DNA from: Patescibacteria group bacterium | Lineage (GTDB): Bacteria; Patescibacteriota; Patescibacteriia; UBA9570; JAHJKD01 | NCBI GenBank assembly: GCA_018822435.1 | Contig: JAHJKD010000021.1 | Coordinates: forward strand, 1 to 60,525 | Length of the DNA: 60,525 nucleotides | Direction of reading: 5' to 3' | Shown: positions 1 through 60,525 of the stretch, in pieces | How positions within the stretch are numbered: position 1 is the first letter of the stretch | Layout of the letters: every line of letters begins with the position of its first letter | The notes under the pieces: generated by a model | Databases searched by the model: none | Seen by the model: the letters and a program-made list of their open reading frames with translations, nothing else | Told to the model about the DNA's origin: nothing | Made by a program: the position numbers and the translations under genes

Positions 1-402
1 AAAATAATTTTTCCATTTAGTGGGATTTGGCACATACTCTTCAACGGCGTCTTCAGCCTGGGTGGTAGCGCCAAATTCATTTGGCCCGCTCGGTATCATA
101 ACTACCTTTTCTCCTGATTCCTGCATGCCAAATTTTTCTTTTGCTTCTTTTTCCAGGAAAGCCGATGAATTGAGAGTTTTTAACAGATCGTCCATTTCTG
201 CGTTTTGCCGTTCAATTTCAGCAATTTCCACTTCTAAAACTTTTATCTCGTTGTTGATTTCTGCTTTTCTGATAATTTCTTTGACTAACGAAATTGAAAT
301 CGGGATTAAGATTATAATGCCGAGAACAATAAAAATTTTGGAATAAAAAATTGCTTTTAGACTGAATTTTCTTTTTGATTTTGGCGCTTTAGTTTTGGGC
401 AT
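1..402 (-). CDS. FtsB/DivIC-like septum formation initiator (C-terminus runs off the window start)
   Basis: Not in the supplied ORF track because it is open at the window edge. My translation of the minus strand from the ATG at 402-400 reads MPKTKAPKSKRKFSLKAIFYSKIFIVLGIIILIPISISLVKEIIRKAEINNEIKVLEVEIAEIERQNAEMDDLLKTLNSSAFLEKEAKEKFGMQESGEKVVMIP...KWKNYF and stays in frame to base 1. A basic N-terminus, one TM helix, a coiled coil and an EKEAKEKFGM..GE.V tail fit the DivIC/FtsB pattern. It overlaps the stop of the upstream gene by 14 nt. Confidence 0.6.
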   Translation of the reverse strand, partial: MPKTKAPKSKRKFSLKAIFYSKIFIVLGIIILIPISISLVKEIIRKAEINNEIKVLEVEIAEIERQNAEMDDLLKTLNSSAFLEKEAKEKFGMQESGEKVVMIPSGPNEFGATTQAEDAVEEYVPNPTKWKNYF

Positions 403-901
403 TTTGTTTTAGACATTGTATCTGGGTGTGATGAATTTCTTCCCTCACTTTATCCGGGTTTTTTACCCTTCTAATTCGATAATTTATGCCTTCATTTTTT
501 GTTTGTATCTTAATGTCACCATAATTAAATATGGTGGCAAATAAGCCTTTCTTATTATAACTAATTTCTGCAATATTATCAAAATCTGTCTCCTTTACTG
601 CTTTGTGGAAAAGTCCCTGCTGAATACATCCCAGGATTCTTTTATCGGTTACGATAAAAATATTATTGTTATAGAGGAAAAATGCCCGGATCCCAATAAT
701 TATCCCGAGGGTTAAAAATAACATGAAAGCCAGGATTCCCCATAAACGATATGAAAATAACGGATATAAGAAAAAAAACGGTAATAATATGAGAACTATT
801 GACAAAACCCCGTGCCACCAGTAAACAATAAAGTATTCTTTATAAGTTTCAATCAGTTTTTCGCCGGCTCTTAGGTTTTTATTTAACAATTTTTCACTCA
901 T
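389..901 (-). CDS. membrane-tethered bacterial PH-domain protein (bPH_2/YdbS-like)
   Basis: 170-aa ORF. Two N-terminal TM helices (VLSIVLILLPFFFLYPLF, WGILAFMLFLTLGIIIGI) are followed by IFIVTDKRILG...GDIKIQT...RIRRVKNPDKV, the layout typical of membrane-anchored bacterial PH domains. Confidence 0.55.
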   Translation of the reverse strand: MSEKLLNKNLRAGEKLIETYKEYFIVYWWHGVLSIVLILLPFFFLYPLFSYRLWGILAFMLFLTLGIIIGIRAFFLYNNNIFIVTDKRILGCIQQGLFHKAVKETDFDNIAEISYNKKGLFATIFNYGDIKIQTKNEGINYRIRRVKNPDKVREEIHHTQIQCLKQNAQN

Positions 902-1012
902 GCGTTAAAATATATTTATGTATAGTAAGAAAAAATTAAGAATTGCTTGGATAATAATCGGTTCAGTAATGATTATCGCCATGCTTTTATTTACAATCCT
1001 ACCGGCTATTTA

Positions 1013-2065
1013 TTAAAAGGTCTGAAAATCAAGTAAAAACAATATAAATCCAATAACTGCCATTACTCCGGAAATGACCCAAAAACGCATTACGATCTTA
1101 GGCTCAGGCCATCCTTTAGCCTCCAGGTGATGATGTATTGGTGCGGACAGGAAGATCTTCTTCTTCCTGATTTTTTTTGAACCCACCTGTAGAATTACAG
1201 AAAGGGATTCTATTACTAAAATAAATCCAATAACCGGCAATAATAATGTGTAATTTGTCAGCATGGCAATGATACCAAGCGTAACTCCCAGGGCCATAGC
1301 GCCGGTATCGCCCATGATAAACCGGGCGGGATATATATTAAACCAAAGAAAGGCCAGGAGCGCCCCGGCAATAACTCCGCAAAAAGCGGCTAGGTCATAC
1401 CGGCCCATAGCAAAGGCAATGGCTCCGTAGGCGCCGAAAGATGTTAACAGAACGCCGCCAGCCAGCCCATCTAATCCATCAGTTTCATTAACGGAAAAAG
1501 CAGTGGCAATCACAACGATGACAAATATTGGTATATACCACCATCCAATTTCAAAATTTCCCACAAAAGGGACATGGATGACATCCCAGTCAAGCTTATA
1601 GTAAAACCATAGCGAAGCAATAGTGACAATAACTGTATATAATAAAAATCTGTGTCTTAATCTGAATCCCCCGCCATTGGTGTAGATCTTTTTAATATCA
1701 ATCAAATCATCAATGAGGCCGACTAAAGCAGTTACTATTAAAACACCTAAAGGTAAAAGGGTCTGGGCTCGGCTCAAAAAATTAAACTCTGAAATAACGG
1801 GAATTTCAAAGACAGAGCCGACATAGAAAAAAAGGATTAGCACCAAAGCCGTGCCCCATATCAATATACCGCCCATGGTTGGCGTGCCAGATTTTTTTTC
1901 GTGCAACTTTGAATATACAGGCGCCTCATCTCCGCTCCTGATCTGTTTTCCCAGTTTATATTTGTATAAAAAATGGGATAACGCCGGAGTAAACATAATA
2001 GCCACAATAAAAGCCAGAGTAGTCAGAAAAAAGATTTTAATCATTTGAAATGATAGATCGTCCAT
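1013..2065 (-). CDS. mraY: phospho-N-acetylmuramoyl-pentapeptide transferase
   Basis: 350-aa polytopic ORF carrying MraY hallmarks: GTPTMGG, NETDGLDGLAGG, MGDTGAMALG and SAPIHHHLEAKGW. Confidence 0.95.
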   Translation of the reverse strand: MDDLSFQMIKIFFLTTLAFIVAIMFTPALSHFLYKYKLGKQIRSGDEAPVYSKLHEKKSGTPTMGGILIWGTALVLILFFYVGSVFEIPVISEFNFLSRAQTLLPLGVLIVTALVGLIDDLIDIKKIYTNGGGFRLRHRFLLYTVIVTIASLWFYYKLDWDVIHVPFVGNFEIGWWYIPIFVIVVIATAFSVNETDGLDGLAGGVLLTSFGAYGAIAFAMGRYDLAAFCGVIAGALLAFLWFNIYPARFIMGDTGAMALGVTLGIIAMLTNYTLLLPVIGFILVIESLSVILQVGSKKIRKKKIFLSAPIHHHLEAKGWPEPKIVMRFWVISGVMAVIGFILFLLDFQTF

Positions 2066-2067
2066 GT

Positions 2068-2448
2068 CTAGAGATTAATATATATTATTGAAAAGGCAGC
2101 TAAAGCCAAAAATATTTGGCAGAGAATAACTGTCACCATTAGAAAATAAGATATTACCTTTTCTTTCTTATAAATTATTAGGGAAATCACTAAATTAATC
2201 AAGAAAAAAATAAGACCGGATAATGGAATATAATACATCTCGAACCAGGGACCGATTAAATCAATTCCAAAATAAATGTTATAATGTAAATAGATGGGTT
2301 CCTCTTGAGGACGAATCCTCCAGAATAAAAATGCCCAAAGAGCTAAATTTAAACAAAGAGAAATTAAAAAAGAGATAAGCATGAACTTATCAGCAATCAA
2401 GCACTCCTGGAACGTTTTCTTTAAACGGTATGTAAAATTTGTAGCCAT
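2068..2448 (-). CDS. hypothetical small polytopic membrane protein
   Basis: 126-aa ORF with 3-4 hydrophobic helices, sitting 2 nt upstream of mraY. Its 5' end overlaps the divergent 2381..3973 ORF, so an internal start (ATG at 2382, MLISFLISL) is possible. Confidence 0.45.
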   Translation of the reverse strand: MATNFTYRLKKTFQECLIADKFMLISFLISLCLNLALWAFLFWRIRPQEEPIYLHYNIYFGIDLIGPWFEMYYIPLSGLIFFLINLVISLIIYKKEKVISYFLMVTVILCQIFLALAAFSIIYINL

Positions 2449-3973
2449 ATTAATCTTAATTGTAATGTTATGTTTGGAGATTTTTTCGGCTTATCAGGAA
2501 TCCCAGACATTGGATGAAGCGGCTCATTTATTGGCAGGCTATCAGTATTGGCAAGATTATTCCGTGGTATTAAACCCGGAACATCCACCGTTAATAAAAC
2601 AACTAGCGGCCTTGCCTTTATTGTTCATGGATCTGAACTATCCCTGGGAGGACCCAACTCAAATCATACAATGGCCTGACTCTGACGCGTTTTTATATGA
2701 GCTCGGAAATCCGGCTGATACCATGATTTTTTGGGGAAGATTGCCCATCATGCTGTTATCTTTGCTTTTAGGATGGTTCATTTTCAAATGGACAAGGCAA
2801 ATAGCAGGTAATTATTGGGCTATATTTGCGCTTATTTTGTTCGCATTTGACCCGAATATAATAGCACATTCCCGATATATTACAACAGATATAGGGGTTT
2901 CCTGCTTTATGTTCATGACAATGTATTTTTATTGGCGATTCTTTTTGACGGAAAAGATGAAAGACTTGATTTTTTTAAGCGTGGCTTTAGGATTTGCTAT
3001 GTTAAGCAAATTTAGCGCCCTTGTTATTGGTCCGGCCATGCTGATTATATTAGTGGCGGTTAAACACTTTAAGAAAAATATAAATTATTTGTGGTTAGTG
3101 CTAATCGGTACTTTGATCGTAGTTTCAATGATTACGGCATTTTACTATTTTGAACCGATTAAATATTTTGAAGGTTTTCAGATGGTTAATGAGCATAACA
3201 GTTATGGCCATGATTCTTATTTATTAGGTGAAAACGGGGAAGATGGCTGGTGGTATTATTTCTTGGTTGCTTTTGCTGTAAAAACTCCTGTTATTACGCT
3301 CGCTTTTTTTGCCGGCAGTTTATTGTATTTCTTTTTTTTCTGCATATCACTATTTAAAAAAGGAGAATTTAAAAAAAATAAAAAGACTTTACAAACTTTT
3401 TTATTTCTATTACTGCCAATAGGCGTTTATTTTGCTATTTCCATGACGAGTAAGATTAATCTTGGTGTAAGGCATTTATTGCCCATTTATCCTTTTGTAT
3501 TTGTATTTATAGCATATAGCTTCTCTCAAATTGGGGAAAAGATGCAGATGAAAATGCTAAAAAATTCTTTTAGTTGGTTAATATTTGCGGTACTACTAAT
3601 ATACATGGCTTCAGCTATTATTGTATTTCCCAATTATCTCTCTTACTTTAATGCTGGCGTGGGCGGTTCTGAAAATGGACTGGATTATTTAAGTGATTCA
3701 AATATTGACTGGGGCCAAGGCTTAAAAGCTATGGCAAAATATATGGAAGAAAATAATATTGATGAACCCATATACATGAATTATTTTGGCCGGGCATTCC
3801 CGGAATATTATGGCATTGAAGAACACGAATGGTGGGATGGCGAAAAAAAGGATCGATTAATCTTTATTTCAAGAAGCTATATTGTGGCCGAGGATAGTAC
3901 TGCTAAGTGGTTGTTAGACATTGAACCAAAAGATGTAATTGCAGAATCAATAGAAGTTTATGACTTCCGGTAG
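2381..3973 (+). CDS. GT-C fold, PMT_2/ArnT-like lipid-carrier-dependent glycosyltransferase
   Basis: 530 aa with many TM helices. It has an acidic DEAAH motif in the first extracytoplasmic loop, GWWYYF, and a C-terminal soluble domain. This resembles the GT39/GT83-type dolichyl/undecaprenyl-phosphate-sugar transferases. The exact start is uncertain because the 5' end overlaps the divergent neighbour. Confidence 0.75.
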   Translation: MNLSAIKHSWNVFFKRYVKFVAILILIVMLCLEIFSAYQESQTLDEAAHLLAGYQYWQDYSVVLNPEHPPLIKQLAALPLLFMDLNYPWEDPTQIIQWPDSDAFLYELGNPADTMIFWGRLPIMLLSLLLGWFIFKWTRQIAGNYWAIFALILFAFDPNIIAHSRYITTDIGVSCFMFMTMYFYWRFFLTEKMKDLIFLSVALGFAMLSKFSALVIGPAMLIILVAVKHFKKNINYLWLVLIGTLIVVSMITAFYYFEPIKYFEGFQMVNEHNSYGHDSYLLGENGEDGWWYYFLVAFAVKTPVITLAFFAGSLLYFFFFCISLFKKGEFKKNKKTLQTFLFLLLPIGVYFAISMTSKINLGVRHLLPIYPFVFVFIAYSFSQIGEKMQMKMLKNSFSWLIFAVLLIYMASAIIVFPNYLSYFNAGVGGSENGLDYLSDSNIDWGQGLKAMAKYMEENNIDEPIYMNYFGRAFPEYYGIEEHEWWDGEKKDRLIFISRSYIVAEDSTAKWLLDIEPKDVIAESIEVYDFR

Positions 3974-3974
3974 T

Positions 3975-5129
3975 TTATTTAAAAGGTGAAATTTTTCTTA
4001 ATTTTTCAATAATCGGCGGCAGTTTTTTCAAAAGATATTTAACATCTTCTTCTGTATTAAAGCGCCCTAAAGAGAATCTGGTAGAACTATGGGCCCGCAG
4101 AGGGTCGTTTTGCAGCGCCATCATGACATGAGACGGCTCAAGCGAGCCTGATGAACAAGCTGACCCTGTAGAAGCGGCGATTCCCTCCATATCAAGAGAT
4201 ATTAATATGCCCTCGCCCTCAATGTTTTTAAAACTAATATTCAAGTTACTAGGTATTCTTTGTTCTAGAGATCCGTTTAAATCCGCATTTTTAATATTTT
4301 TCTGAATACCAGCCCATAATTGATCACGTAATTTTTCTACTTTGTCATAATCTTTCTTGCCCTCTTTGGAAATAAGCTCGATCGCCTTTCCTAAGCCGAC
4401 AATTCCAGGAACATTATGGGTACCAGCCCTAAGACCGGCTTCTTGGGCGCCGCCTTGCTGGATCTGCTTTAAGGCTGTCCCCTGCTTTACAAATATTGCT
4501 CCAATACCTTTAGGGCCGTAAATTTTATGGCCAGAAAGAGAAAGCATGTCGATATTCAGCTTCTTAACATCACAGTCTAAGTAATTCACAGCTTGAACCG
4601 CATCGGTGTGGAAAATGGCTTTGCCTTTATTTTTTCCAATTTCGGCAATTGGCTGGATAGTCCCGATTTCGTTATTAACATACATGATTGAAATTAGAAC
4701 GGTGTTGTCTTTTATCTCTTTAATTACGTCTTCAGCTTTAATTACACCGTCTGGCTGCGGTTTGATATAAGTCGCCCCTATTTTTCCTTCTTTTTCCAAT
4801 CTTTCCACTGTTTCCAAAACACAATGATGCTCTATGGCTGAAGTAATTACATGCGGCTTGTCTTTACCAGAATATGCCTGAATAATGCCTTTGATCGCTA
4901 AATTATTTGATTCAGTGGCTCCGGAAGTAAATATCACTTCTTGGCCAAGGCAATTCAGGAATTTAGACACGGAATTACGGGCATTATCTAAGGCTTGAAG
5001 AGCAATTTGTCCGGGTGTATGCACAGACATAGGATTGCCGAATTCTTCACTAAAATAAGGCTCCATAGCTTTAAAAACCCTGGGATCCATGGGTGTGGTG
5101 GCGGCGTTGTCGAAATAATGGTATTTCAT
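3975..5129 (-). CDS. iscS: cysteine desulfurase, NifS/IscS family (class V aminotransferase)
   Basis: 384 aa. PLP-lysine region LSLSGHKIYGPKGIG and active-site Cys loop STGSACSSGSLEPSHV are both present. Confidence 0.9.
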   Translation of the reverse strand: MKYHYFDNAATTPMDPRVFKAMEPYFSEEFGNPMSVHTPGQIALQALDNARNSVSKFLNCLGQEVIFTSGATESNNLAIKGIIQAYSGKDKPHVITSAIEHHCVLETVERLEKEGKIGATYIKPQPDGVIKAEDVIKEIKDNTVLISIMYVNNEIGTIQPIAEIGKNKGKAIFHTDAVQAVNYLDCDVKKLNIDMLSLSGHKIYGPKGIGAIFVKQGTALKQIQQGGAQEAGLRAGTHNVPGIVGLGKAIELISKEGKKDYDKVEKLRDQLWAGIQKNIKNADLNGSLEQRIPSNLNISFKNIEGEGILISLDMEGIAASTGSACSSGSLEPSHVMMALQNDPLRAHSSTRFSLGRFNTEEDVKYLLKKLPPIIEKLRKISPFK

Positions 5130-5151
5130 AAGGTGAAAATATAACTTATTC

Positions 5152-5178
5152 TTGACAATTTGGCAATAATATTATAAT
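5152..5178 (+). promoter_or_regulatory. sigma70-like promoter candidate for rpmA
   Basis: TTGACA at 5152-5157 and TATAAT at 5173-5178 with a short 15-nt spacer, about 35 nt upstream of the rpmA ATG. Confidence 0.35.
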
Positions 5179-5212
5179 CTATCTTTTGTAAATTAACACT
5201 AATATTTAGTAT

Positions 5213-5485
5213 ATGGCACACACAAAAGCAGGCGGATCAACACAGCTCGGACGAGATTCACGTTCACAAAGATTAGGCGTGAAAGTTTTTGGCGGTCAAA
5301 GAATTGGTGCTGGTGAAATCATCATCAGACAAAGAGGTACAAAGTTCAGGCCTGGTAAAAACGTGGAACGCGGTGAAGATGATACTTTGTATGCAAAAGT
5401 TGGCGGGATCGTTGATTTCACGGAAAAGAAAATAAAGAAATTTGACGGTAGCCTCAAGAGCGCAAAATTTGTTTCCGTTGTATAA
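5213..5485 (+). CDS. rpmA: 50S ribosomal protein L27
   Basis: 90 aa starting [29 protein letters not shown]...[10 protein letters not shown], the canonical L27 sequence. There is no N-terminal propeptide and no adjacent rplU. Confidence 0.95.
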
Positions 5486-5495
5486 CTTAAATCCA

Positions 5496-5553
5496 TGAAA
5501 GCGGACATCACATGTCCGCCATAAAGAAAGCGGATGTAGTGACATCCGCTTTC
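5496..5553. repeat. twin-hairpin GC-rich repeat, copy 1 (GAAAGCGGA family)
   Basis: The left arm is TGAAAGCGGACATCACATGTCCGCC (5496-5520). The right arm is GAAAGCGGATGTAGTGACATCCGCTTTC (5526-5553). Each arm is a perfect hairpin. Related copies lie at 48433-48510, 52707-52772 and 56016-56080. Confidence 0.85.
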
Positions 5554-5559
5554 TTTTTT
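5526..5559 (+). terminator. rho-independent terminator for rpmA, formed by the right arm of repeat copy 1
   Basis: 12-bp stem GAAAGCGGATGT/ACATCCGCTTTC with loop AGTG, followed by a T6 run (5554-5559). It sits between the convergent rpmA and pyrG genes. Confidence 0.7.
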
Positions 5560-7216
5560 ATTTCTTTCTTGATTTTTTTACTTTTTTCTTTTCTTGTTTA
5601 ACCATAGTTTCCACCCATTTCACGTATAAAGGGTGTGGATCTAGCGGTCTTGATTTAAATTCCGGATGGAATTGTACGCCTACGAAGAAAGGATGGCTCT
5701 TGAATTCAATTATTTCAACTAAATCCTGTTGGGTATTAACCCCGGAAAATACAACTCCGGCTTTTTCTAGTTTTTGGCGATACTTATTATTAAATTCATA
5801 TCTGTGTCGGTGACGTTCTGAAATAGAGGGTTTACCATAAGCAGAATAAGCGATCGTGTCCTTGGAAAGCTTGCAAGGATAAGCGCCTAGACGCATAGTA
5901 CCGCCATATTTATTTTCCAGAATATTTTTAGTCTGAAAAGGATTAACGTGAATAATCGGATGCTTTGTTTTCGGATTGATTTCCATGGTATTGGCTCCGG
6001 TTAGTTTGGCAACGTTGCGGGCGATCTCAATCGAAGCCAGTTGCATGCCGTAACAAAGTCCTAAATAAGGAATATTATTTTCACGGACATACTTGATGGC
6101 TTTGATGATGCCTTCAATGCCGCGGGAACCGAATCCACCCGGAACGATAATGCCGTCATATTGAGAAAGCTCATTTATTTTAATTGGAGTTTTTTCATAT
6201 TCTTCAGAATCAACCCAAACCATCTCTGGTACACGGTTATTAGCCCAGCAAGCATGCTTAACAGCCTCTAGGACTGATATATAAGAGTCTGCAATGGTAA
6301 AGTCGCCTGTGCCAAAGTATTTTCCAACCACGGCAATTTTGAGCGGTTTTTTTGCTTTCTTAATACTGCTGACCATCTTGCGCCAATCATTAATATCCTG
6401 TTTTTTTGGTTTTAAGTTTAATTTAGCGAGGATTTTTTCTCCTAAATTTTCTTTATCAAATAATAATGGAATTTCATAGATAGAATCAGCGTCAGGCGCG
6501 GAAATGGCGTTGTCTGGATCAATGCCGCAAAAAGTGGCTAATTTTTCCCGACGTTTATTATCTAATTTCTGTTCTGAGCGAGCGACTATAAAATCAGCCT
6601 GGATGCCAGCGGAATTCAATTCTCTGGCCGCATGCTGGGTCGGCTTTGTTTTCATCTCACCGACTCGGTTCGGAATAGGCAGATAACTTACTAATACAAA
6701 GGCAACATCGCCAGGATGTTTTAATTTTAAGCGGCGCGCAGCTTCTAAGAACAGAATATTCTGGTATTCTCCAACTGTACCGCCAATTTCTATAATGACA
6801 ATATCTGCTTTGTCTTTGGCTCCAGCTTTTTCAATGCGGCGATTTATTTCATTGGGGATATGAGGGACGACTTCAACACATTTGCCTTTATATTCTAGGT
6901 TTCTTTCTTTTTGAATAACGTCTAAATAAACTCGGCCGGTGGTCATGTAATTGACGGAATAAATGTTCTTATTTAAAAATCTTTCGTAATTTCCGATATC
7001 CTGATCAGTTTCGTCCTTGTCTTCGGTAACGAAAACTTCGCCGTGTTCGGTCGGGTTCATGGTTCCGGCGTCTACATTTATATAAGGATCAGCCTTAATG
7101 GCAGTAACATTATATCCTTTACTAACAAGTAGCCTGCCAATAGACGAGGCGGTAACGCCTTTTCCCACGGAAGACATAACTCCACCAACAATAAAAATAT
7201 ATTTTCTATTTTTCAT
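5558..7216 (-). CDS. pyrG: CTP synthase
   Basis: 552 aa. N-terminal synthetase motif GGVMSSVGKG, glutaminase Cys in GLCYGMQ, and the HPEF motif (VQFHPEFKSRP). Confidence 0.95.
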   Translation of the reverse strand: MKNRKYIFIVGGVMSSVGKGVTASSIGRLLVSKGYNVTAIKADPYINVDAGTMNPTEHGEVFVTEDKDETDQDIGNYERFLNKNIYSVNYMTTGRVYLDVIQKERNLEYKGKCVEVVPHIPNEINRRIEKAGAKDKADIVIIEIGGTVGEYQNILFLEAARRLKLKHPGDVAFVLVSYLPIPNRVGEMKTKPTQHAARELNSAGIQADFIVARSEQKLDNKRREKLATFCGIDPDNAISAPDADSIYEIPLLFDKENLGEKILAKLNLKPKKQDINDWRKMVSSIKKAKKPLKIAVVGKYFGTGDFTIADSYISVLEAVKHACWANNRVPEMVWVDSEEYEKTPIKINELSQYDGIIVPGGFGSRGIEGIIKAIKYVRENNIPYLGLCYGMQLASIEIARNVAKLTGANTMEINPKTKHPIIHVNPFQTKNILENKYGGTMRLGAYPCKLSKDTIAYSAYGKPSISERHRHRYEFNNKYRQKLEKAGVVFSGVNTQQDLVEIIEFKSHPFFVGVQFHPEFKSRPLDPHPLYVKWVETMVKQEKKKVKKSRKK

Positions 7217-7248
7217 AATAGTTTTTTATTAAAAATTAAATATATTAA

Positions 7249-8766
7249 CTATGTTCCTTTTTCCAAGGAATCAGTTGTTACCCAAATGCCTATTTTTCTA
7301 AAGATATTTTCATCATCCTTGCTTAAAGTATGAGTAGAATGAAAATAACAATTATTTAAAAACTTTAATTGCTGTTGCGCCTTTTTAGCCAATGGATTAG
7401 AAACTGAAGAAACTGCTAATGCTAATAATGCCTCAGCTGTGGTCAGGCTTTTGCTGGCTTCTCCGATAAGGTCTTTCTGGGCATTTATTTGTTGGATTAT
7501 TTGTTTGGAAATCAGTTCAAAATTATCTGGAATGCCAGCTAAATCTTTAATAGCATTAATTATGGCAGATGCTTCAGCATATAAAAGCTCTGAATTTTTC
7601 CCGGCGATTATTTTTCCGTCATGTAGTTCGATGGCAGCACCGCAATGGATGCCAGATTCACCCTTTCCTTTTTGGGAAACGGCTTCACGGGCGGCTTTTC
7701 TGGCCGCCGGAACTGTTTTTAAGTAAGTTTCTTTTATTTTCAATCTCTTTAAGAGGTTGTCCATGCGCTTTAATACGATTTCATCTACTAATCCCCTTTC
7801 AAATTCGCCGCGATAACGGAAAAGGAAGAAAATAATCTCTTTTTTTGCCGCTTCCTGGCAGACCTTATCATCAATAATACCTACACTAATACGGTTGACG
7901 CCCATGTCTGTAGGTGAATTATAAGAACTCATAAAATTGTTCTGGGGAATCATTTGTTTAATGAGATTCTCGATAATTGGGAACGCATCAACGTCCCGAT
8001 TATAATTAATGGCTCGCTTATTGTATTTTTTTTTGTGAAAAGGATCGACCAGATTATAATCTCCTAAATCTGCGGTAGCGGCTTCATAAGCATCGTTGAT
8101 CGGGTGTTTGAGAGGGAGGTCCCATACCGGGAAGGTTTCAAATTTAGCATAACCAGAATTCATGCCAGTTTTCTGATCAAGATAAATTTGACCGAGGCAT
8201 GTAGATAATTTACCGGCGCCTGGTCCGGCGCCCCAAACAACGACTAATTTTTTCCTAGTCTTGATATGAGGATCTTTTCCATACCCGCGGCTGCTTAGAA
8301 TTTTATTAAGATTATTTGGATAATTTTCTATCTCATTTCTCAAATAGACTTTTATTTTCTTTCTTTCAAGCAGTTTTTTGAAAATAATTGCTTCATTTTC
8401 ACCGTCAAAACGATTTATGACAACGCAATTAAGAGGTAGTCCGAAATCTTTAAGATCATTCAGGGCTTTCAGGGTAGCTAAATCATAAGTCATGTTTAAA
8501 TCACCGCGCATTTTCTTTTGATGAAGCTGTTTGGCGGAAATGCAATAAATAATTTCTAAATTTTGTTTAAGGGACAATAAAAGAGAGACCTTGGCATTTG
8601 GTTCATAACCAGGCAAGGTTCTGGAGGCATGAAAATCTTCAATTAACTTGCCCCCAAATTCCAGATATAAGCGGTCCGGAAAATGAGACAATCTTTCGTT
8701 AATTGAATTGGCTTGAGCGTTTAAATACTTTTTTGTGGAAAATCCTGCTTTCTCTGTATTAGGCAT
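7249..8766 (-). CDS. DUF1846/UPF0371 family protein
   Basis: 505 aa. The N-terminus (GFSTKKYLNAQANSINERLSHFPDRLYLEFGGKLIEDFHASRTLPGYEPNAK) matches my recollection of the conserved UPF0371 N-terminal block. No TM helices. Confidence 0.7.
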   Translation of the reverse strand: MPNTEKAGFSTKKYLNAQANSINERLSHFPDRLYLEFGGKLIEDFHASRTLPGYEPNAKVSLLLSLKQNLEIIYCISAKQLHQKKMRGDLNMTYDLATLKALNDLKDFGLPLNCVVINRFDGENEAIIFKKLLERKKIKVYLRNEIENYPNNLNKILSSRGYGKDPHIKTRKKLVVVWGAGPGAGKLSTCLGQIYLDQKTGMNSGYAKFETFPVWDLPLKHPINDAYEAATADLGDYNLVDPFHKKKYNKRAINYNRDVDAFPIIENLIKQMIPQNNFMSSYNSPTDMGVNRISVGIIDDKVCQEAAKKEIIFFLFRYRGEFERGLVDEIVLKRMDNLLKRLKIKETYLKTVPAARKAAREAVSQKGKGESGIHCGAAIELHDGKIIAGKNSELLYAEASAIINAIKDLAGIPDNFELISKQIIQQINAQKDLIGEASKSLTTAEALLALAVSSVSNPLAKKAQQQLKFLNNCYFHSTHTLSKDDENIFRKIGIWVTTDSLEKGT

Positions 8767-8778
8767 GGATTTATTATA

Positions 8779-9189
8779 TTATTTTTCCGGAATTATTTCC
8801 AATTTAATTATCCCCTTTTCACCAGATTTGAATTCAAGATCGATTTCATATTCACCGATTTTTTTAATAGGTTTTTTGATTTTGATGATTTCTTCAGTAA
8901 TTCCGGCAACACTGGCAATATCTTTTCCAGTTAAAGCTGCAAATAAACCGCCTTCTTCGTTTGCTTTGACTTTTAAAGTGACTTTTTTATCACTTAATTT
9001 TTCGATTGTTTCTTTATCTTTTTTGGTCAGATCCTCAGCTTTGGCCGCTTTTTCTTTTTGCGCTAACTCAGCTTTTTTAATAGCATCGGCAGTAGCTGAA
9101 ATTGCTAATTTTTGCGGGAAAAGATAATTTCTGGCATATCCGTCCGCGACCTCCTTGATTTCGTTTGTCTTAAGGATGATTACTTTCAT
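8779..9189 (-). CDS. rplI: 50S ribosomal protein L9
   Basis: 136 aa starting MKVIILKTNEIKEVADGYARNYLFPQKLA, the canonical L9 N-domain, followed by a long helix and a C-domain. Confidence 0.9.
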   Translation of the reverse strand: MKVIILKTNEIKEVADGYARNYLFPQKLAISATADAIKKAELAQKEKAAKAEDLTKKDKETIEKLSDKKVTLKVKANEEGGLFAALTGKDIASVAGITEEIIKIKKPIKKIGEYEIDLEFKSGEKGIIKLEIIPEK

Positions 9190-9190
9190 T

Positions 9191-10480
9191 TTATTGGTTT
9201 ATAATTATATTTTTAGCTTCGTCTAATTGGGGATCAATGTCAGCATCAATGTCTTCTATTGTTCTTTCCACTTCAATGTCAGGAGTAATGCCGACTTCAT
9301 CGATATTCTGTAAATTCGGCGTCAGCCATTTGGCAATAGTCAGTTTTAGGCTCGAGCCATCATCAAAAGTCTTATAATCCTGAACAGAACCTTTCCCAAA
9401 AGTAGTTTTGCCCACCAAAGTGGCCAGACTATAATCCTGAAGAGCACCGGCAATGATTTCTGAAGCAGAGGCAGACCCTTCATTAATCAGAACAACTGTT
9501 TGCATGCCCTTTAATTGAGGTGATCCATTGGAATTATATTCTGCCCGTGATCCGTCTGAAAATTCTTCGTATAAAACCGGCTTGTCTTCAATCCACTTAG
9601 AGGCAATATTGATGGAGCTGTCCAGATATCCGCCGGGATTATTTCTAAGATCCACAATTAAGCCTTCCGGATTTTCTAATAGTATTTCATTAACTGCCTG
9701 ATTAAATAAGCCTTCCGTATCCACTGAGAAATGAATAATTTCAATGTAACCGATATCTCCCTGGTCTGTTTTCAGTATTTCCCAACGGACTGAATCAACT
9801 AATATAGTATCCCTAATTATTTCTATTTCCCTTATTTCATCTTCATCTTTTCCAATTACAGTCAGAACAACAGGTGTGCCTTTTTCTCCGCGGATCAGCT
9901 TAATGGCCTGATCCAGCGACATGTTTAATGTATCAGTATCATCTATTTTTAAAATTATATCACCTGTTCTGAGGCCGGCTTTTTGTGCGGGCGTATCTGG
10001 TAACGGGGCAATTACTGTCAATTCGTTATTACGAACGCCAATTTCTGCGCCAATGCCATCAAAAGCTCCGTTCATTTCCGCTGAGAATTCCTCGGTCAGT
10101 TCCGGATCCAAGAAAATCGAGTACGGATCCTGAAGAGAAGCGGTCAGGCCCATTAAAGAGCCGTAGAACATATCCTTTTCTGCAACTGGTTGTTTGTAGA
10201 AATTTTCATTTATTTCATCCCAAACTTTCCAGTAAAGCCTGAAATCAATATTTTCGTCTTCTACGTTTTGATCTGAAGTATTAATTATCCTTTGGATAGC
10301 CTGTTGCGGGCTCAGCCGAGCCTGGTCCCAGACTCCGGTGATGTAACCTCCGGAAAATCCTACTAGGATTAAGAAAATTAAACCAAAAATTGTCAGAATT
10401 ATTTTCCCTTTAGATTTTTTCGGTTTATGTTTTATTACATTGATGCGTTCAAATTTATTCATGGCGGTCAATATCGGCAT
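9191..10480 (-). CDS. ctpA: S41 family carboxyl-terminal processing peptidase with PDZ domain
   Basis: 429 aa. It has an N-terminal TM anchor, a PDZ domain (GLRTGDIILKIDD), and catalytic blocks VVLINEGSASASEI and GKTTFGKGSVQ. An alternative start at 10462 (MNKFERIN) would reduce the overlap with murA to 8 nt. Confidence 0.85.
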   Translation of the reverse strand: MPILTAMNKFERINVIKHKPKKSKGKIILTIFGLIFLILVGFSGGYITGVWDQARLSPQQAIQRIINTSDQNVEDENIDFRLYWKVWDEINENFYKQPVAEKDMFYGSLMGLTASLQDPYSIFLDPELTEEFSAEMNGAFDGIGAEIGVRNNELTVIAPLPDTPAQKAGLRTGDIILKIDDTDTLNMSLDQAIKLIRGEKGTPVVLTVIGKDEDEIREIEIIRDTILVDSVRWEILKTDQGDIGYIEIIHFSVDTEGLFNQAVNEILLENPEGLIVDLRNNPGGYLDSSINIASKWIEDKPVLYEEFSDGSRAEYNSNGSPQLKGMQTVVLINEGSASASEIIAGALQDYSLATLVGKTTFGKGSVQDYKTFDDGSSLKLTIAKWLTPNLQNIDEVGITPDIEVERTIEDIDADIDPQLDEAKNIIINQ

Positions 10481-11717
10481 TTAATTGATTAAGACGGGCC
10501 TGGAGATTTTCATATCCCCGATCGATCTGATAGATATTGCCTATTCTGGTTTCACCTTGGGCAATTAATCCGGCAATAACCATGGCAATCCCAGCGCGAA
10601 GATCAGGACTTTCCACTTCTTTGCCATGTAATTCATGGGCGCCTTTAATAGTTATTTTTTGCGGATTCTCCATGGTAATGTCAGCTCCCATTTTTTTAAT
10701 GGAGTCAATATACATGAATCTATCTTCAAAAATTGTTTCAAACACGGATGAATTGCCTTCAGCTTGGCTAAGAAGGACAGTCATTGGCGCTTGCAAGTCT
10801 GTGGGGAAACCAGGATATTCTTTCGTGGATATATTTATGGCGTGAAGTTTCTTTTTAACCGGACGGATTTCAATCCAATCTTTACCCCAGGAAATGTCTG
10901 CCCCCATATCTTTGAGCATGGTTAGGGGCAATTCACATTGAAGCGGGTTGCAATTCGTGATGCCAATACGGGAATTCGTAGCCACGCCCATTATGGCAAA
11001 GCTGCCGGTTTCAATCCGGTCGGGAATTATTTTGCACTCACCGGCTGAAATAGATTCCACGCCTTCAATAGTGATAGTATGGGTACCAGCGCCTTTTATT
11101 TTGGCGCCCTGCGAATTCAGATATTCAGCTAGGGCGGGAATTTCCGGTTCACAAGCACAGTTTATGAGAGCAGTTGCGCCTTCAGCCAAAACAGCGGCCA
11201 TCATCATGGTTTCTGTGCCTGTAACAGAAGGCTTAGGAAATCTAAAGCGATTTCCTTCAAGTCTTCCTGGTTTTTTAAAAAAATATGAATCGTTTTTACA
11301 ATAATATTTCACCCCTAATGAAGTCAGGCCGTCTATAAATACATCAATTGGCCTTTTGCCAATGGAACATCCACCCGGATGAGGTAAGCTTACTTCATTA
11401 AAACGAGCCAGCAGCGGTCCGATAAGAACGATTGAGGATCTTAGGGTAGGCACTAATTTTTCGTTCAATTTGGGTTTTGATATTCCCTGGCTCTCAATTT
11501 TTAACCGGCTATCTGTTTCCCAGGTGGCAACCGCACCTAAATCCTCTATGATTTCAATAAGACGATTCACGTCTTCAATTCGGGGAATATTTGATATTAT
11601 CATGGGTTCGTCAGAAAGTATGGATGCGGCAATGGCTTTTAATGCCATATTTTTCGCCCCTTTTACTTCGATTTCACCCTCTAATTTTTTTGGTCCGGAA
11701 ATTTCAAAAGAAGACAT
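10455..11717 (-). CDS. murA: UDP-N-acetylglucosamine 1-carboxyvinyltransferase
   Basis: 420 aa. It has KGAKNMALK near the N-terminus and the catalytic Cys loop PHPGGCSIGKRPID. The MurA/EPSP-synthase fold repeats are evident. Confidence 0.95.
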   Translation of the reverse strand: MSSFEISGPKKLEGEIEVKGAKNMALKAIAASILSDEPMIISNIPRIEDVNRLIEIIEDLGAVATWETDSRLKIESQGISKPKLNEKLVPTLRSSIVLIGPLLARFNEVSLPHPGGCSIGKRPIDVFIDGLTSLGVKYYCKNDSYFFKKPGRLEGNRFRFPKPSVTGTETMMMAAVLAEGATALINCACEPEIPALAEYLNSQGAKIKGAGTHTITIEGVESISAGECKIIPDRIETGSFAIMGVATNSRIGITNCNPLQCELPLTMLKDMGADISWGKDWIEIRPVKKKLHAINISTKEYPGFPTDLQAPMTVLLSQAEGNSSVFETIFEDRFMYIDSIKKMGADITMENPQKITIKGAHELHGKEVESPDLRAGIAMVIAGLIAQGETRIGNIYQIDRGYENLQARLNQLNADIDRHE

Positions 11718-11806
11718 ATTAAGTCTTGTTGTATTAATTTTAACTTATGTTATTATAGGTATAATAATTTTGGATTATAACAGAATAATATTAACTCGTC
11801 AAAGTA

Positions 11807-12565
11807 ATGCTGAGAAAAAACAGAAGGATTTATTTTTGGATATTATTTGCTACTGCCCTCTTTATTATATTTGCGGTCATGTTTTTCATCAGCGGCTATC
11901 GCATTAATTTTTGGGACAGACAAATCAGCACGACCGGCAGTATTTTTCTTAAAACTGAACCAAAAAAAGCTGAAGTCGTCCTGAATGACAAGCTTTATAA
12001 AAAAACAACTCCTATTCTAATAAATAACCTTGCGCCGAAGAAATATAATATTAAATTAGACTATCCGGATAGATTCAACTGGGAAAAGACCTTGGATGTC
12101 GAACCCCAAAAGACCACCATAATTGATGAGGTTATTCTTTTTAAGGAAACGACTGAACCAGAACAGATTGAAAAAAAATATGAACGAGAAGACATTATAG
12201 CTTATTTCACCCCAGTGGTTTTTAAAGAACAATACTCTGATTATATGTTTCCAGATTTTCAAACCAAAAACAGGATCATGTTTTATAACAAACATGAAAT
12301 ATGGGTGTGGGATGAAGTTGAAGAATCAAAATCTCTGGTGGTGAGATTGGGTTCAGAAATAAAAGAAGCTATCTGGCATCCGTCTGGAGCCTATATTATT
12401 TATACTGAGTCTAATCATCTCAGAATAATTGAAGTAGACGGCACAGATTACCGCAATAGTTATGATTTATTAGATCATGGTGTAGAAGACATAGAAGTGG
12501 ATGGTGATGGTGAAAATATCTACTTTAAGAAAGATTCTAATTACTGGAAGTTAAATATTCTTTGA
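11807..12565 (+). CDS. membrane-anchored PEGA-domain protein
   Basis: 252 aa. An N-terminal TM helix is followed by a PEGA-type block IFLKTEPKKAEVVLNDKLYKKTTPILINNLAPKKYNIKL and a C-terminal beta-rich domain. Confidence 0.6.
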   Translation: MLRKNRRIYFWILFATALFIIFAVMFFISGYRINFWDRQISTTGSIFLKTEPKKAEVVLNDKLYKKTTPILINNLAPKKYNIKLDYPDRFNWEKTLDVEPQKTTIIDEVILFKETTEPEQIEKKYEREDIIAYFTPVVFKEQYSDYMFPDFQTKNRIMFYNKHEIWVWDEVEESKSLVVRLGSEIKEAIWHPSGAYIIYTESNHLRIIEVDGTDYRNSYDLLDHGVEDIEVDGDGENIYFKKDSNYWKLNIL

Positions 12566-13385
12566 GAGCGTGTTTCCAAGATCGCATTTTTGGAAGTTTA
12601 GTGTTAAGTAAAATTGAATATTCAGGTCGCTTGGCTGGTCTAGGAAATTCATCGGTCGTGCAGGGATCCAGTTTTGTCTGGATCTTTTTTATTTTAAATA
12701 TTTCTTTTGTAAATTCATACCAGGTGCATTCATTTGAATTAGTAGCGTGATATACCCCCAGTTCCAGATTCTTTTTTATAATATGCTTTGTCATTTCAGC
12801 CACATCTCTAGTGTATGTAGGACTACCGTGTTGATCGTTCACTACTTTTAATTCGTCTTTTTCTTTACCTAGATTAATCATAGTGTCAACAAAATTCTTG
12901 CCGCCATGGCCATAAAGCCAGGAAATTCTGATAATATAATAATTATCACAATTTATTTTAATGGCTTCTTCACCTTCAGCCTTTGACTGGCCATACATGT
13001 TTATCGGATCCATATCTGAATAATCTTCTGGATAGCCATTTTTATTCTCACCATTAAAAACATAATCAGTGCTGTAGTGCACTAATTTAATATCATATTT
13101 TTTACTGATTTTAGCTAAATTTTCCGGACCAGTTGCATTTACTGCTAAACAAATATCTTTATTCTCTTCGCAGCCGTCCACATCTGTATAAGCAGCTGCG
13201 TTAATAATGTAATTTGGTTTTTCTTTTTTTATAACTTTTTCTACTTCATCAATATTTGTAATATCTAATCTATTTTTATCAAATAAAAGTAAATCATAAT
13301 CTGAAAAAACTTGGGCCAGATCCTGCCCAAGCATGCCATTGGCACCGGTAATTAAAATTTTACCGTTTTTCATATTGGTCTTCAT
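12537..13385 (-). CDS. rfbD: dTDP-4-dehydrorhamnose reductase
   Basis: 282 aa. Rossmann motif ILITGANGMLGQDL, YxxxK in YGQSKAEGE, and an overall RmlD-like layout. Confidence 0.9.
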   Translation of the reverse strand: MKTNMKNGKILITGANGMLGQDLAQVFSDYDLLLFDKNRLDITNIDEVEKVIKKEKPNYIINAAAYTDVDGCEENKDICLAVNATGPENLAKISKKYDIKLVHYSTDYVFNGENKNGYPEDYSDMDPINMYGQSKAEGEEAIKINCDNYYIIRISWLYGHGGKNFVDTMINLGKEKDELKVVNDQHGSPTYTRDVAEMTKHIIKKNLELGVYHATNSNECTWYEFTKEIFKIKKIQTKLDPCTTDEFPRPAKRPEYSILLNTKLPKMRSWKHALKEYLTSSN

Positions 13386-14367
13386 AGTAATCCTTATATT
13401 CTCCGGATTTTATGTTTTTCCACCAAAGTTCATTTTCCTTATACCAGGCAATGGTATTATCAACGCCTTCTTCAAAGCTGATTTTTGGTTCCCAGCCAAG
13501 CTCATCTTTAATTCTGGAAATATCAATAGCATATCGTAAGTCATGGCCAGGTCGGTCTTTGACATACTCTATACTATCATCTCCTTTGCCCATTTTTTTA
13601 AGAATAGTTTTGGTGATGGTCATATTGTTTTTCTCTTCTTCGCCACCAACACAGTAAGTCTCCCCTATTTTGCCTTTTTTTACAATAACATCAATAGCCT
13701 CGCAATGGTCTTCTACATATAACCAGTCGCGAATATTTTTGCCATCGCCATAAACAGGAACTTTTTTGCCTTCTATTAGGTTTGTAATAAATAAGGGGAA
13801 TAATTTTTCTGGAAACTGAAAAGGGCCATAATTATTAGAACAGTTAGATATCGTGATTTCTAGACCGTATGTGTCAGCATAAGCGCGTACTAGATGGTCT
13901 GAGGAGGCCTTAGACGCGGAATAAGGGCTATGCGGGTCATAACAAGTCTTTTCATTGAACCTAATCACCTCATCGAGGTCCAGAGAGCCGAATACTTCAT
14001 CAGTAGAGATGTGATGGAAGCGCTTTTTATATTTCACAGCCGCGCCTAACAAAACCTGTGTTCCTAGAATATTGGTTTTTAAGAAAGCAGCTGGTTCTAA
14101 GATTGACCTGTCAACATGAGACTCAGCCGCAAAGTGGACTATCAAGTCGACTTCTTTAACCAGTTTATCAACTAGTTCTGAATCTAAGATATCGCCTTTT
14201 ACGAATTTATGATTTTTATTTTCTTCAACTGATTTTAGATTCTCTAGATTTCCCGCATAAGTCAAAGCATCCAGATTGATGATCTCGTCTTTGGGGTATT
14301 TGTTGAGCCAATAAATTACAAAATTGGCGCCGATAAAACCTGCTCCTCCGGTAACTAATAATTTCAT
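13360..14367 (-). CDS. rfbB: dTDP-glucose 4,6-dehydratase
   Basis: 335 aa with [24 protein letters not shown] and YSASKASSDHL, a typical RmlB. Confidence 0.95.
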   Translation of the reverse strand: MKLLVTGGAGFIGANFVIYWLNKYPKDEIINLDALTYAGNLENLKSVEENKNHKFVKGDILDSELVDKLVKEVDLIVHFAAESHVDRSILEPAAFLKTNILGTQVLLGAAVKYKKRFHHISTDEVFGSLDLDEVIRFNEKTCYDPHSPYSASKASSDHLVRAYADTYGLEITISNCSNNYGPFQFPEKLFPLFITNLIEGKKVPVYGDGKNIRDWLYVEDHCEAIDVIVKKGKIGETYCVGGEEEKNNMTITKTILKKMGKGDDSIEYVKDRPGHDLRYAIDISRIKDELGWEPKISFEEGVDNTIAWYKENELWWKNIKSGEYKDYYEDQYEKR

Positions 14368-14374
14368 AATGCAA

Positions 14375-15058
14375 TTAAATTAACTCGACTTTCTTATAAT
14401 AGTCAATAATACTTAGAACAGCCTTAGCTTGCCTGCGGTCTATTAACCTGACCTGGTTTGTCTGGTCAGTGGTGTCTCCATCTAAAAAGACAAATATGTC
14501 TTTTCTACTTAATTCATTGATTCGATATGCAATCGCTGAATCTTCCCCAGATAAAGGGACGAAATCCTTTGCCGGAACTCCAAAAATATCTCGATCCCGA
14601 TTAGCCGCTAAGAGAGCAAAAAACTCATCAATTTTCTTATCCCATTCCGGACCCATGACTTTTTTTAATTTTGTCAGAAACTTTGGTTTTTCAAGACCTA
14701 AATCAGGGCTTTTTCTAAATAATTCAACTTTCCTAACAATGTCTTGGGCTTCTTCAAAAGGAATTCCATATAATTGGGCGAGGGTTTTTTCTATACTTGC
14801 TCCAGGATGAAGGCTCATGTGTTCTTCTACTAAAATACCGTCCATTTCATAAAATAAATCATCAGATATTCTTCCCGCCTCTAAATCTTCAGCATTTTTT
14901 CGACGTTGCTCTCCTATAGATCGAATTTTTTCCGTGTCATGCCGAGCCACATTTCGCCTTTGAACTTCAAACTGTGATGAACTTAATAATTTTGATAATC
15001 TTTTTAAATCATCAACTTCAGGAAGCTTTAATTTTTCCGCACCTCTCTCAAGAGACAT
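14375..15058 (-). CDS. hypothetical soluble protein
   Basis: 227-aa ORF with no TM helices and no motif I recognise. It starts 1 nt after the ahcY stop and ends 7 nt before the rfbB start, so it is very likely co-transcribed. Confidence 0.5.
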   Translation of the reverse strand: MSLERGAEKLKLPEVDDLKRLSKLLSSSQFEVQRRNVARHDTEKIRSIGEQRRKNAEDLEAGRISDDLFYEMDGILVEEHMSLHPGASIEKTLAQLYGIPFEEAQDIVRKVELFRKSPDLGLEKPKFLTKLKKVMGPEWDKKIDEFFALLAANRDRDIFGVPAKDFVPLSGEDSAIAYRINELSRKDIFVFLDGDTTDQTNQVRLIDRRQAKAVLSIIDYYKKVELI

Positions 15059-15059
15059 G

Positions 15060-16316
15060 TTATGTGCCTAATTGCCAAGAAGCTAAATATTCAACTTGTT
15101 CAGGAGTTAACGTATCAATTTTTATACCCATGGAATCAAGCTTGATCTCCGCGATCATGTTATCAAGTTTTTCCGGTAAGACATAAACCTTGTTTTCCAT
15201 CTTTTTATGATTTTTCTTCACGTACTCAGCCGCTAAAGCCTGATTGGCGAAACTCATATCCATGACAGATGGCGGGTGTCCTTCGGCTGAAGCCAGATTA
15301 ATTAATCGGCCTTCAGCCAGAACACGTATATGTTTATTACCAGGCATTGTATATTCCATGACAAAATCCCGGACTTCTCTCTTTTTTATAGAATTTTTTC
15401 GAAGCCATTTCATATTAATTTCATTGTCAAAATGACCAGAGTTACAAACAATGGCACCATCTTTCATTTTTTTCATGTGTGGGCCATCAACCACATTTAA
15501 ATCACCGGTAAGGGTGACGAAAAAATCTCCAAGCGGAGCCGCGTCCATCATAGGCATGACCTGAAAGCCATCTAAGACGGCTTCGATAGATTTAATAGCA
15601 TCGACTTCAGTTACGATTACATGAGCGCCCATGCCCCTGGCTTTAGTGGCAAAACCGCGGCCACACCAACCATAACCAACCACAACAATTGTTTTTCCAG
15701 CCAGAAGGACGTTTGTGGCCCTGACAATTCCATCAACAGTACTTTGGCCGGTTCCGTATCTGTTATCAAAGAAATGCTTTGTTTTTGATTCATTAACTGC
15801 GATTACCGGGAAAATTAATTTGCCGGCTTTTTCCATGCTTTCCAGGCGAACAACTCCGGTGGTAGTCTCTTCGGTGGAGCCCCAGATATTTTCGGCTAAA
15901 TTTTTCCGTTTTGAATGAAGCAGGGCGACTAGATCGGCGCCATCATCCATGGTTATTTCTGGCTTGGTATCCAGAACAGCATTTAAATGTTTGTAATAAG
16001 TTTTTCTGTCCTCGTTGTTGATCGCAAAGACGGGAATCTTATAGTCGTTAACAAGAGAAGCGGCCACGTCATCCTGGGTGCTTAGGGGATTAGAAGCGCA
16101 TAAAACCGCATTAGCGCCCCCTTCTTTTAAGGTCCGCATGAGATTGGCTGTTTCCGCGGTCACGTGAAGGCAGGCCGCGATGCTTATATTTTTTAAAGGC
16201 TTGGTTCTTTTGAACCTTGTTTTAATTGTGCGCAACACGTCCATTTGTGATTCCGCCCATTCGATCCTTTTTTTACCTTGAGGAGCAAGTTTGATGTTTT
16301 TAACGTCTGATTTCAT
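15060..16316 (-). CDS. ahcY: adenosylhomocysteinase
   Basis: 418 aa. NAD-binding motif [13 protein letters not shown], with strongly conserved SAH-hydrolase blocks throughout (e.g. [14 protein letters not shown]). Confidence 0.95.
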
Positions 16317-16369
16317 TTTTAGATTTTATTGAGACGCGATAAATCGCGCCTTTACTTAAAATTAATTAT

Positions 16370-17302
16370 TTATATATCTTGTTTAAAGCTCTCTTTATAT
16401 CTATTTTTAAATTCGTCGATTTCAAAAAAGTGTTCTTGCGTGCCGTATTCTTCCACCGCATAAGTAGCTGTGAGTGAACCTAATTGGCCGCAGGTTTTTA
16501 GGTCTTTGCCATTTGTCAGGCCATGAATAAATCCGGCCCTATAAGCATCACCGGCTCCGGTCGGATCAGTGACTTTTTTTGGCTTCACGGCTGGAATTTT
16601 TATTTCTTCATCTTTAGTTCTGATAATAGATCCTTCTTCACTGTTGGTAGTCACAACTATTTCACATGCATTTTGAATTTCTTCAAGTTTTAAACCTGTT
16701 TTCTTTTTGGTCAGCTCTAATTCATATCCATTAGAGAAAAAAGCCTTGGCACTCAAAATTAATGAATTAAGCTGATCTTTGTCTAAATAGGTCAGCATTT
16801 GTCCGGGATCAAATAAATAAGGAATTTTTTGGTCCAGATAAGCATCCTTATAATGTATCATGTCATCTAAATTACCTGGCGCAATAATGGCAATATCATT
16901 TTCATCTCCGTTTATCTTTTGCTTTGATGGCGTGGCCATGGCTCCCATATAAAAACCAGCGATCTGATTATCAGCGTCGTCTGTAATAATGTGAGCAGTG
17001 GGTGTAAGTTCATTATTGACCTTTTTAATCTTTGACAAGTCAATTTTATGCGTTTCCAGCCAATTGCGGTATTTATCGAAGTCTTTGCCAATCGTGCCTA
17101 AAACAGTCGCTTCTTGCCCAAATAGGGACAAATTAAAAGCGATATTGCCAGCTGTGCCGCCAAATCTTTCTTCGATTCTTTCAATTGGAAAACTCACGTT
17201 CAGAACGTGAATCTTGTCCGGCATGATGTTGTCCTTAAAATAACCGGGAAAATTCATTATCCGGTCATAAGCTAAACTGCCTGATACAAATATTCTCCTC
17301 AT
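16370..17302 (-). CDS. PfkB-family carbohydrate/nucleoside kinase (adenosine kinase plausible from context)
   Basis: The anion-hole motif DPTGAGDAYRAGF and an N-terminal GSLAYD are present. I prefer the start MRRIFVSGSLAYD at 17302 over the track start at 17353, which would overlap rfbC by 47 nt. Confidence 0.8.
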   Translation of the reverse strand: MRRIFVSGSLAYDRIMNFPGYFKDNIMPDKIHVLNVSFPIERIEERFGGTAGNIAFNLSLFGQEATVLGTIGKDFDKYRNWLETHKIDLSKIKKVNNELTPTAHIITDDADNQIAGFYMGAMATPSKQKINGDENDIAIIAPGNLDDMIHYKDAYLDQKIPYLFDPGQMLTYLDKDQLNSLILSAKAFFSNGYELELTKKKTGLKLEEIQNACEIVVTTNSEEGSIIRTKDEEIKIPAVKPKKVTDPTGAGDAYRAGFIHGLTNGKDLKTCGQLGSLTATYAVEEYGTQEHFFEIDEFKNRYKESFKQDI

Positions 17303-17306
17303 AGTA

Positions 17307-17765
17307 TTATTGATTTTTAATTTCCCAATCAAAGCCGATGCCAGGATCGTCAAACGCGATTCTTTCCTCGTCCGGATCCTTAGGATCGTATGATTCGGTT
17401 GTAAAATAAATTAATGTGAATGGTTTTTCACCTAAAACCCGGTAACCATGCGCAACGCCTTTAGGAATTACAATTAAAACCGGTTCGGCATTGTCGCCGA
17501 CAGCAATTTCCATGGTCTCGCCTTTTGTGGTTGAGTCTTCCCGTAAATCATGCAGCACTACTTTGGCATTGCCGGAAACAGCATACCAGAGGTCATCTTG
17601 CCGCTTGTGCCAATGGAAAGCTTTGATAACATTTGGGTAAGTTACTGTCATTGATGCCTGCCCAAACTTTTTTAATAATTTATCATCATTGCGCAAGATT
17701 TCACGGAAGTTTCCCCGGTCATGGGCAAGAGTTTTGATTGGTCTTAATTGGACTCCGTCTATCAT
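17307..17765 (-). CDS. rfbC: dTDP-4-dehydrorhamnose 3,5-epimerase (short cupin type)
   Basis: 152 aa. RmlC-like cupin with DRGNFRE, FHWHKRQDDLWYAVSG and PKGVAHGY. Confidence 0.85.
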   Translation of the reverse strand: MIDGVQLRPIKTLAHDRGNFREILRNDDKLLKKFGQASMTVTYPNVIKAFHWHKRQDDLWYAVSGNAKVVLHDLREDSTTKGETMEIAVGDNAEPVLIVIPKGVAHGYRVLGEKPFTLIYFTTESYDPKDPDEERIAFDDPGIGFDWEIKNQ

Positions 17766-17779
17766 ATATTATTTAATCC

Positions 17780-17824
17780 AGCCCTTCGATACTGTTTTTG
17801 CTTCGCAAAAACTTACTCAGGGCT
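17780..17824 (-). promoter_or_regulatory. nested hairpin between rfbA and rfbC
   Basis: The inner 8-bp stem is GTTTTTGC (17794-17801) paired with GCAAAAAC (17805-17812). It is enclosed by the outer pairing AGCCC (17780-17784) / GGGCT (17820-17824). No clear U-run follows on the minus strand. Confidence 0.3.
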
Positions 17825-17832
17825 TTACTTTA

Positions 17833-18558
17833 TTATTTATTATTATGTCTATCTGCGGCCAGGTTACAGGCTTTGAGGTAAGAATCAAATGATTCGCCGC
17901 CATCGCCCCACCAGCCGGCGAGTTTTTTATATGTAAGCTCTCCTTTGTCGGCGTAATAATTATTTACGTCAGTTATCTCCAATTCTCCGCGGCCTGAGGG
18001 CTTAAGATTTTTAATAACATCCCAGACCTGGGAATCATAAATATATAAGCCGATGACTGCCTGGTCTGTTTTTGGATTGGCCGGCTTTTCTTCTATGCTT
18101 TTAATTTTATCGCCTTGAATTTCAGCTACGCCGAATGACCTGGGATCCTGGACTTCTTTCAAAAAAACTTTAGCGCCTGTTTTTTGCTTTTTGAAATCTT
18201 CAACCGCGTCCTTAACGGGATCTTCGATCAAATTATCACCAAGCATTACCATGACCTCTTCGTGATCAGAAAAATCTTCACAAATTCCCAGAGCCTGGGC
18301 AATGCCGCCGGCTTCCTCTTGCACGCCATATGAAAACCGGGCACCGAAGTCTCCGCCCGACTTTAATAATTCTAAGAAATGTCCGGCATGGCCCTTGCCT
18401 GAGACGATCATTATGTCTTTAATGCCGGCATTAACCAATGTTTCTATGGGATAATAGATCATTGGCTTGTTATATATGGGCAGTAAATGCTTATTTGTGA
18501 CTTTGGTCAAGGGAAAAAGCCTTGAACCAGTTCCTCCGGCTAAAATTATTCCTTTCAT
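17833..18558 (-). CDS. rfbA: glucose-1-phosphate thymidylyltransferase (short form)
   Basis: 241 aa starting MKGIILAGGTGSRLFPLTKVTNKHLLPIYNKPMIYYPIE, the sugar-1-P nucleotidyltransferase signature. It lies in an rml context. Confidence 0.85.
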   Translation of the reverse strand: MKGIILAGGTGSRLFPLTKVTNKHLLPIYNKPMIYYPIETLVNAGIKDIMIVSGKGHAGHFLELLKSGGDFGARFSYGVQEEAGGIAQALGICEDFSDHEEVMVMLGDNLIEDPVKDAVEDFKKQKTGAKVFLKEVQDPRSFGVAEIQGDKIKSIEEKPANPKTDQAVIGLYIYDSQVWDVIKNLKPSGRGELEITDVNNYYADKGELTYKKLAGWWGDGGESFDSYLKACNLAADRHNNK

Positions 18559-18568
18559 ACTCGCATTA

Positions 18569-18772
18569 TTATAGTTTTTTTTGCAATATTTGTAAACTGC
18601 CGAATATTAGGCCGCAAACCACAACTATCCACAATATAATATTTAAATTAAAAAAGTATTGAAAAAAGTTATTAGTCAGTCCATTAATCACTAAAAACAG
18701 CAAATAAAATATCAGGGAAATCGAAAATAAATCTTGGAAAATCCTGGTCATTTTTTGAATATTTTCTGCCAT
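18569..18772 (-). CDS. hypothetical small two-TM membrane protein
   Basis: 67-aa ORF with two hydrophobic helices. It overlaps the end of the upstream 460-aa ORF by 25 nt. Confidence 0.4.
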   Translation of the reverse strand: MAENIQKMTRIFQDLFSISLIFYLLFLVINGLTNNFFQYFFNLNIILWIVVVCGLIFGSLQILQKKL

Positions 18773-20130
18773 AAACTTGGTCTTTCTAGTTGAATATTTA
18801 TATTATGCACTATTATTTTTTCACTAACCTGATCCAGGCCTGGGGCCGACAAAACAAAATTAAGTTCTTTTCTGTCTCCAGGAACTCCTTCAAGATTAAA
18901 TTCAGACATAGCTGTTATCCTGTCTTTGCTCTCTTCGGGGGATTGATAATTACCGACAATTATATAATCAAAGCTATTGATATCAGAATAATATTTCAGC
19001 TTTTCGATATTCGCATCGGGATTAAAGAACATATCCTGATCAAGGGCAAAATATCCGTCGCCGATTATTTCCAGATTGCCTTCAGGCAAAATAATATTTT
19101 TTTCTTCATTGTCTCTCCAGTTAAAAAGCTTCATGACTTTATTCAGGACCAGATCCTGATCGTTAATCTGAATGGTCTGGAGTCCGGAAGCGATCCAGGG
19201 ACGGAAATTTACATCAACGCTATTGGTGAATAATTCTACATCTTCAGAGTCAGCCGGATAGATCTTGTTTTTCAGGACCATTTTTTGCAAATTGGTCTTA
19301 AGATGGTCTATTTTGGTATTTTCACTAGCCGTGATAGATACGCTGACCATGCCCGGACCCAGGCCGACCAGATCCATCTCTTTGGCATTTTCCTGAAATG
19401 ATTCATTGACCAGTTCCACTCCGCCTTTTTTGACCTTGAGGTTTATGGGGCTGGTATCACCTTGTTCATCTATATGGCGAAAATTGAATTGCAAATAGGC
19501 ATCTTCGCCTTCGCTCAGATAAAATACAAATTCGTGCGTGCCAATCAGACCTAATGGAATTTCTTTTACTTGGTCTGACGGCACATAATCATTAATATTA
19601 ATTTTTGGATTGAGATTATAATGATATGTGCCGATCTTACCGTCGGTGGGCAGATTTTTTTCAAAATCCCCGATAGTTTCAAATTTATTTTCTTTTTGGT
19701 AAAGAGCGCGGCCGTCTTCTTCTATTATATTCCAGTCCAGATTATCAAGGGCTTTAAATTCAAACGGTTTTAATTCAAAATTGCCTTCTCCGTATTTTTC
19801 TATGCCTAATTCAACTAATGATTGTTCTGGATTTGTGTATTCTATTGTGACCAGGGCGGAATCATAAGATCGCGGTACTTGCGCCGTAAAATAAACCGGA
19901 TCAGCCAAAACGCGCTGGTAATATTCATTGCTGCTTAAATTGTGTTCCCTGCCCCAAACGCGGCCGGACGGCTCTAATTCAGAGATGTAAGTTGCTTTAT
20001 GAGAAAAATCGTAGTTAGCGGTGAATGACCCGCCGATAGCAAAGTATCGGTATAAAAAAGTAATCAGGATTAATAAAAATATTCCTATAATAATTACTTT
20101 GATAATATTTCTAATAGAATTAAATTTCAT
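18748..20130 (-). CDS. hypothetical N-terminally anchored extracytoplasmic protein (paralog A)
   Basis: 460 aa with a single N-terminal TM helix (VIIIGIFLLILITFLY) and a large beta-rich ectodomain. It is a distant paralog of the adjacent 480-aa ORF. Confidence 0.6.
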   Translation of the reverse strand: MKFNSIRNIIKVIIIGIFLLILITFLYRYFAIGGSFTANYDFSHKATYISELEPSGRVWGREHNLSSNEYYQRVLADPVYFTAQVPRSYDSALVTIEYTNPEQSLVELGIEKYGEGNFELKPFEFKALDNLDWNIIEEDGRALYQKENKFETIGDFEKNLPTDGKIGTYHYNLNPKININDYVPSDQVKEIPLGLIGTHEFVFYLSEGEDAYLQFNFRHIDEQGDTSPINLKVKKGGVELVNESFQENAKEMDLVGLGPGMVSVSITASENTKIDHLKTNLQKMVLKNKIYPADSEDVELFTNSVDVNFRPWIASGLQTIQINDQDLVLNKVMKLFNWRDNEEKNIILPEGNLEIIGDGYFALDQDMFFNPDANIEKLKYYSDINSFDYIIVGNYQSPEESKDRITAMSEFNLEGVPGDRKELNFVLSAPGLDQVSEKIIVHNINIQLERPSLWQKIFKK

Positions 20131-21569
20131 TGGGTAAATAAATTTTTAATATAAGGTAAGAGCGGGCGATAAAAAGTCGCCTTTGTCCCGGTAAATTTCA
20201 TCATTGTTTCCAGGGGACGGATATGCGGCGCTACAATGGAAAATTTTACTTTATCATTTTTCGTGAGCCTGAATTCAGATAAATCGAAATTCGATTTTAA
20301 GGTAACATTTTCACCCCTTATTTCAGGTTGATCATATTGATTTGTAGTCATGACTAAATTAACTTCACTTAATTGGGGCGGATGATTTCTGTTCTCAAGC
20401 AGGTGAAATAAATATTCCGCAAATAAACGGGATTCCCTATTTACAACTGCCACTCCGTCAGTTTGGATTGTAATATCATTTTTTGCAATAGCCAGCTTAT
20501 TGAAATATGTGGGAAAAATATTATGTTCGTATTTTTCTCTTTTTTTCCTAATCTCAACAGCCTGGTCATTTAGATACAAAGTTTGCTTACCTTCAACATG
20601 GACGGTTTCGTATTCAAGGTTATTACCAATAATATAAAAGGTTGTGTTAGTATTTTGGTCATCCATATCAATTTTACTTGTCAGGCCTAAATATTTTTGT
20701 TTTGTATCAAACGACATTAAGCGAGTGTCATTGGCCATCGGAATCTTGATCTCATATATCCCGGCCGCTAAATCTTTTTTTACATATTCAACCGTATTTT
20801 TAAAATCATATAACTCATACGTTGTTTTTTCAATAATTGAATTTCCAGAAAATAAAATAATTTCAAATGGCTCAATACCAGGCGTCTTGCCTAGGTCCTT
20901 ACAATGAAATCGCCAAGCCAGTTCTTCGCCGGGACCGATATATGTAAATATAGAGTGAGAGCCGCGCAAAGGGATTAAATAAGTTTCGTAATCTTCTTGG
21001 GCAAAATAATTAGGGAAATCTACAAATTGAAAATTATTAACGGCAAAATATGTATTTTGATAACCGAGATTACTGTTGAATTCTTCCAAAGAATTGTACT
21101 GGATATTTTTTTGCCATAAAGTAACACCGGAATCCTCATCAATAATATTGCTCCATTCTGATGATGAATTAATTTCTTCCAAGGCTTGGTTGTATACCAT
21201 GCGATTATCAAAACCATCATTGCTAAGCGGCATCGCCAAATTGAACACTGGTACTGGATTTTGAATATCTATTTCCATGTCAACGCTTTGCGGACGGTGC
21301 GGTGGAATGACAGAAATATAAGCCTGATCTTTAAACATGACCTGGAAATCTCCATCAACGGAAGTCTCTAAATTTTCCGGCGGCTTGACTGTTGAGACAT
21401 TATTGAATTCACGGGAGTAATCTTGCCTGTAAGTGACCTGGCCGGTGAAGAGCAAGAAATTATTTAAAAGAATAAGTACCAAGATACATAAAATCACTCT
21501 GAGAATAATTTTCACAGCCAGCTGATATTTTTCAAATGGAGTCCTATTCTCTGGTCTCATCGTGTTCAA
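20127..21569 (-). CDS. hypothetical N-terminally anchored extracytoplasmic protein (paralog B)
   Basis: 480 aa with a single N-terminal TM helix (VILCILVLILLNNFLLF). It has an ATGA-type 4-nt overlap with paralog A and shares blocks with it, e.g. TLWQKNIQYNSLEEFNSNLG versus ALYQKENKFETIGDFEKNLP. Confidence 0.6.
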   Translation of the reverse strand: MNTMRPENRTPFEKYQLAVKIILRVILCILVLILLNNFLLFTGQVTYRQDYSREFNNVSTVKPPENLETSVDGDFQVMFKDQAYISVIPPHRPQSVDMEIDIQNPVPVFNLAMPLSNDGFDNRMVYNQALEEINSSSEWSNIIDEDSGVTLWQKNIQYNSLEEFNSNLGYQNTYFAVNNFQFVDFPNYFAQEDYETYLIPLRGSHSIFTYIGPGEELAWRFHCKDLGKTPGIEPFEIILFSGNSIIEKTTYELYDFKNTVEYVKKDLAAGIYEIKIPMANDTRLMSFDTKQKYLGLTSKIDMDDQNTNTTFYIIGNNLEYETVHVEGKQTLYLNDQAVEIRKKREKYEHNIFPTYFNKLAIAKNDITIQTDGVAVVNRESRLFAEYLFHLLENRNHPPQLSEVNLVMTTNQYDQPEIRGENVTLKSNFDLSEFRLTKNDKVKFSIVAPHIRPLETMMKFTGTKATFYRPLLPYIKNLFTQ

Positions 21570-21945
21570 ATAAAATTAAATAGCTCATGCTAAAAATTAT
21601 TATTCCGGAAAATAATGCAATAATATATGAAATCCAACCAAGACCGATTAATTTAGCAAATATAATAAAGGCTCCGATGATGGCGTACGCACAGACCAGT
21701 ATCCAGGTCCAAATATTTATATCAGTATCTTTCTTTATGATCTCGGGTTTACTAAAAAAAACATAAATAGCGCCGCTAAGAATCAGGGGCACTAAAATAT
21801 AATTAATATTTATTTGGTCAAAAATTACGCCTGTGTAAAGATTCTCTAATAAGATCACAACCAGGTATAACAAAAAAATATCCTGAAAGAATTCAGAATT
21901 TAGATAGAGAAAGTAGTCCTTTTTTGTCCTTTGCAACGAGGCCAT
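21544..21945 (-). CDS. hypothetical polytopic membrane protein
   Basis: 133 aa with four hydrophobic helices. It is the first gene of a long minus-strand gene run (21945 down to 12537). Confidence 0.5.
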   Translation of the reverse strand: MASLQRTKKDYFLYLNSEFFQDIFLLYLVVILLENLYTGVIFDQININYILVPLILSGAIYVFFSKPEIIKKDTDINIWTWILVCAYAIIGAFIIFAKLIGLGWISYIIALFSGIIIFSMSYLILFEHDETRE

Positions 21946-22008
21946 TCAATTTTGACTTTTTATTCAATATGTGTTTTTATTATACAAGTAAAATAAATAA
22001 AGTCAAAT

Positions 22009-22683
22009 ATGAAAACGGTCGTAATTATCCCGGCTTACAATGAAGAAAAGACCATCGGAACGGTCCTGGCAAACGTGAAAAATCATATTCCTGCTGAGAA
22101 TATTATTGTTATTGATGACGGCTCAAAGGACAGAACTCCCCAGATTGCTGACTCCCATGGTGTCCATGTATACACCCACAAATTAAATCGCGGCCTGGGC
22201 GGTGCTCTTGGCACAGGCCTGGAGGCCGGGAAATTACATGACGGCGACATCATCGTAACCATGGACGCGGATGAGCAACATGATCCGGCAGAAATAAAAA
22301 ACCTGATTGCACCAATAGAGCAAGAAAATGCGGATGTCGTTATCGGATCCAGGTTACTTAAAGGCGAAGGCATGCCCCTGACCAGAAAAGGCTTTAATTG
22401 GGTAGGAAACGTTATTACCTGGACTTTATTTGGAATCTGGACAACAGACAGCCAATCAGGTTTTCGCGCATTTTCTTATAAAGCTTGCGAACAAATCAAG
22501 ATCAGGACTAATAAAATGGAAGTTTCTTCTGAGATTATTAAAGAAATTAAAAGAAATAGATTAAGGTTTGAAGAAGTACCGATTAAAGCCATTTATACCC
22601 AATATTCCATGTCTAAAGGCCAGAACTTTTTTGAAGGCATAAAGACCGTAACAAAATTAGTTATTCTTAGATTTCGAAAATGA
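22009..22683 (+). CDS. GT2 glycosyltransferase, polyprenyl-phosphate sugar synthase-like (no TM tail)
   Basis: 224 aa with VIIPAYNEEKTIG, IVIDDGSKDRT and MDADEQHDP, a DPM1/GtrB-like catalytic domain. Confidence 0.85.
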   Translation: MKTVVIIPAYNEEKTIGTVLANVKNHIPAENIIVIDDGSKDRTPQIADSHGVHVYTHKLNRGLGGALGTGLEAGKLHDGDIIVTMDADEQHDPAEIKNLIAPIEQENADVVIGSRLLKGEGMPLTRKGFNWVGNVITWTLFGIWTTDSQSGFRAFSYKACEQIKIRTNKMEVSSEIIKEIKRNRLRFEEVPIKAIYTQYSMSKGQNFFEGIKTVTKLVILRFRK

Positions 22684-23006
22684 TCATTAAATTTTTAATA
22701 ATTTTATTTATTTTGTTTGCCCTATCCCGACTGATACTCAGGTTTAAGGACGGGTCGGTTGGCATATGGGGCTTTCTTCTCTGGGGGGCTCTTTGGATTA
22801 TAATAGGAATAGTAACTTTTCTGCCTCAAACAACTACGGTGGTAGCGAGCATTTTAGGTGTTGGACGTGGCGCAGACGTCGCGGTTTATATCTCTATTAT
22901 CCTCCTTTTTTACGCTGTATTCCGATTAGGAATCAAACAAGAAAATATTGAATCCCAAATCACAGAACTAGTGCGAAAAGACGCACTAAATAGTAAGAAG
23001 AAATGA
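22680..23006 (+). CDS. DUF2304-like small membrane protein
   Basis: 108 aa, three TM helices and a charged C-terminal helix. It overlaps the preceding GT2 by 4 nt, a pairing I recall as typical for DUF2304. Confidence 0.6.
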   Translation: MIIKFLIILFILFALSRLILRFKDGSVGIWGFLLWGALWIIIGIVTFLPQTTTVVASILGVGRGADVAVYISIILLFYAVFRLGIKQENIESQITELVRKDALNSKKK

Positions 23007-24124
23007 ACATTCTTTACTTAACAGAATTTTTTCCGGTGCGTAGCGAAGAAATCACCGGAGGCGTGGAAGCACGCTCCTTTTTTTTGGTTAAAGAACTTGA
23101 TAAACATAATAAATTTTTAATTATTTCTTCTCGCATTAAGGACCAGCCAGAACAAAGTTGTGAGTTTACACAAGTAAAAATTTTTCGATGCGGCAATGGA
23201 GGAGATTATTTGCATGACGGGGGTTTGTGGCAAAGATATAAATTTTTCAAAGCCGGATTAAAAAAAGCGAAAGAATTAGCGCCAGAAGTTGATATTATAG
23301 AGGCCTCGGGTTGGTTGGGTTATATAATTGCCATGCATCTTAAAAAAATTATAAAGAAACCATTTATTATTACTTATCATGAAGTCTGGATCGGCCAATG
23401 GAAAAATTTATTTGGAATATCCGGGAAAATCGGTGAATATTTTGAACGGAAAATATTAAAGCAAAATTGGAATAAAATTATTGCAGTAAGTGAACAAACT
23501 AAGCTGGCGCTAGAGAAGCAGGGAATTCCAGAGAATAAAATTAGCGTGATCCATAATGGCGTTGATAATAAAGAAATCTATTCAGCCGAAATAAAAAAAT
23601 ATGAAAAACCGACTGTCGTGGTTGTGTCCCGATTGGTTAAATATAAACGAGTTGCGGACGTAATTTCTGCTATAAAAATTCTAAATAATAAAGTTGATCT
23701 GAAAATTATCGGCAATGGGCCAGAGTTAAAAACGCTCAAAGAATCTGCTGAGAATCTTCCGGTGGAATTTTTTGGCCATATTAAATCACACGATGATTTA
23801 ATTAAAGAAATTAAGAAGTCACATATATTAATATTTCCGTCAGAGAAAGAAGGTTTTGGCATTGTTATTATCGAAGCAGCCAAATCTGGCACGCCTTTTA
23901 TCGTGTCTGACATTCCTGTATTCAAGGAAGTTACAAAGAATGGTAAAGGCGGCTTGATATATAAAGTCGGTGATTGTCAGGATTTGGCTGATAAAATTAA
24001 TAATCTTATAACAGATAAAAAGGTCTATCAAAATAAAGCGGAAGAAGCAAAAGAACTTTCTCAAGATTATAACTGGACCAAAATAGCGGATAAAATGGAG
24101 GAAGAATACAAAAAATGCGCATAG
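23003..24124 (+). CDS. GT4 glycosyltransferase
   Basis: 373 aa, GT-B fold. The E-x7-E region reads FPSEKEGFGIVIIEAAKSGTPFIVSD. Confidence 0.85.
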   Translation: MNILYLTEFFPVRSEEITGGVEARSFFLVKELDKHNKFLIISSRIKDQPEQSCEFTQVKIFRCGNGGDYLHDGGLWQRYKFFKAGLKKAKELAPEVDIIEASGWLGYIIAMHLKKIIKKPFIITYHEVWIGQWKNLFGISGKIGEYFERKILKQNWNKIIAVSEQTKLALEKQGIPENKISVIHNGVDNKEIYSAEIKKYEKPTVVVVSRLVKYKRVADVISAIKILNNKVDLKIIGNGPELKTLKESAENLPVEFFGHIKSHDDLIKEIKKSHILIFPSEKEGFGIVIIEAAKSGTPFIVSDIPVFKEVTKNGKGGLIYKVGDCQDLADKINNLITDKKVYQNKAEEAKELSQDYNWTKIADKMEEEYKKCA

Positions 24125-25227
24125 CCGTAATATCAGAAGTCTGGCCGCCAGCCATAGAAGGCGGGGCTGAAATCCATATCAAAGAAACATGCATCCGCAT
24201 CGCCGCAAGCGGCAATTTTGATTTTAATATTATTACCAGAAAATTAATTGATGCGAATGATGTTAAATTTACAAACTTAGGCCATGACGGAAAATTACTG
24301 ATTACCAGATGTGGATTAACGACAAAATTTTCAAATATTCTGGGCCGGCTCTGGTATATCCCCTCCTCTATTTTAAAAATTATTAAATATAAGCCTGATA
24401 TTATTCACGCTCATTCTTTTATTCCTGGAATAATTGCCAAGCTAACAAGAATTTTTATTAAAAAACCTATCTTACTGACAGTTCACGGCACGACTCAATT
24501 CACATCTCCAAAATCCATCAGAGCGAAAATAGAAAAATGGCTGGAAAAAATTATTACGACGAAGTTCGAATACAACCAGGAAATTTCTGTGGCGCAAAAT
24601 TTTTTAAAGTTGCCCAATAAAAATAAAGATATTGCGATTGTTCCCAATGGTGTGGATATCCAAATATTTGATGACGTCCAGGCCGGAAAATACGATAAAT
24701 TTACTCTTATTTTTGTTGGGCGCTTTGACTATGTAAAGGGATTGGATTTATTAATTGAAGCCATTAAGGAATTAAAAGACCAGGATTTACAATTGAATCT
24801 AATTGGTAATGGATATGAAGAGAAAAACTTGAAAGCTTTAGTTGAAAAAAATAAATTAGAAAATAAAATAAATTTTCTGGGAAGGTTATCTGGTGGTGAC
24901 CTGATTACTGAAATAAAAAAATCCCACGCATTAATATTACCTTCCCGATCGGAAGGATTTCCGTTGACAATTTTAGAGGCGTGGGCAGCCAAAATCCCTG
25001 TAATAGCGACTGATGTAGGAGAAAATTCGTACTTAATAACAAAAGGAAATGGATTTTTAATAAAGCCAAATAGTATCTCAGAAATACAAAGTGGAATCGT
25101 TAAAGCGGTTGAAAATAGTGACCGACTAGAAGAAATGGGGAAAAATGGCTATAATTTAGTAGTAGAAAAATTTTCCTGGGACAAGAGCGCCCAAAGCCTG
25201 AAAGTAATTTATGAACAAAGCATTTAG
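24115..25227 (+). CDS. GT4 glycosyltransferase
   Basis: 370 aa. The E-x7-E region reads PSRSEGFPLTILEAWAAKIPVIATDVGEN. Confidence 0.85.
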   Translation: MRIAVISEVWPPAIEGGAEIHIKETCIRIAASGNFDFNIITRKLIDANDVKFTNLGHDGKLLITRCGLTTKFSNILGRLWYIPSSILKIIKYKPDIIHAHSFIPGIIAKLTRIFIKKPILLTVHGTTQFTSPKSIRAKIEKWLEKIITTKFEYNQEISVAQNFLKLPNKNKDIAIVPNGVDIQIFDDVQAGKYDKFTLIFVGRFDYVKGLDLLIEAIKELKDQDLQLNLIGNGYEEKNLKALVEKNKLENKINFLGRLSGGDLITEIKKSHALILPSRSEGFPLTILEAWAAKIPVIATDVGENSYLITKGNGFLIKPNSISEIQSGIVKAVENSDRLEEMGKNGYNLVVEKFSWDKSAQSLKVIYEQSI

Positions 25228-26809
25228 AATTATTTTATTAATTTTAATCCCCTGCGTAGGATTGTTTTCAATCCTGTCTTTTAGCATAAATCCAGATAAA
25301 AATATTTTTTCCCGGGATGCACTAGCTCATTCGGCTGAAATTAAATTCATTTCTGAAACTGGTAATTATGATATTGATAAAAGAATATTATGGGAAGAAC
25401 AAAATAAATATCCTCCCATGATCTATATGATTGGAATTGGGGTTCTTCAAATTACTGGAATTTCTGATTTTTACATTCTTTCTCTTGTGATAAATTCAAT
25501 TTTTTATATATTGCTTCTTCTCCTCTTTTATATTTTAGCGAAAAAAGTGTTTAAAAACGAAGATGCCGCCCTCCTTAGCGTGTTAATCCTAAGTATCAGT
25601 AATTTTATTATATATCGGTTCACATTAATGCTACCGGAGAATTTTGCCATTATTCTCATGCTTTTATTTTTTATCATTTTTATTTCCGATAAGATGCCTA
25701 TTAAACTCAGGATTATTTTATGCAGTTTTATTTTGGCAGTGATCGGCATTACCAATATTTTGACTTTTTTTGTGGTTGCGGCTGGCTTAATACTATATAT
25801 TCCCGTCAAAATCTGGGAAAAAAAATATATAAACGTTCTAGGCTTAGGATCAATATTACTTGTCAGCGTGGTTGTGAACATTGTTTACCGTTTATTAAAT
25901 GGCTTCAACCTGTGGATGATATCTCTATTGCTTATTCCTTTTATCTTTGCAGTCTTGACGTCCGGGCTGGCATTTTTAGGCGGGAAGATAAAAAGAAAAA
26001 CTCTTTATCAAATTCTAGGCATTGCTGGCATTGTTATTTTATTAGGAATAATTTTGGTAATCACTTTTAATGAACCATTTATAATTAATAACCTCAGTGA
26101 TACACATGTGGATCCCACCTATTATAAAGAACATATTGTGAATAATATTAGATTGTTCTTTTTTGGAACTAGCGACAATCACATAAATATGAATGGCGTG
26201 ATTTCTATAGTTGTGCTGTTGGGAATATTTTTTATGTTTGTAAAAAGAAAATATGATCTGGCTATCTTTCTAATCATATTGTCGATAGGCTGGGTGACGA
26301 TGATATTTGCACCACTTTTTGGATTGGATCCCCTGCAGAACACGCCCCGAGCCATGATGTATATATCTATCTTTGCGGCGCTCTTTGCGGCCTATGGATT
26401 GGTTAATTTTAATTCTAAAAAGCTGGCCATAACAGCCCTGTTTTTTATCATGGTCACGTCTATCCCGAATGCGGTCGTGGCATCGAGCTACAATTCTTCC
26501 TTTTTTGTTCCCAAAGTAATCAAAGACTATCTGGCTATTCGGATTAATGACCAATTAATTTTAACAGATGACGTAACAGCAAAATCCCTATATATTTCCG
26601 GCCCGGACTTCAATCATATTATTAATACCCCGGCTGTAAAAAAAGATGATCTTCAGGATATGAATATAGATTTCTTTAAAGAAAATAATATCAATTTTAT
26701 TATCACTTCCCCTATTTATAAAGGGGGAGGATATAAAAATCTATTGGAAAAATATTTTAATGCCGTACTAGAAGAAGACGGTTACATTCTGTATATGATA
26801 AATAACTAG
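25211..26809 (+). CDS. polytopic membrane protein, GT-C-like (possible glycan polymerase or transferase)
   Basis: 532 aa with more than 10 TM helices, an acidic DALAH motif in the first loop and a C-terminal soluble domain of about 100 aa. The family assignment is tentative. Confidence 0.55.
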   Translation: MNKAFRIILLILIPCVGLFSILSFSINPDKNIFSRDALAHSAEIKFISETGNYDIDKRILWEEQNKYPPMIYMIGIGVLQITGISDFYILSLVINSIFYILLLLLFYILAKKVFKNEDAALLSVLILSISNFIIYRFTLMLPENFAIILMLLFFIIFISDKMPIKLRIILCSFILAVIGITNILTFFVVAAGLILYIPVKIWEKKYINVLGLGSILLVSVVVNIVYRLLNGFNLWMISLLLIPFIFAVLTSGLAFLGGKIKRKTLYQILGIAGIVILLGIILVITFNEPFIINNLSDTHVDPTYYKEHIVNNIRLFFFGTSDNHINMNGVISIVVLLGIFFMFVKRKYDLAIFLIILSIGWVTMIFAPLFGLDPLQNTPRAMMYISIFAALFAAYGLVNFNSKKLAITALFFIMVTSIPNAVVASSYNSSFFVPKVIKDYLAIRINDQLILTDDVTAKSLYISGPDFNHIINTPAVKKDDLQDMNIDFFKENNINFIITSPIYKGGGYKNLLEKYFNAVLEEDGYILYMINN

Positions 26810-26811
26810 GC

Positions 26812-27666
26812 TCACCTCCAGAAATCAAGGCTTCTTCCGATCATTCCCTCTAATTGTTGAATATCTTCCTTATAAAAATCTTGTAATAATTCTCTTTGTT
26901 CCGGCCTTAAGGTCGGTTTTGATTTTGTTATTTTTGAAAGCGGCGTTTCAATCAGTCCGTAATATGCTTTACGAACAATGCGCCTACCTGCCAACTTGCG
27001 TCCGGTTTCGGTTTTTACGAATCTGGTAATAACATTTATATGAAATTTATTATACCAACCAATATTTTTAACATTGGTGGGATTAATGATTTTATTCGCA
27101 GTTTTCGGCACAAACTTATCTTCAACTTCCAAAAATTTGTATATATATTGGATAAATCTAACTGGATCTTTTTTAATGTCTTCAAAAATCAGAACCTGAA
27201 CCTGGTCTCGACCAAATAATTCATAATATAATGCAAGCGTATCCGCATAAAGGCTTTCGGTGAGAAATTCGTTATCTTTTTCTTTGACAAGTTGGGCAAG
27301 ATCCCGATTTTTTTCCTGCTTACTCCACTGACGATGTAAAAAATTCGATGTCGCCCGATCGATGGGATTGCGGAGACAGACAATGATCTTAACATTTCCT
27401 AATTCTTTTTTAATCCGCCTGGCTGCTTTTTCATTAAAATAGCCGGAAGAATATTCTCCTGCCTTAGCACCAGGTTTGCAGTGGTCAAAAAATCGATTGT
27501 AATAATAATCCAGGCCCCGGGAATAATGATGATCATCATAAAAAAAATAAGACTCTTTGTTTTTAGAGAGGCAAAGTTGCGGATGCTCACTCAGGCATTC
27601 ATAGGTCCAGGTAGTGGCGCATTTTCTTGTGCCCACGCCCATAAAATCAAGTTTTTTCGGAATCAT
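26812..27666 (-). CDS. sulfotransferase-domain protein (PAPS-dependent type)
   Basis: 284 aa. 5'-phosphosulfate-binding-like loop GVGTRKCATTW and 3'-phosphate-binding-like block VCLRNPIDRATS. Confidence 0.8.
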   Translation of the reverse strand: MIPKKLDFMGVGTRKCATTWTYECLSEHPQLCLSKNKESYFFYDDHHYSRGLDYYYNRFFDHCKPGAKAGEYSSGYFNEKAARRIKKELGNVKIIVCLRNPIDRATSNFLHRQWSKQEKNRDLAQLVKEKDNEFLTESLYADTLALYYELFGRDQVQVLIFEDIKKDPVRFIQYIYKFLEVEDKFVPKTANKIINPTNVKNIGWYNKFHINVITRFVKTETGRKLAGRRIVRKAYYGLIETPLSKITKSKPTLRPEQRELLQDFYKEDIQQLEGMIGRSLDFWR

Positions 27667-27684
27667 TAATAATTTATTAATTTT

Positions 27685-28548
27685 TTATTTCCAGCAATCC
27701 AGGTTCCTGCCAATTAATTTTTCCATTTGCTCTATATCATCTTTATAATATTGGTTTAGATGCTCTCTTGTTTCCGGTTTAATATCAGGTAAAGATTTAG
27801 ACATCTTAGCCACCGGCTTTTCTATTATATTATAATACATTTTCCTGGCATATGCCGAACGATAGAGCCGCATGCCAAAAGGACCCTTTTTTATCCGGTC
27901 AATCACGCCAAAATGGAATACTTTATAGATTCGAGACGTTTTTACGTTAGTAGGATTAATGACCTGCTCGGCTGACGGAGGAACAAAATTATCATTCACG
28001 CCTAAAAACTTAAAAATAGATTGCTGAAAAGCAACTGGATCATTTTTAATGTCCTCGTAGATTAAAACTTTGATTTTTTCCCGGCCGAATAACTCATAAT
28101 AATATTTTAATCTTTTTGCATATAAGCTGTCTTCAAGAATTTGATTTGTATCAGCTTTAATTAAATCATCAAAATCTTTTAAATCATGATGCGAATCAAA
28201 TTTGGCATGATAAAAAAAAGACATGGACCGATCAATCGGTTTTCTCAAGCAAACTAGTATTTTTATATCCGGAAAATTTTCTTTGAACCTGGCTGCACAC
28301 TTATCGTTGAAATAATCAGTCGTGAACTCCCCTTTTATTTGATTATCCTTACATTGATTATAATAAGTTGAGAAATAATAATCTAAACCCTTATTATAAT
28401 TTTCATCATGGCTAAAAAAACCTGTGTCTTTTATATTAGACATGCAAATATCCGGATGCTCGGCCAGGCATTCGTAAATCCAGGTGGTAGCGCATTTGGT
28501 CGCTCCGATGCCGACAAAATCCAATTTTTTATTGTTTGAACGCGTCAT
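27685..28548 (-). CDS. sulfotransferase-domain protein, tandem paralog
   Basis: 287 aa with GIGATKCATTW and VCLRKPIDRSMS. It aligns with the preceding ORF along its whole length. Confidence 0.8.
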   Translation of the reverse strand: MTRSNNKKLDFVGIGATKCATTWIYECLAEHPDICMSNIKDTGFFSHDENYNKGLDYYFSTYYNQCKDNQIKGEFTTDYFNDKCAARFKENFPDIKILVCLRKPIDRSMSFFYHAKFDSHHDLKDFDDLIKADTNQILEDSLYAKRLKYYYELFGREKIKVLIYEDIKNDPVAFQQSIFKFLGVNDNFVPPSAEQVINPTNVKTSRIYKVFHFGVIDRIKKGPFGMRLYRSAYARKMYYNIIEKPVAKMSKSLPDIKPETREHLNQYYKDDIEQMEKLIGRNLDCWK

Positions 28549-29698
28549 TATAAAAAGGCATTAATTTATTTGTAATTATGTAATCCCAGTTATGATCTTC
28601 TACGATCCTATCCCATGGTTTCAGTTTTAATGTATCAAAATTTTGAAGGGCATATTTCATAGCCCGAATAATATCTTTTTCCTCCACTTTTATCAACAAG
28701 TTTTTCATCTCATCATCAAACCAAGTAATAAACTCGGAAGCGCCGGGTGAGTTCGAAACAATTGTCGGCTTATTACATGACAGGCATTCGATTGTTTTTA
28801 ACGGAGGTTGATTTTCAAAAGGATCGTAGGCCAGACAGATATCCGCACTATTTATATAATCTGGGATTTTTTCAAATGGGACAGCCTCATGGAATAATAT
28901 TTTTTTTAAATTGTTCTCCTGAACATATTTAATTAAATTTTCCCTGTCATCACCCTGGCCAATAAATATCAAGAAAGAGTCAGACTGCCCCTGATTGATG
29001 TCCTTAAAGGAATCAATTATAATTTTTAGATTTCTAGCCTTGCCGTGCGTCCCAATATAAAGGAATATTCTGCACTTACAATCAATATTATATTCTTTTT
29101 GGAGAAGATTTGACGGCTTAGCAAAAAACTTTTCCTGATTGACGCCAATAGGAAGAATTTTAATATTTTTTATTTTCTTAAAATTTTTCTGAATTAATTT
29201 CGGAAAAATCTCATCTTTTAATACTTCCGCAATAATACTGACCTGATCAGCAAATAAACTGGCCATCACGGTTTGCCACCGGCCAATAACATGCACCAGC
29301 CCCCGGCTTATTGGTCCGGTCTTAATGTCATAAAATGATTTAATAATCTTACTTGGAAAAAATATCTTTTGCCAAATTATTAATAAAGCAACGGCTGGTG
29401 AAGGCTGGATGTAATGAATAATTGTCTTTTTATTATCAGCTTTAGATTTGTTTTTAATAATCTTCCTGGCATCAATAAAAAACCTCCAGATACTTCCCAA
29501 TGAGATGCTATCATCTGCCCTAGTATGAAAAACTTTTACGTTTTCTTCTATTTGTCCCTGATCATCTTGTTGCTTTGCACAGATAACATTTATCTCTAAA
29601 TCGTCTTTTTTAGACAAAGCATCAACATAACCAAACATTTCTGTGGCTTTTACATCGGGGAAGTAAATTGGCTGGATAATTATTACTCTTTCTATCAT
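28529..29698 (-). CDS. GT-B fold (GT4-like) glycosyltransferase
   Basis: 389 aa. The C-terminal half resembles a GT4 donor-binding domain (FLYIGTHGKARN...IFIGQGDD...CNKPTIVSNSPGASEFI), but the E-x7-E motif is degenerate. Confidence 0.65.
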   Translation of the reverse strand: MIERVIIIQPIYFPDVKATEMFGYVDALSKKDDLEINVICAKQQDDQGQIEENVKVFHTRADDSISLGSIWRFFIDARKIIKNKSKADNKKTIIHYIQPSPAVALLIIWQKIFFPSKIIKSFYDIKTGPISRGLVHVIGRWQTVMASLFADQVSIIAEVLKDEIFPKLIQKNFKKIKNIKILPIGVNQEKFFAKPSNLLQKEYNIDCKCRIFLYIGTHGKARNLKIIIDSFKDINQGQSDSFLIFIGQGDDRENLIKYVQENNLKKILFHEAVPFEKIPDYINSADICLAYDPFENQPPLKTIECLSCNKPTIVSNSPGASEFITWFDDEMKNLLIKVEEKDIIRAMKYALQNFDTLKLKPWDRIVEDHNWDYIITNKLMPFYNDAFKQ

Positions 29699-29699
29699 A

Positions 29700-29727
29700 T
29701 TGATTTTTTAGATACAACAGATATAAT
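29700..29727 (+). promoter_or_regulatory. sigma70-like promoter candidate close to the ATG of the third sulfotransferase
   Basis: TTGATT (29700-29705), a 16-nt spacer, then TATAAT (29722-27). The ATG at 29739 is only 11 nt after the -10 box. Confidence 0.35.
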
Positions 29728-29738
29728 AATAGAAATAT

Positions 29739-30650
29739 ATGAATAATTCAAGCCCTATACTGATTACAGGCGGGCCGCGTTCCGGATCAACCTGGGCTGG
29801 TAAAATTATCAGCAAATCCCCTGAAGTCGGTTATATCCATGAACCGTTTAACTTAAAATGCCACCCGGGCATATGTAATTGCCCGATTGACAAGTGGTTT
29901 TTTTATGTTAATGAAATTAATGAACATGAATTTTCAGAATGTTTTAACAGGACCTTGCATTATGAATACAATACAAGAGCCCAATTAAGCCGTAGTTTGA
30001 CCGTAGGAGCCAAACAATGGCTAGATTGGCAATATTATCGAATAACCAATAAGAGACCTCTTATTAAAGATCCGATTGCTATATTTTCGACAGAATGGCT
30101 GGTAAAAAATTTCAACATGAAACCGGTTATATTAATTAGACATCCGGCGGCTTTTATTAGCAGCCGAAAAAAACTAAATTGGGCTTTTCCGGCAAAAGAT
30201 ATATTATCCCAACCAGAGTTGATGAAAAAATTAGGGCCATTTAAAGAAGAGATCGAGAAACAGGCTGTCCAGAAACACGACATAATCGACCAAGGCATAC
30301 TAACCTGGAACCTGATGTATTATTTTATCAACGAACTAAAAGAGAAGCATGATGAATGGCTATTTATCCGATATGAAGATCTGGCCAAAGATCCTTTGAA
30401 AAAATATGCCGAAATATTTACATATCTTGATTTGGATTTTTCTAAAAAAATTAAAAATTTTATTTTGGATACAACCAGGGGAAAAGAGGTGGAAGTGGCC
30501 GTTGAAGACAGGCATGCCATTAAATTAAATACGGCCAAGGCTTTGAATAACTGGAAAAAGAGATTGTCTGAACAAGAAATTGAAAAAATAAAAATAGGGA
30601 CTGATCCCTATTGGAAATATTTTTACAAAGAGTCTGATTGGACGGACTAA
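29739..30650 (+). CDS. sulfotransferase family protein (third, divergent type)
   Basis: 303 aa. P-loop-like GGPRSGSTW near the N-terminus and ILIRHPAAFISS as a 3'-PB-like block. Confidence 0.7.
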   Translation: MNNSSPILITGGPRSGSTWAGKIISKSPEVGYIHEPFNLKCHPGICNCPIDKWFFYVNEINEHEFSECFNRTLHYEYNTRAQLSRSLTVGAKQWLDWQYYRITNKRPLIKDPIAIFSTEWLVKNFNMKPVILIRHPAAFISSRKKLNWAFPAKDILSQPELMKKLGPFKEEIEKQAVQKHDIIDQGILTWNLMYYFINELKEKHDEWLFIRYEDLAKDPLKKYAEIFTYLDLDFSKKIKNFILDTTRGKEVEVAVEDRHAIKLNTAKALNNWKKRLSEQEIEKIKIGTDPYWKYFYKESDWTD

Positions 30651-31405
30651 AAACCGGTTAAGTAATTTTTAATCTTAATCGGCATCGCAGAAAGTAATAT
30701 TGATTTATATTTATTTTTCTCCTTAATATTATATTTTTTATAAATGTCCCTTTTTTCTTTTTCCAATTTTATGAATTCACGCCGGCTTTTAGGAGTGCTT
30801 ACACCGCCTATTTTGAAGGTTGCGAACGGCATTCCTAAGTATTGGAAAGAAATTTTATTTTTTACGGCTCGGGCCAGCCATTCGTAATCGGCGGCTACGG
30901 GATAGTCCGGATCAAAGACGCCAATTTTTTTAAAAACATCGCAATGAACAAAGAAGCTTTGCTGGGTTATGCCCGGTTGAAAATAATTTTCAGGGGATTT
31001 GTTTTCCTGCTTTATCAATTTTTTTTCACGGCTTGATTTTTCAATAATTATATCTCCATAATAAATTTCCGCATTATTATTTATATTCTCCTTTACTTTG
31101 CTCAATACTTGATCATTGCAGAACCTATCTCCACAATTAAGGAAAAATATATATTGGCCAGCCGCACGTTTGATTGCCCTGTTCATCGCATCGTAAATGC
31201 CATTATCTGCCTCACTAACCATGATATCGATATTGTCTTTATATCTTTTAATGATAGGGACAGTTGCATCAGTTGAATTTCCGTCAATAATAATAAACTC
31301 AAAATTATTATTATCCTGATTGATCAAACTTTTAATCGTGGAAGCGATCTCTTCCTCACCATTATAAACAACCGTAATAATGCTGAAAAATGGTTGGGTA
31401 GGCAT
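30647..31405 (-). CDS. GT2 glycosyltransferase
   Basis: 252 aa with FSIITVVYNGEEEI, IIIDGNSTD and an FFLNCGD (DxD-like) motif. Confidence 0.85.
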   Translation of the reverse strand: MPTQPFFSIITVVYNGEEEIASTIKSLINQDNNNFEFIIIDGNSTDATVPIIKRYKDNIDIMVSEADNGIYDAMNRAIKRAAGQYIFFLNCGDRFCNDQVLSKVKENINNNAEIYYGDIIIEKSSREKKLIKQENKSPENYFQPGITQQSFFVHCDVFKKIGVFDPDYPVAADYEWLARAVKNKISFQYLGMPFATFKIGGVSTPKSRREFIKLEKEKRDIYKKYNIKEKNKYKSILLSAMPIKIKNYLTGF

Positions 31406-32853
31406 TAATATTTGGCCATTAATAATATTACTATCGCAACGGCCAGTAGTAGCAGATTAAGGACAACAACTTTTTTCAAATAGATAAATATATTTTGATG
31501 GACTGACTTTAGGGACTTCACCAATGGCTGCCAATTAAATATAACCACGCGCGATACTAATTGAGCTAAAATAATCCCAACTATGCCCCAGCGTCCGAGG
31601 GTGAGGGCGACCAATACCAGGAAAATGATGGCCGATGCAATATAATGTTTATAATAAATTATTTTATTGGTGGTGTAATATAACTGGATTCTGGTGAAAT
31701 TATGCATGTCATAAAACCAGGCTACCATCATTAATGCCCAAATAGCAACAGGGACGAAGGCAACATTGGCTTTAATTAAAACTAAAAGCGGTTCAATAAA
31801 TATTCCGGTCAGACACGCGGCCAAACTGAAAATTAACAAGCCGATATTCGTTTGCCGATTAGTAAGAGCGGCAAGTTTTTCCAATTTTCCTTGAGCCCGT
31901 AATTTGGAAAAAACGGGAATATGACTAACATATGGAGCAAGAGCCAACTGATAAATAACTGTGATAAGGCGCAAAGAAAATAAATAGGCAGCCACATCCG
32001 GCGTGGCGCCGAATTGAGCAAAGATGATGCCACTGCCCTGGGATACGCCTCGATTTGATAAATCACTAAGACCGGAACGCCAGGCCGGAGCCCAAACTGA
32101 CCGAAATAATTTCTTATCAAGGGAAAAGGGCTTAAAGGCGCGGTATTTTTTATTCTCTAATTTTAATAAATAGAATCTCATTATAATCATGGCAATAATA
32201 CTGGCTAACTGTTGGATTATAATTAAATATAAAATACTTGGCATATAAAGTAAGATGCCAATGGATAATATTAGAGAAATTACCTGAGAAAAAAATAAAC
32301 AACGATTGACTAAAGCCACCTTATTCATGCCAATTAGGACGCTCTGATATTTTTTTCCAAAGAATATAAGAGTAAAGCCGCAAAAAAGAATAATCCAGGC
32401 TATCCATAAATCTGAACCTCCGCCCGCCAATGTAACTGTCCGATATACAAATATTGTCCCAAAAATGGCCAGGGATATGAAGACGATTCCGGTTAAGATC
32501 AAATATATGGATCCGATAGTCCCATATAACTTTTGCATCAAGGGCCAATTGGCCGTGCCATCGCCGTGCTTTTTAGGGTCATTGCCTTCAAAATGAGTAA
32601 TGTCCTTTGCTCCGGCCATGGTATAGGAAACCATGCGGGAGAAACTGGAGAAAAATCCAAAATCGAGAAGTTGAGTCAGAGCGGTAATGGAATAAAATAA
32701 ATACCAGACGGCTATTTCGTCGGCTTCAAATACGCGTAAAAGAAAAGGGGCTAAAATTAAAAATTTTGAAATACCCATGAGGCTCTGGGCCCATTGGGTG
32801 ATTGTGGGTGAACTCCAAATTAATTTAGCCCATTTCTTAACCATAGTTTTCAT
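31405..32853 (-). CDS. oligosaccharide flippase (Wzx/MOP superfamily)
   Basis: 482 aa with about 12 TM helices and an N-terminal region typical of polysaccharide-biosynthesis/flippase proteins. Confidence 0.65.
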   Translation of the reverse strand: MKTMVKKWAKLIWSSPTITQWAQSLMGISKFLILAPFLLRVFEADEIAVWYLFYSITALTQLLDFGFFSSFSRMVSYTMAGAKDITHFEGNDPKKHGDGTANWPLMQKLYGTIGSIYLILTGIVFISLAIFGTIFVYRTVTLAGGGSDLWIAWIILFCGFTLIFFGKKYQSVLIGMNKVALVNRCLFFSQVISLILSIGILLYMPSILYLIIIQQLASIIAMIIMRFYLLKLENKKYRAFKPFSLDKKLFRSVWAPAWRSGLSDLSNRGVSQGSGIIFAQFGATPDVAAYLFSLRLITVIYQLALAPYVSHIPVFSKLRAQGKLEKLAALTNRQTNIGLLIFSLAACLTGIFIEPLLVLIKANVAFVPVAIWALMMVAWFYDMHNFTRIQLYYTTNKIIYYKHYIASAIIFLVLVALTLGRWGIVGIILAQLVSRVVIFNWQPLVKSLKSVHQNIFIYLKKVVVLNLLLLAVAIVILLMAKY

Positions 32854-33763
32854 ATACTTTAGTCAATCCATCTCTAAGCTTTGTGGCTGCTTTCCAGCCT
32901 AAGTTATTTATTTTTGTTACATCTAATAATTTTCTCTCCGTGCCGTCCGGTTTAGAAGTGTTCCATTTAATATCGCCCGAATAACCAACAATTTTTTGAA
33001 TTAATTCGGCTAATTCTTTAATAGATAAATCTTCCCCTGTTCCAATATTGACATGAGTTTTTAAATCAGGATAATTAATATTCTTCATTAAAAATATACA
33101 GGCATTAGCTAAATCATCGCTATAGAGAAATTCACGCTTAGGTTTGCCTGTACCCCATACTTCAACAAAGAGTTTATTCTCTATTTTTGCTTCATGAAAT
33201 TTTCTGATCAAAGCCGGGATAACATGTGAAGTGCTTAAATCAAAATTATCATTTAGTCCATATAAATTAGTGGGCATCACAGAGATGTAATTAGTTCCAT
33301 ATTGAGAATTAAAAGCCGCACATGTTTTTAGTCCGGCAATTTTTGCAACTGCATAGGGCTCATTCGTGTGTTCTAGCTCACCAGTTAATAAATATTCCTC
33401 TTTAATCGGCTGCGGACAATTTTTCGGATAAATACAGCTTGATCCCAAGAATAAAAGTTTTTTAACTTTGTTATTATAACTGGAATTTATTATATTGCTT
33501 TGAATCTGTATATTATCATTTATAAAATCCGCTCTGAATTCATCATTAGCCTGAATTCCCCCAACTTTAGCAGCCGCCAAGAAAACATACTCAGGCTTTT
33601 CTTCTTTAAAAAAATCACTCGTTGCTTGTTGATTTCTTAAATCTAATTCATCAAAAGATTTACCGATCAAATTATTATAGCCTTCTTTTTCTAAACGACT
33701 CCAGATAGCTGATCCGACCAAGCCCCGGTGGCCGGCAATATATATTTTTGAATTTTTATCCAT
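32837..33763 (-). CDS. fcl: GDP-L-fucose synthase
   Basis: It has [23 protein letters not shown] (YxxxK) and a typical Fcl/WcaG C-terminus. I prefer the start [11 protein letters not shown] at 33763. The track start at 33862 would run 107 nt into gmd. Confidence 0.9.
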
Positions 33764-34793
33764 TGGTTTGCTTAAGATCAAATTCACACATTTCTCTAAC
33801 AAGATCATTAAAAGAAATCTTTGGTTTCCAGCCCAGTTCTTTTTTAGCCTTAGAAAAATCACCGATTAATTCTTCTACTTCAGCCGGTCGAAAATATTTT
33901 TCATCTATTTCAATTATTGTTTTACCTGTTTTCTTATCAATGCCTGATTCTTCCGTGCCCTTTCCCTGCCATTCGAGGTCAATATCAAAATGGGGAGCAG
34001 CAATTTCGCAGAATTCTCTTACGGAATGATTTTCTCCGGTCGCGATCACATAATCCCGGGGCTTGTCCTGTTGGAGCATGAGCCACATGGCTTCGACGTA
34101 ATCTTGGGCATGGCCCCAGTCTCGCTTGGCTTCCAGATTACCTAACAATATTTTTTCATCAAGGCCGGCTTTTATCCGGGCCAAGCCCCTGGTTATTTTT
34201 CTGGTCACAAAAGTCTCGCCTCGTCGCGGAGATTCATGGTTGAACAAAATTCCGTTGGTAGTGAAAATATCAAATGATTCTCTGTAATTAACAGTAATCC
34301 AATAAGCAAAAACTTTAGCGCACCCATACGGGCTGCGGGGGTAAAAAGGAGTTTTTTCTGTTTGAGGAGCTTCTTGTGCTTTGCCAAACATCTCCGATGA
34401 GGAGGCCTGATAATATCGGACCGGCTTCTTCTTATTTAGCTCTTTAATTGCATCTAATAATTTAACGGCTCCGATAGCATCAACATCAGTTGTATATTCA
34501 GGCAGTTCAAAGCTCACTTTTACATGTGATTGGGCACCTAAATTATAAACTTCATCTGGTTCAACTTCAAATATAATATTTCTTAAGCTAGAAGAATCGG
34601 TTAGATCCCCGTAGTGCAGGAACAAATTTACCCCATTAATGTTTGGATCATTATGCAGATGATCAATTCGACCGGTATTAAACGTACTGGCCCGGCGGAT
34701 AATGCCATGGACTTCATATCCTTTATCCAATAAAAGTTCCGCCAGATAAGAACCATCCTGACCGGTAATTCCAGTAATTAAAGCCTTTTTCAT
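33756..34793 (-). CDS. gmd: GDP-mannose 4,6-dehydratase
   Basis: 345 aa with [31 protein letters not shown] and [17 protein letters not shown]. Confidence 0.95.
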
Positions 34794-35743
34794 ATTTTGT
34801 AATATTCTTTATACCAGGAGATAAATTTATTTATGCCTGATTGAATATCTGTTTTTGGATCATAGCCAAGTAACTTTTTGGCTTTATCTATATTAGCGTA
34901 TGTTTCTAAAACATCCCCTGGCTGCATGGGCAGCATTTCTTTTTTAGCCTCTTGTCCTAATTCTTTTTCTATGGTCTGAATAAAATCTAATAAAGCGACT
35001 GGCTTATTATTTCCCAAATTAATAATTTCATATGGGAAGGGATTGTCTATGCATTTAATAACACCGGCAACGATGTCGTCGATATAAGTAAAGTCTCTTC
35101 TTAAGTCTCCGTTGTTGAAAACTTTGATTGTCTTGCCAGAGAGAATGTCTTTAGTGAATGAGAAATAGGCCATATCAGGCCGGCCCATAGGACCGTAAAC
35201 CGTAAAAAAGCGCAATCCGGTCATATTAATGCCATACAAGTGGTGATAAGTATAGGCCATAAGTTCGTTCGCCTTTTTTGTAGCCGCATAGAGAGAAATC
35301 GGGTTATCAACATTATCTGTCTCAGAAAAAGGAATCTTTTTATTCATACCGTAAACAGATGAAGAAGAGGCATACACAACATCTTTTACTTCAAAATGGC
35401 GGGCCGCTTCAAATATGTTTAATGTTCCGGCTAGATTTGATTTTTCATAAGCATGCGGATTTTCCAATGAGTAACGAACTCCGGCTTGGGCTCCTAAATG
35501 GCAGATCTTATCAATTCTTTCGTTCTTAAAAATCTCTTCTAATTCATCATAATTAGAAAAATCTGTACGGTATATTTTATAATTAGTATTTTTCTCTAAA
35601 AGCTTAATCCGGTCTTCTTTAAGACTGGGATCATAATAATCGTTAAAATTATCTAGGCCCGCCACATTATCTCCCCTTTCGAGCAAAACCTTGGAAATAT
35701 AAAAACCAATAAAACCAGCGCCCCCAGTTACTAAAACATTCAT
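34790..35743 (-). CDS. NAD-dependent epimerase, UDP-glucuronate 4-epimerase-like SDR
   Basis: 317 aa with [30 protein letters not shown] and [10 protein letters not shown], resembling the CapI/WbnF-type epimerases. Confidence 0.75.
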
Positions 35744-36033
35744 GTATTTTTTTTATTAAAGATTTTTTTTCCGTAAAAGGCAATAAGTCCGCCTAGAACT
35801 GCCAATATTAACAGAATTTCTAGAAAAATATTAAGAGTTGTAAGTTTAAAACCAATTAAATTCATTAGGAAAATTGCCACCGGAACTATCGCCATGGAAA
35901 GGCCTATGCTGATGAGAATTCTCTCCAACCAGATCCAATTACTCTTGAAAAAAAGAAAGCTTAAAAGAAAGCCAGGTAAGAATAATAAGTATATTAACCC
36001 GAAGACAATTCTAAGTAAATCAAGAAAATCCAT
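35740..36033 (-). CDS. hypothetical small membrane protein
   Basis: 97 aa with three TM helices. It overlaps the start of the downstream epimerase gene by 4 nt. Confidence 0.45.
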   Translation of the reverse strand: MDFLDLLRIVFGLIYLLFLPGFLLSFLFFKSNWIWLERILISIGLSMAIVPVAIFLMNLIGFKLTTLNIFLEILLILAVLGGLIAFYGKKIFNKKNT

Positions 36034-36088
36034 TAAAATGATTGATTTTTTTTAATTAACTTGTATATTATAGTAAGACTAATAGCCA

Positions 36089-37627
36089 ATGTCAATGAAT
36101 GAATTTCTAAAAAAATACTTGCCACTCATCGCCCTTGGGGCCTTTATTATCATATTACTAACTTCTCATATAAGTATAATTCTTGAAGCGCCTTTTTCAT
36201 CTAATACAGATAGTATTATTTATTTTGAAAAGGCTAAGAACATCATTGCTGATCAAGGCATAAGTTTTGCCGGGAATTTTGAAGCTTATGACCTGACCCC
36301 ATCCCTCTTTTTATTGCTGGCCGGCTTAAGTGGCTTTAGTGTAAAGATTATTCCTTATATCGGAGTGCTACTTTTATTATTACAAGTAATATTTATTCCT
36401 ATATTTACTTTTTGGCTAGGGAAAATTATTCTAAAAAACTCCTGGGCCGCCTTGTTAGTGACTTTCCTTTTTATACTTCGAGCCGATCAATTGCTATTTG
36501 AGGGTTATGACCTGGCCTCCTTCTTTTTACTGCGCACTAGCAATTTTTCTTTCATTCTTTTTCTTCTGGCCGTGATTTTGGCATTTAAATTTTTTACGAG
36601 AATAAATACAAAGATATTTTATATTATACTTCTTACTACCCTGGCGATGTTTTCATTTCATCACCAATCCGGCCTGGTATTCTGGATCATTTTTTATTTA
36701 TTTTTTTGCTCATGTTTGTATTATTTGTATCGAAATAAAAAAATCCAAAAAAAATATTTTTTTATATCTCTGGGAGTATTTATCTTTCCATTTATTGCCG
36801 GGGTAATAGCAGATATAATTTTAGGAGGCAAAATTTTGGAAACACTTTCATTTTTAACGGACGGCTTAGTGGGCGGGTATTCGGAAAACATTGATCCATT
36901 CAGCCTAAATTATATTTCTTATCTAGGTATAGTAATTATTCCCTTGGCTATTTTAGGATTGATTTTCCTCATAAAAAAACGAAAGGATAATATGTTTACC
37001 ATATTTTTCTTAAGTGCTTATTTTTTAATTATTTTTCTAGGCATATATCAAACTCTTTTTGGCTTACAGATATTTGCAGAAAGATTTTTGTTGTTACTCT
37101 TTTTTCCCATGTGTTTATTGGCAGGTGTATTTTTTGTTTATATATTTAAGAAATCAAAATATTTTTTTGCCGGTATAGGTATTTTAATTATCATAATTGG
37201 CACGGTGAATTATTTTTCTATGATGAGCCAGATAAAATTTAATATGCCTTGGCCGTATTTTAAAGCAACTGCCTGGGCCGCGGGGAATTTTGACCAGGAT
37301 TACAAATTTATGACTGATGTCAATACACTTATCCAATTTCGGGCCCTAACATTCAATGAGCCAGCGTTTTCATTCAGACGAACAAGGGATCTTAATAAAC
37401 AAAACAAACAAGAACCCGTAAAAGTGATTATTAAATCAGAAGACGCACAGACAGCTTATGATTATATGATTGAAAATAATATTAAATATTTTATTTTTGA
37501 CACAAGAATGGGGCCCAGATCTTCCCCTGGAGATTATAATAAATTTTCTGATGAATTATTATTCCAGGAAATATATAGAGAGGAATTAAAAGAGGGTCGA
37601 GAAATGATTATTTACGAAACTAAGTAA
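36089..37627 (+). CDS. polytopic membrane protein, GT-C-like
   Basis: 512 aa with more than 10 TM helices and a C-terminal soluble domain. It sits immediately upstream of a polyprenyl-phosphate GT2. The family assignment is tentative. Confidence 0.55.
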   Translation: MSMNEFLKKYLPLIALGAFIIILLTSHISIILEAPFSSNTDSIIYFEKAKNIIADQGISFAGNFEAYDLTPSLFLLLAGLSGFSVKIIPYIGVLLLLLQVIFIPIFTFWLGKIILKNSWAALLVTFLFILRADQLLFEGYDLASFFLLRTSNFSFILFLLAVILAFKFFTRINTKIFYIILLTTLAMFSFHHQSGLVFWIIFYLFFCSCLYYLYRNKKIQKKYFFISLGVFIFPFIAGVIADIILGGKILETLSFLTDGLVGGYSENIDPFSLNYISYLGIVIIPLAILGLIFLIKKRKDNMFTIFFLSAYFLIIFLGIYQTLFGLQIFAERFLLLLFFPMCLLAGVFFVYIFKKSKYFFAGIGILIIIIGTVNYFSMMSQIKFNMPWPYFKATAWAAGNFDQDYKFMTDVNTLIQFRALTFNEPAFSFRRTRDLNKQNKQEPVKVIIKSEDAQTAYDYMIENNIKYFIFDTRMGPRSSPGDYNKFSDELLFQEIYREELKEGREMIIYETK

Positions 37628-37629
37628 GA

Positions 37630-37658
37630 TTGACATAAATTAATATTTCTGGCAGAAT
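37630..37658 (+). promoter_or_regulatory. sigma70-like promoter candidate abutting the ATG at 37668
   Basis: TTGACA (37630-35), a 17-nt spacer, then CAGAAT (37653-58). The ATG lies 9 nt after the -10 box. Confidence 0.35.
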
Positions 37659-37667
37659 AATGTAGCT

Positions 37668-38591
37668 ATGAAATATTCAGTTGTAATACCAGTATACAAT
37701 GAAGAGGCAAATATAAAGGAACTTTTTGCCCGAATCAAGCCGACTATGGATAATCTCAATGAAGAATATGAGGTTATTTTTGTTAATGACGGCAGTACTG
37801 ATGGTACGCGGAAAATGCTTGAAGAATTATCCCCTATTACGGTTGTTAATTTCAGGAAAAATTTTGGCCAAACTGCCGCTTTAGATGCTGGTATTAAGCA
37901 AGCAACTGGAGAATTTGTAATAACCCTAGACGGAGATTTGCAAAATCCACCAGAGGAAATTCCTAAACTGATTCAAAAACAAAAAGAAGGCTATGATGTG
38001 GTTTCTGGATGGCGAAAAAACCGACAAGACACTTTTGACAAACATCTAATTTCCCGCGGAGCAAATTCTCTAAGGAAAATATTTATAAACGAAGGCATTC
38101 ATGATTCCGGCTGTACTTTAAAGATCTATCGCCGGGAATGTTTTGCTGATTTGAATTTATACGGAGAGATCCACAGATTTATCCCGGGAATTTTAAACTG
38201 GCAGGGTTATAAGATCGGCGAAGTAGAGGTTCAGCATGATCCGCGCAAGCACGGAGAAACTAAATACAAATCCAGCCGAATTTTAAAAGGCCTGGTCGAT
38301 ATGATCGGTGTCTGGTTCTGGCGCAAATATTCTTCCCGGCCATTGCACTTGTTCGGGGGCACAGGCATTATCTTTACTATGGCTGGTTGTATTATGTTAT
38401 TAGTCCTGGCTGTACTGCGCATAATGAAATTAATGTCTTTAGCTGAATCTATCTGGCCATTAATATCTATCTTGTTGATTCTGGTTGGTATTCAATTATT
38501 TGTTTCCGGATTACTTGCGGAAATCATGGTAAAGAATTATTACAACAACAATCGTACGCCTTATAACATCAAGAGCGTGATAAAAAAATAA
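37668..38591 (+). CDS. GT2 polyprenyl-phosphate glycosyltransferase (ArnC/GtrB-like, with C-terminal TM pair)
   Basis: 307 aa with YSVVIPVYNEEANI, FVNDGSTDGT and LDGDLQNPPEEI, plus two C-terminal TM helices. Confidence 0.85.
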   Translation: MKYSVVIPVYNEEANIKELFARIKPTMDNLNEEYEVIFVNDGSTDGTRKMLEELSPITVVNFRKNFGQTAALDAGIKQATGEFVITLDGDLQNPPEEIPKLIQKQKEGYDVVSGWRKNRQDTFDKHLISRGANSLRKIFINEGIHDSGCTLKIYRRECFADLNLYGEIHRFIPGILNWQGYKIGEVEVQHDPRKHGETKYKSSRILKGLVDMIGVWFWRKYSSRPLHLFGGTGIIFTMAGCIMLLVLAVLRIMKLMSLAESIWPLISILLILVGIQLFVSGLLAEIMVKNYYNNNRTPYNIKSVIKK

Positions 38592-38592
38592 C

Positions 38593-39654
38593 ATGAACAT
38601 TCTGGTGATCGCGCCGACGCCGTTTTTTGCGGACCGGGGCTGCCACATAAGAATATACGAAGAAGCGAAAGCAATGAAAAAGGCCGGCCACAACCCGGTC
38701 ATTTTTACGTATCACAACGGCCGTGATGTGGGCGACCTGGATATCAGAAGGATCATGGATGTGCCCTGGTATAAAAAGGAGTCAGCCGGTGCTTCCTGGC
38801 ATAAAATTTATTTGGACATATTACTGCTTGGTCGCGTACTCGCCGGAAGTTATGGGAAAAAATATGATTATATCCATGCTCATTTACATGAGGGCTGCTG
38901 GATTGCCTGGTGGATTAATTTATTCCACTTTGGCCGCCTGCCCATTATTTTTGATGCTCAGGGAAGCTTGGTTTCTGAAATGTGGGCGCATAATTTTATT
39001 AAGAGCAATTTTCTGAAAAATTTGTTTACTTTCATGGAAAATTTTATTAATGCTTTGCCCAATTTTATTGTGGCGTCATCCCCTGCTTTTAAAGCAAAAA
39101 GAGAAGTGATTGTTGTTGAAGACGGCGTTGATACAGATTTTTTTAAAGTAGATGTTAAAAAAGAAGCCAATACTTTAATTTATGCGGGCGGCCTGTCTGA
39201 TCATAAGGGCATTAATATGCTGCTGGATGCAATGAACAAATTGCCGGAATATAAGTTAAAAATAATCGGATATCCGGTCATGGAAAAATATAAAGCCAAG
39301 GCTGGTGATAATGTTGAATTTATTGGCAGGGTAGATTATTTTAAGATGCCGGAATATCTGGCGAGAGCACAAGTTGGAGTAGACCCCAAACCGACTGGCA
39401 CAGAAGAAGCGTCGGGAAAAATTATTAACTATATGGCCGCTGGCTTGCCCGTTGTTTGTTTTGATACGCCGAATAATAAGAACTTGCTCGGTGAAAATGG
39501 TTTTTATGCCAAAGAAAATGATGTTGATGATTTTGCCAGACAGATCAAACTAGCAATGGAAGCGGATTATAATGGAGAGGCCGAAAAGAAAATAATTCAT
39601 GATAAATTTAACTGGGACAAGAATATATGGAAAATCCTAAAGTTGGTGTCGTAA
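38593..39654 (+). CDS. GT4 glycosyltransferase
   Basis: 353 aa, GT-B fold. The donor-site region reads GTEEASGKIINYMAAGLPVVCFDTPNN. Confidence 0.8.
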   Translation: MNILVIAPTPFFADRGCHIRIYEEAKAMKKAGHNPVIFTYHNGRDVGDLDIRRIMDVPWYKKESAGASWHKIYLDILLLGRVLAGSYGKKYDYIHAHLHEGCWIAWWINLFHFGRLPIIFDAQGSLVSEMWAHNFIKSNFLKNLFTFMENFINALPNFIVASSPAFKAKREVIVVEDGVDTDFFKVDVKKEANTLIYAGGLSDHKGINMLLDAMNKLPEYKLKIIGYPVMEKYKAKAGDNVEFIGRVDYFKMPEYLARAQVGVDPKPTGTEEASGKIINYMAAGLPVVCFDTPNNKNLLGENGFYAKENDVDDFARQIKLAMEADYNGEAEKKIIHDKFNWDKNIWKILKLVS

Positions 39655-40682
39655 TCCTTAATTACAATGGATTAAAACATCTTAAGACATGTTTGGATTC
39701 TGTCTTGGCCTTAGATTATCCTGATTTTGAAATATTTTTAGTTGAAAATGGATCTAATGACGGTTCGCTTGAATTCATCAATGACAATTACAAAGATAAA
39801 ATCACGTTAATTGCGCTTGATAAAAATACGGGATTTGCCAAAGGTAATAATATTGCCATTAAAGAGGCTTTTAAGGATCCTGAGATAAAATATATCGCTC
39901 CGCTTAATAATGATACGAAAGTTGAATCTGGTTGGTTAGGAGAAATGATGAATATTATTAGAAAAGATGAGAAAATTGGATCAGTGTCATCTAAGATGAT
40001 GTTTTATTATGAAAAAGATCTGATAAATGCAATCGGGGTTTTAATTTCTAGGGACGGAGGCGGCATTAATTTAGGATACAAAGAAAAAGATGAAGGCCAG
40101 TTTGAAAAAGATATGGAAATTTTCGGGCCGTCAGCTGGTGCCTGTTTGTATTCCAGAAAGATGTTAGAGGATATTGACCTAGGCGACGGCGAATTTTTTG
40201 ATAATACGTATTTTGCCTATTATGAAGACGTGGATATATGCTGGCGAGCCAGATTAGCTGGCTATACAAGCTGGTATTCCCATAAATCAGTCGTCTATCA
40301 CGTCCATTCAGCCACAGGCGTGTCTCACTCCCCTTTTAAAGCCTTTCATATTCAACGCAACCGCCTTTTCAATATTTTAAAAGACTTTCCTTTCTGGAGT
40401 GCAGTTTATGCTTTTCTAATTATTACCCCGGTCAGATATCTTCATCTTTTAAATGCGGCATTTTTCAGAAAATCAGGTCCGGCTGCGAAAACCAAATCAA
40501 AAGCTGGCTCAGGCTCTCTTTTTAAACTTACTTTCAAGGCATGGGCTGATTTTTTCAGGCTTATGCCGGAAATGATGAGGAAGAGAAGAAAAGTTATAAG
40601 ATCTAAAATAGTAAGTAATAAGCTAGTAAGAGAATGGTTTAAAAAATACAAATCAGATTTAGAAACAGAAATTTATAAATGA
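39627..40682 (+). CDS. GT2 glycosyltransferase (rhamnosyltransferase-like subgroup)
   Basis: 351 aa with VGVVILNYNGLKHL, LVENGSNDGS and YYEDVDICWR. Confidence 0.85.
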   Translation: MENPKVGVVILNYNGLKHLKTCLDSVLALDYPDFEIFLVENGSNDGSLEFINDNYKDKITLIALDKNTGFAKGNNIAIKEAFKDPEIKYIAPLNNDTKVESGWLGEMMNIIRKDEKIGSVSSKMMFYYEKDLINAIGVLISRDGGGINLGYKEKDEGQFEKDMEIFGPSAGACLYSRKMLEDIDLGDGEFFDNTYFAYYEDVDICWRARLAGYTSWYSHKSVVYHVHSATGVSHSPFKAFHIQRNRLFNILKDFPFWSAVYAFLIITPVRYLHLLNAAFFRKSGPAAKTKSKAGSGSLFKLTFKAWADFFRLMPEMMRKRRKVIRSKIVSNKLVREWFKKYKSDLETEIYK

Positions 40683-41947
40683 TAAAAAGAATCTTAGGCA
40701 ATACAATCTGGATTACAATCGGACAAGGACTGGGAAAGTTTGTGGCTTTCTTGTTAATGATTTTTATTGCCCGATATTTAGGCGATGAACTTTATGGTCA
40801 ATTTTCTTTTGCTATCTCTCTCGTTGGCATCCTGGTTTTATTCGGAGACGCAGGCCTGGGCGCATATATTACCCGGGAACTGGCTAAACACAAAGACCTG
40901 ACCAAGCAATATATTGGGCAGCTTATTACACTGAAAATATTTTTATCTCTGCTGACCTTTGGATTGATATTTTTGTGTTTGTTTTTACTAGGTAAAGATC
41001 CTGTTACTCGTCAATTAACTTATATCGCGGCATTGTATGTGGTGGGCATTGGTTTTGTGGAATTTTTCTTTGCCGTGTTCCGCGCCTGGGAAAAAATGAA
41101 ATATGAAGCCATTACTAAGATCGTTTACAACTTATGTTTATTTGCCATAGGCATGGCCTTTATTCTTCTGAATTTGAGCGCTCAGGCGCTAATGAGCGCT
41201 TATGTGATCGCGACTCTGATTGCATTTATCGTGAGTTATAGTCTTATTAAAAAATATTTTACTGGTTTTAAGCTGGGCTGGGACACTAAATTCTGGAAAA
41301 TGACCCTGAAGCGTAGCTGGCCTTTTGCCCTGTCTTCTATATTTGTCGTGCTTTACTTTAAAATAGACACGGTTATGTTATCAGCTATGCGGACCGACGC
41401 GGAAGTGGGTTGGTACAATGCGGCTTATAATTTGGTGTTTGCATTAATTATGATCCCCACGATTTTTGATATTATTTTTTATCCGATTTTATCTAAAACA
41501 TTTGGCCATAAAAAAGAATTCACCCAAGTAGTGAATAAAATTTTTAGCTACGCCGTTTTAATTGCCGTACCTGTAGCAATATTTGTTTATCTGATCCGTG
41601 GCCCTTTAGTGGAATGGATTTACGCGGGAAAATACGATATGGCTATTCCTATTTTAGGAATATTAGTATGGTCTTTTATGCTTAACCTAATAAACCGCTT
41701 TCCATTTATATTAAACGCGGCTAATCTGGCGCAAATTATCACTTTTCAGGCCGGTTTAGGCGTTCTGCTTAATGTCGGGTTGAATTTTATATTAATTCCA
41801 AACTTTGGCACGATCGGAGCGGCCTGGGCAACTGTAGCCACAGAAGTATTAGCCATTGCCGTGCTTACATATTTTGGACTGTATCGATATAGAAAACTTA
41901 TTTTTTCCTCAAAGTCTGATCACTCCAGCGATACACCTGCATATTAG
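40679..41947 (+). CDS. oligosaccharide flippase (Wzx/MOP superfamily)
   Basis: 422 aa with about 12 TM helices and a typical polysaccharide-biosynthesis-protein N-terminus (ILGNTIWITIGQGLGKFVAFLLMIFIARYLG). Confidence 0.8.
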   Translation: MIKRILGNTIWITIGQGLGKFVAFLLMIFIARYLGDELYGQFSFAISLVGILVLFGDAGLGAYITRELAKHKDLTKQYIGQLITLKIFLSLLTFGLIFLCLFLLGKDPVTRQLTYIAALYVVGIGFVEFFFAVFRAWEKMKYEAITKIVYNLCLFAIGMAFILLNLSAQALMSAYVIATLIAFIVSYSLIKKYFTGFKLGWDTKFWKMTLKRSWPFALSSIFVVLYFKIDTVMLSAMRTDAEVGWYNAAYNLVFALIMIPTIFDIIFYPILSKTFGHKKEFTQVVNKIFSYAVLIAVPVAIFVYLIRGPLVEWIYAGKYDMAIPILGILVWSFMLNLINRFPFILNAANLAQIITFQAGLGVLLNVGLNFILIPNFGTIGAAWATVATEVLAIAVLTYFGLYRYRKLIFSSKSDHSSDTPAY

Positions 41948-43400
41948 TATCATTTAAATCCTCCACTTTTTCCATATTATTTTTCACGTATTTTTTCAGC
42001 TTGTAGCGCAAGTGATATTCTTTGTATTTGGGCCAGACAACCCAACCGGTCTTATTTTCTGAAACAATTTTCTTGAGTTCACCTCTCGTGAACTGCTTGT
42101 CTTTCTTTAGCTTCTTTATATTAAGGTCAGGATTGGAAAAATAGTAGGTGTGCACACCCTGGATGATAACGGGTTCTTTTGGTTTAGCATTATCTTCTAT
42201 ATATGCGTACGCCTCAGAAAAGTTATGGACTTCATCATCTTGGTAGGTCCAGTCAGCTCTGGCTTTTTGAAAAATCCCGCTGGCTTCAATGCCAGGCCAA
42301 GAAAGAATAGGGCCAGTAACCAGAAATAAGATTATGAAAACAAGGTTAATAGCGTATTTTTTCTTGAATAATTTTTTAGAAATATTATACAAGCTATCAG
42401 AATATAAAATTAAAACAAACGGAATAATAAATATTATATATTTCTTCGCCGAATACCGCCCGGCAAAAAATGTAAAGAATATCAGAACAGGGATAAACAT
42501 GGAATAATAATAAACGCGCAGCTTATTCCATTTCCAGGCCGCGAGTAATCCTAAAGCTAAGACTATCCAGCCGAGATAGGCAATTCTGATCTGATTGAAG
42601 GGAAAGCCTAAATATTCCCAGGCTGGTTCATCCCTGATGGTGATGTAATCCGGAATTACTATGGGTGCAATTAAAAATTGAAATAGCAGGCCGATTATTA
42701 TTGCTCCTAAAAAAATGGCTGTAAAAGTAAAATACCGGTTCCACTTGAATTTTTTCTGGATTAATAAGTGGATGGCATTGGCGCCAAAATAAAATAATAG
42801 GCTTAGCCCGAATAATAAGGCTGATTCATGGACTAAATAAGCAAAGCCAAGGACTAATGCTCCGGGGACGAGATAATACCAGTTAAATTTAGTTTTATTT
42901 TTTTCCAGTCCTAAAAATATCAGCCAGCAAGCCAGAACAAAGAAAAACACAAACATAGAATACATCCGCGATAAACGGGACGACCAAATAAATATCTGGT
43001 CAAAAGCAATCAGAGCCATGCTGGCCAAAGCCACAATATGATTTTTTGATAATCGGTATGACAAATAATAAACAAGCGGTAAAAGCATGATGCCAAAAAT
43101 TACAGACATAATGCGGCCGGCAAATTCATTTGTACCAAGCACTGTAAAACTTGAGGCCACCAACCATGTGTAAGGAAATGCCCGCGTGTATTCAGTAATC
43201 GGTTCTTCGGCCATAAAATCCCAGGTAACAAATTCCCCTGTCTTTAAATATCCGGTGGCGGCATCTAAATGGAAGTATTCGTCATTCTGAAAATCGATGC
43301 TGCCAAGATTGGCGTATCTTAACCATAGTCCGGCATTGAATATGATCAGGAATACTAGGGCAATAAGAATAATAGCTATCCATTGCTTATTTAATTTCAT
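41898..43400 (-). CDS. GT-C fold, PMT_2/ArnT-like glycosyltransferase
   Basis: The start MKLNKQWIAIILIALVF at 43400 is preferred. The 42-codon extension in the track (to 43526) is a read-through of the intergenic repeats. It has DEYFH in loop 1, many TM helices and a C-terminal soluble domain. Confidence 0.8.
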   Translation of the reverse strand: MKLNKQWIAIILIALVFLIIFNAGLWLRYANLGSIDFQNDEYFHLDAATGYLKTGEFVTWDFMAEEPITEYTRAFPYTWLVASSFTVLGTNEFAGRIMSVIFGIMLLPLVYYLSYRLSKNHIVALASMALIAFDQIFIWSSRLSRMYSMFVFFFVLACWLIFLGLEKNKTKFNWYYLVPGALVLGFAYLVHESALLFGLSLLFYFGANAIHLLIQKKFKWNRYFTFTAIFLGAIIIGLLFQFLIAPIVIPDYITIRDEPAWEYLGFPFNQIRIAYLGWIVLALGLLAAWKWNKLRVYYYSMFIPVLIFFTFFAGRYSAKKYIIFIIPFVLILYSDSLYNISKKLFKKKYAINLVFIILFLVTGPILSWPGIEASGIFQKARADWTYQDDEVHNFSEAYAYIEDNAKPKEPVIIQGVHTYYFSNPDLNIKKLKKDKQFTRGELKKIVSENKTGWVVWPKYKEYHLRYKLKKYVKNNMEKVEDLNDTNMQVYRWSDQTLRKK

Positions 43401-43407
43401 ATGGGCA

Positions 43408-43541
43408 AGTATATTAGATATCTTGATTAAAATCAATCTTACCCCCAATGAATTGGGGGCTGAATAATTTAACATATTTGACCAAGCCCCAAATTTATTT
43501 GGGGTATTGGTCTTGATTAAAATCAAGGTTTATACTATAAT
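43408..43541. promoter_or_regulatory. mirror-image divergent promoter pair, two identical 16-nt boxes and two CCCCAA/TTGGGG hairpins
   Basis: TCTTGATTAAAATCAA occurs at 43421-43436 and again at 43511-43526. The hairpins are CCCCCAATGAATTGGGGG (43442-43459) and CCCCAAATTTATTTGGGG (43488-43505). On the plus strand the order is TTGATT (43513-18), 17 nt, TATAAT (43536-41), 7 nt, ATG 43549. On the minus strand it is TTGATT (43436-31), 17 nt, TATACT (43413-08), 7 nt, ATG 43400. Confidence 0.4.
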
Positions 43542-43548
43542 AGCGCTC

Positions 43549-44466
43549 ATGGATGAAAATATAAAGATCTCAATAATTATCCCGGTTGTGGGCGAAAAAT
43601 TACTGCCTGCTTGCTTAGAATCAATTAAAAAACTGGATTATCCGAAGGAAAATCTGGAAATAATTGTTGTTAATAATTTACCTGAAAACACTAAGATTAA
43701 GGAAGTAAGCGATAAATTTAATGTTAAATATACAGAAGAAAAAAAACGAGGGTCTTATCGGGCCAGGAATATGGGCGGATTCAAAGCTCGGGGAAAGATA
43801 TTGGCATTTACTGACGTCGATTGTGAAGTTAACCGCGAATGGCTAAAGCAGGCGGAAAAATCTTTAGAAAATTCAGATATAGTAATTGGCTGGAACGAAG
43901 GCATAAATGCCAATAAAACGGCGGCGTTAGAACAGGCTTTTTACGAAAAAATCTTCACTGATTTTACCAAAAAAGAAAAACTGGACCGGATTGATACGCG
44001 TAATTGTGCCATGAAAAAAGATGTCTTTAAAAAACTGGATGGTTTTCAAGACAAGCTGGCTTTTGGCGGTGATATGGAATTTGGGGCCCGGGCAGCAGAT
44101 GCCGGTCTGAAAATCACTTTTAATAATGACATGAAAGTGAAACACAGAAATCCGGCCAAGCTCATGCCTCTGATTGCCAAACGGATTACCCAGAATTTTG
44201 ATAATTATAATATTACGGAGTTTCATGATGATGAATTTTTGAAAAAATATTTTCCGCATATATATGATTATAAATTGCTCGAGCAGAAAAAATTCTTGAT
44301 AAATTTAAAACGCATGTATTATCAGATGATATTAGGACTGAATTATTTTCTAGCGCCGGTTTTGATTTTGATTTTACCAGGCACGCTGGCCTATATTTAT
44401 TATAAAAAGCTGAATGGCCTTTGCATGCATTTCGGCTTTTTGGCGAATATTTCCCGGAGGAAATGA
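43549..44466 (+). CDS. GT2 glycosyltransferase
   Basis: The start MDENIKISIIIPVVGEK at 43549 is preferred over the non-ATG track start at 43507. It has a FTDVDCEV DxD motif and a C-terminal TM segment. Confidence 0.8.
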   Translation: MDENIKISIIIPVVGEKLLPACLESIKKLDYPKENLEIIVVNNLPENTKIKEVSDKFNVKYTEEKKRGSYRARNMGGFKARGKILAFTDVDCEVNREWLKQAEKSLENSDIVIGWNEGINANKTAALEQAFYEKIFTDFTKKEKLDRIDTRNCAMKKDVFKKLDGFQDKLAFGGDMEFGARAADAGLKITFNNDMKVKHRNPAKLMPLIAKRITQNFDNYNITEFHDDEFLKKYFPHIYDYKLLEQKKFLINLKRMYYQMILGLNYFLAPVLILILPGTLAYIYYKKLNGLCMHFGFLANISRRK

Positions 44467-45911
44467 TTTTTAAAAAAATCGCATCAAACTTAACTTCTAT
44501 AATGGCGGCCCGGATTTTATTCCAGGTTTTTAATGCTGTCACCCAGATCACGATCGCGCGCATGCTCGGGGTGGAACTTTTTGGCGTATTTTCAACGGCC
44601 CTCGCCCTGGTAAATGCATTTTTAGTAGCTAATGACATCGGCATGTCCACCCTAATGATAAAGGAAGGGTCGCATATGCGGGAAAAAATCAAGTTTTTCC
44701 TGGGCAATACCCTGCTGGTACAGCTATTTGCCTCCCTGCTGTTTTATACCGTTGCCTTAGTTGTGGGTTTTTCCATCGGGTATTCGTTCCAGATAATGAT
44801 GCTGGTCATGATACTCGGCGTGGCCTACATGATCTTTGAATTCCGCAAACCGTTCCGGGCGGTTTTACGCATATTGCTCAAACTGAAGAAAATAGCTGTT
44901 TTTGAAATTATTTGCGGTGCCCTGATCATGGTTTCGGTAATTTCCCTTTCTTTTACCGGCCTTTCCAAAACGACGCTGCTTCTTGCGGTCGTATTAGTGG
45001 AGTTGGCCGGGTATATAGCCCTTTCATTGGCTATTTATATTTACATGCGCCGATTTATTCGTCCCGATTTCAGCCACCGAAAGCAGATCAGGAGCGAACT
45101 GAAAATATCGTGGAAGTACTCGTTTTATAATGTCATGTTCATCCTGTATTTGCAGCTTTCCATCATTATGACCGCGGCCATTGCCGGCAGTGAACAAGCC
45201 GGCCTATATTCAGCGGCGTCCAAGCTTGTCGTTCTCTTGTTTATGGTGCCCCAGATGATATTTCAAATCGGATTGCCTCTATTATTCAAATATTTTAAGA
45301 CTGACCGGGAAAAATATAAGAGGGTCCACGCCTTTATTTTCAAATATCTTACCGCTTTCGGCTTTCCGGTGGCCGTGGGCATGTGGATGCTGTCCGACCC
45401 GATAATTTCACTGATATACGGGCATGAAGGATATGGCCCGTCTGCGCAAGCTCTCCAATTTTTTGCCATTTTTATTATGTTCCGCTTCCTGGGAAATATT
45501 TCCGGCCAATCATTAACGACATCAGACCGTCAAAACCAGGAAAATATCATTGTCTTGATCTACACGATATTTTTAGTTATCGGCAATTATTTCATGATCG
45601 GCGCTTACGGCTTCATGGGAGCCGTTTATATGACGGTAATTTGCGAAGTTTTGCTCCGGGTGACTTATATGATCGTTGATTTTTCCCACCTGCGCATCGC
45701 TATCTGGCCTTACCTGAAAAAAGTCTTTCCGGTTGTCCTCTCTTGCGCTTTTATGTCCGTCTTCATATACTTTACACAGGACATTTTTAATGTTATTATC
45801 GTCATTATATTTTCAGGCATTTTCTATGGATTATTCCTTTGGCTGTTCCGATTTTTCGACAAATATGACAAAACATTATTTTCCCAATTAATTACAAAAA
45901 ATAAAGGTTAA
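44463..45911 (+). CDS. oligosaccharide flippase (Wzx/MOP superfamily)
   Basis: The start MIFKKIASNLTSIMAARILFQV at 44463 forms an ATGA overlap with the preceding stop. About 12-14 TM helices. Confidence 0.75.
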   Translation: MIFKKIASNLTSIMAARILFQVFNAVTQITIARMLGVELFGVFSTALALVNAFLVANDIGMSTLMIKEGSHMREKIKFFLGNTLLVQLFASLLFYTVALVVGFSIGYSFQIMMLVMILGVAYMIFEFRKPFRAVLRILLKLKKIAVFEIICGALIMVSVISLSFTGLSKTTLLLAVVLVELAGYIALSLAIYIYMRRFIRPDFSHRKQIRSELKISWKYSFYNVMFILYLQLSIIMTAAIAGSEQAGLYSAASKLVVLLFMVPQMIFQIGLPLLFKYFKTDREKYKRVHAFIFKYLTAFGFPVAVGMWMLSDPIISLIYGHEGYGPSAQALQFFAIFIMFRFLGNISGQSLTTSDRQNQENIIVLIYTIFLVIGNYFMIGAYGFMGAVYMTVICEVLLRVTYMIVDFSHLRIAIWPYLKKVFPVVLSCAFMSVFIYFTQDIFNVIIVIIFSGIFYGLFLWLFRFFDKYDKTLFSQLITKNKG

Positions 45912-45912
45912 T

Positions 45913-46653
45913 ATGCAAACAATTATCCTGGCCGCTGGCCAAGGTACGAGGCTAGCCCCTCTGTGCGATGAGATACCAAAAACATTACTGGCTTTGGATG
46001 ACAAAACCATTCTTGAACATATTTTTAATGTTTGTGTTAATTGTGGTTTGTATGATTTTTCGATTGTAACCGGGCACGGGCATCAGGCAGTAGATACTTT
46101 TTTAACCGATTATTTAATTCAGAGACCAGACATAAGAACAGAACTTATTTACAATGGTGAATATTTGAAAAAAGGAAATATATATTCTTACTACATGACT
46201 AAAGAAATTTTTCATGATGATGATCATGTAATAATCAATTCCGATACAATTTTTCACCAGAGCATTTTAGAAGACCTGCTTAACCATCCGGAAAAAAATG
46301 TTATGGCAATTGATGATGAAAAGGAGCTATCAGAAGAAGAAATGAAAGTCCTGCTCTGTGATCAAGGTAAAATAAACAAAATTCATAAATCAATTGACCC
46401 CGGGGAAGCTAAAGGTGAATATATTGGCTTAATGAAGCTCGGCCGGGAATACGCTTCTCAAATTGAAGAAGGTTTGGAAAAAACAATGTCTGAAGATGAC
46501 TCTCTTTATTATGAGGATGGTTTGCAAAAAGCGATTGATTTGGGCTTGACTATTCATCCCTTAAGCACAAAAGGGCGTCCGGCCATGGAAGTTGATACGC
46601 ATAACGATCTCGTAGACGCCAAGGAAATGATCAAAGATATTAGACTTTCATAA
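45913..46653 (+). CDS. sugar/polyol-phosphate nucleotidyltransferase (cytidylyltransferase-like)
   Basis: 246 aa. The N-terminal LAAGQGTRLAPL...PKTLL signature indicates the NTP_transferase fold. Confidence 0.8.
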   Translation: MQTIILAAGQGTRLAPLCDEIPKTLLALDDKTILEHIFNVCVNCGLYDFSIVTGHGHQAVDTFLTDYLIQRPDIRTELIYNGEYLKKGNIYSYYMTKEIFHDDDHVIINSDTIFHQSILEDLLNHPEKNVMAIDDEKELSEEEMKVLLCDQGKINKIHKSIDPGEAKGEYIGLMKLGREYASQIEEGLEKTMSEDDSLYYEDGLQKAIDLGLTIHPLSTKGRPAMEVDTHNDLVDAKEMIKDIRLS

Positions 46654-46654
46654 T

Positions 46655-47704
46655 ATGTCCGTAATATCCCGAAACATTCCTGCTCCCCTTTTTATAAAGA
46701 TAGAATCTGGCGCTTTTCGGAAATTAAAAAAAGTCCTGAAAGAAAATCATATTGAATTTGATAAACCGTTAATTATTTCAGAACGGAAAGTTTTAGAACT
46801 GGGCGGGAATGAAATAGTACGATCATTCGGCGAACCCGGCATTCATCTGGCCAAAGATAATTCTATTTCAGAGGGAGATGAGATTGGCATCAGCTTAAGG
46901 CAAAATAATAATGACGTCGTAATTTGTATCGGGGGCGGACGCATTCTTGATCTGGGAAAATATGCCGCTACCAAAGCTAAGCTAAACTATATCAGTATTC
47001 CTACTTCACCTTCTAATGACGGACTAGCTTCTCCTGTGGCTGTCTTAAAAAATAGCATTGGATTAACAGAAAGCCTGGGCGTGAACATGCCCATGGGAAT
47101 TTTAGTTGACCTGGATATGATGAAATCAGCCCCGATTGATAATATTAAAGCCGGCACTGGGGACCTGCTCTCTAATTTCTCTGCTTTAGAAGACTGGAAA
47201 CTGGCTTACGACGAAAATAAAGAGGGAATGGATGACTTTGCCGCATCCCTGGCTTATTCCGCGGCCGACCTGATGTATGGCAAGTTTGCCGGGTGCCAAA
47301 AAGTGGAACTTGATGAAGAGAAATTTTTAAAAACCCTAGTCAACGGATTGATACTATCAGGCATTGCCATGAATATTGCCGGATCTTCCCGCCCTTGTTC
47401 GGGCGCGGAACATGAAATATCCCACGCGATTGATAAATTATTTCCGGGCCGGTCCATGCACGGGCTTCAGGTTTCTCTGGGTATTTTGATAGCTGAGAAA
47501 TTAAGGAAAAAAGATTTTGAGAATTATAATAAGTTTTTTGAACTGATCGGCCTGCCAACCCGGGCTGAAGATATTGGCCTGACTGATGATGAATTAATGC
47601 AAGCATTAGAACTGGCACCCAATACTCGACCGGATCGGTTCACAATATTAGAAAAAAAGAATTTAGATAAAAAAAAGATCAAAGAATTAGTTAAATCACT
47701 TTAA
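46655..47704 (+). CDS. egsA: sn-glycerol-1-phosphate dehydrogenase family (EgsA/AraM-like, Fe-ADH superfamily)
   Basis: 349 aa. GGGRILDLGKYAATKAKLNYISIPTSPSNDGLASPVAVL, AGTGDLLSNFSALEDWKLA, SRPCSGAEHEISHAID and HGLQVSLG match the conserved G1PDH blocks as I remember them. Confidence 0.8.
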   Translation: MSVISRNIPAPLFIKIESGAFRKLKKVLKENHIEFDKPLIISERKVLELGGNEIVRSFGEPGIHLAKDNSISEGDEIGISLRQNNNDVVICIGGGRILDLGKYAATKAKLNYISIPTSPSNDGLASPVAVLKNSIGLTESLGVNMPMGILVDLDMMKSAPIDNIKAGTGDLLSNFSALEDWKLAYDENKEGMDDFAASLAYSAADLMYGKFAGCQKVELDEEKFLKTLVNGLILSGIAMNIAGSSRPCSGAEHEISHAIDKLFPGRSMHGLQVSLGILIAEKLRKKDFENYNKFFELIGLPTRAEDIGLTDDELMQALELAPNTRPDRFTILEKKNLDKKKIKELVKSL

Positions 47705-48429
47705 TGGAGGAAAACGACCCAAGAAGGGTTATTAAAAAAGAAGACGGCCTGTGGGCTTATTATTTTATTGCCCAGCTGGGCAATATTTTTGCCCGCATCG
47801 GGACTCGGGAAAAATTTCTAACTCCTAATCTTTATACTACTCTGTCATTCCTATTAGTAATGGCCGCATGTGTTTTATTTGCTGGATTCAGAGATTATTG
47901 GTACATGATTATCGGGGCTGTTCTTATTAATTTAGCCTTGGCATTTGATTGCGCTGACGGACAGCTGGCCCGCCTATCTAATCAGATGAGCAAGCTGGGC
48001 CATTGGTATGATTATCATTCTGATAAAATCAAAGACGGCATAATTTTAATATCTCTTACTATTGCCGCTTATTACCAGACAGAATGGATCTGGTTGTTTT
48101 TTGTTGCCTTCGGCACCATATTTTTCCAGTTTCTCAGAAATATTACCCGGTTGAACAGAGTAATTTTTCAATTAGAGACTAAAGGCGAAATTAAAGATAA
48201 GAAAGCAGTTGAGGATAGCAAAGTTAAATCGCAGTTCATGCGCAGCTTTCGCCATTCGCTTTTATTTAAAGAAGCTGATCGTTACTTTCTGTTTACAATT
48301 GCAATTGTTTTAAATCAAGTAGCAATAGGTTTAATTATTTATTTCGCTTTAGAAATTATTTTTGCCGCCGTATCAGCGGCAATATCTTATAAAGAATACG
48401 CCCGGTATGACCGACGCATGGCAAGATAG
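47704..48429 (+). CDS. CDP-alcohol phosphatidyltransferase family protein
   Basis: 241 aa, polytopic. The signature D-x2-D-G-x2-A-R-x8-G-x3-D-x3-D is present as DCADGQLARLSNQMSKLGHWYDYHSD. Confidence 0.85.
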   Translation: MEENDPRRVIKKEDGLWAYYFIAQLGNIFARIGTREKFLTPNLYTTLSFLLVMAACVLFAGFRDYWYMIIGAVLINLALAFDCADGQLARLSNQMSKLGHWYDYHSDKIKDGIILISLTIAAYYQTEWIWLFFVAFGTIFFQFLRNITRLNRVIFQLETKGEIKDKKAVEDSKVKSQFMRSFRHSLLFKEADRYFLFTIAIVLNQVAIGLIIYFALEIIFAAVSAAISYKEYARYDRRMAR

Positions 48430-48432
48430 CCA

Positions 48433-48510
48433 TGAAAGCGGATTTCACAAATCCGCCTATATGAACCCGTCTGCCAAAGCACGTATGGCGGACATGTGAT
48501 GTCCGCTTTC
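48433..48510. repeat. twin-hairpin GC-rich repeat, copy 2
   Basis: The left arm is TGAAAGCGGATTTCACAAATCCGCC (48433-48457). A 29-nt spacer follows, then the right arm GGCGGACATGTGATGTCCGCTTTC (48487-48510). It lies between two co-directional genes. Confidence 0.85.
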
Positions 48511-48534
48511 CATAAATATAATCAAATATAAAAT

Positions 48535-50127
48535 ATGAACAAAGTAGTAGTAATCGGACTTGATGGCGGAACTTTTAAATTACTGAAACCTTTAGCCGAA
48601 GAAGGCGTCATGCCGAATTTCAAGAAACTTTTAGACCAAGGCTCTTCTTCTATTTTATGGTCCACGATGCCGCCGATGACAGGCACAGCCTGGTCCAGCT
48701 TTGCCACAGGAAAAACTCCGGGGAAACACACGGTGTATGACTTTTTATTGCCGGATGAAGATCTATCACAATTTCATATTACTTCGGGAAAAGATATTAA
48801 AGGAAAGACTTTACCAGAAATAATATATGAAAATAGCAAACATCCAATTACGGTAAACATGCCTAATTCCTGGCCTCCTCGTCTAGGAAAGACCGGCGAG
48901 GTAGTAATTACTTCAATTCTGACCCAGGGCGACCAATGGATCTGGCCGGAAGGCTTGGAAAAAGAAATCCCGGAATTAAAAGATTATCAACTTACGCCAA
49001 ATGAATCACTCCGATTAAAAGGAGCAAAAGACTCTTATGCTGATGCGGTCCTTGATCTGGCAGATAAACAAATGGCTTGTGTAAAAAAATTATTCAAGCA
49101 AAAACCCTGGGACTTCTTCTTTTATTTATTTTCATCAACTGACTGGATCCAGCATGCTTCTTTTGACGAGTTAATGGAAAACAGGGCTGAGTCCCCACTT
49201 AGAATCTATAAACAAGTCGATGAATATCTCGGCTGGTTTATGGATAGCCTGCCAGAAGGGGCTGATCTGATGATCATGTCTGATCATGGCTTTAAATCAT
49301 TCAAGAAGACTTTTTTCTTCAATAAATGGCTGGAAAAAGAAGGTTACTTAAAAACCAAATCTACGGGAGATGATTTTAAGCAAGCTGTGACCCGCCGCGC
49401 TAAAGAGACTGAGAAAGTCCGGGCGAAAAAGAAAAAGTTCAGCATTGGAAAACCGATTTTTGATCTGATGGAGAAAATGCCTTGGTTAGAAAAGCCGGCC
49501 AAAAATGTTTATCATAAAGTTGTAAAAAAATACCTGCCTGTAAATGTGAAGGTTGATATCGGCATTGATTATGATCATACCAAATGTTGCTTTCCTAAAG
49601 GATCATATATGACCAATGCTTATATTAATGATACGAAGAAATTTAAAAATGGCGTGGTTAAAACTGACGAGGAATATAATCAAATTCGTGACGAAATTAT
49701 AAGGAAAATTAAAAATCTCAAAGGCCCTGACGGCGAACCGGTCGTCTCTGATGTATTTACCAAAGAACAAATTTACGGTGAAGACACGGCCACTATGTGC
49801 CCGGATCTTTTCTTTAAGCACGCGGACTATTGGCTGGACGGCCAGTTCCACACGGGAAAATTATTTGAAGAAGGCGTGGTTTCCAATAAACATGATTTTG
49901 ACGGCGTATTCATCGCCTATGGCCCCAGCTTCAAAGAAGGCCATAAGATCAAACAAAAAATCGGCATCAAGGATATTGCGCCGAATATTCTGCACCTGAT
50001 GGATGTGCCCGTACCGAAAGATATGGATGGCGTAATTATTGAAGAAATTTACAAAGAAAAAAAGCCTGTTAATTATCAGACGGAAAAAAGTGAAATCAGC
50101 GGCATGCTGGATGATATTGATATATAA
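48535..50127 (+). CDS. alkaline-phosphatase superfamily protein (type I phosphodiesterase/nucleotide pyrophosphatase-like), cytoplasmic
   Basis: 530 aa with no TM helices or signal peptide. Metal-site Asp in VIGLDGGTF, nucleophile region TMPPMTGTAWSSFATG, and MIMSDHGF. Confidence 0.75.
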   Translation: MNKVVVIGLDGGTFKLLKPLAEEGVMPNFKKLLDQGSSSILWSTMPPMTGTAWSSFATGKTPGKHTVYDFLLPDEDLSQFHITSGKDIKGKTLPEIIYENSKHPITVNMPNSWPPRLGKTGEVVITSILTQGDQWIWPEGLEKEIPELKDYQLTPNESLRLKGAKDSYADAVLDLADKQMACVKKLFKQKPWDFFFYLFSSTDWIQHASFDELMENRAESPLRIYKQVDEYLGWFMDSLPEGADLMIMSDHGFKSFKKTFFFNKWLEKEGYLKTKSTGDDFKQAVTRRAKETEKVRAKKKKFSIGKPIFDLMEKMPWLEKPAKNVYHKVVKKYLPVNVKVDIGIDYDHTKCCFPKGSYMTNAYINDTKKFKNGVVKTDEEYNQIRDEIIRKIKNLKGPDGEPVVSDVFTKEQIYGEDTATMCPDLFFKHADYWLDGQFHTGKLFEEGVVSNKHDFDGVFIAYGPSFKEGHKIKQKIGIKDIAPNILHLMDVPVPKDMDGVIIEEIYKEKKPVNYQTEKSEISGMLDDIDI

Positions 50128-50132
50128 AATTT

Positions 50133-50819
50133 ATGAAATTTGAACGGCAGGAACCTAAAGGTAAAATTGATGTGGACATTACCCAGGGTGAAAAAGTCGG
50201 ATCCGGACATTTTGGGGATGTTTATTTAGTGGAAGGAAAAATTGGCAATCATAAAAAAGAATTTGTTATAAAAAGATATAAAGATGATCTTGGCGATAGT
50301 TTTGATTCCCTCATGGATGCCAAAAAAGCTTTTAGTAATCATAGCAAGGCAAAAAAAGCCGGCTTAAAAGTTTTTCCTACGTATAGGCTAAGTGAAGACA
50401 AAAATAGCATTTTAATGACCTCAGCTGCAGGTGAGGGGAAATATTGCCTGGCTATAACAATTGATGAGATTGATCGGAGCTATGTGGATTCTAAAGGTTT
50501 TGAAAATATTAAAGAAATTCCTAACTTTGAAGAACTGGCCAATAATATTTTTAAAGGAGCCGTAAAGGCAGCTGAAAATAATATTTTTCTCTATATGGAT
50601 TCTTATTTTTTTATGACTGGTGAAAATGAAGATGTTGATTATGTAATTGGAGATCTGGATCTTGTCTATGAAATGCCGGATGTCAAATCAGAGAATTTAA
50701 ATAAAGTAAATTTAAAAGCGGCCAAAAAGGCGCTGGATCAATTCCTGGCCACTTATACGGATTGCCGTGATAAATACAAACCTGAACTGGAAGAGATATT
50801 CTCAGCTTATTTAGAATAA
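50133..50819 (+). CDS. minimal protein-kinase-like fold protein (putative small-molecule kinase)
   Basis: 228 aa. Gly-rich loop GSGHFGDVY, a VAIK-like FVIKRY, and a DFG-like IGDLD. No HRD motif is present. Confidence 0.4.
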   Translation: MKFERQEPKGKIDVDITQGEKVGSGHFGDVYLVEGKIGNHKKEFVIKRYKDDLGDSFDSLMDAKKAFSNHSKAKKAGLKVFPTYRLSEDKNSILMTSAAGEGKYCLAITIDEIDRSYVDSKGFENIKEIPNFEELANNIFKGAVKAAENNIFLYMDSYFFMTGENEDVDYVIGDLDLVYEMPDVKSENLNKVNLKAAKKALDQFLATYTDCRDKYKPELEEIFSAYLE

Positions 50820-50824
50820 TAGCT

Positions 50825-50863
50825 AAAAACTATCCTGCCCCTTCAGGGGTAGGATAGTTTTTT
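50825..50863. terminator. bidirectional rho-independent terminator (hairpin family 2, intergenic copy)
   Basis: The order is A5, CTATCCTGCCCC, loop TTCA, GGGGTAGGATAG, T6. It lies between convergent genes ending at 50819 and 50878. Confidence 0.75.
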
Positions 50864-50877
50864 ATTTACAAAATAAA

Positions 50878-51552
50878 TTATTCTGCTTTAGATAATCTCC
50901 AAGCACTTAAAACCTGCTTGATAATAAGCGGTATACTGATCAGAATGATGAAGACCAGTAAATATATTTCAATGTTGAAGATAACAGCCAGAGAAACAGC
51001 ATAAATGGTGATGTCGACCGTGCCTAAATAAATTTTTTCCGTGATATAAAATTCAGCGGTCCGCGTGGTGGGCCAGCTGGATTTTTTGGCTTCGCGCAGA
51101 TAGCCGACCATCAGCCACAGAACCATGGCCGCGGCGCCAATAACAATGCCGAAAGTAAGGTGGGTTTCCGACCACCAGAGATAAGTCATGGCCGCGAACA
51201 TGAGCATTTCTTTGATGCGGTCGGAAATAGAATCAAACCAGGCCCCGAATTTGGAAGACATGTTCTTGATACGGGCAATCTCACCATCAGAGCAATCAAG
51301 AGCAAAACCGACCTGTAAGAGAACGACACCGAATAAACGCCACCAATAATAAGGCATCATGAAAAATACGGCCGCCAGGATCGTGATCATGAAGGACAGC
51401 ATGGAAACCTGATTCGGCGTAACGCGCGGATCCAGCTTCATCAGCCAGAAAGTGAACAAACGAGAAAGACGCCGCGTGAACAGCGTGGAAAATATGCTGT
51501 CGTGCGGTTTTTGATAGGCTTTGACGTCGCTAATCTTTTGGGGTAAGTTCAT
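50878..51552 (-). CDS. CDP-alcohol phosphatidyltransferase family protein (second copy)
   Basis: 224 aa, polytopic. The signature reads DCSDGEIARIKNMSSKFGAWFDSISD. Confidence 0.85.
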   Translation of the reverse strand: MNLPQKISDVKAYQKPHDSIFSTLFTRRLSRLFTFWLMKLDPRVTPNQVSMLSFMITILAAVFFMMPYYWWRLFGVVLLQVGFALDCSDGEIARIKNMSSKFGAWFDSISDRIKEMLMFAAMTYLWWSETHLTFGIVIGAAAMVLWLMVGYLREAKKSSWPTTRTAEFYITEKIYLGTVDITIYAVSLAVIFNIEIYLLVFIILISIPLIIKQVLSAWRLSKAE

Positions 51553-53359
51553 ATATTTTTACTTCATCTACCAGGTCAAACTGGTAAGAGCCGTATTCAT
51601 TTAAATTATAATTTTTATTTAAGAAATCATTGGTGACTGCTTGGGTGCCGGAATCCTGCCAGAAATAAATTGTATAACCTTCGTCCATTAATTTGTCCAT
51701 GAACTCCCTGACCTGATCATTGTCAAACACAAACTTTTCCTGTTCCATGGGCGTGCGCACTGTTTTTAAGCCCGTATGCGTTTCCATGGTTTCAGACAAA
51801 CCATATTGCCAGCGGCCACTAAACATGAGTATTGGCGGCAGACTGTCCTGCCCCTTTAGGGGTAGGACAGTCGAGCCAGCCGGGGCAGTCGAGCCAGCAT
51901 GCTCTTGATTAATACTATCACCTATCTCAATTAAGGTTAACAGGTCATTTTGAGAAATAGCCTTGTTTTTTAACACTTCTAATTCTATATTTTCTTTTAC
52001 CTCAGAATAAGCCGGAACATAGATGACCAGAATCGATAGGACCGCCAGAGCGCCCACCAGATACGATATGCGCTTGGATTTAAATAAAGATGGAATCAGT
52101 ACCGATAAAACCCAATACAAGCCAAAAGAGCCTAATATGGCCAAGGCAGGAAAGGCCACGATCATATACCGGGAATAAGGATTGATCCACATGCTGAAGA
52201 GAGCAAGAAAGCCAAGTACCCATAATGCCAGAAAGGCGGATAAAAATTTATTCTTGCGCCAGATAAAGATAATGCCGATTATGACGAGGATCATGAAATA
52301 AGGGATCCACGACATCCGGTTGTTCATGATATCCCAATAATGCTTCAGTCCCCCGTTTTCAGTTTTGAATTTTCCGCGGCTTTCGAAAATATTTAACGGG
52401 CTTAATGAAGTGACATGATCAATATTTGATACGACTACAGATCCGGAAGTGTCTTTTTTCTTGAAGGCCTCTTTGTTTGCAGAAATATCCACGGAGTTTT
52501 TGATAGTCAGGCCAAGGGGAATAATCATGAGGATGGCAAAAACCAGGAGCAAGCGCGATATTTGCATCGTGTTTATTTTCCGGGTTTTTTGCTTGTCCCA
52601 GAACAGACCGAACAAAACAAGATAAGCGGGTAAAAATGCGACTCCGGTATGGCGGATGTTTAAGCTAAAGCCTAAACATAAAATACTTAAAATAATTAAA
52701 GCAAGTTGAAAGCGGACGTCACTACGTCCGCCACCACCGGATGATAGGCGGATTTTGTGAAATCCGCTTTCAAATTGGTAAAAAGCCAGCAAAAATAAAT
52801 AAACAGAAAGAAGTATAAAAAACAATGAAGGGATCTCACGCATAGGCTGCGAAATCGCATAGTCATAGTATAAGCTTGAGAATCCGACAGTTATGGCCGC
52901 GAGCAAGCCAAATGCCCAGCCCCATTTTTTTATTTTAAGTGCTTTGAATAAAAGCTGACAAATTAAGAAGATTAATATTAAGTTCAAGGCGGCCAAAACC
53001 GGAACAACCGAATATATAGAAAGGTCGTTTCCAGTAATAGTTGCGGTCCAGTACATAATATAAGACAGGCCAACCGGATATATTGAAGACAGCCAGCCAT
53101 CCGGAGAAATTATTTCATGATGGGTCGGGGTAAGCCAGCGGGCCAGGCGCTCGTCGCCGAAATGTTCTATCCCCTTTTGGACGAGTTCATCCTGATAAAC
53201 CAAAGGCTCGCCCTGAAGCAGGCGTCCGGCCAAATACAAATAACCCGGACTGTCATCGCCCCAGGCGCCATATGCGTGGTTCTGCCAGTAGATCCAGCCG
53301 AAGCCCAGGCCTAAAATTAAAACAAGGATAATCGTAATTATCCAGGCGTACTTTTTCAT
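51530..53359 (-). CDS. GT-C fold polytopic glycosyltransferase-like protein carrying two in-frame repeat insertions
   Basis: 609 aa with GDDSPGYLYLAG in the first loop, more than 10 TM helices and a C-terminal soluble domain. It contains twin-hairpin repeat copy 4 (52707-52772) and a family-2 hairpin (51843-51870) without any frame disruption. Confidence 0.75.
   Translation of the reverse strand: MKKYAWIITIILVLILGLGFGWIYWQNHAYGAWGDDSPGYLYLAGRLLQGEPLVYQDELVQKGIEHFGDERLARWLTPTHHEIISPDGWLSSIYPVGLSYIMYWTATITGNDLSIYSVVPVLAALNLILIFLICQLLFKALKIKKWGWAFGLLAAITVGFSSLYYDYAISQPMREIPSLFFILLSVYLFLLAFYQFESGFHKIRLSSGGGGRSDVRFQLALIILSILCLGFSLNIRHTGVAFLPAYLVLFGLFWDKQKTRKINTMQISRLLLVFAILMIIPLGLTIKNSVDISANKEAFKKKDTSGSVVVSNIDHVTSLSPLNIFESRGKFKTENGGLKHYWDIMNNRMSWIPYFMILVIIGIIFIWRKNKFLSAFLALWVLGFLALFSMWINPYSRYMIVAFPALAILGSFGLYWVLSVLIPSLFKSKRISYLVGALAVLSILVIYVPAYSEVKENIELEVLKNKAISQNDLLTLIEIGDSINQEHAGSTAPAGSTVLPLKGQDSLPPILMFSGRWQYGLSETMETHTGLKTVRTPMEQEKFVFDNDQVREFMDKLMDEGYTIYFWQDSGTQAVTNDFLNKNYNLNEYGSYQFDLVDEVKIYELTPKD
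51843..51898. repeat. hairpin family 2, intragenic copy, plus an 18-nt tandem duplication
   Basis: CTGTCCTGCCCCTTTAGGGGTAGGACAG spans 51843-51870. CAGTCGAGCCAGC is repeated at 51868-51880 and 51886-51898. On the minus strand the region is translated as AGSTAPAGSTVLPLKGQDS. Confidence 0.8.
52707..52772. repeat. twin-hairpin GC-rich repeat, copy 4, inside a CDS (66 nt, in frame)
   Basis: The left arm TGAAAGCGGACGTCACTACGTCCGCC is followed by a 14-nt spacer and the right arm GGCGGATTTTGTGAAATCCGCTTTCA. On the minus strand it is translated as ESGFHKIRLSSGGGGRSDVRFQ. Confidence 0.85.
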
Positions 53360-53385
53360 AAAAACATTATGGCAGAAAATGCTGA

Positions 53386-54879
53386 TTATTTCAAGGGATT
53401 ATGATTTATTCTTCTGATTAGGAAAATTGCCGATGCTCCAGCAAATAAAGTTAAAATAAGAGTAAAATATGTGAATTCAGGTACGCCAGGTCCGGGCGGC
53501 TCCTCATCGCTTTCATAAGGGCCGATATCATAACCGGATCCCTGCGGCCGGGCCGTACCCATAATATCTATTGTCACGGCCGCGATCGTAAGGCCATTAT
53601 CCACTCCGCTCCAGGTATTATCGCGGATAAAACGGGTGACATAAAACGTATCACTGGCGCCGACGCCGTAATCTGAAGGCGCATACCCTATTTCCGGTCG
53701 GGCCACATTAAGAGTATTTTCGTCATTATCAATGATATACCACATATGCCGGGTGTCGTCGTCCGGCACAAAGTAATATCCGCCCATCATGAACTGGTGC
53801 GCTGTCCACGGACTGCCGCTCACGTTGATGTCTGTCACGAAGTCATAGGCATTACTACCGCTTTCTGTTAGGGAGCTGACTGTTCCGGTAGCGGTTTTTA
53901 TGAAATTCGGATCATCACTATTTGTGTTTGGTCCTTTTGAACACTGGTCGAGATATATATCACCCCCATTGTTGTACCAGCTGTTGTAATCAAAGGTGCC
54001 GCAATTCGAACCTAGCAATCTTCGGAGCGCATACCCTTCAGCTCCATAAAACATATTATTGTAAAAAACCGGAGCCACCACATTATATAGGTTCAATTGG
54101 TTGGTGGTAAACATGTTGTTATAGTACAAGGGTGAACCAAATATATAGGCGGGAGGACCGCCCCATGCAAAGATACTATTAAATGCCTGTAGTGATGGAG
54201 GGTACTGACCGTCTCCGTTTGATAGACGCGACTGATAAATATTGGCAATACCACCACCGGTTGGAGTGCTTACGAGGGCCATGGGGCCGCCGGCCAGTTC
54301 TGAATTCTGCAAAGTGCCGGATGAATTCATTATTATCTGAATCCCGCTATTTGAGCCAGTGCCATTCTGGGTAGACCAAACGTCATCAAGCGTATAATTC
54401 GTACAATTACGTGAATCAATGCCATTATTGATATTTCGGTTGGCCCAGATGCGCGTGACAACCGGACACGCAGTTGCGGAAGGGCTGATCCAGATTCCTG
54501 CTTTGCCGGTTCCGGCACCGGTAACCTGTAAATCCTGAATGATTACCGCGTCACTTAGGGCATTGGCGTCAATACAATGGTCAACGGGCGAAGCGCCTGA
54601 GCAATCAATAATAGTTTGTGTCCGTCCTGCCCCGAGCAGGTCAATTTCTTTAATCAGGTTTACATCTTCAAAATATGTCCCTGCGGCGATGCTCATGCTG
54701 TCGCCGTTCGCACCCTGGCCGATTGCATAATTGATCGTACAGCACGGGCTTCCCGCGGTCTGGCAATTTCCAATATCCGCGCAACCATCATCATCAACAT
54801 AAAGATCAGCCGCCATGGCCATGCCGGCTGCTCCGAAGATTCCAAAACATAAAATTAGGAGATATCCTCCGATTTTCAT
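53386..54879 (-). CDS. secreted parallel beta-helix protein with PEF-CTERM-like sorting tail
   Basis: 497 aa. It has a signal peptide (MKIGGYLLILCFGIFGAAGMAMA), a Cys-rich N-terminal cap and Asn/Gly/Ser-rich beta-helix repeats. The sequence ends ARPQGSGYDIGPYE...PGPGVPEFTYFTLILTLFAGASAIFLIRRINHNPLK. Confidence 0.8.
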   Translation of the reverse strand: MKIGGYLLILCFGIFGAAGMAMAADLYVDDDGCADIGNCQTAGSPCCTINYAIGQGANGDSMSIAAGTYFEDVNLIKEIDLLGAGRTQTIIDCSGASPVDHCIDANALSDAVIIQDLQVTGAGTGKAGIWISPSATACPVVTRIWANRNINNGIDSRNCTNYTLDDVWSTQNGTGSNSGIQIIMNSSGTLQNSELAGGPMALVSTPTGGGIANIYQSRLSNGDGQYPPSLQAFNSIFAWGGPPAYIFGSPLYYNNMFTTNQLNLYNVVAPVFYNNMFYGAEGYALRRLLGSNCGTFDYNSWYNNGGDIYLDQCSKGPNTNSDDPNFIKTATGTVSSLTESGSNAYDFVTDINVSGSPWTAHQFMMGGYYFVPDDDTRHMWYIIDNDENTLNVARPEIGYAPSDYGVGASDTFYVTRFIRDNTWSGVDNGLTIAAVTIDIMGTARPQGSGYDIGPYESDEEPPGPGVPEFTYFTLILTLFAGASAIFLIRRINHNPLK

Positions 54880-54903
54880 TGAATTTATTATACCAAAAAT
54901 AAC

Positions 54904-56007
54904 CTAAAATGTAGAGGCAATGTCTTTGGCTACTTCTTTCCAAGTATATTTTTGGGCATATTTTTTATTATGTTCAGAAATTTCTCCAAGTTTAGGATTT
55001 TTTAAGAGTTTTTCGATTTTTTCACCCAATTCATTGACATCTCCTTCGGAAAAAAGTTCCCCACATTCAGGCGTGATTATCTTTTTAATTAGAGGAAAAT
55101 CCGTTGACACTACTGGTAATCCGCAAGCCATGTATTCAAAGATTTTAAGGGGTGAAAAGTAAAAACCATATTTTTTGAATTCCCCTTTTTCACTTAGTTT
55201 TGTGTTAAAAGGAGCCACGCCGATGCGGGCCTGGCATAAATAATTTTTCACTTCTTCAATCGGCACTTTTCCGGTTATAGTAATATTTTTTAATCTATAT
55301 TTTTGAATCAATACTTCAACCCTTTCCCGCCGTACTCCGTCTCCTATTAATAAAAATTTTATTCCTCTATAACGTCTTGCTACCTCAACCAAGTCTTCCA
55401 GACCATCCCACTCTTTAAAAGCGCCCAAATAGGCAACATCGTACTTTTTTTCCTGCTTGACCGGATAAAAATACCTAGGATCAAAGCCAGCATCAACTAA
55501 TTTCACTTTTTTCTTGTATGCCGGCTGGAAAAAAGCATTGGTGTAGGCAATAATAGCTTTGGCCCGCCTTTCCGACATGAAAGAAAAAATATGGTCAATA
55601 GTTTCCAAAACTAAGGGCCGGCCCGTTAATTTTGAGGCGATAGCTCCGACCCCGCGGGAATGGCCTCTTTCAATTATTATATCGGCTTTTTCCTGCCTGA
55701 TCAGTTTGGCAATATGCTGGGCTAAAATTGTATTCGGGATTATACGAAGCGGACGCAATAAAACACGAGCTCGTGTTTTTTTGATGGACTGAGCTGATCC
55801 AACTACAGTCCGGTTAAGACGATATATTTTTATCCCGTCAATCATTTCAACCTCTTTTTCGTTGGGATATTTCTCGGAAATAATAAAAACCTCATGCCCC
55901 ATTTTTGTAAGTTCCTTGGCAATGGAAAACGTGTGCGTGGTCGCCCCGATCGCTTCATTGAAATCAGAAGAGATGTGAACAGTGGTGGTTATGTAGAAAA
56001 TTTTCAT
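54904..56007 (-). CDS. GT4 glycosyltransferase
   Basis: The start MKIFYITTTVH at 56007 is preferred. The track start at 56031 (MMSAFKKY) is a translation of repeat copy 3. The E-x7-E-like region reads SPLKIFEYMACGLPVVSTDFP. Confidence 0.85.
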   Translation of the reverse strand: MKIFYITTTVHISSDFNEAIGATTHTFSIAKELTKMGHEVFIISEKYPNEKEVEMIDGIKIYRLNRTVVGSAQSIKKTRARVLLRPLRIIPNTILAQHIAKLIRQEKADIIIERGHSRGVGAIASKLTGRPLVLETIDHIFSFMSERRAKAIIAYTNAFFQPAYKKKVKLVDAGFDPRYFYPVKQEKKYDVAYLGAFKEWDGLEDLVEVARRYRGIKFLLIGDGVRRERVEVLIQKYRLKNITITGKVPIEEVKNYLCQARIGVAPFNTKLSEKGEFKKYGFYFSPLKIFEYMACGLPVVSTDFPLIKKIITPECGELFSEGDVNELGEKIEKLLKNPKLGEISEHNKKYAQKYTWKEVAKDIASTF

Positions 56008-56015
56008 GTATTTCT

Positions 56016-56080
56016 TGAAAGCGGACATCACATGTCCGCCAACAGTTTTTTATAGGCGGATGTAGTGACATCCGCTTTCA
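56016..56080. repeat. twin-hairpin GC-rich repeat, copy 3 (divergent intergenic region)
   Basis: The left arm is TGAAAGCGGACATCACATGTCCGCC (56016-56040). A 14-nt spacer follows, then the right arm GGCGGATGTAGTGACATCCGCTTTCA (56055-56080). Both arms are identical to those of copy 1. Confidence 0.85.
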
Positions 56081-56085
56081 TCCCA

Positions 56086-56114
56086 TTGAAAAATGTACTA
56101 TTCCTTAGTATAAT
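56086..56114 (+). promoter_or_regulatory. sigma70-like promoter candidate abutting the exosortase-family gene
   Basis: TTGAAA (56086-91), a 17-nt spacer, then TATAAT (56109-14). The ATG at 56122 is 7 nt after the -10 box. Confidence 0.4.
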
Positions 56115-56121
56115 ATATTAT

Positions 56122-57099
56122 ATGCCAGCCTTAGAAAAAGTCAAAGACAAGTTCTCAACCGGATTTTTCCAGTTCATCGCACTCGGAATTCTTTTTGTAG
56201 TCATTATTTTTGTGGAAAAGCAATTTTTCCCTTCTTCCAAAGAACTTGTCCAGTTCAATGTGGTGGGCCGCAGTTCCGTGGTCCTGCCTCTTTTAATGAT
56301 GCTAGTATTCTTTGCCTGGACAAAAGACAAGCTTTTTAAAGTAAAAAAATTCGCTTTCCGGTATAAACAAGCGATTTTCTTTGGACTGCTTCATTTAGGA
56401 GCATTATTTGCCTTTATTGCCCTGAAAAACTTTATTATTTACGATGAGCCGATTGCCCTTGAACATTTTAATCTGATCGTGTTTCTTCGTTATTTACTAC
56501 CGGCTCTTGTGGTCATATTTCTGGCTCTGGCATTATTTTCCCGGACTTTTATCAGACATTTTATCTGGCCGCTTTTGGGTTCGGCCGTACTGGGTTGGAT
56601 ATTTTTTCAATTAAGCCTGTATTTTAAGAGATTTTGGGAAGTTTTTTCCGATGCAGTCGGTTATTCTGTCTTTTGGTTATTACAACTCTTTGGTCAAAAT
56701 CCCACTTTCTCTGAGTCAAATTTCGGGCCGGTAATTGGGTTTCCGGAATTTTCTTTACGCATTGAAGCACCATGTTCTGGCATAGAATCAATTAGCTTGT
56801 TTATTTTTCTTTTTGCCCTGATCGTTATTATCGACCGGAAAAAGCTGATTCCCTGGCGAGCGGTATCAATGTTTGTAATCGGAATATTAGGCGTATTTTT
56901 GGTAAATATTCTAAGAATTTTTATTTTGTTTTTAATTGCCATTTATATTGATCTTGAATTTGCCGTCCACACTTTTCATACTAATGCCGGCTGGATATTA
57001 TTTATCATGTACTTTGGATTGTTTTGGTTTTTTGTTTATGGTTTTATTAATAAAAAACAAATCGATACTAATATTCGACCGTCTGATCTGAAGGATTAA
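56122..57099 (+). CDS. exosortase/archaeosortase family transpeptidase-like membrane protein
   Basis: The start MPALEKVKDKF at 56122 is preferred. The GTG track start at 56065 lies inside repeat copy 3. The protein is polytopic and carries APCSGIES (Cys), NILRIF (Arg) and FHTNAGW (His), in the order expected for the EpsH/exosortase superfamily. Confidence 0.8.
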   Translation: MPALEKVKDKFSTGFFQFIALGILFVVIIFVEKQFFPSSKELVQFNVVGRSSVVLPLLMMLVFFAWTKDKLFKVKKFAFRYKQAIFFGLLHLGALFAFIALKNFIIYDEPIALEHFNLIVFLRYLLPALVVIFLALALFSRTFIRHFIWPLLGSAVLGWIFFQLSLYFKRFWEVFSDAVGYSVFWLLQLFGQNPTFSESNFGPVIGFPEFSLRIEAPCSGIESISLFIFLFALIVIIDRKKLIPWRAVSMFVIGILGVFLVNILRIFILFLIAIYIDLEFAVHTFHTNAGWILFIMYFGLFWFFVYGFINKKQIDTNIRPSDLKD

Positions 57100-57123
57100 T
57101 ATTAATTTTAATGAATATGTTTA

Positions 57124-57144
57124 GCCAGCCTTGGCTGGTTTTTT
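57124..57144. terminator. weak hairpin plus T-run between convergent genes
   Basis: GCCAGCCTTGGCTGG is followed by a T6 run (57139-57144). The stem is short and the T-run overlaps the stop of the minus-strand gene. Confidence 0.3.
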
Positions 57145-58498
57145 AGATTGTATTGTGTTTCTTGTTCAATCGCCCGATCAGCAGGATCAAGCCGATGCCG
57201 GCGCCAAGGGCGAGCATCATGGTAAGGATGGTGAATTCCGGCACGCCACCGCCGCCGCCGCCGTCAAGCTGGTCAGCACCCATGGACCAGGCACCGCCCC
57301 AGGGCCTGGGGTCGCCGTCATAGTCATCATTAATGCCTACAATAGTGGTTCCCAGGTCATTAACTGGCGAGCCAGCCTGGATGTGGAGGTTGCTCGGAGC
57401 ACTGACGAACTGAGGATTTACATCAGTGGAATTGGCGTCTCCGGAAGAAGCTGTCTGCCAGTTGGCCAGCGTTTGCTGGGCGCCGCTGACCCAATAACCG
57501 GCATTAGAACCGCCGCCTTCAAGATAGAAGTCATTGTAATTGGATGCCAGGCCGGAAGTGGAAGCGGCATTATATACGTAAATTCCATAAGCTGCCCGGC
57601 TGGGTATGGAAAAAATATTGTCTCTAATGACGGTGTTGGTGGCTGGAGAGCCCTTGGAGTCGCCCAAATTTACGCCAACATCATTATCAGCAAAACTATT
57701 GTTGACCACGCTATTTGAATCGTCGTAAGCGGTAAATGTCACGCCATTAAGGTCATTGCTGTAAATAAAATTATTGGCGATAGTCACGTTTGACACCGAA
57801 AAACTCACAGTTCCGCCCAATGCAATGCCATCTCCCGCGCCGCCTCCATTTGTAATATTATGAATGGCATTCCGCGTGATGGAAAGGCCGGAAAAACTAT
57901 CCGGTGTTGCGCGAGAACCGTTAATTCCAGCAACTTGGTGGCTAAATATATTATTTTGAGATATAACAATGTCAGTTCCAGACGATATGTTAATGCCGTT
58001 TCCGCTGCTTGATATCGTGTTGTTCAAAATAGTGGCATTATGCGAGTTAGAGCCGATCATAATCCCGTCAAAAATTGCCGTGGTAATAGTAAGATCGCGA
58101 ATAGTCACATTCAGGGCCGGGTTGCCCGCGTCGCCCAGAACGAATCCGTAGAACGCAGTCGGAGGATTTGGCGGATCAACTGTACAGGAATTGCCGGACC
58201 AGTTGTCCCAGGTAGTGTTGTCATGGCCGGCTGAAGAACCAAGAGTGATTTGCTCATTAAATGTTCCTTCGCAATAGATGTTTTCCCCGCTGGTTGAGGA
58301 GGACGCGGCCGTTACCAAAGAGTTACAGGTAGTTGCCGGAGTCGGCGGCAGAGCTTGGCGGATGCAGGGATTGGCGCCGCCCTGGTCTGACACCCATAAA
58401 GCGGCCCAGGATGCCTGAGGCATTAATAAGAATCCGCCCAAAACCATGGCCGATATCAGGATTTGGAGGGATTTTTTTATTTTTAGATCAGCACGCAT
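57143..58498 (-). CDS. secreted parallel beta-helix protein with PEF-CTERM-like sorting tail
   Basis: 451 aa with a signal peptide (..LLMPQASWAALW) and PbH1-like repeats (NNTISSSGNGINISSGTDIVISQNNIF). It ends ...GGGGGVPEFTILTMMLALGAGIGLILLIGRLNKKHNTI. Confidence 0.8.
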   Translation of the reverse strand: MRADLKIKKSLQILISAMVLGGFLLMPQASWAALWVSDQGGANPCIRQALPPTPATTCNSLVTAASSSTSGENIYCEGTFNEQITLGSSAGHDNTTWDNWSGNSCTVDPPNPPTAFYGFVLGDAGNPALNVTIRDLTITTAIFDGIMIGSNSHNATILNNTISSSGNGINISSGTDIVISQNNIFSHQVAGINGSRATPDSFSGLSITRNAIHNITNGGGAGDGIALGGTVSFSVSNVTIANNFIYSNDLNGVTFTAYDDSNSVVNNSFADNDVGVNLGDSKGSPATNTVIRDNIFSIPSRAAYGIYVYNAASTSGLASNYNDFYLEGGGSNAGYWVSGAQQTLANWQTASSGDANSTDVNPQFVSAPSNLHIQAGSPVNDLGTTIVGINDDYDGDPRPWGGAWSMGADQLDGGGGGGVPEFTILTMMLALGAGIGLILLIGRLNKKHNTI

Positions 58499-58518
58499 AG
58501 ATTTATATATATATAAAT

Positions 58519-59832
58519 TTAATTAAGGGCACTATGAGATTTGTTGATTTTGGAAATAAGAATAATTACGCCCAGGCCGGCGAACAGGGCCAGCATAAGG
58601 GTGAAGAGGGTGAATTCCGGGACGCCTGGTTGGTCTTCCAGTCTTTCATCGGCACCAATGTCATAGGCCGGACCCTGGGGCCGGGAAAGGCCCTTGTGGT
58701 CAACCAGGACGCTGGCAATGGTCACTCCCTCGTCAATTGCCGGCGAACCGGCTGATAATCCCAAACCGTCAATTGTAGGATTTTCATATAAAGGATCCTG
58801 GTCAATGGAATTAACAGATTGGCCAGTTAATGTTTGCCAGTGAGCAAGAGAAGTGGCAGTTGTTCCAGCCCATCGGCCGATACTAGCTCCACCAGTTGCA
58901 TATATGTCGTTGTAATCAACCGTCATGGTGCCAGTTGAATTCCCATCAACTACAACCATTTCTCCCGCACCAGCATTGCGGTAGTGGGCATTATTCCGGT
59001 AATTAGTGTTTGAACACGGACCAGCAGCTGTACCAATCTCAATTCTGTTCTGATAAAAGGAATTATTCCAGATATTTACATTACTTGCTGTCGTATGGCA
59101 TGTCAGAGAGGGAAGAAAACTTTGCCCTTGCTGACCGAAATAAGTATTTTTTATGGTCACGTCATCCCAATTATCAATCGCCATGCCGGCTTCAAAATTG
59201 ACTTTGCTGTTTGTGGAAACCGTGCCCTTATTAATGGTTAAGCCGCTGGGATTATTGGTTGCAGGATCAAAAGCATATATTCCATAACCGTCATTATTTT
59301 TAACCTCAGGCCCGATTAAACTGACATCGAATGAACTGGCAATCTCAAAGCCGGCATTATCAGATTTATTAACAGATATGGTTTCCATGACAATGTCGCT
59401 GGCAGCCGCCCGGATCCATACCTCCCGCATAGTATGATCTTTTACTTCAAAATCCTGGATATATATATGATCAGCCGCAAATATTTCAATCCCTTCTTGT
59501 ACAGATCCTCCACCATTAATGACTGGCCTTACTTCACCGGGCCAGCGGATAATGCTTTTTCGATTGGCAGCACTGGCGCCCGAGTCTCCCGCACCAACAC
59601 TAAAGGCTGACAGATTTCCAGATGCCCAAATAGTGTCACTGGCAGTAACTGTTTGAGTCAAAGCATAATTAATTGAAGCGCAGGCGGATGAGGTGGATGC
59701 GCATGACTGGCAATTGCCGGCATCAGCCCCGCCCTGCCAAACGCAAAGAGTGGCTGCTTGAATTAATGTGGGGACAAGCAGTATAAATGCACAAATGAAA
59801 AATAATATTTTTTTTAGAGCGCTTTTTTTCAT
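58519..59832 (-). CDS. secreted parallel beta-helix protein with PEF-CTERM-like sorting tail
   Basis: 437 aa with a signal peptide (..FILLVPTLIQAATL) and a Cys-rich cap (NCQSCASTSSACASINYAL). It ends SRPQGPAYDIGADE...DQPGVPEFTLFTLMLALFAGLGVIILISKINKSHSALN. Confidence 0.8.
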   Translation of the reverse strand: MKKSALKKILFFICAFILLVPTLIQAATLCVWQGGADAGNCQSCASTSSACASINYALTQTVTASDTIWASGNLSAFSVGAGDSGASAANRKSIIRWPGEVRPVINGGGSVQEGIEIFAADHIYIQDFEVKDHTMREVWIRAAASDIVMETISVNKSDNAGFEIASSFDVSLIGPEVKNNDGYGIYAFDPATNNPSGLTINKGTVSTNSKVNFEAGMAIDNWDDVTIKNTYFGQQGQSFLPSLTCHTTASNVNIWNNSFYQNRIEIGTAAGPCSNTNYRNNAHYRNAGAGEMVVVDGNSTGTMTVDYNDIYATGGASIGRWAGTTATSLAHWQTLTGQSVNSIDQDPLYENPTIDGLGLSAGSPAIDEGVTIASVLVDHKGLSRPQGPAYDIGADERLEDQPGVPEFTLFTLMLALFAGLGVIILISKINKSHSALN

Positions 59833-59836
59833 CTTA

Positions 59837-60525
59837 CTAAATGTCTAGCGAACTTCTAATTATTCTATCTACCAATTCTTCAAAACCAATGCCGGCGGCT
59901 TTGGCTGCCTTCGGCAGCAGGCTTGTGCCGGTAAGTCCCGGTAATGTATTTACTTCTAAACAGAACGGTTCCAAGTTGTTGCTCAACCTAAAATCTATCC
60001 GTCCATACGCTCTGCAATCTACAGCTTTATAAGCAAGCAGCGCATCCTTCTGTAAATGCTCGACTACATCCGCCGGAAACTTTGCAGGAACTTCGTATTC
60101 GCTCATTCCGTGAGTATATTTACACTCGTAATCATAAAACGAGTGTTTCGGTTTTATTTCCAGAACCGGCAAACTTTCATTCCCTATTATCCCGACCGTG
60201 ATTTCATGTCCCGCGATAAATTCTTCGATCAACACTTTTTCAGAAAAGTTAAATGCGAGATTGACTGCACCTTCCAATTGCGTATCATTTTCACAAATTG
60301 TGAGACCGATTGCCGAACCTTGATCATTCGGTTTTACCACGCAAGGGAAACCGATATTTGTTTTGACATTAATAAGTAATCGCCGGTAATCACAATCTTT
60401 TTTATTTATTGAAATCCATTTCGGGGTATTTACATTAAAATGCTGCAGCAGCACTTTTGTATGTTCTTTATTCATTGAAATAGCGCTTGCTAAAATTCCT
60501 GACCCGGTATATCGTATTCCCTGAA
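59837..60525 (-). CDS. ddl: D-alanine--D-alanine ligase (N-terminus runs off the window end)
   Basis: The frame stays open upstream of the track Met at 60475. My translation reads ..QGIRYTGSGILASAISMNKEHTKVLL.., which matches the conserved Ddl GIPY.GSG.L.SA..MDK block. The ATP-grasp C-terminus (EVNTLPGLT) is present. Confidence 0.9.
   Translation of the reverse strand, partial: QGIRYTGSGILASAISMNKEHTKVLLQHFNVNTPKWISINKKDCDYRRLLINVKTNIGFPCVVKPNDQGSAIGLTICENDTQLEGAVNLAFNFSEKVLIEEFIAGHEITVGIIGNESLPVLEIKPKHSFYDYECKYTHGMSEYEVPAKFPADVVEHLQKDALLAYKAVDCRAYGRIDFRLSNNLEPFCLEVNTLPGLTGTSLLPKAAKAAGIGFEELVDRIIRSSLDI

Follow-up and report, generated by a model that had tools for sequence, protein, structure and literature searches.

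The 60.5-kb window analyzed herein, which is the entire contig of a Patescibacteria (CPR) bacterium, contains three sulfotransferase genes (ST-A, ST-B, and ST-C) embedded among genes for GT4- and GT2-family glycosyltransferases, a Wzx-like flippase, Gmd, Fcl, and a UDP-glucuronate 4-epimerase-like SDR. Specifically, ST-A (284 aa; 26812..27666, minus strand) is the last gene of a GT4-ST-B-ST-A unit, in which it follows its tandem paralog ST-B (287 aa; 27685..28548, minus strand) after 18 bp, and ST-B overlaps the leading GT4 gene (28529..29698, minus strand; Glycos_transf_1 58.3 bits, Glyco_trans_1_4 49.6 bits) by 20 bp. A divergent intergenic region of 40 bp (29699..29738) separates this unit from ST-C (303 aa; 29739..30650), which lies on the plus strand, opposite to its neighbors. 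The region carries sigma-70-like hexamers on both strands (TTGATT-16-TATAAT at 29700-27 on the plus and TTGAAT-17-TATTAT at 29751-23 on the minus strand), each being a consensus match only, in AT-rich DNA. These results confirm the open reading frames and motifs, and the GT4 gene between ST-B and ST-C, on which the original prediction was built.

Beyond ST-C, a minus-strand operon begins with an extended SDR (34790..35743), assigned from its PDB sequence matches, and continues through GDP-mannose 4,6-dehydratase (Gmd; 33756..34793; TIGR01472 575 bits, over the cut-off of 415), GDP-L-fucose synthase (Fcl; 32837..33862; E 1.6e-103 to the E. coli GDP-fucose synthetase 1bsv), a polytopic, 482-aa Wzx-like O-unit flippase (31405..32853; NF041503 ‘O-unit flippase-like protein’ 210 bits, under the cut-off of 300, and no Pfam match), and a WcaE-like GT2 glycosyltransferase (30647..31405; Glycos_transf_2 86 bits; TIGR04009 wcaE 102 bits, under its cut-off). 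Translation of Fcl probably starts inside this frame and would yield about 308 aa; public assemblies call the gene at 308 aa. A terminator-like hairpin and T-run (30593..30612, minus strand; an 8-bp stem, then TTTATTTTTT; a pattern match only) lies 35 nt past the GT2 stop codon, where the opposite strand encodes the 3' end of ST-C, and would, if real, set this operon (SDR-Gmd-Fcl-Wzx-GT2) apart from the GT4-ST-B-ST-A unit. On the other side, a convergent plus-strand unit (22009..26809) ends 3 bp from ST-A and encodes a polyprenyl-phosphate-sugar synthase-like GT2 enzyme (22009-22683; NF058614 PpgS 146 bits and AglJ 111 bits, both under cut-off), a DUF2304 protein, two GT4 enzymes (23003-24124 and 24115-25227), and finally a 14-TM DUF6541 membrane protein (25211-26809) with no PDB sequence relative.

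By sequence, motifs, and fold, all three proteins are PAPS-type sulfotransferases, and they belong to two different families. In Pfam profile searches, ST-A, ST-B, and ST-C scored 76.9, 55.7, and 47.3 bits, respectively, against Sulfotransfer_1 (cut-off 22 bits) and 43.5, 40.8, and 48.7 bits against Sulfotransfer_3 (cut-off 27 bits), values far beyond chance; no TM helix was predicted in any of them. ST-A (motifs GVGTRKCATTW and VCLRNPIDRATS) and ST-B (GIGATKCATTW and VCLRKPIDRSMS) share 49% identity over their full length and are tandem paralogs, seemingly a retained duplication. Judged by alignment, their family, with 12,246 ST-A relatives at E<=1e-10 among 50%-identity cluster representatives, is bacterial and related to heparan-sulfate 3-O-sulfotransferases and to the first synechan (xss) sulfotransferase. 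In both sequence and fold, the pair comes closest to the Alicyclobacillus structure 3rnl (E 1.7e-23 for ST-A) and the heparan sulfate enzymes 3-OST-1/5 and the N-sulfotransferase domain of NDST1 (about 1e-10). Further, a confident AF2 model of ST-A (pLDDT 91.6) retrieved 3rnl and the 3-OST-1/PAP/heptasaccharide complex 3uan as its top Foldseek matches in the PDB, with a TM of 0.79 when target-normalized and about 0.7 when query-normalized. The predicted PAPS site agreed with known structures: ST-A R14-K15 aligned with R67-K68 in the 5'-PSB loop of PAP-bound 3-OST-1, and its LRNPIDRATS with the 3'-PB segment LRDPSERVLS, of which R99, P101, and S107 are invariant in the alignment of 34 ST-A/ST-B family members. 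The family motif K-E-x-[HY]-F-F aligns with the catalytic-base segment of these enzymes, and in ST-B Asp41 replaces its usual Glu, the presumed catalytic base. Unlike the animal 3-OST and NDST enzymes, to which identity is only about 20%, ST-A and ST-B are soluble bacterial proteins in which 3-OST-1 His92 and Asp95 correspond to ST-A Tyr40 and Tyr43; heparan sulfate is certainly not their acceptor.

ST-C (motifs GGPRSGSTW and ILIRHPAAFISS) is by its sequence a member of a large, separate Sulfotransfer_3-type family (382 homologs at 40-46% identity), in which G11, R14, S15, G16, T18, W19, E35, K110, D111, P112, R134, and S142 are invariant among 29 members. It is only remotely related to ST-A and ST-B, consistent with the predicted two paralogs and one divergent enzyme: BLASTP gave local matches only, and hhalign, run on the alignments of both families (96.9% probability), paired ST-C R134 with ST-A R99. 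The AF2 model (pLDDT 89.8) matched only sulfotransferases at the top of a Foldseek search of the PDB (TPST2, CurM-ST, OLS-ST, Stf1, and SULTs), and, as for ST-A, its best neighbors are exclusively PAP(S)-bound sulfotransferases. The PSB loop was seen to align with cytosolic SULTs and Stf1 only, and K[DN]P with Stf1 only. Its closest structures, those of tyrosylprotein and polyketide/lipid sulfotransferases, match at an only moderate TM of 0.5-0.6 and do not fix the substrate class of ST-C.

This bears on whether the three enzymes converge on one molecule. ST-A and ST-B could act on a GT4-linked glycan and ST-C on another glycan, a glycolipid, or a protein tyrosine in the manner of TPST or RaxST, yielding several singly sulfated molecules. 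Such a division would suit the opposite orientation of ST-C and its separate promoter-like site, the terminator-like hairpin that parts the flanking units, the appearance of TPST2/TPST1, CurM-ST, and Stf1 among its structural neighbors, and its PRSGST, KDP, and R-x7-S motifs, which we take to be of the kind found in TPSTs. It would also suit the window as a whole, where profile searches identified at least three flippase-like genes and about 13 glycosyltransferases. However, ST-C is wedged between the GT2 and GT4 genes of one cluster, no peptide-substrate or RaxABC-like genes adjoin it, its TM-scores to TPST are only about 0.5-0.6, and all three ST-C-family loci that we inspected, in unrelated genomes, are polysaccharide clusters with Gmd/epimerase-type SDRs and glycosyltransferase genes. 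We therefore regard separate targets as unlikely, while giving this possibility more weight than the other alternatives below. Of the predicted multiply sulfated surface glycan, the sulfation is probable; several sulfates on one glycan are plausible, although the number of flippase-like and glycosyltransferase genes and the transcription of ST-C apart from ST-A/ST-B kept that part from being established.

As to sugar supply, the operon itself provides for GDP-L-fucose through Gmd and Fcl, and dTDP-L-rhamnose (rml) genes lie 10-15 kb from it. The SDR best matched 5u4q (391 bits), deposited as a dTDP-glucose 4,6-dehydratase, and second-best the 6zl6/6zla series (192 bits), which are B. cereus UDP-GlcA 4-epimerase structures; no NCBIfam model reached its cut-off. 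Hence, of the uronic-acid-containing glycan proposed originally, the epimerase-like SDR was borne out but the uronic content was not, as the window holds no UDP-glucose dehydrogenase.

The sulfate donor is a separate matter. As foreseen, Pfam searches of all large ORFs, motif regex, and phmmer (queries CysD, CysNC, CysC, Sat-CysC, and CysQ) found no PAPS-synthesis genes in the 60.5-kb contig, which contains no ATP sulfurylase, APS kinase, CysQ, or sulfate transporter; we infer that the supply is encoded elsewhere in the genome. Alternatively, the genes may be intact in an organism without PAPS synthesis, either sitting unused in a glycan cassette passed on by horizontal exchange or drawing PAPS from a host cell. 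CPR bacteria are generally episymbionts with metabolically reduced genomes, which would accord with such dependence. So would a whole contig without a PAPS-pathway gene, given that many relatives keep these genes right beside their sulfotransferases, a co-location described in a Vibrio study as a hallmark of sulfated-polysaccharide clusters (PMC11641403). Yet each of the three ORFs runs to full length and keeps the conserved residues for catalysis and binding, ST-A and ST-B seem a retained duplication, the sulfotransferase genes have a GC content of 34-37%, near the window mean of 38%, and the identical locus is present in several independent assemblies. Further, PAPS-pathway genes (CysD, CysN-CysC, Sat-CysC, CysC, CysH, or CysQ) lay within 10 kb of ST-A relatives at nine of 50 genome loci, including those of Saccharibacteria, Magasanikiibacteriota, Nealsonbacteria, and a Nanoarchaeota archaeon; since the other 41 likewise had none, their absence from a neighborhood tells little. 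Several genomes of CPR and DPANN organisms clearly have the genes to make PAPS. We consider a lack of PAPS synthesis improbable, more so than separate targets.

Both sulfotransferase families recur in polysaccharide loci elsewhere, often beside PAPS-synthesis genes, and CysQ and Sat-CysC are encoded in the operon of one ST-C homolog. In other CPR/DPANN genomes, such as those of the four lineages named above, sulfotransferases of the ST-A family (31-41% identity) adjoin CysD and CysN-CysC (or Sat), Sat-CysC, CysC, CysH, and/or CysQ, unlike in the window, and often form arrays of two to five genes (three to five near-full-length ones in the Saccharibacteria and Magasanikiibacteriota loci). The Magasanikiibacteriota locus resembles the window in placing them among flippase, GT2, and GT4 genes but differs in having two UDP-sugar dehydrogenases. 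These multi-sulfotransferase loci, like ours, are known from genes alone.

Characterized counterparts exist. The synechan (xss) cluster on plasmid pSYSM of Synechocystis sp. PCC 6803, genetically characterized as producing a sulfated exopolysaccharide (Maeda et al. 2021, PMC8205485), is likewise rich in glycosyltransferases, has a Wzx flippase, and includes two distinct subfamilies of sulfotransferase; there, sulfate was inferred to be added to the repeat unit while it is lipid-linked in the cytoplasm (PMC8205485). ST-A aligned over its full length with the first xss sulfotransferase of pSYSM (xssA by gene order; 28% identity, E 2e-32), and ST-C showed weak collinear similarity to the second. 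The window, in a CPR host, differs in having three sulfotransferases rather than two and fucose-synthesis genes within the operon, and no PCP, OPX, clear Wzy, or XssQ/R/S regulators were found in it. The synechan cluster also carries a gene annotated ‘cyanoexosortase A system-associated protein’. In Vibrio sp. KMM 8419, three sulfotransferase genes are similarly spread through a capsule locus with rmlABCD nearby, and the solved structure contains sulfated L-rhamnose, but that locus has its own cysDNC copies and ABC/Kps export, in contrast to the Wzx-type flippases here (PMC11641403). Synechan, the characterized sulfated capsules of marine Vibrio/Cobetia (PMC11641403, PMC11766843), and the thousands of ST-A relatives mean that the earlier view of sulfated bacterial glycans as uncommon needs updating. 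Thus, this kind of system is already known, although none has been described so far in CPR/Patescibacteria.

Given PAPS-type sulfotransferases, a glycan-assembly cluster, and linkage to polysaccharide and PAPS genes in other genomes, a sulfated glycan is the best reading, and the locus is real and probably functional. Three genuine sulfotransferases inside a sugar-chain gene cluster imply that the surface glycan of this organism is probably sulfated and fucose-containing. We think it fairly probable that the locus directs assembly of an oligosaccharide on a lipid carrier and that three soluble, PAPS-dependent enzymes add sulfate to it in the cytoplasm, ahead of its export. In this model, Gmd and Fcl would make GDP-L-fucose, the SDR may supply a 4-epimerized (uronic) sugar, and the rml genes may supply dTDP-rhamnose, while GT4 and GT2 enzymes would use a polyprenyl carrier to assemble the unit; the window yielded no priming phosphoglycosyltransferase, its sole Glycos_transf_4 protein being MraY. 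ST-A and ST-B, co-transcribed with GT4, and ST-C, from its own promoter, would each sulfate a different hydroxyl or residue, with PAPS as the donor. The Wzx-like protein would flip the sulfated unit over the membrane, where a polytopic membrane enzyme (candidates are the 14-TM DUF6541 protein and a PMT_2-type GT-C) may polymerize it or join it to a surface acceptor. We infer the substrate, the order of steps, and the number of sulfates per unit.

Finally, the glycan was originally proposed to decorate sorted proteins, and, by analogy with haloarchaea, it might be an N- or O-glycan of PEF-CTERM proteins processed by an ArtC-like sortase. The predicted exosortase/archaeosortase-family gene is indeed present (56065-57099; best model archaeosortase C), alongside three secreted beta-helix proteins with a common GVPEFT, TM helix, and basic tail and two PMT_2-type GT-C enzymes, and the exosortase-related annotation in the synechan cluster could be read in the same light. 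However, about 23-29 kb separates the sulfotransferases from the distinct gene group of the sortase and its substrates, unrelated genes for glycan and phospho-alcohol functions intervene, no link between the two is evident, and no STT3/AglB-type oligosaccharyltransferase was found in the window. This makes decoration of sorted proteins the least probable of the alternatives, and the haloarchaeal analogy gained no support, the host being a peptidoglycan-making CPR bacterium on the evidence of its MraY, MurA, and Ddl genes and its PyrG relatives.

Our results place three genes for predicted PAPS-type sulfotransferases, from two families as judged by profile searches and structure models, within a glycan locus. 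Specifically, the ORFs ST-A (26812-27666, minus strand, 284 aa), ST-B (27685-28548, minus strand, 287 aa), and ST-C (29739-30650, plus strand, 303 aa) lie where the original prediction had put them and carry the motifs that it had read, far beyond chance, and the GT4 gene that it described among them (28529-29698, minus strand) indeed separates ST-B from ST-C. In the Pfam check that it had called for, all three exceed the curated gathering thresholds of Sulfotransfer_1 (PF00685, 22 bits) and Sulfotransfer_3 (PF13469, 27 bits), with respective scores of 76.9 and 43.5 bits for ST-A, 55.7 and 40.8 bits for ST-B, and 47.3 and 48.7 bits for ST-C; NCBIfam has no model that gives any of the three a name. 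ST-A and ST-B are each other's closest relatives, with 49% identity over their full lengths, and are matched by ST-C only locally in BLASTP and at 96.9% probability in a profile-profile comparison, where IRHPAAF of ST-C is paired with LRNPIDRA of ST-A. None of the three has a predicted membrane segment, and they are therefore probably soluble and cytoplasmic.

Alignments to PAP-bound structures would map both ST-A and ST-C onto a PAPS pocket. First, the residues of the 5'-phosphosulfate loop (Lys/Arg and then Ser/Thr, after strand 1) are invariant or nearly so in both family alignments: GTRKCATTW of ST-A, with R14-K15 on the loop, pairs with GVRKGGT of 3-OST-1 (a heparan-sulfate 3-O-sulfotransferase), and the ST-C family consensus, GshRSGSTW, pairs with PKSGTTW of the SULT enzymes and RTGTT of Stf1. 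Second, the 3'-phosphate motif, R-x7-S, is invariant in the respective families (R99/S107 in ST-A, R134/S142 in ST-C), and these residues pair both mutually and with LRDPSERVLS of 3-OST-1, the corresponding stretch of ST-A being LRNPIDRATS. The AF2 models of ST-A and ST-C both take the alpha/beta fold of sulfotransferases: in Foldseek searches with each, all of the top 50 PDB hits (E ≤ 0.001) were sulfotransferases, mostly PAP-bound.

The closest sequence match of ST-A in the PDB is the bacterial sulfotransferase 3rnl (E 1.7e-23), followed by 3-OSTs and the N-sulfotransferase domain of NDST1 at about 1e-10, and the best structural matches of its AlphaFold model (pLDDT 91.6) are 3rnl and 3uan, a complex of 3-OST-1, PAP, and a heptasaccharide (TM 0.79 when target-normalised, about 0.7 when query-normalised). 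When 34 members of the family are aligned, G12, H28, R99, P101, S107, and W283 are invariant. The segment K-E-x-[HY]-F-F, which holds the presumed catalytic base, expected as Glu or His after strand 2, is common in the family and appears as K37-E38 in ST-A and K40-D41 in ST-B; K37-E38 pairs with K-E of 3rnl and, after a register shift of one residue, with E90 of 3-OST-1. The acidic residue at this position, Asp41 in ST-B, is missing from several members. Membership of ST-A and ST-B among the animal heparan-sulfate 3-OST/NST enzymes can be ruled out because the acceptor-site residues differ, with His92 and Asp95 of animal 3-OST-1 replaced by Tyr40 and Tyr43 in ST-A, at an overall identity of about 20%. 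The pair instead falls in a bacterial sister family, together with 3rnl and the first sulfotransferase of the synechan cluster, xss. The ST-A superfamily is large, with 29,609 relatives of ST-A among representatives of clusters at 50% identity at E ≤ 1e-3, 12,246 at E ≤ 1e-10, and 389 at E ≤ 1e-30, and none of the relatives listed exceeds 45% identity to ST-A.

ST-C had no significant match in a single-sequence search of the PDB, and its family profile recovered only sulfotransferases at meaningful scores. Its 382 homologs, at 40-46% identity, include proteins from cyanobacteria, Desulfobacteraceae, and one Hermodarchaeota MAG. In the family alignment, G11, R14, S15, G16, T18, W19, E35, K110, D111, P112, R134, H135, P136, and S142 are invariant, of which E35 would be a candidate for the catalytic base. 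The structural neighbours of the AF2 model (pLDDT 89.8), at TM 0.5-0.6, are TPST1/2, the sulfotransferase domains of CurM and olefin synthase, mycobacterial Stf1, and cytosolic SULTs; TPST2 is the best Foldseek match (E 1.7e-6, TM 0.5-0.6), and the profile E value to TPST1 is only 0.02. Since protein and lipid sulfotransferases are among these neighbours, ST-A, ST-B, and ST-C may serve different products, with ST-C perhaps acting on something other than a glycan. The context of its homologs argues against such a role: the three that we examined in their contigs all sit within polysaccharide clusters, beside Gmd/epimerase-type SDRs and GT2 and GT4 genes, and one of them is in the same operon as CysQ and Sat-CysC. 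Membership of ST-C in the TPST/RaxST family would call for a peptide substrate and secretion genes nearby; the neighbours of ST-C are glycosyltransferases. The GT2 proteins next to ST-C and its homologs are only about 30% identical, which amounts to generic GT2 similarity, and hence we claim no conserved module of a sulfotransferase and a glycosyltransferase. ST-A and ST-B are diverged tandem paralogs and, taken as glycan enzymes, would most likely target different positions or residues, with ST-C addressing a third.

The surrounding genes point to what such a glycan might contain. In minus-strand order, the locus begins with a UDP-GlcA-4-epimerase-like SDR (34790-35743; 6zl6 and 6zla are structures of the UDP-GlcA 4-epimerase of B. 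cereus), followed by Gmd (33756-34793, TIGR01472 at 575 bits), Fcl (32837-33862, E ~1e-103 to E. coli Fcl), a Wzx-like flippase (31405-32853), and a GT2 (30647-31405). After a terminator-like hairpin come the GT4, ST-B, and ST-A, all on the minus strand and overlapping or 18 bp apart. ST-C lies antisense, between GT2 and GT4, and the divergent spacer that it shares with GT4 is 40 bp long, with promoter-like hexamers on each strand. A convergent plus-strand unit (22009-26809), which ends 3 bp from ST-A, encodes a GT2 resembling polyprenyl-phosphate-sugar synthases, a DUF2304 protein, two GT4 enzymes, and a 14-TM DUF6541 protein that has no sequence relative in the PDB. The rmlABCD genes (12537-18558) are 10-15 kb away, and two further Polysacc_synt flippases and two PMT_2 GT-C enzymes are encoded elsewhere in the window. 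Searches of the window found no UDP-glucose dehydrogenase, priming phosphoglycosyltransferase, Wzy-domain protein, PCP/OPX, or STT3. The gene at 1013-2065, considered as a WecA-like priming transferase, is identified as MraY by NCBIfam, and because it is the sole Glycos_transf_4 protein, no priming enzyme can be identified in the window.

GDP-L-fucose is thus the nucleotide sugar for which the operon would clearly provide, with the genes for dTDP-rhamnose 10-15 kb away. A 4-epimerised uronate in the glycan is possible, with no dehydrogenase in the window to supply it. Because the operon would furnish GDP-L-fucose, the rml genes are nearby, and the uronate comes without a dehydrogenase, the likeliest product, read from gene content, is a sulfated heteroglycan containing 6-deoxyhexoses. 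In the best-supported scheme, a polyprenyl-linked oligosaccharide would be sulfated in the cytoplasm and then flipped by a Wzx-type protein for extracytoplasmic transfer or polymerisation. The protein identities, motifs, folds, topology, and genomic associations are observations, to which we add, by inference, what the acceptors are, in which order the steps run, the stoichiometry, and where PAPS comes from.

The window as a whole is heavily committed to glycans. Roughly two thirds of it, in a bacterium with a small genome, is given to glycan synthesis, with about 13 glycosyltransferases, three flippase-like proteins, the two PMT_2 GT-C enzymes, and rml, gmd, and fcl. The interval that separates the rml genes from the glycan unit (18748-21945) encodes two adjacent single-pass membrane proteins of 460 and 480 aa. 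They match no Pfam or NCBIfam family and are related to each other as distant paralogs, with 20% identity across some 450 aa (E 2e-9); a 133-aa protein with 4 TM segments adjoins them in the same interval.

The closest characterised system to the locus is the xss cluster, for which cytoplasmic sulfation of a lipid-linked unit, followed by flipping, has been proposed (PMC8205485). ST-A is a full-length homolog of the first xss sulfotransferase (28% identity, E 2e-32), and between ST-C and the second one the collinear similarity is only faint. As in xss, a cluster rich in glycosyltransferases contains two or more sulfotransferases from different subfamilies, one of them XssA-like. In contrast to xss, neither PCP/OPX nor the XssS/R/Q regulators are among the Pfam matches of the large ORFs of the window. 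The Wzx-like protein, at 210 bits, falls short of the model's cut-off of 300, and no O-antigen-polymerase/ligase domain was found in the window, where the only candidates for Wzy are polytopic proteins of no known family. The xss cluster of Synechocystis also holds a gene annotated as a "cyanoexosortase A system-associated protein" (pSYSM, NC_005229, 52552-52992; 17553-17993 of our extracted locus L057), so that sulfated-glycan and exosortase-system genes are neighbours there, in a possible parallel with the layout of the window. A second precedent is the capsule locus of Vibrio KMM 8419, which combines three sulfotransferases with rml genes, cysDNC, and a sulfated rhamnose; the authors of that study regard PAPS genes together with sulfotransferases as the hallmark of sulfated-polysaccharide clusters (PMC11641403). 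The window has the sulfotransferase half of this hallmark and lacks cysD/N/C and sat. The locus would be a further instance of the known sulfated-glycan loci, to which sulfotransferase arrays with PAPS cassettes in CPR/DPANN genomes add some wider interest.

The original prediction had stated that no genes for PAPS synthesis lie in the window, and none were found in the 60.5-kb contig, all of which the window covers. A less likely reading is that the organism has no PAPS synthesis, which would leave the sulfotransferases idle or host-dependent. Decay of the genes is at odds with their conservation, with the retained duplication, and with recurrence across assemblies, as the locus is found again in the NCBI MAG GCA_018825215.1 and in the Logan assembly of SRR2540949. 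Its genes mark the organism as a CPR/Patescibacteria bacterium: the window encodes MraY, MurA, Ddl, and ribosomal protein L9, and the closest named hits of its CTP synthase (about 66-73% identity) come from Patescibacteria, Parcubacteria, Kerfeldbacteria, and Magasanikbacteria MAGs. Judged by GC content, the sulfotransferase genes do not look recently transferred, and no tRNA or Rfam element was found in the window.

Loci in other genomes bear on the supply of PAPS. When one genome from each GTDB species was searched with an alignment of the ST-A family, 50 loci came back, of which 22 are labelled CPR and 3 DPANN, the rest being from Planctomycetia, proteobacteria, cyanobacteria, Bacteroidota, and others. 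The CPR loci span Saccharibacteria, Kaiser-, Magasanik-, Yonath-, Wolfe-, Moran-, Woese-, Falkow-, and Nealsonbacteria, Parcubacteria, and Kazan; because the search patterns came from close relatives of ST-A, this is a sign of prominence in CPR rather than a measured enrichment. HMMs of both families revealed arrays of four near-full-length sulfotransferase genes plus two short matches in Saccharibacteria (L006), three plus one weak match in Magasanikiibacteriota (L007), three plus one weak match in a Xenococcaceae cyanobacterium (L024), and two plus two weak matches at L021, with pairs at several further loci. Sulfate-activation genes lie within 10 kb of the sulfotransferase at 9 of the 50 loci, and PAPS genes stand beside homologs at L003, L006, L007, L011, L013, L017, L027, L031, L032, and L054. 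Specifically, L006 encodes CysD and a CysN-CysC fusion; L007 encodes CysC, a CysH-like reductase, and CysQ, along with two UDP-sugar dehydrogenases, a flippase, and GT2 and GT4 genes; L013 has CysC; L003 has matches to a CysN-CysC query; L031 (Nealsonbacteria) has CysQ directly upstream of the sulfotransferase and a Sat-CysC fusion; and L017, L027, and L032 have Sat-CysC fusions. A 209-aa PAPS_reduct protein of L007, considered as CysD, is CysH-like. The arrays by PAPS genes occupy 1054-11745 of L006 (CAYNAD010000006.1) and 4967-19639 of L007 (WJJZ01000006.1), two CPR loci in which the design of the window recurs. At L011, in a Nanoarchaeota genome, a single 437-aa ORF (13415-14728, JBMCRE010000003.1) fuses CysQ to CysC, thereby joining a CysQ-type 3'(2'),5'-bisphosphate nucleotidase for PAP recycling to a PAPS-making APS kinase domain; an ST-A homolog is 2.5 kb away.

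CPR bacteria are found attached to other cells, and very little is known of the chemistry of their surfaces; in the open-access literature, we found no paper linking sulfotransferases with CPR biology. It is possible, though on balance we would lean against it, that sulfated cell-surface glycans are a widespread and so far unreported trait of CPR and DPANN, built by a sulfotransferase family that is related to 3-OST and the first xss sulfotransferase, prominent in these lineages, often expanded in tandem, and paired with PAPS cassettes that include the CysQ-CysC fusion, with PAPS in the present case made elsewhere in the genome or derived from the host, and with a polyanionic, fucose-rich coat that could mediate host attachment. 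If the locus is active, this CPR lineage would be coated with a sulfated, fucose-containing polyanion, and the arrays and PAPS cassettes at related CPR/DPANN loci suggest that many relatives may do likewise. A coat of this kind would matter for how hosts are recognised, how phages are resisted, and how metals are bound, and would widen the short list of prokaryotes known to have sulfated polysaccharides. The absence of PAPS genes from the window poses a checkable question of metabolic dependence on a host, and the three enzymes, as compact, soluble, and divergent carbohydrate sulfotransferases, could be of use in biotechnology.

An unlikely reading, first proposed by analogy with the N-glycans of haloarchaea, is that the sulfated glycan decorates sorted proteins. 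An ArtC-like gene of the exosortase/archaeosortase family (56065-57099, plus strand), for which archaeosortase C is the best NCBIfam model, at 62 bits against a cut-off of 100, is flanked by three minus-strand genes (53386-54879, 57143-58498, and 58519-59832; region 53386-59832) for secreted beta-helix proteins, each with a signal peptide and a C-terminal G-V-P-E-F-T, TM helix, and basic tail that reads as a PEF-CTERM-type sorting signal; two of the three contain "choice-of-anchor Q" domains. However, this group is about 23-29 kb from the sulfotransferases, with no link between them found; STT3/AglB has no match in the window; and the organism is bacterial. The first interpretation is supported in part, for PAPS-type sulfotransferases in a glycan locus but not for the sortase link or the haloarchaeal, Agl-type analogy. 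An archaeal-type sortase in a CPR bacterium merits a separate look. A cassette at 45913-51552 encodes a nucleotidyltransferase, an Fe-ADH_2 protein resembling glycerol-1-phosphate dehydrogenase, two CDP-alcohol phosphatidyltransferases, a small kinase-like ORF, and a 530-aa protein of the alkaline phosphatase superfamily (Phosphodiest, 124 bits, with weak sulfatase-like C-terminal matches), which suggests a putative pathway for phospho-alcohol modification of a teichoic-acid-like or lipid head-group type.

Follow-up and report, generated by a model that had tools for sequence, protein, structure and literature searches.

Glycerol-1-phosphate dehydrogenase (G1PDH) is the hallmark enzyme of the archaeal ether-lipid pathway. 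In a 60,525-nt stretch of DNA from a Patescibacteria (CPR) bacterium, here called the window, a gene of this family lies between a nucleotidyltransferase gene and a CDP-alcohol phosphotransferase (CDP-AP) gene, which raises the question what such a combination makes. The original prediction described a six-gene module producing a CDP-activated glycerol or other polyol phosphate for transfer onto a lipid or glycan acceptor. An ORF check of the window recovered all six ORFs at the coordinates given below and in the predicted families, and the peptides quoted for them (LAAGQGTRL, IPTSPSNDGLASP, SALEDWKLA, SGAEHEISHAID, DCADGQLAR) are all present in the translations. The Pfam and NCBIfam matches behind the family assignments are far beyond chance. 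The module and its neighbours are arranged as follows:

41898..43526, minus strand: PMT/PMT_2-type GT-C membrane protein, 542 aa (Pfam PMT, PMT_2)
43507..44466, plus strand: GT2 glycosyltransferase (Pfam Glycos_transf_2)
44421..45911, plus strand: MOP/Wzx-type flippase, 496 aa (Pfam Polysacc_synt, Polysacc_synt_3; NCBIfam MOP flippase)
45913..46653, plus strand: NTP_transferase-fold nucleotidyltransferase, 246 aa (PF00483, E 2e-11)
46655..47704, plus strand: G1PDH-like Fe-ADH_2 dehydrogenase, 349 aa (Fe-ADH_2 E 1e-28; NCBIfam G1PDH E 3e-79)
47704..48429, plus strand: CDP-alcohol phosphotransferase A, 241 aa (PF01066, E 1.5e-14)
48535..50127, plus strand: NPP-like alkaline-phosphatase-superfamily enzyme, 530 aa (Phosphodiest PF01663, 123.7 bits, E 1.7e-35)
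50133..50819, plus strand: small protein-kinase-like-fold protein, 228 aa (AlphaFold/Foldseek)
50878..51552, minus strand: CDP-alcohol phosphotransferase B, 224 aa (PF01066, E 6.6e-17)
51530..53359, minus strand: GT-C-like polytopic membrane protein, 609 aa (profile homology, hydropathy)

The module sits inside a surface-glycan gene island of about 45 kb, and the window also holds Rml genes, GDP-sugar genes, three sulfotransferases and a WecA/MraY-like gene. Module genes are spaced by 1-nt gaps or overlaps: the Wzx flippase gene, which follows the GT2 gene placed between it and the PMT-like gene, opens the plus-strand run and stops 1 nt before the nucleotidyltransferase start, the G1PDH start follows the nucleotidyltransferase stop codon after another 1 nt, and the G1PDH stop codon and the transferase A start codon share 1 nt. 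On the opposite strand the 609-aa GT-C-like gene is co-oriented with transferase B, located directly upstream of it and overlapping it by 23 nt.

When the 349-aa dehydrogenase was compared with NCBIfam models, the G1PDH model NF002022 scored 266.6 bits versus 76.6 bits for GldA and 30 bits for AroB. The ranking of G1PDH over GldA, here by about 190 bits, was the same in all 34 aligned relatives. However, the cut-off of this equivalog model is 413 bits and was reached neither by this enzyme (267 bits) nor by any other member tested, including a Woesearchaeota homologue. Among PDB entries 3ce9, to our knowledge functionally uncharacterised, matched best (181 bits), followed by the archaeal G1PDHs 5fb3 and 4rgq (about 150 bits), with true GldAs reaching at most 68 bits. 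The metal-triad positions D170, H253 and H269 are conserved, as is an RPDR motif common to archaeal G1PDH. By NCBIfam and PDB scores the enzyme groups with G1PDH and not with GldA or DHQ synthase. We infer that it would reduce DHAP to sn-glycerol-1-phosphate, both substrate and stereochemistry being extrapolated.

The 246-aa nucleotidyltransferase showed a full-length match to the IPCT half of IPCT/DIPPS (61 bits). Its best PDB sequence matches, and closest relatives, are LicC (1jyk), a phospho-alcohol cytidylyltransferase, and 4jd0 of T. maritima, which we take to be an IPCT. NCBIfam matches to UTP- and dTTP-sugar enzymes were equally weak. CTP specificity is predicted from the partners of the enzyme, which would make it a putative CTP:sn-glycerol-1-phosphate cytidylyltransferase.

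Both CDP-APs carry the full signature (DCADGQLARx8GxxxDxxxD, residues 82–107, in transferase A; DCSDGEIARx8GxxxDxxxD, residues 86–111, in transferase B) and share 31% identity. Transferase A stays below every NCBIfam cut-off; its best match there is archaetidylinositol-phosphate synthase with 64 bits (cut-off 180), its best PDB match is AF2299, and it has a weak similarity to choline/ethanolamine phosphotransferases (27–31 bits). Among NCBIfam models transferase B scored highest with the DIPPS half of IPCT/DIPPS (80 bits), and PDB comparison gave 70 bits for AF2299 and 42 bits for DIPPS. Against the housekeeping enzymes PgsA and PssA, both transferases scored far under the respective NCBIfam cut-offs. 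We know of no CDP-alcohol phosphotransferase that uses a glycan acceptor. The pocket of AF2299 holds the glycerol of CDP-glycerol, and this enzyme does not process lipids (PMC4634129). A six-TM architecture of CDP-APs has been linked to acceptors that are soluble, for instance inositol phosphate, while enzymes with lipid acceptors typically possess 3–4 extra C-terminal helices (PMC4634129).

In the 530-aa protein, predicted to be a cytoplasmic member of the alkaline-phosphatase (AP) superfamily, the PF01663 match was confirmed and no transmembrane segment was found by hydropathy; the four soluble module proteins are without hydrophobic segments and therefore considered cytoplasmic. Its AlphaFold model (pLDDT 92) gave ENPP1/3/5/6/7 and Xanthomonas NPP as best Foldseek matches (E 1e-18 to 1e-14), and the bimetal-site and nucleophile residues D10, T49, D203, H207, D250, H251 and H453 are all present and invariant or nearly so in the family. 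Fold and active site point to an NPP-type diesterase or pyrophosphatase, not an evident monoesterase. Neither Pfam nor NCBIfam gave a family match for the 228-aa ORF; its own family counts about 286 representatives, in which K47 and D174 are invariant. Its predicted kinase-like nature was borne out by the AlphaFold model (pLDDT 93), a minimal protein-kinase-like fold with PRPK/Bud32 and Rio1 as best Foldseek matches. Its place in the module was not: a search of the related loci L001–L087 gave no homologue, and the protein is a strain-specific local extra outside the conserved module.

Of the two large membrane proteins, the 542-aa PMT-like one has a weak match to Agl23. The 609-aa protein contains at least nine hydrophobic segments and a C-terminal soluble domain according to hydropathy, and an invariant WGDDS motif at residues 33–37. 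It has no direct Pfam match, but a profile comparison with hhalign (probability 96%, E 1.8e-9) showed its family to be homologous to the PMT_2-type family to which the 542-aa protein belongs, and its orthologues show weak PMT/PMT_2 matches.

In relatives the genes stay close together and are not scattered. Patescibacteria loci (55–63% identity) keep the order Wzx, nucleotidyltransferase, G1PDH, transferase A, NPP-like gene and, on the minus strand, transferase B and GT-C, with the exception of L013 and L014, which are locally rearranged, and L004, which is without the NPP-like gene. Most Patescibacteria loci that were fetched have a Wzx homologue directly upstream of the nucleotidyltransferase (L089 repeats the order GT2, Wzx, nucleotidyltransferase). 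Transferase A orthologues directly follow the G1PDH gene in Patescibacteria loci. The PMT-like gene is a conserved upstream neighbour with the same position in L006, L008, L010, L012, L013 and L089, transferase B orthologues and the GT-C-like gene form a pair in L004, L006, L012, L013 and L089, and the NPP-like gene is kept in L006/L011, L008, L009, L012, L013, L014 and L089. Among 80 GTDB loci, counting only those with room for the neighbour, the G1PDH gene is immediately preceded by the nucleotidyltransferase in 64–66 of 69 and immediately followed by a CDP-AP in 54 of 76; loci from Micromonospora, Kitasatospora, Streptomyces and a B. breve MAG are among them. The triad of nucleotidyltransferase, G1PDH and CDP-AP recurs in Actinomycetota and in one DPANN archaeon; the NPP-like gene is missing from most actinomycete loci. 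In four of the loci without a CDP-AP (L021, L024, L026, L027), a TagF-like CDP-glycerol glycerophosphotransferase (PF04464) adjoins the nucleotidyltransferase–G1PDH pair, and L004/L005 and L009 possess an extra pair of GpsA (G3P dehydrogenase) and a second nucleotidyltransferase in or beside the cassette; in L034 the GpsA-like match next to that nucleotidyltransferase is a weaker one, with 74 bits. The TagF-like replacement and the GpsA pairs point to glycerol phosphate as substrate and CDP-glycerol as product. Other loci further have Wzx, GT2, GT4 and GT-C genes, a TarS-like GT2, Bac_transf and Stealth in the neighbourhood of the cassette. The cassette is conserved and uncharacterised; the literature we found on it is one 2026 note on its synteny with tagG/tagH in Streptomyces (PMC13118837).

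Based on sequence comparison, we consider it probable that the cassette leads from glycerol-1-phosphate over CDP-glycerol to glycerophosphotransfer onto a lipid-linked surface glycan. The LicC/IPCT-like nucleotidyltransferase would join sn-glycerol-1-phosphate and CTP to CDP-glycerol, from which the two AF2299/DIPPS-like transferases would move glycerol-phosphate to a hydroxyl acceptor with release of CMP. A sugar in a polyprenyl-linked glycan intermediate, on the cytoplasmic side of the membrane, would be the most likely acceptor. The adjoining Wzx flippase would export the decorated unit and the GT-C-type membrane enzymes (609 aa, 542 aa) would handle it outside the cell, resulting in an anionic surface polymer that resembles teichoic acid, carries glycerol-phosphate and is probably sulfated as well. 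The NPP-like protein may be an accessory phosphodiesterase/pyrophosphatase that edits or hydrolyses CDP-glycerol or trims a phosphodiester intermediate; an NPP-type enzyme able to destroy CDP-glycerol is odd in a route that makes it. Neighbourhoods in about 90 related loci support the core of the original prediction, and of the acceptors it left open the glycan fits best, the neighbours being surface-polymer genes.

A soluble solute is an unlikely destination. Here a phosphorylated diester would arise from CDP-glycerol and a phosphorylated polyol (e.g. glycerol phosphate), and the AP-superfamily enzyme would dephosphorylate it to a compatible solute, as in the DIP, diglycerol-phosphate and glycerophosphoinositol routes of (hyper)thermophiles. 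IPCT, DIPPS and AF2299 are indeed the closest characterised relatives of three of the proteins, prokaryotic CDP-APs usually act on phosphorylated acceptors, with a phosphatase as the next enzyme, and the module has a cytoplasmic AP-superfamily gene. Transferases of 224–241 aa also fit the six-TM class (PMC4634129), an architecture that suits a solute pathway too. However, in Patescibacteria flippase, GT and GT-C genes surround the cassette at close spacing, and elsewhere it adjoins TagF-like, TarS-like, Bac_transf, Stealth and tagGH genes. The AP-superfamily protein is of NPP type and its gene absent from most actinomycete loci, and the window showed no inositol-phosphate synthase. We regard as similarly unlikely that the dehydrogenase acts on another ketose or polyol phosphate, so that another polyol phosphate or acid is activated, if anything slightly more so. 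The G1PDH cut-off missed by all members tested and the uncharacterised best PDB match would allow this; the wide margin of the G1PDH model, the RPDR motif, and the GpsA pair and TagF-like CDP-glycerol transferases argue for glycerol phosphate.

Lipids are the other conceivable acceptors. In a Kennedy-type route diacylglycerol or polyprenol would be the acceptor for CDP-(sn-1)-glycerol, yielding phosphatidylglycerol or a glycerophospholipid anchor, either for exosortase-attached PEF-CTERM proteins or for host-lipid remodelling by a lipid-scavenging CPR cell. We judge this as improbable as the solute pathway. sn-Glycerol-1-phosphate has the chirality of the phosphatidylglycerol head group, and transferase A resembles choline/ethanolamine phosphotransferases weakly. 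An exosortase/archaeosortase gene is located at 56065–57099, and this ArtC-like exosortase and three PEF-CTERM-like proteins, one encoded in the same minus-strand run as transferase B, lie 1–8 kb from the module; L007 likewise pairs nucleotidyltransferase–G1PDH with EpsH/EpsI. In the other fetched loci, however, phmmer searches with the window exosortase and the L007 EpsH found no exosortase. The link is not conserved, and the proposed tie of the module to an archaeosortase-like system is not supported. The extra C-terminal helices typical of lipid-acceptor CDP-APs are absent here (PMC4634129). The TagF-like substitution points to polymer chemistry, and actinomycetes with the cassette presumably have the ordinary route to phosphatidylglycerol. 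Archaeal-type ether lipids, with a G1PDH backbone for GGGPS/DGGGPS lipids and head groups added by the CDP-APs, are very improbable. This reading draws on the hallmark role of G1PDH and the archaetidylinositol-phosphate synthase match of transferase A, which is far under its cut-off, and G1PDH is coupled instead to a soluble-substrate nucleotidyltransferase. No GGGPS/PcrB, UbiA-type or CarS-type match was found by Pfam and NCBIfam among the scanned window ORFs (most ORFs of at least 120 aa, a few of which gave no family match) or in the Pfam-annotated neighbourhoods of related loci.

The probable glycerophosphorylation of a surface glycan suggests that many bacterial copies of the "archaeal lipid" enzyme G1PDH may serve cell-wall polymers, not lipids. 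The proposed CDP-glycerol would have the opposite chirality to the product of TagD, and the route would resemble teichoic acid synthesis, but without TagD, TagF or a phosphatidylglycerol donor.

The original prediction had described six ORFs that form a polyol-phosphate module. Its coordinates proved to be exact and all peptides quoted in it were found in the translations. The family assignments were borne out by Pfam and NCBIfam, with the 228-aa ORF lacking a family match.

Genes of the module (family matches from Pfam/NCBIfam)
45913–46653, plus strand: nucleotidyltransferase, 246 aa, NTP_transferase
46655–47704, plus strand: dehydrogenase, 349 aa, Fe-ADH_2 / glycerol-1-phosphate dehydrogenase (G1PDH)-like
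47704–48429, plus strand: transferase A, a CDP-alcohol phosphotransferase (CDP-AP), 241 aa, CDP-OH_P_transf
48535–50127, plus strand: NPP-like protein, 530 aa, Phosphodiest (PF01663)
50133–50819, plus strand: kinase-fold ORF, 228 aa
50878–51552, minus strand: transferase B, a CDP-AP, 224 aa, CDP-OH_P_transf

The plus-strand genes are spaced in an operon-like manner: 1 nt separates the end of the Wzx gene (44421–45911) from the nucleotidyltransferase gene and 1 nt the latter from the dehydrogenase gene, and the start codon of transferase A overlaps with the stop codon of the dehydrogenase. On the minus strand the gene of a 609-aa membrane protein (51530–53359) overlaps with transferase B by 23 nt. 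A hydropathy scan detected no hydrophobic segments in the four soluble module proteins.

A single surface-glycan island spans approximately 12 kb to 56 kb of the window. It comprises sugar-nucleotide genes of the Rml and GDP-mannose-dehydratase types, about ten GT2/GT4 glycosyltransferases, two MOP flippases, three GT-C-type membrane proteins and, at 26812–30650, three sulfotransferase genes in a run broken by one GT4 gene. A WecA/MraY-like initiating transferase is encoded farther upstream than the island (1013–2065). With the dehydrogenase as query, NCBI contains a protein named "Patescibacteria group bacterium" that shows 100% identity across the 96% of the query that was aligned. The window also encodes bacterial MurA-, Ddl- and ribosomal protein L9-type genes; tRNA genes and Rfam matches were not found in it, and a promoter/terminator scan returned 40 promoter-like sites versus 36 expected. 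Four large ORFs of the island (460, 480, 482 and 512 aa; 18748–21569, 31405–32853 and 36089–37627) were negative in Pfam, the NCBIfam scan covering only the 512-aa one of them; a role as membrane proteins of polymerase or ligase type is conceivable.

The dehydrogenase matches PF13685 (Fe-ADH_2 / DHQS-like fold; cut-off 28) with 100.3 bits. Its placement in relation to EgsA, AraM, GldA and dehydroquinate synthase was assessed by bit-score rankings with curated HMMs and PDB entries. The best model is G1PDH (NF002022) with 266.6 bits, below the equivalog cut-off of 413; GldA reached 76.6 and AroB 30 bits, giving the G1PDH model a lead of about 190 bits over glycerol dehydrogenase and about 235 bits over dehydroquinate synthase. 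The same model was the top match by far in E-value for all 34 aligned relatives, and homologues from actinomycetes, WOR-3 and Woesearchaeota scored 236–326 bits against it, likewise below the cut-off. In the PDB ranking 3ce9 (181 bits) preceded the archaeal G1PDHs (about 150 bits) and the true GldAs (at most 68 bits). Residues D170, H253 and H269 align with the GIGDLL, SEH and HG motifs of the Pyrobaculum calidifontis G1PDH 5fb3 and are invariant or nearly so within the dehydrogenase clade. We take these positions to be the Asp/His/His metal ligands seen in GldA and G1PDH structures. The C-terminal RPDR motif, common to archaeal G1PDH, is also kept. Judged by its sequence, the enzyme probably reduces DHAP to sn-glycerol-1-phosphate.

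For the nucleotidyltransferase the top PDB match is LicC, a phospho-alcohol cytidylyltransferase; the Thermotoga structure 4jd0, presumably an inositol-phosphate cytidylyltransferase, was also matched. The protein aligns over its full length with the IPCT half of the IPCT/DIPPS model NF041135 (61.3 bits) and is a putative cytidylyltransferase that would form CDP-glycerol from sn-glycerol-1-phosphate.

Both transferases contain the complete DxxDGxxAR...GxxxDxxxD signature (A: residues 82–107, DCADGQLARLSNQMSKLGHWYDYHSD; B: residues 86–111, DCSDGEIARIKNMSSKFGAWFDSISD). They score 55 (A) and 63 (B) bits for PF01066 (cut-off 22) and share 31% identity. For the PgsA model TIGR00560 (cut-off 109) we obtained 30.7 bits (A) and 18.4 bits (B), for the PssA model TIGR00473 (cut-off 107) 26.9 and 32.1 bits, respectively. 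A housekeeping PgsA/PssA role was rejected since these scores are far below both cut-offs. Both proteins also stay far below the PIPS and AIPS cut-offs and reach 34 (A) and 79.6 (B) bits for IPCT/DIPPS (NF041135, cut-off 580), the genes being unfused here. Their nearest PDB relatives are AF2299, followed by DIPPS. Protein lengths and the alignment to the AF2299 membrane domain are compatible with a six-TM core, to which enzymes with lipid acceptors add further C-terminal helices; a crude hydropathy scan resolved 3–4 strong segments. AF2299 and DIPPS have been described as non-lipid-processing, AF2299 binds CDP-glycerol in a pocket that accommodates the glycerol, and the acceptors of six-TM CDP-APs are soluble (PMC4634129). 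The two transferases might serve separate acceptor positions, priming and extension, or two enantiomers where GpsA is present.

The NPP-like protein matches PF01663 with 123.7 bits (cut-off 23) and retains all seven residues of the bimetal site and nucleophile (D10, T49, D203, H207, D250, H251, H453). Its predicted model (pLDDT 92) has ENPP1/3/5/6/7 and the Xanthomonas (Xac) NPP as best Foldseek matches, identifying it as an NPP-type enzyme by predicted fold. In contrast to characterised NPPs, which are typically ecto- or secreted enzymes, it appears cytoplasmic: a hydrophobic segment is absent, and the catalytic DG motif already begins at residue 10, so that a signal peptide has no room. It might edit or hydrolyse CDP-glycerol, or trim the diester. 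The 228-aa ORF belongs to a family without annotation that has about 286 representatives of 230–250 aa. Sequence searches returned only marginal kinase N-lobe matches; the likeness to kinases came from fold comparison, in which the predicted minimal protein-kinase-like fold (pLDDT 93) best matched PRPK/Bud32 and Rio1. K47 and D174 are invariant, and no linkage of this ORF to the module was found in the related loci examined. The family of the 609-aa protein matched the family of the PMT_2-type 542-aa neighbor (41898–43526, minus strand) with an hhalign probability of 96%, and on the basis of this homology we regard the protein as GT-C-like; searching its family profile against the PDB by sequence gave zero matches.

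A scan of GTDB genomes returned at least 554 relatives, of which the best 80 were examined, a subset of bacterial G1PDHs. The nucleotidyltransferase gene lies directly upstream of G1PDH in 64 of the 69 loci with room for it (66 when two script misses are counted), and G1PDH is immediately followed by a CDP-AP gene in 54 of the 76 loci with room, a figure that may miss some in high-GC loci, where CDP-APs were sought with distant queries. Patescibacteria contigs whose dehydrogenase is 55–63% identical keep one order: (GT2–GT4–GT2–PMT–GT2)–Wzx–nucleotidyltransferase–G1PDH–CDP-AP A–NPP-like–CDP-AP B(−)–GT-C(−). Exceptions are local rearrangements in L013 and L014 and the missing NPP-like gene in L004. 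Among the carriers outside the Patescibacteria are Micromonospora, Kitasatospora, Streptomyces, Gaiellaceae and a Bifidobacterium breve MAG. The CDP-AP is also present in a Saccharibacteria MAG; WOR-3 and Chthoniobacterales MAGs carry the nucleotidyltransferase–G1PDH pair only. The neighbors in actinomycetes include GT2, TarS-like GT2, Stealth and Bac_transf genes. L054, L057 and L085 are variant loci in which G1PDH is followed directly by an NPP-like gene and then by a Bac_transf initiating transferase. In Streptomyces a 2026 synteny survey noted araM, a sugar-phosphate nucleotidyltransferase, a CDP-alcohol transferase and a GT2 adjoining tagG/tagH (PMC13118837). A Woesearchaeota contig (L088, 3769–7056) carries CDP-AP–(nucleotidyltransferase::HAD fusion)–G1PDH–Wzx in a glycan cluster; the fusion partner is a HAD-IIA phosphatase-like domain and the host a DPANN archaeon. 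This archaeal G1PDH copy, too, appears to be tied to glycans and not to lipids.

Four loci are without a CDP-AP and have a gene for a TagF-like CDP-glycerol glycerophosphotransferase adjoining the nucleotidyltransferase–G1PDH pair; in a further one (L034) a PF04464 protein is encoded elsewhere in the locus. In the four low-GC MAG loci the TagF-like gene in place of the CDP-AP looks like a functional swap of transferase type. GpsA together with a second nucleotidyltransferase is found within or beside the cassette in L004/L005 and L009; in L034 the GpsA-like match beside the second nucleotidyltransferase is weaker (74 bits). Loci with such a pair and two CDP-APs suggest that both enantiomers of CDP-glycerol are made in one locus.

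Variant genes in related loci
L021, 3404–4684: TagF-like Glyphos_transf (PF04464), divergent to the pair
L024, 1–966: TagF-like Glyphos_transf (PF04464), divergent to the pair
L026, 4517–5803: TagF-like Glyphos_transf (PF04464), divergent to the pair
L027, 1853–3019: TagF-like Glyphos_transf (PF04464), divergent to the pair
L004, 9099–10789 (also L005): NTP_transf_3-type nucleotidyltransferase and GpsA
L009, 1004–2727: NTP_transf_3-type nucleotidyltransferase and GpsA
L034, 9262–11658: NTP_transf_3-type nucleotidyltransferase and GpsA (weaker match)

L027 ("uncultured Bifidobacterium sp.", 34% GC) and L021 ("uncultured actinobacterium") fall within 34–37% GC, which is odd for Actinomycetota; these bins may therefore be misassigned and the taxonomic spread is to be read with caution. 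In the CDP-APs encoded downstream of G1PDH in Kitasatospora, the B. breve MAG and Gaiellaceae (L071, 11040–11885; L060, 2255–2962; L035, 11037–11777) the last Asp of the signature is replaced by His (DxxDGxxARx8GxxxDxxxH), and some Streptomyces and actinomycete loci contain in addition a CDP-AP upstream that is fused to DUF5941 (L063, 7612–9276; L065, 8212–9285). In the related Patescibacteria loci L089 (14737–18943) and L006 (14216–17077) genes for APS kinase, a DHH phosphoesterase and another protein of the Phosphodiest family (460 aa) come directly after the G1PDH module, with ATP sulfurylase present in L089 only. Given these sulfation genes and the sulfotransferases of the window, the surface polymer is probably sulfated as well as glycerophosphorylated.

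Next to the module lies an exosortase/archaeosortase gene (56065–57099, plus strand), whose product matches TIGR04178 with 51.3 bits (cut-off 23) and carries the exo_archaeo signature. Among the specific models archaeosortase C ranks first with 62 bits, which does not reach the cut-off of 100. The gene is flanked on the minus strand by those of three secreted "choice-of-anchor Q" proteins with a right-handed beta-helix (53386–54879, 57143–58498 and 58519–59832); the first of these immediately precedes the GT-C-like gene and transferase B on that strand. All three end in GVPEFT, a hydrophobic helix and basic residues, in sequence terms a PEF-CTERM-like sorting signal. The exosortase is a neighbor of the module and lies outside the module itself.

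Taken together, the following route is proposed, all functions being assigned from homology and synteny. The dehydrogenase would convert DHAP to sn-glycerol-1-phosphate, the nucleotidyltransferase would activate this to CDP-glycerol, and transferases A and B would transfer glycerol phosphate with release of CMP. Wzx would then flip the product, and the GT-C proteins would act on it extracytoplasmically. The most likely acceptor is a sugar hydroxyl on a lipid-linked glycan, which is favoured because the context is uniformly that of envelope-polymer assembly and because a TagF-type enzyme can replace the CDP-AP. The polymer may be a poly(glycosyl-glycerol-phosphate), or a glycan that bears single glycerol phosphates as side groups.

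A pathway for a soluble solute similar to DGP or DIP would agree with the nearest homologues and with the six-TM rule; the gene context disagrees with it and we consider it improbable. Its inositol-based form (DIP) was rejected: the nucleotidyltransferase gene is directly trailed by G1PDH and not by inositol-phosphate synthase, and variant loci carry GpsA- or TagF-like genes. The original prediction had linked the module to the archaeosortase-like system, and a lipid head group or anchor made for the ArtC-like exosortase is attractive in this window in view of the neighboring gene. However, this tie did not hold up beyond one relative: an exosortase adjoins the cassette in the window and in L007 only, and scans that used both of these exosortase sequences as queries detected none in the other fetched loci, leaving a lipid anchor with a small probability. 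A substrate of other than glycerol type, a reading prompted by the score of the dehydrogenase below its equivalog cut-off, likewise has a small probability. Archaeal-type ether-lipid synthesis is unlikely as well: GGGPS/PcrB, UbiA-type and CarS families had no match among the scanned ORFs of the window (most of those of at least 120 aa, several of them without a family), nor in the Pfam-annotated related neighborhoods.

With regard to the "lipid divide", G1PDH is considered the enzyme that defines the archaeal side, and its occurrence in bacteria (Actinobacteria, Firmicutes and others) has been interpreted as a potential for archaeal-like lipids (PMC6431249). The coupling of G1PDH to a cytidylyltransferase in 64–66 of the 69 closest relatives with room, usually together with a CDP-AP or TagF-like enzyme and inside cell-envelope polymer clusters, points to a different physiological role. 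Our tentative proposal, to which we give somewhat less than an even chance, is that many bacterial and some DPANN G1PDHs serve no lipid but feed a hitherto undescribed surface-polymer route based on sn-glycerol-1-phosphate, independent of TagD/TagF and phosphatidylglycerol, with integral-membrane CDP-APs that use CDP-(sn-1)-glycerol and act as glycan glycerophosphotransferases. If true, glycans would be an acceptor class new to the CDP-AP family and extend its acceptor range, and a third path to envelope glycerol phosphate would exist beside TagD/TagF and the phosphatidylglycerol-dependent LtaS/GacH. Lipid-poor cells of Patescibacteria (CPR) would make teichoic-acid-like polymers with the chirality of lipoteichoic acid, assembled in the cytoplasm, and the envelope of these uncultured organisms would feature a glycan that is anionic and glycerophosphorylated and probably also sulfated. 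Bacterial G1PDH would be weakened as lipid-divide evidence for archaeal-like lipids. In the full-text literature searched on G1PDH/araM in CPR, actinobacteria, teichoic acid and CDP-glycerol we did not find a functional study of the cassette; the searches yielded the Streptomyces synteny remark (PMC13118837) and phylogenetic papers in which the bacterial G1PDH gene is taken to be potentially one for lipids (PMC6431249). As culturable Streptomyces, Kitasatospora and Micromonospora carry the cassette (besides the B. breve MAG), the proposal is testable by ordinary genetics and wall-polymer chemistry.

The dehydrogenase has the fold of archaeal EgsA and Bacillus AraM, ranks closest to such enzymes in the profile and PDB comparisons, and keeps both the metal triad and the C-terminal RPDR motif. 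It differs from them in its score below the equivalog cut-off, in its partners, a cytidylyltransferase and CDP-APs instead of GGGPS/PcrB, and in its probable role in polymer building as opposed to the lipid backbone. LtaS and GacH likewise place sn-1 glycerol phosphate on an envelope polymer, as the module would do. They are extracellular, use phosphatidylglycerol as donor and have a sulfatase-type domain of the alkaline phosphatase (AP) superfamily, whereas the donor of the module would be a cytoplasmic nucleotide-activated glycerol and its AP-superfamily member is the cytoplasmic NPP-like protein. LicC/LicD decorate the teichoic acids of pneumococci with phosphocholine, and Gtp1-3 form the CDP-2-glycerol capsule pathway. 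Here too a small phospho-alcohol is activated by a cytidylyltransferase of NTP_transferase fold and passed to a surface glycan, and the supply enzyme is encoded within the glycan locus. The transferase fold (LicD) and the alcohol (choline or 2-glycerol) differ, and these pathways require a kinase, whereas the dehydrogenase of the module would hand over a phosphorylated substrate directly.

The nearest sequence relatives of the nucleotidyltransferase and both transferases are IPCT/DIPPS and AF2299 of Archaeoglobus, Thermococcus and Thermotoga, which make CDP-inositol or CDP-glycerol phosphodiester solutes. Common to both would be the path from a soluble alcohol phosphate via a CDP-alcohol to a small CDP-AP, which in the known systems has six TM segments. 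In contrast, the genes are separate here and score 61–80 bits against the cut-off of 580, G1PDH is attached instead of inositol-phosphate synthase, and the context is that of a surface glycan in hosts without sign of thermophily. TagD/TagF resemble the proposed route in using a dedicated cytidylyltransferase to form CDP-glycerol and a membrane-associated transferase acting on a lipid-linked glycan that is then exported, all encoded in a cell-wall polymer cluster. Differences are the supply of glycerol phosphate by G1PDH (sn-1) instead of GpsA (sn-3), the NTP_transferase fold of the cytidylyltransferase instead of the TagD fold, integral-membrane CDP-APs instead of TagF-type enzymes, and export in CPR by Wzx instead of TagGH. 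PF04464 TagF-type and TagD-type families were not detected among the scanned ORFs of the window. Because PF04464 genes stand beside the nucleotidyltransferase–G1PDH pair in four related loci, the module may work like TagD/TagF without being a member of that system. In its working it would resemble both TagD/TagF and IPCT/DIPPS, and it belongs to neither.

Follow-up and report, generated by a model that had tools for sequence, protein, structure and literature searches.

REPs, REPINs and BIMEs are, in the cases described, mobilised by RAYT Y1 transposases. The double-hairpin elements and GC clusters of fungal mitochondria are pairs of GC-rich hairpins within an AT-rich genome, and sometimes lie in frame in protein genes. 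In Rickettsia, the palindromic elements RPE-1 to RPE-10 were reportedly described by Ogata et al. in 2000 and 2002. Intragenic, in-frame REP singles and dimers that encode 20–30 amino acids are known from several bacteria, and the CGTC-type REPs include RPE-4 and RPE-6 (Di Nocera et al., 2013, PMC3733652). Classical RPE-1-type elements measure about 100–150 bp, and in-frame fusions of MITEs have been reviewed as ‘not unusual’ (PMC10969869). An earlier, sequence-only reading of the locus studied here had called in-frame palindromes a hallmark of Rickettsia and otherwise rare; the REP singles and dimers found in several bacteria (PMC3733652) contradict this. In-frame REP and RPE insertions are thus known from other bacteria, and our literature searches found no such report, and none of REPs, for the Patescibacteria lineage to which this DNA belongs.

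The element under study lies in the window, the whole 60,525-nt stretch of DNA analysed, inside a minus-strand open reading frame of 609 codons (51530–53359). It is a palindrome of exactly 66 nt at 52707–52772, termed copy C, which begins TGAAAGCGG and ends CCGCTTTCA (full sequence TGAAAGCGGACGTCACTACGTCCGCCACCACCGGATGATAGGCGGATTTTGTGAAATCCGCTTTCA). Folding and a covariance model identify it as a REP-like dimer, to which no strand is assigned, of two inverted hairpins with an 8-bp stem each. Arm 1 (52707–52733, plus strand) consists of a TGAAAG tag and the hairpin GCGGACGT-CACT-ACGTCCGC, and the inverted arm 2 (52746–52772, minus strand) of the same tag and the hairpin GCGGATTT-CACA-AAATCCGC. 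They score 42.9 and 43.2 bits, respectively, with the covariance model of the arm (E about 1e-10). The region folds with −39.4 kcal/mol as RNA (z = −7.9) and with −22 to −23 kcal/mol as DNA (z about −6.5). As the sequence-only reading had stated, the ORF is read through the palindrome without a stop, giving the peptide ESGFHKIRLSSGGGGRSDVRFQ. The 22 codons, E197–Q218, span 52706–52771 and are one nucleotide out of register with the palindrome, although both are 66 nt long. Predicted peptides that span the junctions of the translated element include IRLSSGGGGR and SDVRFQLALIILSILCLGFSLNIR.

Copy C belongs to a repeat family. The window contains four elements with eight arms, all with a perfect stem, and the 9-mer GAAAGCGGA occurs nine times where 0.53 occurrences are expected, a count that no shuffle reached; the elements are enriched about 17-fold over shuffled sequence. 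Together with the covariance-model scores and the folding z-scores, this enrichment shows that the palindrome is more than a chance structure. In each unit a (T)GAAAG tag leads into a GC-rich hairpin whose stem has 8 bp and whose loop reads CAC(N). In the 12 distinct arms, out of 13 aligned, 96 of 96 pair cells are paired, and four of the eight stem positions vary only through double compensatory changes. The units usually form inverted pairs, with the tags outermost and spacers of 5, 14, 14 and 29 nt; copy A folds as two hairpins, and copies B, C and D each as a single long one. The three other copies, likewise unstranded, lie between genes. Copy A (5496–5554) is situated between the convergent genes for rpmA (about 5213–5485, plus strand) and CTP synthase (5558–7216, minus strand), 10 nt and 3 nt from their stops. 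Copy B (48433–48511) is upstream of a phosphodiesterase gene, 4 nt past the stop of a CDP-alcohol phosphatidyltransferase gene. Copy D (56016–56080) is between divergent genes for a GT4 glycosyltransferase and the exosortase EpsH, and overlaps the called GT4 start. Copy C is the only intragenic copy of the four. A further candidate at 19475–19513 (16 bits with the covariance model) has a long loop and one mismatch, and was rejected as a chance match.

Searches of the window for known element types returned negative results. No Rfam family matched anywhere in the window, and the copies, for want of a T-run, were not called as canonical intrinsic terminators by the terminator scan. None of the four copies is flanked by a direct target-site duplication; inverted termini are present. 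The window holds no insertion sequence related to the element, and none of the 23 window ORFs scanned matches the Y1/HUH (Y1_Tnp-type, RAYT) transposase family.

Outside the window, the syntenic relative L001 carries related, (T)GAAGG-tagged variants at two orthologous intergenic sites; at one tag, TGAAGG, the TGA is the stop codon of the CDP-OH gene. Judging from these sequences, the repeat family predates the divergence of the window's lineage from its nearest sampled relative. The arm pattern GAAAGCGGAYNTCACN{0,1}ANRTCCGCC gave one match in the GTDB representative genomes, on a Brevibacterium contig, and one in the JGI metagenomes, on VFQM01 and without an inverted partner; both were taken as chance. 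The GTDB scan missed the source genome itself, and the pattern is too narrow, since L001 carries the GAAGG variant. A protein search with the concatenated REP-encoded peptides for other REP-decorated proteins found nothing at E<=10. It missed even the 609-residue protein itself (P0001), and the method is therefore insensitive for 20-residue matches.

The closest orthologs, P0002 (78% amino acid identity) and P0003 (68%), have neither the peptide nor the nucleotide repeat at the site, in protein as well as DNA alignments. Where copy C lies they have a short basic loop, N-L/T-K-K-G/Y-W-F. The 22 residues are thus specific to the lineage of the window, as had been proposed, and they do not occur in P0002 or P0003 independently of the repeat. 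The clean boundaries that had been looked for were not found. About six ancestral residues are replaced, giving a net gain of 48 nt, or 16 codons, over the orthologs; the junctions relative to L001 are −2 nt and then +50 nt, and the ends of copy C overlap the pre-existing target sequence AATTTGAAA. Since the junctions are not clean, the insertion history involved more than one step, or microhomology.

The host gene encodes a membrane glycosyltransferase for which a GT-C fold is supported by modelling, in agreement with the first assignment. A Foldseek search with the predicted structure retrieved AglB, PglB, STT3 and ArnT (probability 1.00, E 2.7e-9 to 3e-7). Pfam PMT_2/PMT matches were obtained for relatives only and none for the 609-residue protein, so the assignment rests on the relatives and the fold. 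The AF2 model (pLDDT 92.4, pTM 0.94) contains 13 helices of transmembrane (TM) length and a mixed alpha/beta C-terminal domain, and is of low confidence only in two inserts. One of these is the copy C segment, modelled as a loop between two predicted TM helices, where the sequence-only reading had placed it between hydrophobic segments; the loop is probably cytoplasmic. The DD motif, D35/D36, is in the first external loop. In an alignment of 72 sequences D36 is invariant and D35 nearly so, and P0001 retains all 35 invariant columns. The gene is under purifying selection: compared with the ortholog, dN/dS comes to about 0.05 over the whole gene, with values of 0.04 for the part upstream of the insert and 0.09 for the C-terminal part; for residues 219–488, just downstream of the insert, dS is saturated and gives no value. 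The gene is part of a conserved operon and, as in relatives, overlaps the CDP-alcohol phosphatidyltransferase gene downstream of it. By sequence and model the enzyme appears intact, in line with the proposal that a hydrophilic, Gly/Arg-rich loop was added without destroying it, and we infer that the protein is made and active.

We consider it likely that copy C is one member of a REP-type family of short interspersed palindromes, tolerated in a loop of a GT-C gene. Its architecture appears to match REP dimers (REPIN/BIME-like) better than RPEs, and the paired units would correspond to a REPIN/BIME-like ‘head-head heterodimer’. One such dimer would have entered the coding sequence in the window's lineage only, by a mode that was presumably RAYT-like or recombinational, replacing about 18 nt that encoded the short Lys-rich loop N-L-K-K-G-W-F for the net gain of 48 nt. 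Three features most likely allowed it to survive. The net gain is divisible by three; the frame, GAA AGC GGA..., avoids the TGA of the tag, and the copy C spacer is free of stops; and the site is a length-variable, probably cytoplasmic inter-TM loop away from the externally facing catalytic residues. An in-frame, stop-free insertion in such a loop would leave the protein with a tolerated Gly/Ser/Arg-rich loop of 22 residues.

Copy C is not the only palindrome in this gene. A second in-frame hairpin, of a family unrelated to copy C (51841–51872, unstranded, 14-bp stem), lies within an 18-codon extra segment (+18 residues, about 488–505). It has an intergenic twin at 50828–50859 on the plus strand, which follows the gene at 50133–50819 and is itself followed by a T-run, as in a terminator; the second hairpin resembles a mobile terminator-like hairpin. 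Other in-frame palindromes occur in three orthologs elsewhere (P0004, P0008 and P0010), in two cases within the copy C loop. P0004 (locus L008 of genome GCA_043816085.1; 59% amino acid identity) has a single REP-like hairpin there, with the unit stem GCGAAAAT, and P0010 (L010) has a different GC-rich hairpin. In total the orthologous group holds at least five in-frame palindromes, four of which were shown to be absent from related orthologs, while that of P0008 is judged from the protein alignment only. A loop insert in P0044, ‘SRQAAAKQEASIR’, was rejected as another case: it contains no palindrome, and its host genome is GC-rich.

This recurrence can be read in more than one way. One unlikely reading, which we nevertheless put forward, is that an undescribed GAAAG-tagged, REP-like class may prefer DNA rich in GAAA/AAAG (Lys/Glu codons), steering it into the positively charged cytoplasmic loops of Patescibacteria membrane proteins. 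It fits that the same family was apparently gained independently in the same loop in the co-occurring lineages of P0001 and P0004, and that the ancestral target AATTTGAAAAAG overlaps the element terminus TTGAAAG. In a stronger version, the hairpin may persist because it makes translation pause between TM segments. Selection of the hairpin for a role in mRNA or DNA, be it such a pause, a binding site for an RNase or another protein, or an internal regulatory structure, is a rather improbable explanation of copy C in general. The in-ORF arms do keep perfect 8-bp stems, despite compensatory differences from the other copies and one extra loop base, and in P0004 this loop holds a REP-like hairpin built to the same plan, and in P0010 another GC-rich hairpin. 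However, the two closest orthologs do without the element, a young copy or a descendant of another master copy would be expected to have perfect stems too, and a tolerant loop combined with abundant hairpin elements explains the recurrence equally well.

The sequence-only reading had offered as its alternative a recently inactivated pseudogene, in which one or both inserts abolished function and the frame is open only for lack of time. A stable hairpin of about 30 bp in the mRNA could impair expression. Furthermore, all other assemblies of this allele are identical to the window and show no strain polymorphism in whether the insert is there, and so give no measure of selection after it was gained: contigs from SRR27458548, SRR2540949 and SRR2544004 match the window at 100% over 5–11 kb, and the MAG GCA_018825215.1 (JAHJES01) also carries 100% identical sequence. 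We nevertheless regard inactivation as decidedly unlikely, although a very recent one is formally conceivable. Two independent insertions are both in frame and stop-free, in the only two low-confidence, length-variable loops; dN/dS is low and every invariant residue is kept; the operon context and the overlap with the downstream gene are those of relatives; and at least three further sequencing runs yielded the allele.

Membership of copy C in the RPE families is very improbable. As with RPEs, a palindrome has been inserted in frame in a housekeeping or envelope gene, where it adds a hydrophilic surface segment at a fold-compatible position, and a single gene can be hit twice; RPE-4 and RPE-6, moreover, are REP-type repeats (PMC3733652). 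Against this, the host belongs, judging by the names of homologs, to Patescibacteria, an unrelated phylum, and the sequence appears to be unrelated as well. Copy C measures 66 nt, whereas classical RPE-1-type elements of about 100–150 bp (PMC10969869) encode a conserved peptide; the tag is GAAAG and not CGTC; a large share of RPE copies is intragenic, compared with one in four in the window; and, chance matches aside, the exact arm pattern did not recur in either of the large collections scanned. We give an assembly or chimera artefact a negligible probability: these repeats do break assemblies, with three contigs from other assemblies ending exactly at copy B, but the sequence through copy C, with its frame preserved, is identical in the window and in three independent Logan assemblies, each of which gives the same 609-residue allele, and artefact is excluded on that account.

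With copy C, the known range of protein-coding palindromes comes to include the Candidate Phyla Radiation. In the small, AT-rich genomes of this group, GC-rich hairpins stand out, and they are points at which metagenome assemblies break. Annotation calls for caution in two respects: gene callers begin ORFs inside these repeats, and differences of 16–34 residues in ortholog length come from selfish DNA and not from domain evolution. The orthologous group is a compact natural experiment on the insertion-tolerant loops of a GT-C enzyme. If elements are indeed steered into such loops, the envelope proteins of small genomes would be remodelled repeatedly at the same positions. If RAYT is absent from these genomes, the question is how REP-like repeats spread without one.

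Among described systems, the MITE-type elements (Correia/NEMIS, ERIC, BOX, RUP; SPRITE) share with this family small size, non-autonomy, terminal inverted repeats and the possibility of in-frame fusion (PMC10969869), and the second hairpin of the host gene resembles SPRITEs, which are terminator-like mobile hairpins. Unlike MITEs, the elements described here show no target-site duplication and no parent insertion sequence in the window, and each of their inverted repeats forms a hairpin, a feature of REPs and not of MITEs. The fungal mitochondrial elements differ in being organellar, in their unrelated sequences and in the mobility proposed for them. REPs differ in the tag, which is (T)GAAAG or GAAGG here and GTAG or CGTC in the described superfamilies. 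The host, a small-genome Patescibacteria lineage, the very short spacers (5–29 nt) and the lack of a RAYT within the 60-kb window are further differences. In other respects the likeness to REPs is close. The unit measures about 25 nt and joins a 5′ tag, short and conserved, to a GC-rich, imperfectly palindromic hairpin; it is present in multiple dispersed copies and in genome-specific sequence variants. It occurs as singles and as inverted ‘head-head’ heterodimers with variable spacers, which fold as two hairpins or one long one. Most copies are extragenic and within 20 nt of the 3′ end of a gene, where the tag can supply the stop codon, and occasional dimers, as in copy C, lie in frame inside a gene and encode 20–30 amino acids.

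The sequence-only reading had placed a 66-nt palindromic repeat in frame at 52707-52772, inside a 609-aa ORF, and translation confirms this. The element (copy C) lies in the minus-strand ORF 51530..53359, which encodes the GT-C glycosyltransferase P0001, and reads TGAAAGCGGACGTCACTACGTCCGCC-ACCACCGGATGATA-GGCGGATTTTGTGAAATCCGCTTTCA. On the sense strand, codons E197-Q218 run from window position 52771 down to 52706 and give the predicted peptide ESGFHKIRLSSGGGGRSDVRFQ; the 66-nt palindrome and the 66 nt of these 22 codons are offset by 1 nt. Three of the six frames through copy C are open. The frame used in P0001 skips the TGA of the tag, and copy D, another family member, would meet a TAA in its spacer if read in the same frame. 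The repeat signal greatly exceeds what chance would give: the window contains GAAAGCGGA nine times versus 0.53 expected, a count reached in 0 of 100 shuffles, and folding energies for the copy C segment are -39.4 kcal/mol for RNA (z = -7.9) and about -22 kcal/mol for DNA (z about -6.5).

Four such elements are present in the window, which has a GC content of 38% and, going by homolog names, comes from a Patescibacteria (CPR) lineage: A (5496-5554), B (48433-48511), C (52707-52772) and D (56016-56080), with spacers of 5, 29, 14 and 14 nt, respectively. Each consists of two inverted units with the tags facing outward. A unit comprises a (T)GAAAG tag, an 8-bp stem GCGGAyNT, a CAC or CACN loop, the complementary stem and then C(C). 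Because the two arms within a pair are unlike in stem or loop, the pairs are heterodimers. We aligned 13 arms: eight from the window, found by the tag motif alone, and four from the syntenic relative L001 and one from contig L008, found by a search that demanded perfect stems. All 96 of 96 pair cells are Watson-Crick paired, and four of the eight stem positions vary solely by two-sided changes (15 cells; 0/500 shuffles). Scanning the window with R1, a covariance model of the arm, gave no additional convincing copy, and an Rfam search of the window matched no family to the repeat. One weak R1 match at 19475-19513 on the minus strand (16 bits, E 0.016; GAAGGCGAAGAT...ATTTTCGCC, 21-nt loop), within ORF 18748-20130, is probably due to chance, though it could be a decayed unit.

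The other three copies are intergenic. Copy A sits between the convergent rpmA and CTP synthase genes, 10 and 3 nt from their respective stops; copy B begins 4 nt past the stop of a CDP-alcohol phosphatidyltransferase gene; copy D separates divergent GT4 and exosortase genes. Three independent Logan contigs from other sequencing runs (L004, L005 and L006) all end at 48433, the outer edge of copy B, which suggests copies of the repeat numerous enough to disrupt the assembly of short reads. Gene callers begin ORFs within the repeats (window 56026-56028; L001 1136, 6311 and about 6324-6327): the window GT4 is called as 'MSAFKKY-MKIFYITTT' and its L001 counterpart as 'MGMKAGLAKPAFKNDF-MNIFYITTT', both starting inside repeats, and the L001 phosphodiesterase gains 16 N-terminal residues from a start of the same kind.

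In L001, GAAGG-tagged variants occupy two sites orthologous to intergenic window copies: a single hairpin at 1143-1172 corresponds to copy D, and a dimer at 6270-6327, with its arm order flipped, to copy B. The TGAAGG tag of the dimer provides the TGA stop of the upstream CDP-OH transferase gene. Not only the tag but also the loop differs by genome (CAC in the window, CCA in L001), a pattern of per-genome variants described for REP families (PMC3733652). Judged by sequence comparison, the repeat family predates the insertion of copy C into the P0001 gene.

L001 carries GT4, GT-C, CDP-OH transferase and phosphodiesterase genes in the same order as the window. At the copy C site, its ortholog P0002 (78% identity) reads Y-N-L-K-K-G-W-F-I and a second ortholog, P0003 (68% identity), reads F-N-T-K-K-Y-W-F-M; the nucleotide repeat is absent at this site from both genes. 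The segment is thus lineage-specific, as proposed from sequence alone, but its boundaries are not those of a clean 22-residue insertion. In the DNA alignment with L001, a loss of 2 nt is followed by a gain of 50 nt, adding up to 16 codons (+48 nt), indicating that copy C replaced about six ancestral residues. At the left junction AATTTGAAA is common to the window and the ancestral-type sequence, with the frame shifted, and at the right junction TTT is common. Since the element termini TTGAAAG and CTTTCAA overlap the target sequence, exact boundaries are not assignable; no target-site duplication was found at the junctions. An assembly artefact at the site is excluded, as Logan contigs from SRR27458548, SRR2540949 and SRR2544004 all encode exactly these 609 residues and match the window at 100% identity across 5.4-11.4 kb. 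Elsewhere, L004 (SRR27458548) is 100% identical to the window until 59814, after which its sequence (L004 1-3545 against window 59814-60525) is entirely different, with Laminin_G_3 and other genes where the window has a D-Ala-D-Ala ligase fragment. Either strains vary at this junction or one of the assemblies contains a chimeric join.

P0001 looks like a working GT-C enzyme, as predicted from its fold, conserved residues and dN/dS. Pfam returned no match for P0001 itself; its relatives carry PF13231 or PF02366. From an alignment of 72 sequences, AlphaFold2 gave a model with a mean pLDDT of 92.4 and a pTM of 0.94, and Foldseek matches it in the PDB to AglB, PglB, STT3 and ArnT (E 2.7e-9 to 4e-7, probability 1.00). 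All 35 of 35 family-invariant columns are kept, including D36, R174, R236 and H315. Against L001, dN/dS is about 0.05 overall; the stretch upstream of the insert gives 0.04 and the C-terminal part 0.09, saturated synonymous sites making it not computable for residues 219-488 directly downstream of the insert; the neighbouring CDP-OH gene gives 0.07. As estimated from these ratios, the P0001 gene is under purifying selection. The contig is rich in envelope glycosylation genes (GT2, GT4, NTP transferases, Polysacc_synt), and has a second GT-C-type gene (2381-3973, 530 aa), for which the precomputed annotation of contigs with identical sequence gives PMT/PMT_2. Gene 50133-50819 (228 aa), flanked by the phosphodiesterase and CDP-OH transferase genes, has no significant Pfam match besides a spurious KNOX2; it is missing in L001 and looks like a lineage-specific gene insertion.

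In the model, the insert forms a low-pLDDT loop (198-212) between two helices (175-197 and 213-235). The 10-residue block 201-210 has a mean pLDDT of 49, and in the model SDVRFQ, the final six inserted residues, lengthens the following helix at its N-terminal end. We counted 13 membrane helices, assigning the short helix 97-109 to an external loop, and set the topology ourselves by the positive-inside rule, placing the N terminus inside and the C-terminal domain outside. The copy C loop would then be cytoplasmic, between TM4 and TM5, on the same side as the K-rich segments 141-146, 254-259 and the ancestral loop, and all conserved motifs would face the outer side. The sequence-only interpretation is partly upheld: this is an in-frame palindromic insertion, and the loop it forms is tolerated.

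Palindromes recur in this ortholog group. The P0001 gene has a second additional in-frame segment of 18 codons (about 51845-51898; about residues 488-505, low pLDDT), encoding AGSTAPAGSTVLPLKGQD and including a 13-nt tandem duplication (GCTGGCTCGACTG x2). It carries a hairpin of a different family at 51841-51872 (14-bp stem, z = -7 to -8), whose intergenic twin at 50828-50859, after gene 50133-50819, resembles an intrinsic terminator with a T-run; a compensatory stem change separates the two copies. In P0004 (59% identity; contigs L008/L009, same sample as L004), a single REP-like unit, TGAAAGCGAAAATCGATATTTTCGCC (L008 676-702; 37 bits with R1), is read as TESENRYFRL in the same loop as copy C. 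P0010 (contig L010) has another GC-rich hairpin in that loop (residues about 193-209) within a gene of 31% GC, and in P0008 (contig L011) the next loop (residues about 248-257) contains VETCHGMSLQ, the translation of GTAGAGACATGCCATGGCATGTCTCTAC, a perfect palindrome of 28 nt. The K-rich loop is homologous in P0002 and P0003 and K-rich loops occur in more distant members too, so the P0001 and P0004 events would be independent gains.

Hairpins of one REP-type family are thus dispersed through the window, and one lineage-specific copy lies in frame within a loop. Units may be moved by a single-strand transposase resembling RAYT, or may spread through recombination where microhomology exists; no transposase match came from a scan of 23 window ORFs. 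A selective filter probably retains only insertions with a net length multiple of three, a stop-free frame and a tolerant loop.

In-frame palindromes had been taken as a Rickettsia (RPE) hallmark, otherwise rare; the literature shows that they are neither specific to RPEs nor especially rare. REPs may lie wholly inside ORFs (Di Nocera et al., PMC3733652), dimers or groups account for more than half of REP inserts within ORFs and encode 20-30 aa, certain genes are hit twice, and RPE-4 and RPE-6 are themselves CGTC-type REPs (PMC3733652). In-frame fusions are likewise 'not unusual' according to a review of MITEs, with RPEs the extreme case (PMC10969869). Our search of the CPR/Patescibacteria literature found no relevant report of palindromic, REP or in-frame repeats, and this appears to be the first reported in-frame palindromic case in CPR, with the added interest that one GT-C ortholog group is colonised by several palindromes. 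The family differs from described REP systems in its GAAAG tag, very short spacers, CPR host and the absence of a transposase match among the window ORFs scanned, whereas the architecture of elements A-D corresponds to that of REP head-head heterodimers.
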